Shown here: positions 1-32,000 of the stretch, one piece after another
Layout of the letters: the number at the start of each line of letters is the position of its first letter
Position numbering within the stretch: position 1 is the stretch's first letter
The notes under the pieces: generated by a model
What the model was told of the DNA's origin: nothing
The model's database searches: none
What the model saw: the letters and a program-made list of their open reading frames with translations, nothing else
Translations under genes and position numbers: made by a program
DNA from: Candidatus Saccharimonadota bacterium
Lineage (GTDB): Bacteria > Patescibacteriota > Gracilibacteria > BD1-5 > UBA2023
Assembly: GCA_046350815.1 (NCBI GenBank)
Contig: JAXLZO010000001.1
Coordinates: 150,001-182,000, forward strand
Reading direction: 5' to 3'
Length of the DNA stretch: 32,000 nt

Positions 1-1535
1 TTCACACGACTATGAGCATCAATGATAGTTTTGAGACTCTCACTCAATATGAGAAGGAGTTCACGATCATACGATGATACCATCTCTGAAGAGAGAGAAT
101 AATCAAATGATACGTCACCAGCTTGTCGTAAAATTTCTTGAGCTCGAACAGAGGCATACTGAATATACGGTCCACTATTTCACTCAAGTGCTGTTGCCTT
201 ATCAGTGTCGAATACAACATCTTTTTCCCTGTCTTGAGAGAGGTACGCATATTTCACAGCTCCGACAGCAATAGCATGGAGATCTTCATCTGAGAGTATG
301 CGATGTTTTTCCTTAAGCACGGACGCAACGCGATCAAAGGCATCATCTATGAGAGTCTCAAGACGGATAATATTTCCTTTTCTTGTGCTCATAGCACCAT
401 CTTTCAATCGTATAGCACCATTTCCAGCATGGAAGAAATCTACTCACTCAAGGAGTTCAGGCCAAGCAAGGTGAGTAATAGTAAAGACCTGTCGAAAATG
501 AAGTGATTGGCGCATATCAGCAAAATATCCAATCGTTGTCGGTTTCCAACCATTCGTGAGCCGATATTTGACGCACGCTATGTCAGAAGTGATATAGAGC
601 ATCGCACCATCTTTTTTCTGGATGACCGTTGATGGAAGTTTGAGCGATTCATCGAATATAACAGCCACGCTTCCATCTTCGTTGCGTGTAGCAATCCCCT
701 TCTCCACTAACTCATCCACAATCATTTTCATGGTATGTGTGAGAAGCGGTATATTTTTCAACTCCTTATTAATTTCAGTAATTCACTGATAAAAGCTCTC
801 ACCAATATGATAGTCACATTTCACACCAATAATATTCATCATGCGATCAACCTCCGTATTGGTATAATTCGTGAATTCTCTCCAGAGTTCTACATGATAA
901 GGATTCCCTTTTGATAGCTCTACAAAGGCATCACGACATTCCTGATCTACTTCAGGATTTGCCTCCACATCAGCTGTAATCTTCACATAGAGATGAAAGA
1001 GATGATCGATCGGTGATTTTTCAAGCTCCTCTCGATTTCCATATTTTTCAAATGCGACAATAAGTTTACCGAAGATGCCACCCCAATCACCAATGTGAGA
1101 ATCACTCGTCACGCGACCACCGAGAAACCGAGTCATCTCAATCATAGATTGCCCAAGAGCAGGAGTACAGAGATGCCCAATATGCGCAGGCTTTCAGACA
1201 TTGACACCAATGTAGTCAATGATTGTATGAGTCCCACTGAGTAAATTTTGTGGTGTGAGCACGAGTGATTCTTCTGTAAGTGCCACAATACCATCAGTAG
1301 AGAGAATAACATTCACATAACCACCTATAGTTGAGAGGGACGCAATATATGAATGTCCTGAAAGCGAGTTGGCAATATTCTCCGCACAGATATTTGGATG
1401 TATACCTTGAGACTTTGCAAGAGCAAAAACATTCAGCATGATATCACCATGTTCCTTTTTCGGCGGACGTCCACCCGCAATGAGCGATACATCAACAGAA
1501 AGCGAGGAAAGGAGGGATTGAATGAGTTTTTGCAT
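1..1535 (-). CDS. argS: Arginyl-tRNA synthetase. The C-terminal end runs off the window start. Four in-frame TGA are read as Gly.
   Basis: Track fragments 1194-1535, 783-1145, 444-761 and 180-407 share one minus frame and are separated only by TGA. I translated 1-179 by hand and the frame stays open to base 1. Motifs seen: KPAHIGHL (HIGH-type) and LE-G(TGA)-NSGPYIQYASVRA, typical of the ArgRS C-terminal domain. Confidence 0.9.
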
Positions 1536-1984
1536 ATTTTTTAAGAGAGATAATATGAAAAATGGCTTGTTTTACAAGCGTAATTCGTATGCAAATTGAG
1601 TACAAACCCCAAAAACTGTACAGATTATGCATACAAATATTTAAAAAATACTTTTTTCTATTTCTTTTTGAATAATCCTTTCCTAATAAGGAAAATCACC
1701 TATTATTTCTATACAAAACATATTATATATATTTGTCTACAGAAGAGCTGTGCATTTTTTCTCATAATTTGCTAAGATACATGTGTCGGGAACAAATACA
1801 CAAATACTTCCCTGAAAACAAATTAATATAATCGTTGCTGGGTGAGATGGGCCACCATACGCCATATGGTGAAACCCTATATTACCAATATCATACCAAT
1901 ACAAATAAATAGGTAACAAAGTTTTTTTACTTCAGTTATCTGCAATTCTTGCAAATATAATGCAAACTAGAGTATATCAGGCCT

Positions 1985-2187
1985 CATGTCTGAGTACCAA
2001 AAAACAGGAACGGGTGAACTTAGTCCTGGATAATCTAAACTACCCAAATCCAGCTTCGCAAATGCCCTGGCAGGCAAACAAATTCATCGACTCTGATGAG
2101 CCTATTTAATACCTACGGGTAAGTGCTCCAGAGCGAAATCATACAAATCTGGAACCATATCTACCAAGACAGGTCCAGATTTTTTTA
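1985..2187 (+). ncRNA. Candidate structured RNA, about 200 nt, unknown class, in a long non-coding gap.
   Basis: A weak promoter (TTGCAA, 18-nt spacer, TATATC) lies at 1949-1978. There is a long-range helix AGGCCTCAT(1980-1988)/ATGAGCCT(2095-2102), internal hairpins CTGGA...TCCAG and CAGGA...TCCTG, and the terminator ATCTGGAACC...GGTCCAGAT+T7 at 2147-2187. Confidence 0.22.
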
Positions 2188-2192
2188 TACCT

Positions 2193-2221
2193 AAAAACCC
2201 TCAATATATATTGAGGGTTTT
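2193..2221. terminator. Hairpin terminator downstream of the 2220-2768 gene.
   Basis: The sequence is AAAAA-CCCTCAA-TATATA-TTGAGGG-TTTT. Confidence 0.6.
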
Positions 2222-2768
2222 ATTCATCTTCTCTTTCCTCGGGATAGAGTGTCCAGCCATGTCATCCATACAAAGATTCTACCTTATGAACATGTTCCTG
2301 AAAAACACTATCAACAATAACATGAAGTGCTTCTTGTGAATCATCTCCACAGACACAATTACGCAGCCACGGATAATATTTTTGCCTTTGACAAAAGGTT
2401 ATATATTCTACACTTTTCCACAATGTGAGGATCTTTTTTGTGTTAAGTTTGCTCTGAAGGCTACTGAGAAGCGGATATCACTCATATCATCGTGATTGCT
2501 CACATAATTCTTGATGAATAAGGAGATAAGCCATCATCTGCTCAACTTCTCAAATATATGAGTCAATTTGAATCTTTCGTGTACGAACTTTTGCAAAAAA
2601 TACTTCGGCCTGTCGACTCAATTGTTGCATCTCTCGAAAAAGATCATCCTGCATATGAATACCAGACAAAACAAATGCCATTCTAAGTTTTTCTCGATCA
2701 TCAACATGCCCCCCATGAACACCAAGATCATCATATACTCGTGATACCCCCTCTCAATCGTTATCCAT
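2220..2768 (-). CDS. Hypothetical protein, 182 aa, five in-frame TGA.
   Basis: Hand translation from the ATG at 2768 reads through 5 TGA with no TAA/TAG until the TAA at 2220-2222. A hairpin terminator follows immediately. It is missing from the ORF track because the standard code fragments it. I recognised no family motif. Confidence 0.5.
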
Positions 2769-2887
2769 AAGAAAATAATATATTTATTATACTTTAACTA
2801 TTTTTGATAATATGTAAATAAAAACGAAAATCGTTGTATTTTTAGAGATATTCTCTATACTCAATCTCACTTTTCTCACTTTTCCTT

Positions 2888-3421
2888 ATGGAACTCAAAC
2901 AAGAACTCCAAAAATCACTCGAACATCTCAAAAACGAATTTGCAAAACTCCAGGTAGGACGTGCAAACCCAGCTATCATCGAGAGTGTCACAGTTGATGC
3001 ATACGGATCGATCCAACCCCTCAAAAATCTCGCAAATGTGGGTGTACTCGATGCACAAACACTCTCCATACAACCATGGGATAAATCACTTCTTCGTGCT
3101 ATCGGTAAAGGAATCACTGACTCAGGTATCGGACTCAATCCACAAGACAATGGTGAGACGATCATGATCAAGATTCCACCTCTCACCACTGAGCGGAGAG
3201 CAGAACTCGCAAAAGTCGCAAAGCGCCTCGCAGAAGAAGCAAAAGTCGCTATTCGTACAATCCGTCAAGATGCTATCAAACATCTCGAAATAGACAAAGA
3301 TTCTATGAGTGAGGATGCTCTCAAATCAGGCAAAGAGGATATACAGAAATCGATCGATGAAACCATCAAAACAATCGATGAACTCACCAAGACCAAGGAA
3401 ACAGATATTATGAAGATATAG
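2888..3421 (+). CDS. frr: Ribosome recycling factor.
   Basis: An intact 177-aa ORF with the typical RRF length and sequence character (VGRANPAIIESVTVDAYGS...PLTTERRAELAKVAKRLAEEAKVAIRTIRQDA). A perfect hairpin terminator follows. Confidence 0.92.
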   Translation: MELKQELQKSLEHLKNEFAKLQVGRANPAIIESVTVDAYGSIQPLKNLANVGVLDAQTLSIQPWDKSLLRAIGKGITDSGIGLNPQDNGETIMIKIPPLTTERRAELAKVAKRLAEEAKVAIRTIRQDAIKHLEIDKDSMSEDALKSGKEDIQKSIDETIKTIDELTKTKETDIMKI

Positions 3422-3461
3422 AAAACAATAAACCAGCGAACATTCGCTGGTTTATTGTTTT
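3422..3461. terminator. Bidirectional terminator between frr and the yvcK-like gene.
   Basis: The sequence is AAAACAATAAACCAGCGAA-CA-TTCGCTGGTTTATTGTTTT, a near-perfect palindrome. Confidence 0.7.
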
Positions 3462-3477
3462 CTATAGAGGAGGTTCC

Positions 3478-4611
3478 TTATAGAAGAACTTCTCTCATTA
3501 CATCCGTAATTTTTTCCTGATCAAATCGATACGTATTACTCTTTTCATCAATCAGATCTCGTTCATAAATTTGAGTTCACCTGTCCTTCAGCTTCTTCTT
3601 ATCTTCTGCACTCAAATAAATATATTCTCCTCATTTCACACTAATATCATCCGAGAATCCGTCAGTCGAAGACTGCAAGTTATTTGCAAGGATAATATCA
3701 AATGGGCGCCCAATGTATCGTTCAAGAATATTTATAAAGTAATCAGCTGACAATCATTCCGCTTCTCAACCCTTATTAGTCGGATTCATCACAAACACAA
3801 GTTTTGCAGGATTTTTTCCTATCCACTCGCGTACTCCATCAACGATAAAGTTGGCAACAAGTGAAGTATAGATGTCACCAGGTGTAACGATGATATAATT
3901 TGCATCTTGGGTAAGAACAGGAATGATCGGATTCATATTTGCATTTCTCGAATCATCCATAAGTTCAAGCTTATCAATAGGCCCCGTATAAAGCTCAGGG
4001 TGATTCGATATAACATCCTGTGTTTTGATAATCTGACCATCGCGAGTAATTGCCTGGATGAGAGCCTTGTCACACGTCACCGGAATTACCTGACCATCTA
4101 CATCGAGAATATCATGCATAGCATCCATCACTTTCTCAAGAGAATAAGCATATGCACAGAAGAGACATGCCATAAGAAGATTTCATCGCTTGTATCACTC
4201 AACCTTCTCATCCTCAATAGCAATGCTCACACCCAGAATCTCACTATACTGCTTTTCAATCTCTGTTCGCCGGTCATTCGAAATACCACGAAGTCAATCA
4301 AGGTAATCTTTGAGTGTCATATCAGATAATTTTCTATCAATATTGAGCACTTCTTCCATAGAAGTCTCAAGATCAACGACATTCTGAGCCTGAGATAATA
4401 CATACAGGGGCCGACGCAGATCACCGGGTGGTGGCAGATGGACTCAGAGATACTTATCAAAAACTTTCATAAGTTTACCCGTCGTTCTTCCATCATCGCT
4501 CATACTTACGATCGATGTAAGCTGCAAAGATGAATGATTTTTCTGTAAATTTTTCAAAGAACGTAGAAGGTACGACTGACCATTCCCTCCACCAATAGTA
4601 ACAATATGCAT
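3478..4611 (-). CDS. YvcK/CofD-family protein (UPF0052, gluconeogenesis-factor-like), 377 aa, eight in-frame TGA.
   Basis: I scanned the triplets from the ATG at 4609-4611 to the TAA at 3478-3480 and found only TGA interruptions. The N-terminus MHIVTIGGGNGQS...MSDDGRTTGKL and the central fragment (track ORF 3766-4173) match the YvcK/CofD family pattern. Confidence 0.75.
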
Positions 4612-4689
4612 AAGATTTTTTGAGTGGACGAATTATAGTCATATTTCCAGAACCAACAATCCAAGAAACCAAGAAATCAGAAAACCAAT

Positions 4690-4717
4690 AAAAAATCCTC
4701 ATTTCTGAGGATTTTTT
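4690..4717 (-). terminator. Intrinsic terminator after rpsA.
   Basis: The sequence is AAAAAATCCTCA-TTTC-TGAGGATTTTTT, directly after the TAA at 4719-4721. Confidence 0.7.
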
Positions 4718-4718
4718 A

Positions 4719-5903
4719 CTATTCTGCAGCTGGAGCTTCAGGAGAAGTCTCTTCTGTCTTTTTCTTTCGAGGTTTCTTTGCTGGAGCTTCAACAGCTTCA
4801 ACAGTTGGAGTTGCTGGGGTTTCGGAAGTTGTCTCAGCTGTAAGAGCCTTGATAGAAAGACCGATTCTCTTTGCATTTGGATCAAAAGTAATGATCTTTG
4901 CTTCGAGATTCTCACCAGCTGGAATCTTCTCCTCAATATTTTCGAGAAGTTCATCTGGGATCTCAGAGAGGTGGATCAAACCTGATACACCACCCTCAAG
5001 AGCCATAAACACTCCAAATTGAGATACGCGAAGTACTGGTGCATTCACAATATCACCAACTTTATATCGCTCTGCGAGACCTGCCCAAGGATTCGGCTTA
5101 AGACGCTTTGCTGAGAGAGAAATCTTGTCAGAATCTACACCAATAACCTGAACCTTGATCTTATCACCTGGCTTTGCAAACTTTTGAGGATTTGCAACAT
5201 GTCCCCAATCAATCTCAGAAACGTGAACAAGACCTTCAAGACCATCGAATGTAACAAAGAGTCCGTAGGTAAGAATACCTGAAACCACACCCTCAACAAT
5301 ATCGCCAATCTTGAGATTCACGAGAGCCGCTGCGCGCTGCTCTTCGATTGCTGCCTTTTCAGAGAAGATAATCTTCTTACCATCGTTATCTACATTGATA
5401 ACACGAACCTTAAATGGCTTACCAATAAGCTTATTGAGGTGTTCAAGAATTCGCTCTGGATTTGCACCCTCAACACGAGGATAGTTCACCGGAGTGAGTT
5501 GAGATACTGGAATAAATCACTTGATACCGTCAAGATCAATGAGAAGACCACCCTTGTTTGCCTCATTTGGAATCACAGTAATAATTTCCTTTGTATCAAA
5601 ATTCGAGTGAAGTTTCTTGATAAGTTTCTGTTGACTTGCCTTTCGGAGAGAAAGGTGGATCAATCCAGAATGTCGATCATCACCAATAGCAATTGCCTCG
5701 ATAAGATCACCAGCACTAATAATAGAGATATCATCCGTCGATGATGTCATATGAGCACCAGCAATAATTCCCGTGAATTGACCATCACAGAGGTCAACAA
5801 GGATCATACGAGGGTTTGCTTGAAGAACTGTACCAGAAACAATTTCACCAAAAGCTGGTGGATTGATCATTGGAATTCCTTCCATTACATTGGACTCTGA
5901 CAT
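4719..5903 (-). CDS. rpsA: 30S ribosomal protein S1 (four S1 domains plus a Pro/Ala/Lys/Glu-rich tail), one in-frame TGA.
   Basis: Track ORFs 5517-5903 and 4719-5489 are in the same frame and joined by a single TGA at 5517-5519. Repeated S1-domain motifs are present (GDIVEGVV...GLFV...GLVHVSE; GDIVNAPV...GVFM...GLIHLSE). Confidence 0.88.
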
Positions 5904-6010
5904 AAAATTACAATAATAAAATAAAAAGTAAGCTTGTAAAAAAACTGTGCACTTGTCTTTTTACATAAAAATGATCCTCAAGATCGAGGAAGTAACTTGC
6001 AAAATTCACA

Positions 6011-6088
6011 TGGGGCGGACGATGGGACTCGAACCCACGACCTCCAGAGTCACAATCTGGCGTTCTAACCAACTAAACTACGACCGCC
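6011..6088 (-). tRNA. tRNA-His (anticodon GTG) with encoded G-1 and encoded 3' CCA.
   Basis: The reverse complement folds as a cloverleaf: anticodon stem CCAGA/TCTGG, loop TTGTGAC, T arm GTGGG-TTCGAGT-CCCAT, and a D loop containing GG. An extra 5' G opposite C73 is the His identity element. There is one T:T mismatch at positions 5:68 in the acceptor stem. Confidence 0.9.
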
Positions 6089-6164
6089 GTATATACAAAT
6101 ATTTGCCAAGACAGTATAGAGAAAATAGGATTTTTGCAAGTCTATTTGCGAGAAATATGAATAT

Positions 6165-6192
6165 TTGACACAAGTTTTCAAAAACATAGAAT
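6165..6192 (+). promoter_or_regulatory. Sigma-70-like promoter: TTGACA, 16-nt spacer, TAGAAT.
   Basis: An exact -35 hexamer at 6165-6170, a 16-nt spacer, and a 5/6 match to the -10 consensus at 6187-6192. It lies upstream of the structured leader and the MazG-like operon. Confidence 0.5.
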
Positions 6193-6198
6193 GAACTT

Positions 6199-6351
6199 GA
6201 TTTTACTGTCCGATTTGAATCGGTCTCATCAAGAGTTGGAATCCTTGAAACAGGTGAAATCAAGAGTGTTCTTCGTACGAGAAGAAAACTTGGGTGGAAC
6301 CGTCCAGAATCGCTGGACCCCAAGACCTGATATATTGTCTGGTCTTTTTTT
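6199..6351 (+). promoter_or_regulatory. Structured 5' leader, about 150 nt, ending in an intrinsic terminator 15 nt before the MazG-like ATG. Candidate riboswitch or attenuator of unknown class.
   Basis: Helices read from the sequence: CTTGATTT/AAATCAAG, CCGAT-TTGA-ATCGG, TTCTTC-GTACGA-GAAGAA, and CTTGGG...[GTCCAG-AATCG-CTGGAC]...CCCAAG. The 3' arm CCCAAG overlaps the 5' arm of the terminator AAGACC...GGTCTT+T7 at 6323-6351. Confidence 0.35.
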
Positions 6352-6365
6352 CTGATTGAAAATAT

Positions 6366-6665
6366 ATGAGAAAACTTATTCGCGATAGAATCCCAGAAAT
6401 TATCCAATCCAATTGAGAAGTAGCGAACATTACTCTCGTGGAAGACTGAAATGAACTCTTTGCTCTTCTTCTCGAAAAAGTCCTTGAGGAAGCGCAAGAA
6501 GTTGTGGAGAGTCAGTGAGATCCAAGTGAAATTGCCGATCTTGTGGAGGTCCTTATGAGTCTCACCCAATTTCAAGGAATCACTTGGGATGAGATCGAAT
6601 CTCTTCGCACTGAGAAATGTGAGAAACGAGGAGGATTCGAGCAATGATATATTCTTCATACCTAA
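6366..6665 (+). CDS. MazG-like / PRA-PH-like nucleoside triphosphate pyrophosphohydrolase, 99 aa, four in-frame TGA.
   Basis: Hand translation gives MRKLIRDRIPEIIQSNGEVA...LLEKVLEEAQEVVES...EIADLVEVL...KCEKRGGF. The N-terminal KL(I/V)RD(K/R)IPEII and the acidic helices are typical of this small all-alpha NTP-PPase family. It ends at the TAA at 6663-6665. Confidence 0.6.
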
Positions 6666-6668
6666 ATT

Positions 6669-7223
6669 ATGAAAAAAATCTCGGAAGAAATAGTGGTCGA
6701 TAACTGATGGAGAAAGATCTATCGCAGTGACTACCAAGATAGTCACGGAAATAAAATCGATATGCTCATATATGGGAATTCTCAAGGCGATGGAAACGGT
6801 GCTATGATCATAGCAATCACAAAAGAAAAAAAGATACTGCTACTCAAAGAATTTCGATATGGTCCGGAAAAATATATGTTTAACTTTCCTGTTGGATCGA
6901 CAGATGCAAATGAATCGTCAAAAGAGGCTGCCATAAGGGAATGTCTGGAGGAGACATGATATTCTGGATCTCATTGCGTCCAAATTGGCACATGCATAAA
7001 CAGCTACTATATGCGAGGCAGTCTCCATCTCTATCTCATAACTGGGGTTGAACAAATTCAAAATCAAGATACACATCTTGGGGAAGATATATCCCTTGGA
7101 GAATACACAATTGAAGAGCTTGAAAACATGATTGTACGTGGTGACATAGTTTGCTCATATACAGTTCATACATATTTTCTCGCAAAAGAGAAAACCAAAA
7201 ATTTTACTTGTTTTGATTTTTAG
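6669..7223 (+). CDS. NUDIX hydrolase, 184 aa, two in-frame TGA.
   Basis: Track ORFs 6762-6959 and 7011-7223 are in frame with the ATG at 6669. The Nudix box is GSTDANESSKEAAIRECLEETG(TGA)Y, where the recoded TGA supplies the conserved G of REx2EExG. Confidence 0.8.
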
Positions 7224-7251
7224 ATTATATATCGTTTACTACTACTTAACT

Positions 7252-7941
7252 ATGCAAATAAAGGAATCTACTATTCAGTACAATGGTGAATCAATAATCG
7301 CTGATATCATAGGCGATGACTCACAAATTGACATACTTATGATTCATTGATGAGGACTCGGAAGCAATCGTAAGCGGTTTCATAAGTTACGTCTTGACTT
7401 AGCAAAACATGGAATAACAAGCGTAGCATTTGATCATTTATGACACGGTGACAGCTCGTGAAATCTCTTGTGATCAACGTTAAAATCCCGGACTGAACAA
7501 GTCGAAATAATAGCTAATGAGCTCTCTCTGAATACACCTACTATGCTCTTATGAACAAGTATGGGTGCATATACCGCTATTATTGCTTGAGCAAGACTCA
7601 ATATAAAAAAGCTCTCCTTGTTTGTTCCCGGAGTGTATAATCCTAATGCGTACGAACTTCCTTTCTGACCTGAATTTAGTCAAGCTATACGACAGCATAA
7701 TAGTTGGGGGGGGAGCGATGCTTTTTCAAAAATTCAAGAACTCAAATGAAAAATTCTGATTTTTTGAGCTGAAAGAGATCAAGTCATACCAAGAGAAATA
7801 CCAGAAAGATTACACCAAGCAAGTGCTCATAGCACAATACACTGGATTGACTCAGATCACAATATCCAACAGTATATAGCAGAAAACGATACCGTAAGAA
7901 GCAAGATCGTGGCTGAGATTCAAAAGGTTATCAATATTTAA
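7252..7941 (+). CDS. Alpha/beta-fold hydrolase, 229 aa, ten in-frame TGA.
   Basis: I translated the whole frame triplet by triplet and found no TAA/TAG before 7939-7941. With TGA read as Gly, the motifs are MIHGGGLGS, LGHGDSS and the nucleophile elbow G(TGA 7552-7554)-T-S-M-G. The gene is invisible in the standard-code ORF track. Confidence 0.8.
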
Positions 7942-7963
7942 ATTAACAATAAATAAAACTCAT

Positions 7964-9124
7964 ATGGCTAATACAAAAGTGCAACACTTCAACAATAGTC
8001 TTGTAACCCCGATAAATCAATCAGCAACATACTTCTTTCGTAATACTCAAGAAGTTATTGAATATCATGAGGGTAGCAAACAATATGGAAGGTACTGAAG
8101 ATATGACAATCAAAACTGGATAGAGTGTGAAGAAAAACTTGCCCGACTTGATAACTTTTCAGATGCTTTAATTTTTCCATCTGGTATGTCAGCAATAACA
8201 ACAACCTTACTTGCACTCTTGACAAAAGGTGACCATGTTATTGTTAATGGGAAAACATACCGAAATGTTAGAAATTTTTGCACATCTTCTCTACCTAAAT
8301 ACGGTATAGAAGTGAGTACATTTGAGCTAAACGAAACTTATTTAGAAAATATTCTAGCAGTATATAATGAAAACACAAAGGTTATCTTCGTGGAGATGCC
8401 ATCAAATCCACATCTCTATGTTGCTGATATTTCTAAAATTCGAAATGCTATACGAAATGACACCATACTCATAGTTGATTCTACATTAATTACCCCGATT
8501 AATTATAAACCAAAAGATTTTTGAGCGAATCTCGTCATCCATAGTTGTTGAAAATATATTTGATGACATTCAGATATTCTTGTATGAAGTGTTTCATGAG
8601 AAGGTCCATACATAGAAATCATAAGAAATTTGCGAAATATTTTTGGATGCATAGTTGATGCGCATGCTGCTTTTTTACTAGCTCGTAGTCTTGAAACCTT
8701 AGAAATTAGGATACAACATCAGAATACCTCAGGACAAGCGCTTGCAGAATTTTTAGCAAAACATCCGAAAATTAAGACTGTATTTTATCCATGACTACCC
8801 GCTCATCCAAATTACCATCTGGCAGCATCTATATTTTCTTGATTTGGATGAGTCATGAGCTTTGAGATTGATGGAAATATGGAAGATGGGAAAAAATTTA
8901 TTGATAATCTTAAAATACCCTATATGGGAACAAATTTTGGCGGGACTATCTCGATGGTTGAGCAATGTTCAGTATTCACATATTATAAGTTAGCAAAGGA
9001 AGAACGAGACATATTGGGGATATCTGATACCTTAATACGATTTAGTGTATGAATGGAGAATATAGCAGACATTATAGCAGACATACATCAGGCACTAAAT
9101 CTTACTTTTACTAATACTAAATAA
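7964..9124 (+). CDS. Cys/Met-metabolism PLP-dependent enzyme (cystathionine gamma-synthase / beta-lyase / methionine gamma-lyase family), 386 aa.
   Basis: Track ORFs 8186-8524 and 8855-9052 are in frame with the ATG at 7964 and joined only by TGA. Motifs: PSGMSAI, the PLP-lysine region HSC-G-KYIGGHSD, YP-G(TGA)-LPAHPNYHLA, and S-G(TGA)-FG-G(TGA)-VMSFE. Confidence 0.82.
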
Positions 9125-9128
9125 ATCT

Positions 9129-10523
9129 ATGGCAACAGATATACAAACGCTCATTACTCACGCAAAGAACAAATGATTTATCTATCAGGGTTCAGAGATC
9201 TATGGTGGTCTTGCAAACTCATGGGATTATGGACCACTGGGTATTCTTCTCAAAGAACAGATCAAGACACTCTGGACTCGAGATCTCATTCAAAAACGCC
9301 GAGACATGGTTCTTCTCGATGCGGCAATCATGATGAACCCTCAAGTTTGGGTTGCCTCAGGTCATGTTGGATCATTCTCTGATCCACTTATGGAATGTCG
9401 AGAATGTCATACTCGACATCGTGCTGACAAACTCGTCGAAGAAGCTCTTGAGAAAGATGCAAACTTCCCAGTGCCTGCAAACTGGTCAGCAGATAAGACC
9501 CCCAATGAAGACTTCAATAATTATATGCAACAGGGACACATCACTTGTCCAAACTGTGGAGCAAAAAACTGGACGGATATTCAGAGATTCAATCTCATGC
9601 TCTCGACACACCAAGGTGTCACAGAGGACTCATCCTCTCTTGTCTACCTTCGTCCAGAGACAGCACAAGGTATATTTGTAAACTTTGCAAATATTGCTCG
9701 AACCACTCGTAAAAAGGTTCCGTTCGGGGTAGCACAATGTGGAAAAGCATTTCGTAATGAAATCACTCCAAAAAATGCAATATTCCGAACAAGAGAATTT
9801 GAACAAATAGAGATTGAATACTTTTGTGAGCCTGGTACTGATGGTGAGCATTTTGAAAAATGGCTCTTAGATGAAGAACAATTTTTTACGCAATCTCTTG
9901 GTCTCACAAAAGAAAAAGTAAGATTTGTGGAGATTCCAGCAGATGGACTTCCTCATTACTCCAAGAGAGCTGGTGACTTCGAATATCTCTTTCCATTTGG
10001 ATGGGGCGAGATATCCACTCTTGCAAATCGTACTGATTATGACCTCAAAGCTCATATGAATCTCTCAAAGCAAGATCTTGCCTACTTTGACCCATTCACG
10101 AATCAAAAATACATACCGTACGTGATTGAACCATCCATTGGACTCTCTCGGCTTACATTAGCACTGATGGCAGATGCCTACACGGAAGTAGAGAACGAAG
10201 AAGGAAGTCGCGTCATTATGAAATTTGCACCCCAAGTAGCACCGATCAAAGTAGCTATTCTCCCCCTCGTGAAGAAACTTTCTGAAAAAGCAATCGAGAT
10301 ATTTAACCTCCTCTCTCCTCATATGCAATGTGAGTACGATGAGACCGGTACCATCGGAAAACGATATCATCGTATGGATGAAATCGGTGTTCCATTTTCT
10401 ATCTGTGTCGACTATGATCATACCGAAGTGGGTGAAGTCACTATCCGTCATCGTGACTCAGGCGAGCAAGATACTGTGAAGATCAATGATCTCATAGAGT
10501 GGCTCAGATCACGAGGCTGTTAG
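9129..10523 (+). CDS. glyQS: Glycyl-tRNA synthetase (alpha2 dimeric type), 464 aa, one in-frame TGA.
   Basis: The ATG at 9129 is in frame with track ORF 9306-10523. The N-terminus HAKNK-G(TGA 9174-9176)-FIYQGSEIYGGLANSWDYGPLG is the canonical GlyRS start. Class II and anticodon-binding regions follow. Confidence 0.93.
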
Positions 10524-10526
10524 AGT

Positions 10527-10556
10527 AAAAAACGAGTCATACTGACTCGTTTTTTT
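10527..10556. terminator. Bidirectional intrinsic terminator between the convergent glyQS and 10564-11115 genes.
   Basis: The sequence is an A-tract, the hairpin ACGAGTCA-TACT-GACTCGT, then a T-tract. Confidence 0.7.
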
Positions 10557-10563
10557 GAAAATT

Positions 10564-11115
10564 CTAGATCTTCTCATCAACTTTCCCTTGAAGTTGCTGA
10601 ACTTGATTGGAAATATATTGACCAATCTCACGAGACATGGGTATTTTTAGTAGCAAAATACTATCTCTACCTCGAGAATATCGATATTTTTGGAACAATA
10701 TATGAATATAAAACTGTTCATAATGAATTCATGGGTAATATACATCCTCAAATGTTCTTATTTCTATGACTCAATACCTCATACAAATGATACGAGTATT
10801 TGTAATTGCATACACTGCTGGCTGAAACCATCACAATAACCTGAAAAAAAATGAGACTCAACATCATATAAAAAATGCTCATACAAATTTGAAAAATATT
10901 TCATAAAAAGAATTATATGTTAGTATTCACATAAAGAACATAACGAATACTGCTGGTGAAAAAGCACAAAAGAGGATAATATATTTCATAGTTGAGTCAT
11001 TGAAAGAAGTCACAATTTTTTCTCCATTTAAAACATCAGAAATCTGTGATGGTATTTGGGAAAGTTGCGGAAAAGATTGAAGTGAAGCTGGAAGAAGTAT
11101 ATCTTGATTATCCAT
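10564..11115 (-). CDS. Hypothetical membrane protein, 183 aa, six in-frame TGA.
   Basis: Track ORF 10927-11115 continues through TGAs to the TAG at 10564-10566 (hand translation, no TAA/TAG in between). It has two hydrophobic stretches (YIILFCAFSPAVFVMFF, FVGAFFIGCGVSFFF) followed by a soluble tail. Family not recognised. Confidence 0.5.
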
Positions 11116-11268
11116 ACATAAATTGTTAAAATCGTTTTCATCCTATCATAAAATCTCTTTTCAAGCAAAAATATCATAATACTTGTAAAAACACATTCAT
11201 CGTCTATTATGAGTACGTCAGCATTTACAAAAATATAGTTCAAAATATTTACTTTCTCTTTTTTCTTT

Positions 11269-12003
11269 ATGCGAAATATTCTCATAGCTCTCATTATTAT
11301 GAGTGGGATACTCGGCACAGGGATGATTGCTCGTGATGCATACAAAAGTCGAATTCTCGACCAAGAAACAGTTCGTGTTACGGGTGGTGCTGAAGTATCA
11401 TTCTCAAGCGATCTTGCTGTATGGCGTGGTGATTTTGAACGATCAGCTGGAGATCTCAAAACAGCCTACAATCTTATGAAAGATGATGAGAAAAAAATTC
11501 GTAGTTTTCTTGAGAAAAACGGTTTCACAGGATCAACTATCAGTATCAATCCACCAACCGTCAACAAAGAGTATAACAACGAATACGGAGCAAACGGACA
11601 AATGACATCTATTTTTGCAGGATACAGACTTTCTCAAAGCGTGAGCGTCGAATCAAATAATGTTGATCAGATTGAAAAGGTATCACGTGAAGCTTCGAGT
11701 CTCATAGAATCAGGTGTTACCCTCTCATCATATACACCATCGTACTACTATACAAAACTCTCAGATGTGAAACTCTCACTCCTCGAGAAGGCAACGGCAC
11801 AAGCAAATGAACGAGCGAAAGTGCTTGCAGAGAACTCACACACCAACCTCCTCAGACTCAAAGATGCAAATATGGGTGTCTTCCAGATTCTTGGAAAGAA
11901 TTCAAATGAGGATTACAGTGAATATGGGACATTCAATACGGATTCGCGCGAGAAGCGAGCAACTATTACCGTGAGAGCAGAATATGTTATTGGCACAAAG
12001 TAA
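11269..12003 (+). CDS. SIMPL-domain (DUF541) protein with an N-terminal membrane anchor or signal sequence.
   Basis: An intact 244-aa ORF. It has an N-terminal hydrophobic segment, and its overall pattern (VTGGAEVSF..., AQANERAKVLAENS..., ATITVRAEY) resembles the SIMPL/26-kDa periplasmic immunogenic protein family. Confidence 0.65.
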   Translation: MRNILIALIIMSGILGTGMIARDAYKSRILDQETVRVTGGAEVSFSSDLAVWRGDFERSAGDLKTAYNLMKDDEKKIRSFLEKNGFTGSTISINPPTVNKEYNNEYGANGQMTSIFAGYRLSQSVSVESNNVDQIEKVSREASSLIESGVTLSSYTPSYYYTKLSDVKLSLLEKATAQANERAKVLAENSHTNLLRLKDANMGVFQILGKNSNEDYSEYGTFNTDSREKRATITVRAEYVIGTK

Positions 12004-12011
12004 AAAATTCT

Positions 12012-12044
12012 AAAAATCCACGCCTCAAAGAGACGTGGATTTTT
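12012..12044. terminator. Bidirectional intrinsic terminator between the SIMPL gene and tilS.
   Basis: The sequence is AAAAATCCACG-CCTCAAAGAGA-CGTGGATTTTT. Confidence 0.7.
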
Positions 12045-12080
12045 AATGTTTGAAGCTATACCCTTTACTTATTTCGAAAG

Positions 12081-13043
12081 CTATCACTCAATCACAAACA
12101 CTCTTGATTGTTTTTTTGTGAGTATGAGCTTCCCTATTTGTTTCTTGGTTCCACCGTCAGCAGTCAATATATATCTCTCGATCTCTGTGATGTTTCCACG
12201 ACTCAATCATTGTCGGCTTCATTGGTGTGCCTTGGAATAGAGATAAGAAATGATGGAGTCTCTTAACGTGCTGTGTTGCTCTTGAAATCAAACCACACTG
12301 AAACCTCTATCTTCTTCAAAATGGTTCTCTTGGAGAAATTTTTCTACCTGTACTTCGATATAATTATTAATATCTTGAGCATATTCTGAGAATTCACTCA
12401 TTTTTCGATCCAATGATGGGTATTTTTCTCGAACCTGTGGAAGAATCTTATTTCGAAGCCAGTTTCTTCGATAAGAAACATCTTTATTCGTACTATCCTC
12501 TCTCCATTCAATACTATGCTCACGAATATAGATAAGGATCTCATTCTGCGAAAGAGAGAGAAATGGCCGTAGGATACCATCTGAAAAGACTTGCATTCCA
12601 ACAAGACCGACAAGAGATGAACCAGACAACCAACGCATCATGATTGTCTCTGCTTGGTCTGTCTGATGATGAGCAGTAACGATGCAAGATGCACTATGAA
12701 TTTTAGCAACTTCACGCAATGTTTGATATCTTGCTTCACGTGCACGAGATTCCAAATTATTCATATTTGAGAGATCGAGGTGAAGCAATTGTTCAAAAAA
12801 TGCAATATCCCGCCCTTCACACCATACCTTTATAAATTCACCATCGCTTGTACTTTCTGGGCGAATCCCATGATTGATATATACAACTATGTATGTGCCC
12901 CTTGGAAGAGTAAGATACGCAGCATGAAGCAAGACCATAGAATCCTTGCCTCCTGATATGGCAAGCAAAAGTGGTGATTCTGAAGACGGAATAATATTAT
13001 ATTTGCTAAGAATATCGAGAAAATATTGTTGCAACTTATGCAT
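12081..13043 (-). CDS. tilS: tRNA(Ile)-lysidine synthase, 320 aa, four in-frame TGA in the C-terminal part.
   Basis: Track ORF 12288-13043 carries the PP-loop LAISGGKDSMVLL. I extended it codon by codon through TGAs to the TAG at 12081-12083. Confidence 0.88.
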
Positions 13044-13359
13044 ATCGACTTGTATTCTGAGGAATATCCGGATTCATTTTTGAATAAAGCTTGTCTATCA
13101 TATCATCACTCGCGACAATATTTCGATTTTTTGCTCAACATTTGATGCACTCATGAATGATCATCCATCCTTTCTTTGAATGAGATTCCAGTCCGATAGC
13201 CCGCATTTCTCCAGCGCAATCACTCGCTCGATCGCCAGGGAATTCAAGATCAACATGAAGTGATGAGAGGCAGTATGGGCAATGGTTACGAGCAGATCAT
13301 TGTGGATGACGAGATACTTTTTGACCACAAAACTGGCAATCAAAAGTGTCGTTGATCAT
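13036..13359 (-). CDS. RNHCP-domain zinc-ribbon protein, 107 aa, two in-frame TGA. Its stop overlaps the tilS start.
   Basis: Hand translation gives MINDTFDCQFCGQKV...G-SARNHCPYCLSSLHVD...GDRASDCAGEM...HECIKCG. It contains the literal RNHCP motif plus CxxC pairs. I counted 108 codons. It is in a different frame from track ORF 13161-13343. Confidence 0.7.
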
Positions 13360-13404
13360 GATAAACATAGAAAATTGAAGATACATTTATGTGAAATTGT
13401 ACAC

Positions 13405-13446
13405 AAAAACAAAGAATGTGGAAAAATTTCCACATTCTTTGTTTTT
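13405..13446. terminator. Perfect 42-nt palindromic terminator downstream of the LRR gene.
   Basis: The sequence is AAAAACAAAGAATGTGGAAA/AATTTCCACATTCTTTGTTTTT. Confidence 0.7.
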
Positions 13447-13458
13447 GAGAGCATCAGT

Positions 13459-16400
13459 TTATTCTTTTGTAATTGAGAATGTTCCACCATTTGATCGGAT
13501 GGTAATTTTCTTGCTATCTGAAGTAACATTATCCTGAGAACCATTCATTCAAGCATTATCAGAATTGAAGTTTTTACTTAGTCATCCAAGTCCAGTATTT
13601 GAAAGATCAATTTGATATAATCTATTGGTCAAATCAACAAAATTGGATGGTAACTGCGTCAGATTTGGATTATTTCCAGCTTGAAGCCGAGTGAGTAATG
13701 TCATTCGTGAAATACTCTCAGGCAAAGATAGAAGATTGTTTTTTCGAACATCGACTGTCTTTATTCATGTCATATCTCCAATGCTATCAGGAAGTTGCTC
13801 CAATCAAACATGAAAGAGTTGGAGACTCTGTAACGAAGTCAGTCCACTAAATGATGCTGGCAATCTCTTTAGAGTCGTTCATTGTTCCCCGAGATCAAGA
13901 GTTTGGAGAGATCGAAGCTTTCCAAAACTCTCAGGGAGAGGATTTGGATTATCTGCTCCAGCGCCGAGACTATTATTAAAAAGGTTGAGATCAGTGAGGG
14001 ATGTAAGCTCTCCAAAAGAGGAAGGGAGTCTCGCAATAGCGTTATTAGAGAGATCAAGTGTACGGAGAGATCACAGATCACCAAAATTCGATGGAAGATC
14101 CGTAAGAGCATTATCAGAAAGATTCAGAACTTGTAGACTCGACATCTTGGAGAATGTATCAGGCAATCGTGAGAGCGTATTATTGTGGAGATCTATCGTT
14201 GTACGATTGAGTTTGTAGAACGAATCTGGGAGTGTCTTGAGATCGTTATCATAGAGCATAAACTCATTGATCTTGATGTCTCCAAAATGATCTGGCAATC
14301 GAGTGAGCTTATTATTATTAAGATAGATAGATACAGATGGCGTAGTATCGACCAAAAAACCATAAGCACAGTTTGCCCATGCCCAATATTCATCCGTTAG
14401 AACATAAGGATATGTTACCCATATTCTATCAGCTGGAGGTTGTGGCGGACAAACATTTATAGCTGTCCCCTTGCGATCGGAGAGAAATCCACTGCCGAGA
14501 TTATCAAGTTGATTGTATTGTAAATTCAGTGTTGTAAGGCTCGTAAAACCAGTAAAAGCATTTGGAAGTGTGGTAAGGTTATTACGATTAATATTAAGAG
14601 TTGTAAGCTTCTCCATGCCACCAAACGAATCTGGGAGAGAGCTTATCTGATTATTAGAAAAATTAATAACTGCGAGCTTCTTTAATCCACTCAGTGGAGC
14701 GGTGAGAGTACTCGGGAATCAGAGAAGTTTGCTGTTGGTGATCGTGAGTGTAACAAGATTGGCAAGTTTACCGAAGTCTGGTGAGAGAGTGAGAGGAACA
14801 ATGTTGTTATTGATAGTCAAAGTAGCAAGACTCTCCATTCCACCGAACGAATCAGGAAGTGAGCTGATTTGATTGCTAGAAAAATCAATCGTCGTCAGTC
14901 TCTTCAGACCACTGAGTGGAACAGTGAGAGTACTCGGGAATCAGAGAAGCTTACTATTCGTGATAATCAGAGTGGTGAGATTTGCAAGATTACCAAAATC
15001 AGGTGAGAGAGTGAGAGGAGCACGATTATCAACAATAGTAAGAGTAGTGAGACTAATATTATCCCCAAAACCAAGTGGTAAGGATTCAAGATCATTGTAT
15101 GAGAGAATCATTGAGGATACATTCAATAAACCAATAGACGATGGAAGATTCGTGAGCTTATTGATACTCAGATCCAAATAGCCAGTGAGATGAAGATTCC
15201 CAAAATCTGGCGATAATGACACAAGTTGATTATTTGTAAGGTTGAGTGATATTAATTGAGAAAGTTGTCCAAAGCGTTCTGGAAGTCTCGTGAGTTGATT
15301 ATTATTGAGAGAAAGAGTATTGAGATTCACAAGTTTTTCAAAATCACTCGGAAGCTCTCGTAATGATCCGTAAGAAAGATCAAGGTAGATGAGGCTGGTA
15401 AGTTGACTAAACGATGTCGGCAGCGAAGTGAAAGCAGATCTAGATAAGCCGTCGCCTCACATTTGTAGATTATTAAGTTTCGGAAGGCTGGTTATAACCT
15501 CAGGAAAAGTAGTAATTCTATTATTTCTATAACTGAGAGTAACGAGCTCGGTAAGACCAGAAAATGATGCTGGCAAATTGCCAATAGAATTATTATCAAG
15601 ATTCAACGTTTGAAGTTTCTTGAGATTCCCTATTCCTTCAGGAAGGGCTGTCAAACCAGCATCAGCAAAACTTAAACTCATTAAATTTTTAAGCTTCCAA
15701 AAAGCATCAGGTATTGCCTTGTTATGACGAATAGTGACGGAAGTAAGTGCACAGAGTTCTCGTGGTCAGTATGCATCATCATTTCCATAATAACCATAGG
15801 CATTGCTCGTCAAGAATGTATTTACGGTTTTTATCTCAGATTCTGTTAATCCACATTCATTATCCGATGTCTTTCCAAACCCAATTTGTAGTGGAGTGCC
15901 ATCTCAAGCACTCCTGATACTCATAAGCTCATTTGGACGACCAATCGTTGGATAAGGACTATTATTGCGCCATACCGATCCTGTTTGCTCAGCATACAGA
16001 CTACCAGAGCTTTCAAAAAGACGAGAGAGATTTTTGAGGCCAGTATTCGAAGAGAGATCAAAATAGTATAGATTTGTATACTTAGTCAACTGATCTGGGA
16101 TATGGCTGATATTATTAAAAGAATAATCAATCGAATGAATTCGAGGGTTCAATCTATCATAAGTATCGTAGTAGTGTCAGTAGTAACCTCAATAGTTAGT
16201 ATTGGTTAGTGATTGACTGATTCGAGTGATGTTATTATGTGCTAAGTTTAGCTTCTTGAGAGATGGAAATGAACACGCTTGCCAGCCACCAAGACCATTA
16301 AGAGCCCAAAATCCACCAGCTATAGTTGTGATCCGATTGTAAGAAAGATCAATTTCGGTCATTCATGAATTCCAGCATCAGACTGCTTGGATGCCCATAA

Positions 16401-19230
16401 AATAAGAATCGTAATAAGAATTTCTGACTTCAAGGAAGTTATGTGAGAGATTGATCTTGGTTACGGATCGTGGAAGTTCCGGCAAATGAGTGAACTGATT
16501 GTATGAGAGATTGAGATCGGTTACTCCTCGGAGTTTTTGTATTCCCGTCGTACTAATATTCGCATTAGTGAGTGATCCACTTGAGAGATTGATAGCACCT
16601 GTGCCAGTACACCATCCATCAGCCGTCCTTGTTTCTCATGTCAGCTCGTTCAGTTTTCGTACTTCAGATCGTTTGAGCTCACAAGCAAGAAGTCATACCT
16701 CAATAGTAATAGCATTAGGACTATGTGTTATCTTTACAGGCGATCCATCTGGAGTCATATCTGACTCATTCGAAGAACTACTCGCATAGTATACTCACTT
16801 TTGCCAGTTACTCGCGAGACTTTTCAGCTGGTTATTTCATGAGAGATTCAAATTCGATAACTTATTTGAAAGTGTAACAATCGAGTCTGGGAGAGTCTTG
16901 AGTTTATTGTTCGCAAGATTCACCGTAAAAGACTGAAGAGTAGAGTATGAGTAGCATCAATAATAAAAATCACAGTAAGAATTATTAACATATATTGGCG
17001 CAGCAAAAAGTGTCGTGAATGTCTCAGGAAAAGATGTAAGTTTGTTGTTAGAGAGATTAAGTGTTGTGAGGCTTTTCAATCCTCAAGTACTACTCGCTCC
17101 AAATGTGTCCGGCAGAGTCGAAAGATTGTTGTTAGAGAGATTAAGTGTTGTGAGTTTCATTAGTCATCCGCCAGCACTCAGACCAAATGCATCTGGAAGT
17201 TGAGTGAGACCACGTCATGATCAGAGCGATGAAGCGTTGAACACACTCAAATTCTTGAGTGATCCAAATGAATCTGGAAGAGCATGAATATCATGCCCTG
17301 ATATATCGAGATAATAGAGACTTTGTAAATCACCAAATGCGCCTGGTAGACTCGTAAGAGTACCAGTATTAGAGGCGTAGAGATATGATAATTTGGATAA
17401 TTTTGTGAAAGAATCTGGGAATTTCTGAAGACGATTATTACTTATATCAAGTATCGTTAATGAATTTTTGATACTGCTATCAAAAATATCTGGAAGCGAT
17501 TCAAGAGGATTATTCGTGAGATAAATAGTTGAAAATCAACGTATGGATCCAAAAGAATCCGGCAAACTCTTCAGATTATTTTGTGAAAGATTTATAGTGC
17601 TAAGTTCATAGGAACTCATTTCACCAAGATGATCACCAAAATGTTCACCGAGTTGGGTAAGTTTTCCATTTTGATTTGTAGCATTGAGATTTCTAAGTTT
17701 TTTGAGATTACCGAATGTATTGGGAAAAGTGCGGAGATAGTTGTTAGCTAAATCAATGTATGCAAGATTTGGAAGATTACCAAGACTCTCTGGAAGTGCT
17801 TCAAGATTGTTATTCTGAAGGGTAAGCGTTGAGAGGCTCGGAAGTCAAGAGAATGATGCCTCATTGATACGTGAGAGTTGTCCATTTTGGGATGGTGCGA
17901 TGAGCGTATAAAGCTTTGGGAGTTTGCCAAAATCATCTGGAAAACCCGTAAGACGATTATTAGTAAGATCAAGAATGAGAAGATTCGACATATCTCCTAT
18001 ACCTGAAGGCAGAGAACTGAGTTTATTATTCTGGAGATATAATATCTGAATATTCGTCAACTTACCAATCGATCCGGACATCGAAGCAATACGATTAGAG
18101 GAAAAATCTAGTGTTCATGAGAGATTGAGATTTCCAAAGGAATCTGGGATAGAATCAATATAGTTATATGAAGCATTGAATGATCCTGAGAGGAGCGAGA
18201 GATTGCCTATATTTTGAGGAAGCTTTGCAAGTCGATTGTAGGTGAGCTGAAGATTCGAGATTTTTGTGAGTTCACCAAATCACTCAGTGAGATCCTGTAT
18301 ACCACTACAACGTGCATCAAAAGATTCAAGATTTTTGAGATTCTTGATCGAATCAGGAAGCTTTGTAAAGGTGCCATATGGCTGACAGTAAGTCGGAATA
18401 GCACTAAGCCAGTCAGCACTACCACCTGTGTAAGAGTAATACCAGTAACCAGTGTTATTAGTATTATTATTTTTCAAATCAATGCTCGTAATTTGAGTGA
18501 GTTCACCAATGCTTTCTGGAAGAGTACTAAATCGGTTGTAGCTTAGATCGAGTTGTGGTTTTAACTTCTTCAACGCTCAAAAATCATCTGGAAGTGTTGT
18601 TAGAAGATTATGATGCAAAGTGAGTGTTTCAAGATTGATCAGTCGACCAATACTCTGTCGTGTTGTACCAGAGAGACTCAATAGACTATTTCTCGATACA
18701 TTCAGTGTGACAAGATTTTTGAGTCGATATACTCCTGTTGGGAGAGAAGAAATACCACGATCTGATATATCCAAAGTAGTTGCGTTACACCACTTGAATT
18801 TATCCCAGTTTCTCACTTCTCGCGAGAGACGATTGAGCTCGGATGCCTGAGCATCATTGAGTCCACAGTCGCCAGGATTACGAGGAGCCTTACAGAGGAG
18901 AACATTATTCTCACCCGTGATTCCGTATGCTACCTTATCTGGAGCACATCAGAGTGGATAAGTAGTCATATTGAGCTTTGTCCTGATCTCATCGATAGTA
19001 ATACACTTAAGTTTGTATACACCGCCAGTCAGAGTGTATCCCATAGATACAGAATCACTCGGACACACATTGATAGCTCAACTGAATAATCAAGCGATCG
19101 GAGCGTTAATCTGAGAATTTATTGGTTGTGCTACACTTGGAGTATCAAGAGCAAATACAGATGTGTTGATAAACACACTTGCAAGGAATCAAGCAAGCAA
19201 ACAAAGAGAACGAGAAAGAGATTTTATCAT
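13459..19230 (-). CDS. Giant secreted multi-module leucine-rich-repeat protein, 1923 aa, 33 in-frame TGA.
   Basis: All LRR-bearing track fragments (14071-14616, 14941-15330, 15457-15681, 15904-16152, 17845-18081, 18280-18573, 18577-18816) share one frame. I scanned every triplet in all gaps between these fragments from 13459 to 19230 and found 33 TCA (TGA) and no TTA or CTA. The start ATG at 19228-19230 is preceded by an in-frame TAA. The N-terminus is signal-like (MIKSLSRSLCLLAGFLASVFINTSVFA). Dozens of LxxLxLxxNxLxxLP repeats follow, broken by Cys-capped linkers. Confidence 0.85.
14608..15052 (-). repeat. Tandem 222-bp (74-aa, three-LRR) duplication inside the LRR gene.
   Basis: The 26-nt core GTGAGAGTACTCGGGAATCAGAGAAG occurs at 14702 and at 14924, exactly 222 bp apart, with clearly similar flanks. 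The conserved core includes an in-frame TGA. Confidence 0.8.
17042..17154 (-). repeat. 84-bp (28-aa) tandem LRR unit with an identical 29-nt core.
   Basis: TTGTTGTTAGAGAGATTAAGTGTTGTGAG occurs at 17042-17070 and at 17126-17154. Confidence 0.8.
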
Positions 19231-19238
19231 ACAAAAAA

Positions 19239-19622
19239 TTAATCAACTTCATTACAAATCACTGCACCAGTAGAACTAAATCCAACCAGAAAATTATTTA
19301 TCTTGCTCGGATCACATTCTTTGTTTTTGATATTATCACGCGTAGTTCCACTCAGAACCTTATCTTTAAACTCAATAATTCACATACAGTTTTGTGTAAT
19401 GCCAGAGCTCATACTACCAGTATATCCAAGAGCTACTCCTGTAGAATTACAGTTTTGAAAGAGCGAAGTAAAATGTGTACTGAGTGTACCACCAGTTGAT
19501 TCACCGGTTGGAGTCTCTGGCCAGAGACTCGCAATATCATCAGCAAATATCCATGTACCTGATACTCAGATGAATAGAGTCACAGCACTCAAGAGAGTAG
19601 TGGAATTGAAATATTGTTTCAT
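19239..19622 (-). CDS. Small secreted four-cysteine protein, 127 aa, two in-frame TGA. Paralog of 19631-20011 and of the LRR protein N-terminus.
   Basis: The ATG at 19620-19622 is followed by a signal-like MKQYFNSTTLLSAVTLFIGVSGTWIFA. The mature part is ...FQNC-NSTGVALGY-...QNC-...KEC-...LVGFSSTGAVIC. The stop is the TAA at 19239-19241, 8 nt upstream of the LRR gene ATG. Confidence 0.65.
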
Positions 19623-19630
19623 ATAATTTT

Positions 19631-20011
19631 TTATTGAAGTTTCTGGCATTTTTTCCCTCCAGTCGAGGTAAATCACACTAACAACGATCCCTCATCACAT
19701 TTTTGTGCATTCGTCTGAGATTGTGCCTGAAGCGCAAAGAGATCACGAAGCTCATCCATTGTTATGCAGTTCTGTGATTTAGTATTTGGGTCATAACCGA
19801 GTGAGATACTACCAGATCCACACTCTCGGAAAAAACGATCAAAATTATCACGAAATACTCCTCCGCTCTTCTCACCAGATGGTTGAACGGTCGGGAAATC
19901 TCAAGGTGTCAGCAGATAATCATTCGAGAAAGATGCAAAAGCAAGCGCTCATCCGCCGATAGAGAGAGTCATTATGAGCGGAAAAATATACTTTCGAAGG
20001 TTTTGTTTCAT
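19631..20011 (-). CDS. Small secreted four-cysteine protein, 126 aa, three in-frame TGA.
   Basis: The ATG at 20009-20011 is followed by a signal-like MKQNLRKYIFPLIMTLSIGGGALAFA. The mature part is ...FRECGSGSISLGY...QNCITMDELRDLF...QKC...LLVGFTSTGGKKC. I verified this by reverse-complementing every line. The stop is the TAA at 19631-19633, 8 nt upstream of the next ATG. Confidence 0.65.
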
Positions 20012-20128
20012 ATACAGAATTTACTTTTTTCTATTACATCACATATTGTGTAAAAACACGAGAAAATTATATAGACAACTAATGGTTATAATTTTTTATA
20101 CATTAATCTAAATTCTATGGGATAAAAA

Positions 20129-20156
20129 TTGACAGAACAAAAGCAAAAAGTATAGC
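20129..20156 (+). promoter_or_regulatory. Sigma-70-like promoter: TTGACA, 16-nt spacer, TATAGC.
   Basis: An exact -35 hexamer at 20129-20134, a 16-nt spacer, and a -10-like hexamer at 20151-20156. No protein gene lies downstream on this strand. Confidence 0.4.
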
Positions 20157-20159
20157 TTC

Positions 20160-20273
20160 ACAGTTCATCGTGTCTATGTGCTACGGTCAAGCTAGCAACC
20201 GTCCAACGAAGTGCATTGGTCACACTGAGTTGAATACCAATTTTCAACAAAAAACTAGCAATTTGCTAGTTTT
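20160..20273 (+). ncRNA. Candidate small RNA, about 110 nt, unknown family, bounded by a promoter and a terminator.
   Basis: It lies between the promoter at 20129-20156 and the hairpin AACTAGCA-ATT-TGCTAGTT+TTT at 20249-20273. Internal hairpins are ACGG-TCAAGCTAGCAA-CCGT and ATTGGT...ACCAAT. There is no convincing ORF. Confidence 0.3.
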
Positions 20274-20329
20274 AAGCTCTCAACACTCCAGAAAAAATAC
20301 TATCCTTTAAACACTCATATTTAATATAT

Positions 20330-20358
20330 TTGACAAATAAATTATTATATGCAATAAT
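20330..20358 (+). promoter_or_regulatory. Sigma-70-like promoter: TTGACA, 17-nt spacer, AATAAT.
   Basis: An exact -35 hexamer at 20330-20335 and an AT-rich -10-like hexamer at 20353-20358. Confidence 0.4.
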
Positions 20359-20364
20359 ACTCTT

Positions 20365-20467
20365 GTTCTTGCCAAAATGAGGTAAGGATCCAGGTCAGGA
20401 TTGGATTATTCTGCCCTGCACCGCAAGGTGTTTACAACCCCGTCGATTTCATACGATGGGGTTTTTT
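20365..20467 (+). ncRNA. Candidate small RNA, about 100 nt, unknown family, ending in a strong intrinsic terminator.
   Basis: It has a GNRA-capped hairpin CACC-GCAA-GGTG, a hairpin CAGGTCAG...CTGCCCTG, and the terminator CCCCGTCG-ATTTCATA-CGATGGGG+T6 at 20438-20467. It converges on the rnc stop codon. Confidence 0.3.
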
Positions 20468-21199
20468 CTATATTTTCTCTTTCATCCATTCATTCTTTTT
20501 TGAGAGAGCATCTTTTGCAGCCTCTTGCTGAGCCTTTCTCTTGGATGAAGATGAACCCTGTCCAATCACCTTTCCTATTAATACAATATTCATCTCATAA
20601 ATGTGATCATGATCTGGACCAGATTCTGCCGTGAGGACATATTCTGGCAAACAATTGAAATATTGTTGTGTAAGTTCCTGCAAATATGATTTTGGATCAA
20701 TATGACGAGATTCTTCGAGAATCTGAGGAAGTGTTGAGAAAATATGTTTTGATATAAACTCTCTTGTCACATCGATACCTCAAGCAAGATAGAGGCTTGC
20801 TATAAATGCTTCAAGTACATTCGCAAGAATATAGGGATTTTCCCGTCCTTTATTTTTTTCTTCTCAGACTGATACAACAATAGCACTTCCCAGGCCGATA
20901 TTTGCAGCTACGAGAGCAAGATTATTTCCACGCACCAGAGCAGAGCGAAGATCCGTAAGATCTCCTTCATTCTTTTCTGGATAGAGACTGTAGAGATATT
21001 CTGTTGTAATGAGCTCAAGTACCGCATCTCAGAGAAATTCCAACCGTTCATTGGAAGAAGTGAGAAATTCATATTCATTGAGTGCTGAGCGATGAAAAAA
21101 AGCCTGTACGAAGCGTTCACTAGGATAATGAGCAAGTTGCAGTCGAGAGAGAACGTCAGATACTTGGACAAGATGATCAGAAGATGTAAATCGAGACAT
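20468..21199 (-). CDS. rnc: Ribonuclease III, 243 aa, three in-frame TGA.
   Basis: The ATG at 21197-21199 is in frame with track ORF 20468-20770 (dsRBD, ...KRKAQQEAAKDAL). The catalytic signature is NERLEFL-G(TGA 21029-21031)-DAVLEL. Confidence 0.9.
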
Positions 21200-21223
21200 A
21201 AAAAAGAACCAAATTTTGGTTCA
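21200..21223 (-). terminator. Hairpin plus T-tract between nusB and rnc. Possible terminator or attenuator.
   Basis: On the minus strand the sequence reads GAACCAAA-ATTTGGTTC followed by TTTTTT, ending just before the rnc ATG. Confidence 0.4.
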
Positions 21224-21225
21224 TA

Positions 21226-21864
21226 TTAAACATTTTTTTGTGATTGGCGAATGTTTTGTGTGACACTCAGAGAATCAATATCAAATGCTCGTCTCGAAGC
21301 ACGATCAAGCTGTTTTTGTGTTGGTGCTAGAAACGCATCCTCGAGGCGGACGGAAGCAGTCTGTGAAGCATCAGCTTCCAAATTTTCACTATAAATATCA
21401 CGAGATGCTATTTCACCATTGATTGTAATAGCTCTTGATACATCAAGATCAGCACTGATCGAATGAAGCACACCATTTGTAAGACGCTTGTTACTCTCAT
21501 CACAGAAAATCTTCGATAGACCAATACCCTCATTGATACTGATGCGAGTATCTGGACGAAGTTCTGGGGAAAGATAGAGCATCTCATAAGATGCGATATA
21601 TACCGAAAGAAGATTTGCTATGGATAGAAGGGACAAATCAAATTTTGGAGCAAAGTGTGTGATAAGTCGTGAGAGTTCATTGCTCTTCGCACGTATCCCA
21701 TTATACATTTCCAGGAAATAAGCATCCGAGAGAAGAGTAACAAATCGTGGACTATGAAAAAAAGTATGCAAAAAAGTATCGAGAGATGCATCACGATTAA
21801 AAGCGGCGCTGTATAAACATTGAAAGAGTACCTCTCGGCACTCTCGACGAGTAACTTTTGACAT
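21226..21864 (-). CDS. nusB: Transcription antitermination factor NusB with a C-terminal extension of roughly 70 aa.
   Basis: An intact 212-aa ORF. Motifs: RRECREVLFQCLYS at the N-terminus, ...YEMLY..., ISINEGIGLSKIF and FxNGVLH, matching the NusB motif order. Confidence 0.75.
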   Translation of the reverse strand: MSKVTRRECREVLFQCLYSAAFNRDASLDTFLHTFFHSPRFVTLLSDAYFLEMYNGIRAKSNELSRLITHFAPKFDLSLLSIANLLSVYIASYEMLYLSPELRPDTRISINEGIGLSKIFCDESNKRLTNGVLHSISADLDVSRAITINGEIASRDIYSENLEADASQTASVRLEDAFLAPTQKQLDRASRRAFDIDSLSVTQNIRQSQKNV

Positions 21865-21905
21865 ACGGATGGAGAAGGCTATCGTGCCAAAAGGGAATAC
21901 AGAGA

Positions 21906-21932
21906 GAAAAAAAGGGCAAAAGCCCCTTTTGC
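21906..21932 (-). terminator. Intrinsic terminator downstream of rpmF.
   Basis: On the minus strand the sequence reads AAGGGGC-TTTT-GCCCTT followed by a T-run. Confidence 0.55.
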
Positions 21933-21942
21933 AAAAAACAAA

Positions 21943-22176
21943 TTACGCCCGAACGGTACGGATTTTACTTGCTTCAGTCTTTACAGAGATTACATCGCGA
22001 CCTTTGTATTGACCAGTGAGAGGAGATGCAAAATGTGCAAGTCCTGTTGCATTACCATCAGCATCGTATTGGAGAACAATACCATTTGCGATCTTGCGAG
22101 ACTTCTCAAAAAGCCACTTTCCATGACGTTTGCGAGTCTGAACTTTCGATGCTTTTTTCTTTGGTGCGAATGACAT
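21943..22176 (-). CDS. rpmF: 50S ribosomal protein L32 (long form, 77 aa).
   Basis: The internal ATG at 22174-22176 of track ORF 21943-22230 gives MSFAPKKKASKVQTRKRHGKW...GQYKGRDVI, which matches the L32 N-terminal basic motif and the C-terminal GxYxGRxVI. Confidence 0.75.
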   Translation of the reverse strand: MSFAPKKKASKVQTRKRHGKWLFEKSRKIANGIVLQYDADGNATGLAHFASPLTGQYKGRDVISVKTEASKIRTVRA

Positions 22177-22311
22177 ATCGATTTTTTTGAAAACAATGGA
22201 CAGATTATATTGAAAAACCACAAAATGCAAGTATCGAAGAGATTTTTATTCCAAGAGAGAAAATACTGGAAAAAAAAGAAATATGGGTAGTATGGGAGAA
22301 ATATTTGAAGT

Positions 22312-23289
22312 ATGAAAAAAATTATTACCGGTGTGAAGCCAACGGGTGAATCCATGCACCTTGGGAATTTTATGTGAGCCGTTTTTCCGGCCTATCAAGC
22401 ATCAAAATGAACTGACTCAGCAATATTTATCGCTAATCTCCATGCGCTCACCAGTGTTACCAATGGTGATATATTGAGAGAGCAGTCATTTGAACTCGCT
22501 GTTGAGTACTTTGCTATCTATGGACTCGATACGGAGACGAAGATATTCAGACAATCAGATATTCACAACATCACCAAACTCATGTGGATACTCACAAATG
22601 TGACTCCTTATTCTCTCATGCTCCGTGCTCATAGTTTTAAGGACAGCGAAGCAAAGAATGTAGATTTGAACATGGGAGTCTTCAACTACCCTATTCTCAT
22701 GGCAGCTGATATTCTCGGATATGGGATTGAGGCTGTACCTGTAGGTAAAGATCAAGTACAACACCTTGAGATGACTCGCGATATTGCGCGCAATTTCAAT
22801 AAGACTTACAATTGTAACCTTTTTATCGAACCGAAAGCAATCGTGACCGAGTGACTTGCAACACTCCCTGGAATTGATGGAAGAAAGATGAGTAAAAGCT
22901 ATGGTAACTTCATAGGGTTATTTGACGATGAAAAGACGCTCAAAAAGCGAGTTATGTCGATAGTTACAGATTCACTCGGTGTGGATGATATTAAAAATCC
23001 CGATACCTGTAATGTATTTGCACTTATCAATGTATTCGCTACTCCAGAACGACGAGAGGCTATCCGAGCGAAATACCTCACACCGAATGCAGGATACGGA
23101 TATGGTCATGCAAAACTCGAGCTTCTCGAGATCCTCACAGAATATTTGCGACCATACCGTGAAAATCGAGAACAAATCCTCAAAAATCCAGAACTTGTCG
23201 AACAAAAACTCCAACAAGGAGCAAAGATCATGAATGAACGACTCGATGAAATTATGAAGGAAGTGGTGAAATTGACGGGAGTAAAATAA
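22312..23289 (+). CDS. trpS: Tryptophanyl-tRNA synthetase, 325 aa, three in-frame TGA.
   Basis: The ATG at 22312 is in frame with track ORFs 22474-22854 and 22888-23289. Motifs: the HIGH-like KPTGESMHLGNFM-G(TGA 22375-22377)-A, then GKDQVQHLEMTRDIA, then KMSKS. Confidence 0.92.
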
Positions 23290-23291
23290 AT

Positions 23292-23789
23292 ATGAATCAA
23301 TGAATATTTATTTTCGTAATATGTATAGTTCTATTTATTAGTCTGTACCTGTATTTTCGATTTGCAAAAACCTGAAAAAAACAAAAGTATGAACTACGTG
23401 CTGACTTTTTTAACCGATCAGAATTTATATTCTATCAAATAATCAAATCAAAACTACCAAATAATTTCATGATTTTTTCAAAAACACGAATCGAGGATTT
23501 CATCAGAGTAAAAGAAGGATTCTGAGCCAAAGAAACATACGGTCTTCGCTCAAGAATCAAATCAAGACATGTTGATTTTCTTATATGCAATGAAAATGGA
23601 AAGCCTTTAGTTGCTATAGAGATAGACTGACTGTCTCACATGAATCTTGAGCGTCAAAAAAGAGATAGTTTTGTTGATAATCTCTACAATGAAGTCTGAC
23701 TCCCAATACATCATATTCGAGTAGGGGAAAACTTTGAGGAAAGAATTTCTAAAATTATAGAACAGATTGGAACGCAAACACAGAAATAA
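23292..23789 (+). CDS. DUF2726-like (restriction-endonuclease-fold) membrane-anchored protein, 165 aa, five in-frame TGA.
   Basis: Hand translation shows an N-terminal TM segment (IFIFVICIVLFISLYLYF), then ...SEFIFYQ...RHVDFLICNENGKPLVAIEIDG(TGA)LSH...RDSFVDNL, the core pattern of DUF2726. Confidence 0.55.
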
Positions 23790-23813
23790 TCCTCGCAATT
23801 GCGAGGATTATTT
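23784..23813. terminator. Bidirectional terminator between the DUF2726 gene and the last pilus gene.
   Basis: The hairpin is ATAATCCTCGC-AATT-GCGAGGATTAT. It overlaps both stop codons. Confidence 0.65.
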
Positions 23814-24776
23814 ACTGAATACACTGTATTTGAGTCCATCGAGAAGATCCGAGTTATTCTGACAGAATTTATAGAACTGACCTCGTGCATTGTTGCCTCT
23901 TCCCACCTCCGCTGTTGCGTAAATACAAGGTTTTGGTGAAGAAAAAGGAATAGCAGAAGCTGATCCAACGGACGTGGAAGTGAGATTATATTCTATGCTA
24001 TCTGATTGATTATTGAACAGAACAAGAAAAGGCTTTGTATATGTGAATGTCCCACCTGAAAGAAAGTTTGATATGGTATCAGGGCTATCCTTTACATATT
24101 GTTCTCAGATCGTTCCATTGAGGATACGAAGAGCACCTGAAGAAGATGGACCAGCTATCTCTCCCGTACCAGCAAGACCAATAGTTTCAGATCCACTACT
24201 TACAAGAATATTCCATGATAATGCTCATGTGGATGCAGTTGATGCAGATGGAACTGTAAGATTAAGTTTGAAATTCTTTGTAAATGTTGCTGTATCACTT
24301 CAAGACCATGTTTTTAATCAAGAACAAGTAAGCAAAGACGAAGCGCTACCGGTGTCAGTATACAACGGGATAATTTCATATCCACCCCCTGCAATTGTGC
24401 CAGTGTAACTCGTCTCTTGTGATTTCATTTCATATCCTATTTTGAGCGAATGACTCATAATATCAATACTTCCAGAATCACTCCGTAATACCTTGGAAAT
24501 ATCACACGCATCATCTCGTTTAAGAGTGTCTTCAAAACCATGGTCATGATGCTTTTTCTTGAGGAGAGCATACTCGAGAGCTCATTCTGAGCCATATTGG
24601 GTTGCAATACCTGATGAAAGCGTGCGAGTGATTTTGTTTTCCTCGACAAAGAGCCAGAGGAGACTTGCTGTAACCACCGTCAAAAAACCAATGAGAAGCA
24701 CGACAATAATAGCAACAAATCATTGCTTGTCTTCTTGAAGAGAACGCGATCGCGATGAAAAAAAAGATGATGTCAT
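23808..24776 (-). CDS. PilX/GspK-like pseudopilin (no Glu5), 322 aa, six in-frame TGA.
   Basis: I verified the full hand translation line by line and found no TAA/TAG. The N-terminus is ...QEDKQ-G(TGA 24720-24722)-FVAIIVVLLIGFLTVV. It is in a different frame from track ORF 24455-24649. Confidence 0.65.
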
Positions 24777-24777
24777 A

Positions 24778-25458
24778 TTAGTCGGCCTTATACATCTTGG
24801 TGCTAAATATTGTATCAATATGGAGTTTGGTGCTCTCAATAAGTTCCTGGGATATGCCACTTCCAGGACGAGCTTCGAGTGTCATAAGGAGTCGCACCTT
24901 TGGTAGAGTCGATATACCAACATTTATCCCTCCTCAAATACCACCAGCACCACCAACATTCTCCCCCATTTCTTCAAATGTGAGGGATGTGACTCGTACA
25001 CGGTCAGAAGTAAGGCGAATATTCCCGTCAAGTTCAGTTTTCACAAGAGCACAATCAGCTATTCCATCTATAATGCATGGAGCAGATAAATCTTGTATTT
25101 TTGGATAATAACCAAGGGATATTATTGGTGTACCACCTGTGCCAATCAAGAAACCAGAACTCGTTCGATACTTATTTGTAGATGTATCAATATTTGATAC
25201 ATCACCTTCGGCTGTAGTAAACAAAAACCCCTTCTCCCGCACATCCTTCGCAATAGCCTCGGTAATAGCGCGAGCACTTTCCTGCACTTCACGCTGCACC
25301 TCGAGTTTGCGTGAGAGAGTCATAACCTGAGTATATACCTCAAAAGCCGACAGCATCATCAAGCTGAAGATCGATATTGAAATCATGAGCTCGATAAGAG
25401 TAAATCAACCTCGTGAAGAAGCAACTGAAGTATGAGAGCGAGATGAAAAAAGAGACAT
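24778..25458 (-). CDS. Prepilin-type N-terminal cleavage/methylation-domain protein (PilW/GspJ-like minor pilin), 226 aa.
   Basis: The ATG at 25456-25458 is in frame with track ORF 24934-25386. The N-terminus is ...SSRG-G(TGA 25405-25407)-FTLIELMISISIF. Confidence 0.75.
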
Positions 25459-25460
25459 AA

Positions 25461-26057
25461 TTAGCGTTTCCAGTCGGTTATAAGCGTTGAGAGAGTATAT
25501 GTCCTCTTCGGAACTTCTGTTGATACAACAGAAGTAATTTTGAGTGTATCGGGCATAGACAGGCTCCCATCATCAGATCAGATAGTTTCCACCTTAAGAA
25601 CTTTTCGAAATTTCGTAGGAGTTTTGTAGGTAGCACTGTCACAATAGCCATATCGTGGAGTATTTGCTTCACGACAAAGTTTGTTATTATCACTTGGTGT
25701 TTTTTCAGTGACCTTTAGTTTGAATTGATTATGGATTGAATCAAGCTCTTCTTTAAGAAGATAATCTTTTCAACTGAGTAAGTATTCAGATGGCGTCATG
25801 TTTCCGTTACTACCACTCCAAGCTCTCAATGCGACCCAATTCGTATCACGCATATTCTTAACTTCTTCAATATCCGATCGCATCAAATTATAAGCAATAA
25901 TCTCATCTTGACTCGATGCTGAGAGAAAATTCGCTCGTTCGAGCATCATATACGCCCCAACGAGTCCAATACTAAAAACTGCCATCGCAATAATAAGCTC
26001 AATGAGCGTAAATCATTGATTGGATGAGAGAGAAGAACGAGTAGTGGAAAAATACAT
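25461..26057 (-). CDS. Prepilin-type N-terminal cleavage/methylation-domain protein (PilV/GspI-like minor pilin), 198 aa.
   Basis: The ATG at 26055-26057 is in frame with track ORF 25770-25985. The N-terminus is ...SSNQ-G(TGA 26013-26015)-FTLIELIIAMAVF. I checked the downstream part line by line to the TAA at 25461-25463. Confidence 0.75.
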
Positions 26058-26059
26058 AA

Positions 26060-26656
26060 CTATCGAGGAGAGAGGGTAACGGTTTTTGTCAGTGTTGGAT
26101 CATCACCGAGTTGAAGAAGAAGTTTGACATCAGATTGAGAGATTCATCAAGAAAGTGTTTGAGAGCCTGATCCATTCGGTGCCTCAAAGAAGATGTATCA
26201 AGTGGACGTAGAAGAAGTTACAGTGGTTCATCCAATTGCCTTAATACGAATTCTTTGATCCACAAGAGTTATGGGAGAGAGGCTACAACTTGAGAATGAA
26301 GAACTACAGCTTGTATATACCGTTGGAGACGAAGGGCGATATCGAATATAGTTCACCGTTGGAGCCATTATGCCCCCATTTGGATTAATCTCGATCGCCG
26401 TACTTGCTGTTTCTTCAATACTTCAACCTTTAAAGAGAAAACCGTTACTTGCCTCACTCTTCGCCTGAGATACCAGTTGTTCAAACCGTGCGACCTGCGT
26501 ACGAACCCTCTGCTTGTCACTAAAATAATTATAGGGGGCAGCAGCGAATGTTGCAAGAATCGCAATGATAGCAATAACAATCATCATCTCAATGAGCGTA
26601 AAGCCACTTCGAGATGATGAGAGAGCTGATTGGGAACGAGAACCAGAAAAAAACAT
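26060..26656 (-). CDS. Type IV pilin-like protein (possible major pilin or FimT/GspH-like), 198 aa, five in-frame TGA.
   Basis: The ATG at 26654-26656 gives MFFSGSRSQSALSSSRSG/FTLIEMMIVIAIIAILA. I extended it codon by codon through TGAs to the TAG at 26060-26062. Confidence 0.75.
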
Positions 26657-26666
26657 AGAAGAAGAA

Positions 26667-27758
26667 TTACCCACCAACACTCTGAGTGATCTGAATAATA
26701 GCGGCAAATATCGCAATCGCAAACCAAAGTACAAATACAGATGCAAAGATAATAGCAAGCGGTTCAACAAATTTCACCAACATTTGCACGGACATATCCA
26801 CCTCTCGTTTGTACTGAGCACTGGAACGTTCAGCAACTTTATTAATGGTAGATGTTCTCTCACCAGCAGCTACAAGCTGCACAAAGTCACGAGGAAATAT
26901 AGTGTGCTCTGGATCAGCACCCTCGATACTCTCAGCAATACGATCGCCTTGCTCTACCCGCTTTGCAACATCTTCGAGGAGCTCTTCGCTCACCACATTC
27001 TCAGATGCTTCTCCAGTAAGACGGAGCGTACGAACAATAGGAATACCAGAAGACAAAAGGAGTGAAAACATGCCAGTAATTCGCACCATCAAGTAGTTTC
27101 GTAGGAGAACACCAATAACAGGAAATTGAAGGAGAAATTGATCTCTCGCTCGAGCTCATTCATAGCTCGAAAAATACACCTTAAAAAAGACAATAACGGT
27201 AGATCCAATAATAAAAAGTACAAAGAACCAATTCTGAACAAAAGTACTGCAAACAATAAGCATCTTTGTGACAAATGGTAGTGTAGCTCAAGTTGATTCA
27301 AAAAGCGGCATAAGTCGAGGAACAATATAGAGCATCACACCCATCACTGCGATGATGAGTACGACAAATACCATAATTGGATACGTCATTGCACCCTTAA
27401 TCTTGTTCTTGATATCCTGCATTTCACGAAGTTCAACAGCAAGAGAGACGAGAGACCTCTGGAGAGTTCCTGATTGCTCCCCCGCTTCAATGACTGCAAT
27501 TTCACCACGATCAAATATTCGAGGAAGCTTCTTGAGGGCCGTTGAGAGCGGATCACCAGAGCGAACAAATTCGGTAATAGTGACTACTTCTTGTTTGAGT
27601 CGAAGATTGTCAGTTTTATCAGAGAACGATGAGAGTGCCTCGAGAATGGTCACACCACCTTCGACAAGATTCGAAATATGCTCATAGAACAATGCCTTGT
27701 CTTGGGTTTTTATTTTTGTGAGACGAAGTGCTATTGCACTCAAATCAAAGATTGCCAT
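26667..27758 (-). CDS. pilC: Type IV pilus assembly platform protein PilC (GspF family), 363 aa, two in-frame TGA.
   Basis: Track ORFs 27288-27758 and 26667-27092 share a frame, and I checked the gap for stops. The GspF-type repeats are ...EAGEQSGTLQRSL... and ...AAGERTSTINKVAE..., with three TM segments. Confidence 0.85.
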
Positions 27759-27767
27759 AGAAGATAT

Positions 27768-28313
27768 TTATTTTGCATCGAGATAATACACTTCGAGTGC
27801 GAGGCTCAAATCAAATGGACCAGTTCATTCAGGCATAGTGAAGCTCTTGAGAAGAATTCGACGATTTTCACCTTCAGATGCAAGCAAATTATTGATAAGT
27901 TGGCGAAGATCAACCACGCTATTTACATGAAAAGAAACATTCATATTTGCACGAGAGAGGCCACTTGGATCTTGTGCTCAGCGAGACATACTAATATCCT
28001 TGAGCTCTGCTGAGGCACCAACTATGGATCGAATATTAGCAAGGAGTTCATCTTCACGATATGCACCAGCATAACGAGCTACTTGTTTCTTGAAAGCTTC
28101 ATCTTTCAAGCGCTCTTGAAGAGCAGTTAATTCTGCTTTCGTTGCTTTTTTTACCGTTTGAGCTGTTTGAAGTTCATTCTTGGTATTTTGTAGCCCGATA
28201 TACTGTTGAAAGTAATCATACGTCACAAAGAATCAAATCAGAAGAGTGATGAGAAAAAGAAACACTCCAAGTACATCTTGAGAGGAAGCACGATATTTAG
28301 TAGTTTGAGTCAT
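27768..28313 (-). CDS. pilO: PilO-like pilus assembly protein, 181 aa, three in-frame TGA.
   Basis: The ATG at 28311-28313 is followed by a TM segment (VLGVFLFLITLLIGFFV), a coiled coil (NELQTAQTVKKATKAELTALQERLKDE), and a C-terminal alpha/beta part ending ...FDLSLALEVYYL. This is the PilO architecture. Confidence 0.6.
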
Positions 28314-28324
28314 ATTCTTAGAAA

Positions 28325-28945
28325 TTATCGAGTAAGAAATTCAACAGAGAACGATCGAGTTTCATTATTACCAGCAACGCTTGAAATGGGTTGCAATTTG
28401 AGAACACCTGTTGGATTGAGGAGAGTTCCGCTTCCAGATACAGCCGCAAGAGGTGATGCTTGAGTACGGAAAGCAGCAATAAAATCAATCACACGAGTCA
28501 AGGCATCTCCTTCTGGAGTACCGACATTATTTGCCGTGATTACAGTCATCACTCGTCCATCATTATAATTAAATCACTTGGTAGTGACACTATACTGTTT
28601 TTCTAGATCCGACACAAGATCCATAATTCGTACAGGATTGTTATCTGCAATAAGCGTATTGATTTTCTTTTCATTCTTTTCATAGATCATAGCACCTTGT
28701 ACTGTTCGATCTTGCTGAATAAGAGCAATATCAGCATCAAGATTCTGATTGTCCGTTGTTATAGCTGCAATATCTTTTTGTGAAAAAGAGTTCATAAAAT
28801 AGAGACCTACTGTACCAGCAAGCACTAAGACAAAAAGAAGCCCAGAAAAAAAGAGTGTTCGAGAGTAAGAACTATGCGCAGGTACAATTGGTGAAGCTGC
28901 TGCGCGGATAGATTCATCAAGTTTTTGTGATGGTAATACCGTCAT
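28325..28945 (-). CDS. PilN-like bitopic membrane protein, 206 aa, one in-frame TGA.
   Basis: Track ORFs 28574-28945 and 28325-28552 share a frame and are joined by a single TGA. It has a single TM segment (LFFSGLLFVLVLAGTVGLYF) followed by a periplasmic-type domain. It is the first gene of the pilus operon. Confidence 0.45.
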
Positions 28946-29054
28946 AGAGATAAATTTGGAAATATCGGATCTATGATACGATGCTTTTTTGATAAATGCA
29001 ATATTCTCATCTTGTCATCAGTTAATCACTCATTCTAAGATAAAAAGGGGAAAT

Positions 29055-29087
29055 AAAAAAGCATCTCGAGATCATCGAGATGCTTTT

Positions 29088-29089
<2 letters not shown>
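29055..29089. terminator. Intrinsic terminator after thyA.
   Basis: The sequence is AAAAAAGCATCTCGA-GATCA-TCGAGATGCTTTTTT. Confidence 0.7.
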
Positions 29090-30441
<1,352 letters not shown>

Positions 30442-30450
30442 AGAGAAAAA

Positions 30451-30879
30451 TTAGCTTTTACCAGTAGTACCAAACCCACCACGATCTGATGTATTCATGG
30501 ATGTAACCACTTCAAACTCTGCACGCTCCACTGGAACAAACATAGCTTGTGCTATTCGATCTCCAGGATTGAGTGTAATGCTTTCTTTTCTCATATTTAT
30601 AACAGCGCACTTGATCGTATCGTTATCACCACAATAGTCTTGATCAATAATACCAAAACTATTCACAAACATAAGTCAAAAATTCTTGAAAGTAGACGAT
30701 CTTGGGCAGAGCATAAGTACATAACCAGGGGGTGTGGCAATGACAACACCCGTCTCCACAAGCGCATATTCACCCGGAGCAATCGTTTTTGTCTCACTCA
30801 CGGGCATATCAAAAGCACACGCGCCAGCTGTCTTATACTCAAGCATAACTCACTCAGGAAGCTTTGTTCGAACTATCAT
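30451..30879 (-). CDS. dut: dUTP diphosphatase, 142 aa, two in-frame TGA.
   Basis: The ATG at 30877-30879 is in frame with track ORF 30451-30672. Motifs: AGACAFDM, PRSS, GIIDQDYCG and RGGFGTTG. Confidence 0.88.
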
Positions 30880-30915
30880 AGTAATGAAAGGAAATGATAC
30901 AAAGTTAGTATAGTA

Positions 30916-30955
30916 AAATTTCCTGAAGTAAAAAATTTTTTACTTCAGGAAATTT
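30916..30955. terminator. Perfect 40-nt palindromic terminator between the L,D-transpeptidase gene and dut.
   Basis: The sequence is AAATTTCCTGAAGTAAAAAA/TTTTTTACTTCAGGAAATTT. Confidence 0.65.
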
Positions 30956-30998
30956 ATCTTTTATCAAAGAGAAATTATTAAATACAAGGCATAAGACC

Positions 30999-32000
30999 CT
31001 AATCTATATAAACCGTTGTACCAATTTTTGACCAGTCGTAGAGCCATTTTACTGCTTCATAGGGAGTATTCACACATCCATGGCTTCCTGCAGATGTATA
31101 GCTCGATACTCAGAACTCTCTACGCCAACAATTATGCTTATTGCAGGCATCGTGAATACCATAGGCACCATAGAACGCAATCCAATAATCAACCCAGAGT
31201 TCGTATTTTTCATCTGGAAAAGGAGATTTTAAGATTTTATTCCGTTGTTTATTGTACACTTGAAATACCCCTGTTACGGTTTCATGTTTGTTACGGCCAC
31301 TTGTAATGGGTGTTGAGAGGACTAATTCCCCATCTTCATAAACGTACATTTTTTGATCCAAGAGTGAGATAAATACTTGTGAGTATATATCAAAAAATGG
31401 TGCGGCAGGAGGAGTATTGTTTCCCCATTTTTGTTTCTCAGAGAGAACAAGATCCTGTCGCTTGATACGTGCAATATTACGAAGCCTCTCAGACTCATCA
31501 CGATACTCTTGGAGTACACGAAAAGAAGACTCATATGACTCCTTCAGATTTTGATAAGAAACATTAGCTAAATTCTCCTCGGAAAATATATCATGATATG
31601 ATTGCAAGATAGTCACTTCATCAAAAGAGAGTTCACCATCATGATTGACGCGATAAAAAGAAGCGAGAAAATTAATCTCATGTTCGAGTGCGCGGATTTT
31701 TTGCACGAGTAATACCCTTTGAGCTGATTCAGATGCTCGTAGTGCTGATCGCACTTCTTGTTGAAATGGAATCATGGATCCAGAATCATCATCTCATGAT
31801 ACATCAGAAGCAATTTCAGTATTTTCTTGGGGAATATATCCTGAAGAGAGATTTGAATTCTGCGATTGTTGTATATGTCCTTCCTCTGCATTTGTCTTGA
31901 ACAAAATAGGTTCCTCAAGTTGGAGGACTTCTCATTTAAGAAAATGAATACACAAAACAACATATGACAGAGTTGAGCGTATACCTCATTGAATCACCAT
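30999..32000 (-). CDS. L,D-transpeptidase (YkuD-domain) protein. The frame is still open at the window end.
   Basis: Track ORF 31110-31775 extends through a TGA to the TAG at 30999-31001, giving ...YGIHDA...SAGSHGCVNTPYEAVKWLYDW (His/Cys catalytic motif). Upstream the same frame stays open through TGAs to base 32000, where the last codon is ATG. Confidence 0.75.

Follow-up and report, generated by a model that had tools for sequence, protein, structure and literature searches.

The exported proteins LIC10831, LIC11098 and LIC12759 of Leptospira interrogans (PDB 4u06, 4u08, 4u09), which uses the standard genetic code and has an animal host as target, each form a single solenoid of nearly pure 23-residue LxxLxLxxNxLxxLPxxIGxL repeats within 340-400 aa, and LIC10831 is reported to bind cadherins. 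As a rule, LRR solenoids serve in binding and do not form lattices. Listeria InlA and InlB, which attach the bacterium to another cell, join a signal peptide, a helical N-cap and an LRR solenoid to features of their own, namely 22-residue repeats, the Internalin_N cap, an Ig-like inter-repeat domain and LPXTG or GW anchors. Treponema denticola LrrA and Tannerella forsythia BspA, built on TpLRR/BspA repeats (Pfam LRR_5), are surface proteins reported to mediate bacterium-to-bacterium co-aggregation, the kind of interaction expected of an episymbiotic CPR bacterium. The eukaryotic SHOC2 and LRRD1 are cytosolic single-solenoid scaffolds that lack a signal peptide and disulfide caps. In a sister lineage that also reads TGA as glycine, the Absconditabacteria, Vampirococcus lugosii (genome ~1.3 Mb) encodes giant proteins of 1392-4163 aa, proposed to form a fibrous surface and to serve in host recognition and attachment; they carry WD40, PKD, integrin, fibronectin and DUF11 domains, with LRRs unmentioned (PMC8080830). 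For Gracilibacteria, pili and adhesion have been proposed as means of host attachment (PMC11452946).

The giant LRR protein studied here, encoded in a window of 32,000 nucleotides (the whole stretch of DNA analysed), finds its best Foldseek and phmmer matches in SHOC2 and the three Leptospira proteins. SHOC2 and LRRD1 are closest in sequence (E 1e-48 to 1e-56) and match in structure (Foldseek E 1e-24), with the same repeat class and curvature; the likeness reflects repeat class, neither orthology nor function. The Leptospira proteins, which are likewise bacterial and exported, would be the best functional analogue, as extracellular binders of other cells' surface proteins, although they lack the N-terminal 4-Cys domain, the internal Cys-bracketed caps and the small partner genes of the giant protein, for which a bacterial target is proposed. 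With the internalins it shares the three elements named above and possibly the logic of attachment, whereas none of the internalins' own features was detected in it. LrrA and BspA differ in domain context and in repeats: the giant protein scores 47 bits with LRR_5, over one stretch only, against 376 bits (E=4e-115) with LRR_8. No sequence relationship to the Vampirococcus giants is claimed.

The gene belongs to a locus with the following features:

13459-19230, minus strand: giant LRR protein gene, 1923 aa in code 25, 33 TGA read as Gly; matches MFO0763399.1 fully
19239-19622, minus strand: smallB, a 127-aa secreted 4-Cys protein with 2 TGA; stop 8 nt ahead of the LRR ATG
19631-20011, minus strand: smallA, a 126-aa paralog of smallB with 3 TGA; stop 8 nt ahead of the smallB ATG
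13402-13447, minus strand: strong hairpin and U-tract directly 3' of the LRR stop, -27.5 kcal/mol, z = -8.7, equalled by 0 of 200 shuffles
20149-20176, minus strand: weak candidate sigma-70-like promoter TAGACA-16-TATACT, 10/12 match, ~140 nt upstream of smallA
13444-20248, no strand assigned: replaceable cassette; relative L011 has no DNA similarity across the interval, with flanks 85-90% identical

The first three appear, from their arrangement, to form one three-gene unit, which the hairpin likely closes as an intrinsic terminator; sigma-70-like sites overall are no more numerous than in shuffles. The earlier note on this DNA had recognized the giant gene and overlooked its two upstream partners, of which smallA stands in GenBank as 'hypothetical protein U0518_00825'. 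What is new is that these small secreted 4-Cys proteins are homologous to the N-terminal domain of the giant protein (hhalign 94.6%, E=7e-8). Small gene(s) followed by a giant gene recur in L007 (twice), L008, L009, L011, L016 and L017, and the cassette was found at every related locus among those examined.

Read on the reverse complement, 13459-19230 is an ATG-initiated frame of 5772 nt with 33 in-frame TGA, no TAG and a sole TAA, the terminal stop; the stop-to-stop frame adds 7 codons upstream, to 19251. Table 25 translation thus confirms the uninterrupted frame, its length and its TGA count as first proposed, the peptides quoted then all lie where they were placed, and the share of the window given as about 18 percent measures 18.0%. 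Composition predicts ~83 TAA/TAG in this frame, and none occurs internally (P ~1.6e-37), while the other five frames hold 40-120; the open run of 1930 codons compares with 249 for the longest among 50 window shuffles. An open frame by chance is ruled out. Assembly collapse of the repeats is unlikely, because the sole tandem duplication at the DNA level (14610-15019, period 222) shows 78% identity, an independent Logan assembly matches window positions 7200-14019 at 100% identity, and an ortholog at 78-86% identity, assembled from other samples, is collinear except for whole-repeat indels. With a dN/dS of 0.19 against the L009 ortholog, the gene is genuinely protein-coding and under selection.

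The code-11 reading, which splits the frame into 34 pieces, an in-frame TAG in one natural allele (L011/L014) and relatives in ENA/JGI that had been called with TGA as Trp might raise the suspicion of decay into a pseudogene, of misassembly in the repeats, or of a frame in which TGA should be read as stop or Trp. Fragmented calls of the region come from code-11 pipelines only (Logan/ENA calls), whereas GenBank carries the identical 1923 aa whole, as 'LRR domain-containing protein' MFO0763399.1 of a Candidatus Gracilibacteria MAG; the protein was therefore not hidden, as an earlier title had it, and its Gracilibacteria origin is supported. TGA falls at invariant glycines in ThyA (K[G]FPLLTTK and LEV[G]EFVH) and in prepilins, which then read [G]FTLIEL and match Pfam N_methyl, and orthologs exchange TGA with GGN, never with TGG, whose columns remain W. 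These alignments show that TGA is decoded as glycine in the source genome, and together with the frame statistics, the dN/dS and the collinear orthologs they effectively refute a non-functional frame, which we regard as extremely improbable.

The protein comprises ~60 LRRs of 23 residues (LxxLxLxxNxLxxLPxxFGxL type) in four solenoid segments, arranged as follows:

19150-19230, minus strand: signal-peptide-like N-terminus, residues 1-27, with K3/R7, a ~19-residue hydrophobic core and VFA|LD
18880-19098, minus strand: N-terminal 4-Cys domain, residues ~45-117, with C56, C76, C95 and C113 invariant
18781-18867, minus strand: cap 1, Cys-bracketed C122...C148, a two-helix LRR N-cap (AF2 H126-135, H144-148, pLDDT 79-88)
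16813-18780, minus strand: LRR solenoid 1, residues ~151-806, ~25 repeats, AF2 pLDDT mostly 85-94
16603-16758, minus strand: junction 1, a beta-hairpin C-cap (MTPDGSPVKIT...IEVG) and then cap 2 (C850...C874)
16021-16602, minus strand: LRR module 2, residues ~877-1070, ~8 irregular repeats with Tyr/Gly-rich loops; C952/C986 conserved
15745-15933, minus strand: junction 2, a C-cap hairpin LMSIRSAGDGTPLQIG and then cap 3 (C1126...C1160; AF2 H1130-1141, H1156-1160)
14476-15744, minus strand: LRR solenoid 3, residues ~1163-1585, ~18 repeats, AF2 pLDDT 85-92
14341-14475, minus strand: aromatic/Cys insert, residues ~1586-1630, C1594 and C1621 conserved, AF2 pLDDT <50
13561-14340, minus strand: LRR solenoid 4, residues ~1631-1890, ~11 repeats, AF2 pLDDT 84-95
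13462-13533, minus strand: conserved C-terminal beta-hairpin cap ending KKITI.S....ITKE

The long LRR arrays described earlier are borne out by the LRR_8 match and by AF2, which gives pLDDT 85-95 over residues 150-800, 1160-1585 and 1630-1890 and models the N-terminal domain, module 2 and the inserts without confidence. So too are three super-modules opened by Cys linkers, at residues 122 (nt 18867), 850 (nt 16683) and 1126 (nt 15855): these caps are mutually homologous (hhalign 91-97%), are modelled as two-helix N-caps and, with the architecture, are retained in orthologs down to ~40% identity. That layout had missed the fourth solenoid segment, divided from the third by the aromatic/Cys insert (which contains YPYVLTDEYWAWANCAYG, residues 1607-1624), different from the cap-type junctions. 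Solenoid 1 has a low-confidence aromatic insert at 260-280, bracketed by C282/C308 and containing GYWYYSYTGGSADW (residues 261-274), and a hairpin insert at 747-765; solenoid 3 holds a 74-aa (222-nt) internal duplication that P0002 lacks. Junction 1 is the best-conserved stretch in the family, and module 2 diverges most among orthologs.

Judged by simple rules, the N-terminal segment is the sole hydrophobic stretch and the only Kyte-Doolittle window >1.6, in agreement with the signal-like peptide noted earlier; it is kept in orthologs, which have the cleavage-site pattern VFA|L/N in common. The mature protein has 18 cysteines in nine adjacent pairs, 16 of them invariant in orthologs, and this pairing and the hydrophobic segment suggest that the protein is extracytoplasmic. 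The N-terminal 4-Cys domain has no Pfam match and low AF2 confidence. A check for sortase, S-layer and lipobox anchoring, suggested earlier, found no LPXTG, lipobox (including in the signal-like N-terminus), C-terminal TM segment, SLH, LysM or GW, and no toxin or enzymatic domain; surface retention is thus conjectural, and release from the cell is conceivable.

The family is absent from GTDB representatives and restricted to a very narrow clade. In the close relative L011 the interval between conserved flanks holds a divergent small gene and a divergent LRR gene; the cassette is swapped there for a divergent allele, and the in-frame TAG of the L011/L014 allele implies that the giant gene can be dispensable or truncated. 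Its dN/dS exceeds that of the neighbouring RNase III, NusB and TrpRS genes by a factor of 2-4, and dS along it ranges from 0.04 to 1.4. Ortholog lengths vary, as a proposed comparison found, by a 28-aa repeat polymorphism (P0002 versus P0122), the 74-aa duplication and whole-repeat indels. The narrow family, the allele replacement, the fast, mosaic evolution of the cassette and its variable repeat number are new here. Substitutions at concave variable positions are not significantly enriched over convex ones (0.24 versus 0.18, p=0.15; distant pairs saturated) and overall dN/dS is below 1 (purifying selection), so that diversifying selection at a binding face has no direct sign here.

With moderate confidence, we consider the protein as a whole best explained as an extracellular binder that serves attachment to host or prey. 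It would be exported by the Sec pathway, lose its signal peptide and, once outside the cytoplasm, fold as four linked solenoids in three capped super-modules, which the cysteine pairs would stabilise; together with the two co-transcribed small proteins, its N-terminal 4-Cys domain would probably tether or present it at the envelope. Its long concave beta-sheets could be protein- or glycan-binding sites that recognise and hold surface molecules of a bacterial host or prey, with the type IV pili encoded nearby working alongside. The cassette changes by point substitutions, by gaining or losing whole repeats, by recombination in patches and by replacement of entire alleles, and we propose that it evolves fast because the protein interacts with a changing partner. 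A host-recognition role agrees with this cassette-like evolution and with the proposal that giant surface proteins of the sister lineage serve in host attachment (PMC8080830).

Instead of recognising a host, giant chains and small Cys-rich proteins might form a fibrous or protective layer, as the size, export signal, disulfide-rich caps, potential assembly partners and the Vampirococcus precedent (PMC8080830) would allow; overall purifying selection and the unenriched concave face also suit such a coat. We consider it unlikely, given the usual binding role of LRR solenoids and a narrow clade in which close relatives swap or truncate whole alleles, a poor fit to an essential envelope scaffold. 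Release of a soluble factor into the medium or onto the host, where it might for instance mask or cross-link host surface molecules or serve as a decoy for phages or host defences, would suit the Sec-type signal, the missing anchor and the small conserved C-terminal cap, itself without TM segment, LPXTG or toxin domain. It seems quite unlikely for a 1900-aa multi-solenoid protein without enzymatic or toxin domain, costly to give away for a 1.28-Mb genome, whose 4-Cys domain is common to co-transcribed proteins and suggests assembly or tethering.

As a further alternative, the protein might be an adhesin on type IV pili, or a tip or accessory factor of them, acting through its N-terminal domain and the small proteins. 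N_methyl pilin genes and PilC lie 4.5 kb away, at 23808-27767, and stay in synteny in L009, and host adhesion by Saccharibacteria requires type IV pili according to work cited in PMC11452946. We judge such a pilus adhesin very unlikely, since smallA, smallB and the giant protein have ordinary Sec-like signals instead of the class III prepilin motif (G|FTLIE), and the RNase III, NusB and TrpRS genes intervene between the two clusters. In L007, L008 and L016, the cassette adjoins ABC-transporter/CYTH genes rather than pilus genes.

Positions 13459-19230 of the window, read on the reverse complement, form a frame of 5772 nt that begins with ATG and ends with TAA. An earlier note on this DNA had described the frame as uninterrupted when TGA is read as Gly; translation with genetic code 25 confirmed 33 in-frame TGA codons and zero internal TAA or TAG, and every peptide quoted there was located where it had been placed. 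The product is a leucine-rich repeat (LRR) protein of 1923 aa, here called the giant LRR protein. Upstream of its ATG the frame continues for just 7 more codons to the preceding stop. The composition predicts ~83 TAA or TAG in the 1924 codons of the frame, and the probability of observing none is ~1.6e-37; the GC content of the window is 38.8%. The remaining five frames over the same DNA contain 40-120 TAA/TAG codons, and the longest run free of them in 50 shuffles of the window was 249 codons, versus 1930 observed. The gene and the features considered with it are:

13459-19230, minus strand, giant LRR gene
19239-19622, minus strand, smallB, 127 aa, directly upstream of the giant LRR gene
19631-20011, minus strand, smallA, 126 aa, GenBank hypothetical protein U0518_00825
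23808-28364, minus strand, type IV pilus cluster with a pilin-like ORF, two N_methyl pilins, PilC/T2SSF and a small downstream ORF

With TGA as a sense codon, the window yields ArgRS, S1 protein, a Cys/Met PLP enzyme, GlyRS, a SIMPL protein, TilS, RNase III, NusB, TrpRS, pilins, PilC and ThyA. Several observations lead us to conclude that TGA encodes glycine and not tryptophan. In an alignment of ThyA to solved thymidylate synthase structures, TGA lies opposite the invariant Gly of KGFPLLTTK and LEVGEFVH. In two pilin genes TGA encodes the Gly required at position -1 of the prepilin motif G|FTLIEL, and both genes then match Pfam N_methyl. TGA positions of the giant LRR gene are mostly G in relatives of 40% identity, and TGA codons in the relatives (called W by code-4 pipelines) lie opposite GGN-encoded Gly of the giant LRR gene 8-11 times; TGG-encoded Trp columns remain W across the relatives. 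The NCBI source name for the identical protein, Candidatus Gracilibacteria bacterium, agrees with this assignment. No tRNA-Gly(UCA) was found within the window.

The gene had been thought to be hidden from annotation. This does not hold for the primary database, because a word-indexed search through 5.8 billion proteins recovered the identical full-length protein, already deposited on a 1,283,673-bp contig as GenBank MFO0763399.1, [quoted passage not shown]. It is only in code-11 resources that the gene is fragmented, as in the Logan and ENA contigs from this organism, and ENA/JGI relatives are mistranslated with TGA as Trp. Readings of the frame as a pseudogene, an assembly artefact or a TGA=Trp gene were rejected; the integrity of the gene and its decoding are established, and we regard it as very improbable that the frame is non-functional or mis-decoded. 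A caution for users of public metagenome resources is that code-11 and code-4 calls break up or mistranslate such genes, and that search patterns containing glycine silently skip TGA-encoded glycines in code-25 genomes; the Gly of VGLLAC, the most conserved motif of the giant LRR family, is TGA in the window gene. The gene for the Cys/Met-metabolism PLP enzyme (window 7898-9124, plus strand) has TGA in frame at 11 of its 409 codons, and several of these fall around the PLP-lysine motif (HSCgKYIggHSD); code-11 pipelines cut the gene into 112- and 65-aa pieces (L001).

Pfam searches with the giant LRR protein returned LRR families only, led by LRR_8 (E=4e-115, 376 bits, 19 stretches), LRR_14 (E=1e-105) and LRR_4 (E=6e-81). 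The protein contains the tandem LxxLxLxxN/CxL segments by which the LRR superfamily is defined, with 38-43 matches to the strict motif, a commonest spacing of 23 and the consensus LxTLxLSNNxLxxLPxSFGxLxx. Its best PDB sequence matches are LRRD1, SHOC2 and LIC10831, and Foldseek gave a probability of 1.00 for its model against SHOC2, LIC11098 and plant LRR ectodomains. By repeat sequence and predicted fold, we assign it to the LRR superfamily and to the 23-residue SHOC2/Leptospira-LIC repeat class. Two AF2 models, built from a four-sequence alignment, contain confident solenoids (pLDDT 85-95) at residues ~150-806, ~1160-1585 and ~1630-1890 and a less regular one of lower confidence at ~880-1070, with ~60 repeat strands in all solenoids together. 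The models predict a curved solenoid with a parallel beta-sheet on its concave face.

The three Cys-bracketed linkers (C122...C148, C850...C874 and C1126...C1160) are kept in all relatives and are homologous to one another (hhalign 91-97%, E 1e-6 to 6e-10). In the AF2 models each consists of two short helices running into the first strand of the following solenoid, so that we read the linkers as LRR N-caps. Searches with the N-terminus plus cap 1 and with the junction segments gave no Pfam match at E<=1, and thus none to the eukaryote-type, Cys-rich caps LRRNT and LRRNT_2; with a Cys pair bracketing helices, the caps are analogous to these families without being members of them. The super-modules end in small beta-hairpins (...SPVKIT...IEVG, ...GTPLQIG and ...KKITIRSNGGTFSITKE). 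Between solenoids 3 and 4 there is an aromatic insert with Cys and no cap, and we therefore count four solenoid segments in three capped super-modules. The three capped super-modules had been anticipated from the sequence and the fourth solenoid segment is added here; the aromatic inserts that had been described are likewise present, as low-confidence loops in the models. For the inserts, module 2 and the N-terminal domain the AF2 models were not usable, and thus no fold is assigned to these regions.

The N-terminus carries a putative signal peptide by rule-based assessment, with a basic n-region, a hydrophobic core of ~19 residues and a VFA/LD site, in a pattern common to the orthologs; residues 8-29 are the sole hydrophobic segment of the protein. 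Of the 18 cysteines of the mature protein, which fall into nine sequence-adjacent pairs, 16 are invariant at 40% identity, a pattern that fits a disulfide-bonded extracytoplasmic protein. A motif scan and Pfam identified no lipobox, LPXTG, further transmembrane segment, SLH, LysM, GW or choline-binding module. Residues ~45-117 form a domain with four cysteines (the 4-Cys domain), for which we found neither a Pfam match nor a confident AF2 fold, and which might hypothetically represent an anchoring mode of its own.

Comparison with known classes of bacterial LRR proteins set the giant LRR protein apart from several of them. Internalins have an Internalin_N cap, 22-residue repeats, an Ig-like inter-repeat (LRR_adjacent) domain and an LPXTG or GW anchor, none of which was detected in the giant LRR protein; its Pfam matches are generic LRR only and its period is 23. 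LRR_5, the family expected for BspA/TpLRR proteins, scored 47 bits in a single stretch (451-520), versus 376 bits for LRR_8. Type III-secreted LRR effectors such as YopM, IpaH and SspH have 20-residue LRRs, no Sec signal, an N-terminal T3SS signal and often a C-terminal NEL domain; the giant LRR protein, by contrast, has 23-residue repeats, a Sec-like N-terminus and no Pfam domain other than LRRs.

The two small genes upstream, smallA and smallB, which the earlier note did not mention, form a cassette with the giant LRR gene, with spacings of 8 nt from smallA to smallB and from smallB to the giant LRR gene. Their products have Sec-like N-termini and share the conserved pattern PxGExxGG...C...GY...C...C...FLVGF...C, and Pfam identified nothing in either. 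BLASTP between smallB and the N-terminal domain of the giant LRR protein was not significant; profile-profile comparison matched the small-protein profile to that of the N-terminal domain with 94.6% probability (E=7e-8), and from this match we regard the small proteins as free-standing copies of the domain. Just 3' of the LRR stop codon there is a strong hairpin followed by a U-tract (-27.5 kcal/mol, z=-8.7), which makes the three genes look like one transcription unit. A scan for sigma-70-like promoters found sites no more numerous than in shuffles, and one candidate with a weak consensus match. At all of the related loci read (L007 twice, L008, L009, L011, L016 and L017), a giant LRR gene comes after one or two small genes.

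The giant LRR family is very narrow. Its full-length relatives are P0002 (~82% aligned identity) and P0003 and P0004 (~40%), and the next matches are generic LRR proteins. A TGA-aware DNA signature for the junction at which a C-cap hairpin is followed by cap 2, validated on four known copies, had 0 matches in 185,579 GTDB species representatives and matched seven contigs of JGI/ENA metagenomes that belong to a single assembly series. An exhaustive search of 1.84 billion cluster representatives with an HMM of the N-terminal domain gave 10 matches. About seven are genuine, and each of these is an N-terminal fragment in which the arrangement of domain, cap and LRRs is repeated; the other three (P0133, P0136 and P0139) are repetitive proteins that we judged spurious on inspection. 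The small-protein profile recovered 16 clusters in 5.8 billion proteins. A 66-aa NCBI fragment of a small protein (P0155), filed under Candidatus Peregrinibacteria bacterium, is nearly identical to the small protein of L011, and may for that reason have been binned or classified wrongly, or else point to a wider distribution.

Comparison with two contigs from the same sample series revealed how the locus varies. L009 is collinear with window 12862-26019 at ~80-86% DNA identity. In L011 the flanks are 85-90% identical to the window (13160-13443 and 20249-24917), but there is no DNA similarity to window ~13444-20248; the replacement interval (L011 5464-10965) carries a small gene of its own together with an LRR member that is divergent and nearer P0003 and P0004. 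Because the flanks match and the interval does not, we conclude that whole cassettes are exchanged between conserved housekeeping flanks. The L011 LRR gene contains an in-frame TAG (971 aa + 734 aa), also present in the independent assembly L014, and is perhaps a truncated allele or a pseudogene, unless the TAG is read through. A G+C-rich hairpin with a 10-bp stem and a T-run (window 20436-20463) separates the stop of RNase III from the upstream region of the cassette; it may serve as a terminator or an insulator on the border of the variable interval (similarity boundary 20249).

Nei-Gojobori estimates of dN/dS relative to L009, made with code 25, are 0.19 for the giant LRR gene, 0.20-0.21 for smallA and smallB and 0.047-0.096 for TrpRS, RNase III and NusB. 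The giant LRR gene is mosaic. Residues ~300-600 (window ~17430-18330) are 97-99% identical to L009 with dS of 0.04-0.15, against a local background of ~0.65-0.85 and 0.4-0.9 in flanking parts and neighbouring genes, which suggests that this patch recombined recently between lineages. Identity is 57-72% in module 2 and at residues ~1430-1740, where dS reaches 1.4. The gene is also polymorphic in length by exactly one repeat of 28 aa (LPDAFGLSAGGWLMNLTTLDLSNNNLAT; window residues ~676-720), which is present in P0002 and missing from P0122 and the window gene, P0002 and P0122 being ENA proteins of the same 90% cluster; a 74-aa (222-nt) duplication in the window gene is missing from P0002. Apparent diversifying selection on the concave face was rejected, its significance having come from semi-conserved scaffold residues in the control class. 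In a fair comparison, excess substitution at concave-face variable positions was not significant, and thus there is no direct signature of selection on a binding face.

In distant relatives (L007, L008 and L016) the cassette occupies a different locus, adjoining ABC-transporter and CYTH genes. L007 (4385-9406 and 10001-14980) and L008 (4927-9509 and 10001-14806) each carry tandem giant LRR paralogs, every copy with its own small gene, and the upstream copy of L008 is split into several calls; in L016 the cassette lies at 11021-15769.

Beyond its integrity and decoding, the analysis demonstrates the domain architecture of the giant LRR gene, the organisation of the cassette and the way it evolves; from these we infer that the giant LRR protein is exported, retained at the surface and engaged in binding. 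On balance, we favour an extracellular multi-solenoid LRR binder for host or prey recognition or attachment: the solenoids would recognise or attach to the host or prey cell, and the 4-Cys domain and small proteins would act as a docking or presentation device. Such a protein would work like bacterial surface LRR binders, including Leptospira LIC proteins, internalins and LrrA/BspA. Giant surface proteins of the sister lineage Vampirococcus were proposed to mediate host recognition and attachment, in a paper that does not mention LRRs (PMC8080830), and an adhesion-dependent lifestyle was proposed for groundwater Gracilibacteria (PMC11452946); a binder would fit both proposals. A non-specific structural coat seems unlikely to us, and a released soluble factor a little less likely still. 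Less probable again is an adhesin associated with type IV pili, the components of which are encoded at 23808-28364.

More tentatively, the binder might belong to a lineage-specific, exchangeable host-range cassette, in which the 4-Cys domain would form an envelope docking or presentation complex and recombination-swapped solenoids would set specificity; we consider this possible, though doubtful. Solenoid exchange between Gracilibacteria strains would then parallel the swapping of receptor-binding proteins between phages, and a strain's allele would predict the host to which it can attach. To our knowledge, Gracilibacteria have no cultured representative. The giant LRR gene makes up 0.45% of the 1.28-Mb genome. 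Conservation as a cassette with two partner genes, restriction to a small clade and wholesale replacement in close relatives are traits expected of a determinant of host interaction, and because of this partner conservation, restriction and replacement, the cassette offers a testable handle on host finding and host-range change in episymbionts.

The giant LRR protein is in itself ordinary, a large bacterial LRR protein already in GenBank. Our literature search returned no paper on LRR proteins of Gracilibacteria, and within the literature searched four features appear to be undescribed: capped super-modules arranged in tandem, a 4-Cys domain common to the giant and two apparently co-transcribed small proteins, a family of extremely narrow distribution and the replacement of cassette alleles.

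The type IV pilus cluster is syntenic in L009. The cleavage-site Gly of its two N_methyl pilins is encoded by TGA, and its first pilin-like gene has a dN/dS of 0.15. Elsewhere in the window, ~6100-7900 contains no confident gene or Rfam family, with only overlapping TGA-rich ORFs on both strands, and adjoins a tRNA-His (6011-6087).

What the first reader, a model, noticed from the sequence alone, without database searches (positions are those of the whole stretch)
19239..20011. Two small secreted four-cysteine proteins share a novel module with the N-terminus of the giant LRR protein and form a tight three-gene operon with it
Two roughly 126-aa ORFs lie head-to-tail immediately upstream of the LRR gene, with 8-nt intergenic gaps at each junction. 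Each has a signal-like N-terminus. Their mature parts align with each other and with residues of about 60-120 of the LRR protein:
- F-x5-C-x5-(L/M)GY-x7-12-C-(I/M)-x-(I/M)-(D/E)-E-...-C-x4-9-(V/A)-(G/Y)-(F/G)-x-(S/T)-x-G-x3-4-C
- compare ECGSGSISLGY...QNCITMDELRDLF...KC...LLVGFTSTGGKKC
- with NCNSTGVALGY...QNCMGIIEFKDKV...EC...FLVGFSSTGAVIC
- and VCPSDSVSMGY...LKCITIDEIRTKL...GC...VAYGITGENNVLLC

I do not recognise this domain. One possibility is free-standing copies of the adhesin head domain that act as decoys, co-receptors, chaperones or alternative tips. The architecture, soluble paralogs plus a fused copy on a giant repeat stalk, looks like an undescribed surface or host-interaction system.
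Basis: seen in the sequence. Interest (0 to 1): 0.75.

Follow-up and report, generated by a model that had tools for sequence, protein, structure and literature searches.

The report
Gracilibacteria small-small-giant LRR adhesin cassette
Two small secreted proteins and a 1,923-residue leucine-rich-repeat surface protein of an uncultured Gracilibacteria bacterium share a previously unannotated, disulfide-braced domain and are always encoded together, so they probably act as one cell-surface attachment complex in a group of bacteria whose way of gripping other cells is unknown.

Summary
The window uses genetic code 25 (TGA = Gly). On the minus strand lie gene A (20011-19631, 126 aa), gene B (19622-19239, 127 aa) and a 1,923-aa LRR gene C (19230-13459), separated by 8-nt gaps. 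All three have signal-peptide-like N-termini followed by an ~80-aa four-Cys module. The homology is statistically robust: A-B E=3e-14, and an HMM built from small proteins alone finds the giants' N-termini at 24-32 bits against 10.5 bits or less for shuffles. The A-B-giant order recurs in every related locus recovered, across at least four lineages. A, B and C types are ancient separate clades, and all are under purifying selection (dN/dS 0.15-0.22). New points: the module is an internal duplication of a ~45-aa unit (helix plus Cys-closed beta-hairpin). Single or triple units also sit at the N-termini of other Gracilibacteria adhesin-like proteins, in one locus again with free-standing small copies upstream. 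No Pfam, NCBIfam, PDB or Foldseek match exists, and the family is tiny and specific to Gracilibacteria. The best reading (confidence about 0.4) is a shared docking/assembly module that builds a hetero-oligomeric surface complex carrying the LRR arm. The "decoy head domain" idea is not supported. Function remains inferred.

The parts
19631..20011 (-). Gene A: 126-aa small secreted module protein (NCBI MFO0763401.1, 'hypothetical protein' U0518_00825); three in-frame TGA = Gly codons
   Evidence: dN/dS 0.22 vs the L002 ortholog
19934..20011 (-). A signal-peptide-like N-terminus (aa 1-26, ...ALAFA|SF)
   Evidence: read from the sequence; equivalent motif in all orthologs; no predictor was run
19634..19897 (-). 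A module (aa 39-126): FP-x3-P-x-GE-x2-GG, helix, Cys64-hairpin-Cys82, helix, Cys105-hairpin-Cys122
   Evidence: alignments; module HMM E=1e-38; AF2 secondary structure H51-62, E68-74, E79-84, H85-99, E109-114, E120-124
19623..19630 (.). 8-nt A-B spacer (AAAATTAT between TAA and ATG)
   Evidence: 1-12 nt in all relatives
19239..19622 (-). Gene B: 127-aa small secreted module protein (NCBI MFO0763400.1, 'hypothetical protein' U0518_00820)
   Evidence: dN/dS 0.17
19242..19523 (-). B module (aa 34-127): WPETPTGESTGG..., Cys58/79/103/123
   Evidence: (E=3.5e-35)
19231..19238 (.). 8-nt B-C spacer (TTTTTTGT between TAA and ATG)
13459..19230 (-). Gene C: 1,923-aa LRR protein (NCBI MFO0763399.1), 33 in-frame TGA codons
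   Evidence: Pfam LRR_8 E=4e-115, LRR_14, LRR_4
19150..19230 (-). C signal-peptide-like N-terminus (aa 1-27, ...SVFA|LD); the only hydrophobic segment in the protein
   Evidence: Kyte-Doolittle scan
18892..19125 (-). C-type module (aa 36-113), Cys56/76/95/113
   Evidence: module HMM E=7e-28; small-protein-only HMM E=6.5e-5, 26 bits vs shuffled max 10; dN/dS 0.15
18787..18867 (-). First LRR N-cap, bracketed by Cys122 and Cys148 (CGLNDAQASELNRL...WDKFKWC); this separates the module from the first LRR
   Evidence: similar caps recur at aa ~850-874 and ~1126-1160
13513..18786 (-). LRR super-domains, each of the form [N-cap - LRRs - C-cap]; Cys residues occur only in closely spaced pairs
13462..13512 (-). 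C-terminal LRR cap motif KKITIRSNGGTFSITKE. It is conserved in all giants and also occurs internally (aa ~828-845), so it is a cap and not an anchor or sorting signal
20012..20467 (-). 456-nt spacer between rnc and gene A. The cassette promoter presumably lies here but was not located: the only minus-strand promoter-like hit (20176..20149) lies in a ~110-nt segment absent from L002

Best explanation
The cassette encodes three Sec-exported proteins that share a Gracilibacteria-specific ~80-aa module made of two copies of [amphipathic helix + disulfide-closed beta-hairpin]. A and B consist of the module alone. C carries it at its mature N-terminus, ahead of about 1,800 residues of capped LRR solenoids. 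I propose that the module is a docking/assembly domain. After export and disulfide formation, the A, B and C modules associate non-covalently into a hetero-oligomer, most simply A:B:C. A and B act as base or adaptor subunits that hold the N-terminal end of the LRR arm at the cell envelope, and the LRR array projects outward to bind another cell or surface. The tight, probably translationally coupled gene order would supply the three subunits together. What is shown: the genes, the recoding, the homology, the conservation, the fixed synteny, purifying selection, ancient paralogy, the absence of any other anchor, and the absence of any known family. What is inferred: export, disulfide pairing, complex formation, surface location and the binding target.
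For: (1) The order A-type, B-type, giant-with-module is invariant, with 1-12-nt gaps, in every related locus with enough flank: the window, L002/L003, L009/L010, L011, L012/L013, L001 and L005/L006. The flanking genes differ between loci (rnc/nusB and RNHCP/tilS in the window; rpsT/infC/rplT and an ABC ATPase in L005), so the cassette is the conserved unit. (2) A, B and C types are separate clades across lineages (bootstrap 0.78, 0.84, 0.995). All are under purifying selection (dN/dS 0.15-0.22). This indicates three non-redundant partners, not recent duplicates. (3) The giant has no TM segment beyond its signal peptide and no LPXTG, and its conserved C-terminal motif is an LRR cap. The N-terminal module is therefore the only candidate for retention or assembly. 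(4) The simpler one-unit form always sits just after the signal peptide of other adhesin-like Gracilibacteria proteins (BspA LRR_5, TSP1, Ig-like). In L007 two free-standing one-unit proteins (76 and 79 aa) precede, in one tightly spaced operon, a large protein that starts with the unit. So 'free copies plus an N-terminal fused copy' arose or persisted in two forms. Some proteins carry three tandem units in one chain, which matches the three-module count of the cassette. (5) The module is the best-conserved part of the giant (43% vs 32-39% identity to L013), as expected for an interaction core. (6) Cys counts are even and locally paired, which fits a rigid, disulfide-braced extracellular interaction domain.
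Against: There is no direct evidence of any interaction. No multimer prediction could be run. The monomer model has only moderate confidence (pLDDT 59 overall, 68-77 in the core). A and B have no recognisable envelope anchor either, and they are acidic (pI 4.3-5.1), so how a complex would stay on the cell is unexplained unless one signal peptide stays uncleaved. In L005/L006 a second giant (G2) has only one small partner, so a strict 1:1:1 stoichiometry is not universal. P0017-type proteins carry a second unit internally, so the unit is not exclusively N-terminal. Co-transcription has not been demonstrated.
Confidence: 0.4

Rival explanations
1. Filament model, a stronger version of the best explanation. 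A and/or B polymerise through the module into a thin Sec-dependent fibril, and the LRR giant is incorporated through its own module as the tip or terminal adhesin. This is analogous to adaptor subunits plus a tip adhesin in pili, but without known pilus machinery.
For: The small-small-adhesin gene order resembles fimF-fimG-fimH (general knowledge). The module is internally duplicated, which could permit head-to-tail contacts. Gracilibacteria and Absconditabacteria are described as having fibrous surfaces (PMC8080830).
Against: No assembly machinery (chaperone, usher, sortase, prepilin peptidase target) is in the cassette. There is no class III signal peptide or N_methyl motif in A, B or C, although Pfam detects that motif in a neighbouring true pilin. 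The even, locally paired Cys leave no free thiol for covalent cross-links. Nothing marks A or B as an abundant major subunit.
Confidence: 0.15
2. One reading: the module is a ligand-binding 'head'. A and B are soluble secreted copies that act as decoys, co-receptors or scouts for the same ligand that the giant's N-terminal domain recognises.
For: A and B have no anchor and are predicted to be released. They are small, disulfide-rich domains like many lectins and toxins. Free-standing and fused copies coexist.
Against: In LRR proteins the LRR array is normally the binding surface (general knowledge). The module is next to the signal peptide and separated from the LRRs by a dedicated cap. There is no sign of diversifying selection: the module has the lowest dN/dS (0.15) and is more conserved than the LRRs. 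Three ancient, individually retained paralog types are not expected for redundant decoys. The same unit prefixes proteins with quite different binding domains.
Confidence: 0.15
3. A and B are dedicated export or folding helpers (extracytoplasmic chaperones or templates) for the giant. They transiently pair with its N-terminal module to prevent misfolding or aggregation of the very long LRR chain as it emerges from Sec.
For: Their position upstream in a tightly spaced operon and their obligatory co-occurrence with a giant. They share a fold with the first part of the giant to emerge from the translocon.
Against: Known periplasmic or extracytoplasmic chaperones are not paralogs of a domain of their client (general knowledge). 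Two distinct conserved helpers would be unusual. The unit also occurs on much smaller proteins (246-540 aa) that should need no such help.
Confidence: 0.1
4. No functional coupling beyond shared ancestry. The module is a generic, stable extracellular spacer or stalk domain in Gracilibacteria. A and B are independent small secreted proteins (for example signalling or antimicrobial peptides) that remain next to the giant through tandem duplication and operon inertia.
For: The function of every component is unknown. The unit occurs in varied architectures. In L005/L006 giant G1 carries frameshifts while A and B stay intact, and in L001 the A gene is cut by an IS-like element, so the parts can decay independently.
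Against: The order and tight spacing are preserved across lineages with only 30-45% protein identity and different genomic neighbourhoods. Neutral inertia rarely preserves that in small, rearranging CPR genomes. A parallel arrangement exists in the one-unit family (L007).
Confidence: 0.15

Closest known systems
Bacterial LRR surface adhesins/invasins (internalin-like proteins, BspA/LrrA-type proteins)
   Same: Sec signal peptide, long LRR arrays with N- and C-terminal caps (Pfam LRR_8, LRR_4, LRR_14), presumed cell-cell or protein binding, often encoded in multigene loci.
   Different: No LPXTG, GW, lipobox or other known anchor. The N-terminal four-Cys module has no counterpart in these families. 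Two free-standing paralogs of that module are obligatorily co-encoded. The caps are Cys-bracketed.
Type 1 pilus tip fibrillum FimF-FimG-FimH (chaperone-usher pili)
   Same: Works-like analogy only: two small adaptor subunits encoded just before a large adhesin that contains the same assembly domain fused to a binding domain.
   Different: No Ig-like pilin fold or donor-strand signature was detected. No chaperone or usher genes are present. In FimH the shared domain is C-terminal, here it is N-terminal. The host is a CPR bacterium (a related Absconditabacterium has a Gram-positive-type wall, PMC8080830); no outer-membrane usher gene is present in the window. There is no sequence similarity.
Type IV pilus / T2SS minor-pilin tip complexes and modular pilins (GspI-J-K, PilV/W/X + PilY1, S. 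sanguinis PilB/PilC)
   Same: Several small paralogs plus one large paralog whose shared N-terminal module is fused to a bulky functional domain. Type IV pilus genes lie within 4-8 kb in the window and next to a three-unit protein in L014.
   Different: A, B and C lack the class III signal peptide, N-methylation motif and hydrophobic alpha1-N helix, which Pfam does detect in the neighbouring true pilin. Their N-termini look like ordinary Sec signal peptides with an AxA-type site.
Eukaryotic cysteine-rich LRR N-terminal caps (LRRNT, LRRNT_2)
   Same: A four-Cys domain N-terminal to an extracellular LRR array.
   Different: No Pfam hit. The module is separated from the first LRR by a separate Cys-bracketed cap, exists as free-standing proteins, and precedes non-LRR domains such as TSP1. 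It is therefore not an LRR cap.
SLH-type triple anchoring modules of S-layer and cell-surface proteins
   Same: Works-like analogy: short helical modules of about 50 aa placed right after the signal peptide, functional as a set of three. Three tandem units occur in P0020-P0025, and three modules are supplied by A+B+C.
   Different: No sequence similarity. The module is disulfide-braced and contains beta-hairpins. The modules are acidic. No evidence of binding to a cell-wall polymer.

Membership tests
LRR superfamily (Pfam clan LRR; LRR_8/LRR_4/LRR_14), gene C only | Tandem LxxLxLxxNxL repeats detected by curated models above the gathering score | tested here: met
   LRR_8 376 bits (cut-off 27), LRR_14 353 bits, LRR_4 265 bits
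Internalin-type anchored LRR adhesins | Cell-wall or membrane anchor (LPXTG sortase signal, GW modules, lipobox or C-terminal TM) | tested here: not met
   No LPXTG-like motif, no hydrophobic segment besides the N-terminal signal peptide, no lipobox; the C-terminal motif is an LRR cap
Type IV pilins / minor pilins / modular pilins | Class III signal peptide with N-methylation motif (G|F/M-x3-E) and hydrophobic alpha1-N helix (Pfam N_methyl) | tested here: not met
   No N_methyl hit in A, B or the C N-terminus at E<=1. The same library detects N_methyl in the neighbouring gene at ~25.5-26.1 kb. The N-termini end in AFA|S, IFA|D, VFA|L.
Chaperone-usher pilus subunits (FimF/G/H-like) | Ig-like pilin domain and adjacent chaperone and usher genes | tested here: not met
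   No Pfam, NCBIfam or PDB-profile hit. The flanking genes are rnc, nusB, RNHCP and tilS.
Sortase-assembled pili | LPXTG sorting signal on each subunit and a sortase gene nearby | tested here: not met
   A ends ...CQKLQ and B ends ...CNEVD. No LPXTG in C. No sortase among the window genes examined.
LRRNT / LRRNT_2 cysteine-rich LRR caps | Match to PF01462/PF08263 and direct packing onto the first LRR | tested here: not met
   No Pfam hit. A separate cap (Cys122-Cys148) intervenes. The module also occurs free-standing and on non-LRR proteins.
Any curated protein family or solved structure (Pfam-A, NCBIfam, PHROGs, PADLOC, PDB sequences, PDB/BFVD folds) | Significant sequence-profile or structural match to the module or unit | tested here: not met
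   Zero family hits. Best PDB profile E is 0.49 and 0.04, both spurious. Best Foldseek E is 0.9 (PDB) and 0.13 (BFVD), TM <= 0.28. Caveat: the model has only moderate confidence.
Proposed new family: Gracilibacteria 'helix + Cys-hairpin' unit / double-unit module | [FWY]P-x3-P-x-GE-x2-GG-x-F-x3-F...C-x5-h-x-G[YF]-x(4-10)-C, optionally followed by helix + C-x4-9-hxG[FIV]-x-S/T-x-G-x2-4-C; located after a Sec-type signal peptide | tested here: met
   A, B and C match the unit and module HMMs. The four Cys and G-Y are invariant or nearly so in 19 sequences. Hairpin 1 aligns with hairpin 2 by hhalign at P=7e-5.
Hetero-oligomeric surface complex (functional claim) | Physical association of the A, B and C modules | not testable with these tools
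   No multimer prediction is available. The single-chain tool refuses code-25 window sequences and fusions.

The most novel reading that the evidence does not exclude
The ~45-aa helix + Cys-hairpin unit defines a new, Gracilibacteria-specific class of self-associating docking domain. Three copies, supplied either by three polypeptides (A+B+giant) or by one chain (the three-unit proteins), form a pseudo-trimeric base that mounts diverse binding arms (LRR_8 giants, BspA LRRs, TSP1/Ig proteins) on the envelope of these monoderm episymbionts or predators. Assembly would be independent of sortase, pilus machinery or known wall-binding modules. This would be a previously unknown way of building the host-attachment surface of CPR bacteria.
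Probability: 0.25. Interest if true: 0.8.

Novelty: new variant of a known kind. Interest (0 to 1): 0.55.

Why it matters
Gracilibacteria and their relatives are uncultured or barely cultured bacteria with reduced genomes. They are thought to live attached to, or prey on, other microbes, and the molecules that mediate attachment are essentially unknown beyond type IV pili and unspecified 'giant proteins' (PMC8080830, PMC11452946). This cassette gives a concrete, conserved and experimentally tractable candidate: two ~100-residue disulfide-stabilised proteins and a defined N-terminal module that can be expressed and tested for mutual binding, plus an LRR arm that can be tested for target binding. 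It also defines an unannotated domain family. All members are currently labelled 'hypothetical protein', and several were missed or truncated by gene callers using the wrong genetic code. A profile for it would improve annotation of surface proteomes in code-25 bacteria. If the module proves to be a new anchoring or assembly principle, it would add to the short list of ways in which monoderm bacteria display adhesins.

Tried and rejected
- Two scans of GTDB species-representative genomes (B-type and C-type patterns) found no relative. TGA-encoded Gly may hide some matches, and the lineages are poorly represented.
- One attempt with the full 11-sequence alignment was rejected as too diverse.
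- A unit-only search of the 5.8-billion-protein collection returned a single hit, because short or edited queries defeat the exact-word index.
- The first AF2 run (8 sequences) was too poor to use (pLDDT 48). The accepted 15-sequence run reached pLDDT 59.
- Foldseek against PDB and BFVD gave only noise.
- P0011 and P0026, with 18 HYR-like repeats, are repeat-inflated false positives of the HMM search.
- The conserved C-terminal tail of the giants first looked like a sorting signal. I rejected this because the same motif occurs internally before the next N-cap, so it is an LRR C-cap.
- Three small genes beside RNHCP-tilS in L014, in the position of A-B-C, turned out to be unrelated.
- The minus-strand promoter-like site at 20176..20149 is not credible. 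Promoter-like hits are at the shuffle expectation (23 found vs 22.4 expected), and the segment is absent from L002.
- Lipoprotein, pilin, phage and defence-system affiliations were considered and excluded.
- P0017 could not be located on any contig.
Full report
**1. The sequence and the genetic code.**
Under the standard bacterial code the region 13.4-20.0 kb is a patchwork of short ORFs. Reading TGA as sense raises the longest open frame from 448 to 1,930 codons and roughly triples the ORF content of the window. A TGA in protein A aligns with GGA (Gly) in its paralog B. My table-25 translations are identical, residue for residue, to three NCBI proteins of a 1,283,673-bp contig of 'Candidatus Gracilibacteria bacterium':
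- MFO0763401.1, 'hypothetical protein' (A)
- MFO0763400.1, 'hypothetical protein' (B)
- MFO0763399.1, 'leucine-rich repeat domain-containing protein' (C)

**2. Anatomy.**
All three genes are on the minus strand:
- Gene A: 20011..19631, 126 aa.
- Gene B: 19622..19239, 127 aa.
- Gene C: 19230..13459, 1,923 aa.

The spacers are exactly 8 nt at both junctions. Each protein starts with a basic n-region and a hydrophobic core of about 19 residues that ends in AFA|S, IFA|D or VFA|L. I read this as a Sec signal peptide with a signal-peptidase-I site. That is a judgement by eye, since no predictor was available.

Gene C is a massive LRR protein (LRR_8 E=4e-115). It is organised as several super-domains. 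Each begins with a Cys-bracketed helical N-cap (for example C122...W-C148) and ends with a 'KITxxS...ITxE' C-cap. The last C-cap forms the C-terminus. C has no hydrophobic segment besides the signal peptide and no LPXTG. Its 18 mature Cys occur as nine closely spaced pairs.

The flanking genes are housekeeping: nusB and rnc upstream, RNHCP and tilS downstream.

**3. Is the three-way similarity real?**
Yes.
- BLASTP gives A-B E=3e-14, A-C 3e-5 and B-C 2e-4.
- A module HMM trained on the window and its closer relatives detects sequences that were not in its training set. These are the two LRR giants of a distant genome (E=1e-11 and 3e-10) and that genome's three small proteins (1e-19 to 1e-26).
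- An HMM trained on small proteins only finds the N-terminus of every giant (window 6.5e-5; others down to 2.6e-7). Real scores are 24-32 bits against at most 10.5 bits for 2,000 shuffled controls.
- In a 19-sequence alignment the four Cys and the G-Y/F dipeptide are invariant or nearly so. The only exceptions are truncated fragments.

**4. What the module is made of.**
The exhaustive HMM search of 1.84 billion representative proteins returned only about 20 hits. Besides orthologs of A, B and C it revealed multi-domain proteins that carry one to three copies of a shorter ~45-aa unit:

[FWY]P-x3-P-x-GE-x2-GG-x-F-x3-F-...-C-x-G-x3-V-x-G[FY]-x3-G-x3-C

The unit HMM matches the first half of A, B and C strongly. 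It also matches the second Cys hairpin of A-type proteins (iE about 2e-4). A profile-profile comparison aligns hairpin 1 with hairpin 2 (P=7e-5).

AlphaFold2 gives only moderate confidence: pLDDT 59 overall and 68-77 in the core (a first run scored 48). Both runs agree on the same topology:
- helix 51-62
- hairpin 68-84, spanning C64...C82
- helix 85-99
- hairpin 109-124, spanning C105...C122

The likely disulfides are C1-C2 and C3-C4. This pairing is inferred, but it is supported by the two-Cys single units.

**5. Is it known?**
No.
- No hit in Pfam-A, NCBIfam, PHROGs or PADLOC.
- No PDB sequence relative by profile search.
- No Foldseek match in PDB or BFVD (best E 0.9 and 0.13, TM <= 0.28). 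The caveat is that the query model has only moderate confidence.
- Every named member in public databases is a 'hypothetical protein [Candidatus Gracilibacteria bacterium]'.
- Many database copies carry W at Gly positions or are truncated, because the pipelines used code 4 or code 11.
- Full-text searches found no description of it. The papers consulted mention only type IV pili and unspecified giant surface proteins in these lineages.

**6. Synteny and evolution.**
Every related locus that could be recovered has the same arrangement: an A-type small gene, a B-type small gene, then a giant with the module at its N-terminus, with gaps of 1-12 nt.
- L002 and L003.
- L009, L010, L011, L012 and L013, from the metagenome scan.
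- L001, where an IS-like element has removed the 5' end of the A gene. A is intact in the sister loci L012 and L013.
- L005 and L006, where the triplet is followed by a second pair: a small protein (S3), an 8-nt gap, then a 1,605-aa LRR giant (G2) with its own module.

The flanking genes differ between lineages, so the cassette itself is the conserved unit.

A neighbour-joining tree of the mature modules puts A, B and C types in separate clades across lineages (bootstrap 0.78, 0.84, 0.995). The triplication is therefore ancient and each copy has been retained.

Code-25-aware dN/dS between the window and L002 is 0.22 (A), 0.17 (B), 0.15 (C module) and 0.19 (C LRRs). Against the distant L013 giant the module is 43% identical, compared with 32-39% for the LRR blocks. 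The giants are collinear over about 1,500 residues. Nothing suggests diversifying selection.

**7. The wider unit family.**
Units occur directly after the signal peptide in several other proteins:
- Proteins whose C-terminal parts are BspA-type LRR_5 (P0017, P0019).
- A protein with a thrombospondin type-1 repeat (L007, 529 aa).
- Cys-rich or Ig-like proteins.
- Proteins with three tandem units (P0020-P0025).

In L007, a different AT-rich recoded lineage, two free-standing single-unit proteins (76 and 79 aa) are followed, in one operon with 2-9-nt gaps, by three large secreted proteins. The last of these begins with the unit. The design 'free small copies plus an N-terminal fused copy on a large binding protein' therefore exists in two forms.

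One three-unit protein lies next to a GspE/PilB-type ATPase and near a large pilin-like protein. The window has type IV pilus genes 4-8 kb away. Because CPR genomes are rich in such genes, I treat this only as a weak lead.

**8. Mechanism.**
I favour a docking/assembly role for the module (confidence about 0.4). After Sec export and disulfide formation, the A, B and C modules associate into a hetero-oligomer that forms the cell-proximal base of the LRR arm. The arguments for this are:
- the obligatory, ordered, tightly spaced co-encoding;
- three ancient, non-redundant paralog types;
- purifying selection, with the module as the most conserved part of the giant;
- the lack of any other anchor on the giant;
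- the position of the unit next to the signal peptide across unrelated architectures;
- the recurrence of 'three' (A+B+C; three-unit chains).

The weaknesses are:
- there is no interaction evidence;
- A and B have no anchor either, and they are acidic;
- the second giant in L005 has only one small partner;
- some units are internal rather than N-terminal.

The rivals, with evidence for and against given in the structured fields, are:
- a pilus-like fibril with the giant as tip (0.15);
- dedicated folding or export helpers (0.10);
- mere co-location of paralogs (0.15).

**9. Verdict.**

The cassette is best classed as a new variant of a known kind, namely a modular surface adhesin with accessory subunits that share its assembly domain. 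It is built on a domain with no detectable relatives and is restricted to a few Gracilibacteria lineages.

Interest is moderate to high for CPR biology, because it offers a tractable handle on attachment. It is tempered by the very narrow distribution and the entirely inferential function.

Noticed in passing
window 20330-20472 (+ strand): Candidate ~105-nt small RNA gene between the rnc stop codon and gene A, on the opposite strand. It has the best promoter-like site of the region (TTGACA-17-AATAAT with TG, 20330-20358) and a canonical terminator (20436-20463 plus T-run). It folds into four hairpins, MFE -42.5 kcal/mol, z = -4.9. No Rfam family matches. It is 95% identical in L002, L009 and L010, better conserved than the neighbouring coding genes, and is not found by blastn in the distant loci.
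   Followed up: partly
window ~20132-20243 and ~20245-20270 (- strand): A segment of about 110 nt in the rnc-gene A spacer is absent from the L002 ortholog. It contains the only minus-strand promoter-like hit near gene A. Just upstream of it lies a perfect palindrome, AAAACTAGCAA/TTGCTAGTTTT, which is conserved in L002.
   Followed up: partly
window 23808-28313 (- strand): Type IV pilus gene cluster: an N_methyl prepilin-like protein (~25461-26060), PilC/T2SSF (26667-27758), and further pilin-like or PilO-like ORFs with no Pfam hit. It is not in the same operon as the cassette.
   Followed up: partly
L005 4513-4890 (also L004, L006): The B-type small gene (125 aa) was missed by the original JGI gene call, which instead called a spurious 75-aa antisense ORF. 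This is an example of mis-annotation in code-25 genomes.
   Followed up: yes
L001 ~518-1370: An IS/transposase-like ORF on the opposite strand abuts and removes the 5' end (signal peptide) of the A-type gene. The gene is intact in the sister loci L012 and L013.
   Followed up: partly
L005 4897-9934 and L006 4877-9934: LRR giant G1 is interrupted by frameshifts only (2 in L005, 4 in L006, at different positions). The adjacent giant G2 and all small genes are intact. This could be pseudogenisation, phase variation or indel noise in repeats; it is unresolved.
   Followed up: partly
window 12081-13386 and L014 1876-3162: The RNHCP-tilS gene pair lies immediately downstream of the cassette in the window. 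It lies about 3 kb from the three-unit protein P0021 in another Gracilibacteria genome, next to a GspE/PilB-type ATPase and a 563-aa pilin-like protein. This may be a remnant of microsynteny.
   Followed up: no
window gene C, aa ~828-845, 850-874, 1126-1160 (nt ~16696-16749 for the internal C-cap): The giant is built of repeated [Cys-bracketed N-cap - LRRs - 'KITxxS..ITxE' C-cap] super-domains. The C-cap motif is conserved in all giant paralogs.
   Followed up: partly
proteins P0011 and P0026 (not in the window): Proteins with 18 or 4 near-identical HYR-like repeats scored E~1e-18 in the representative HMM search purely through summed weak repeat matches. This is a false positive worth remembering when using that tool.
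   Followed up: yes
window 6011-6087 (- strand): The single tRNA gene in the window, tRNA-His (GTG).
   Followed up: no
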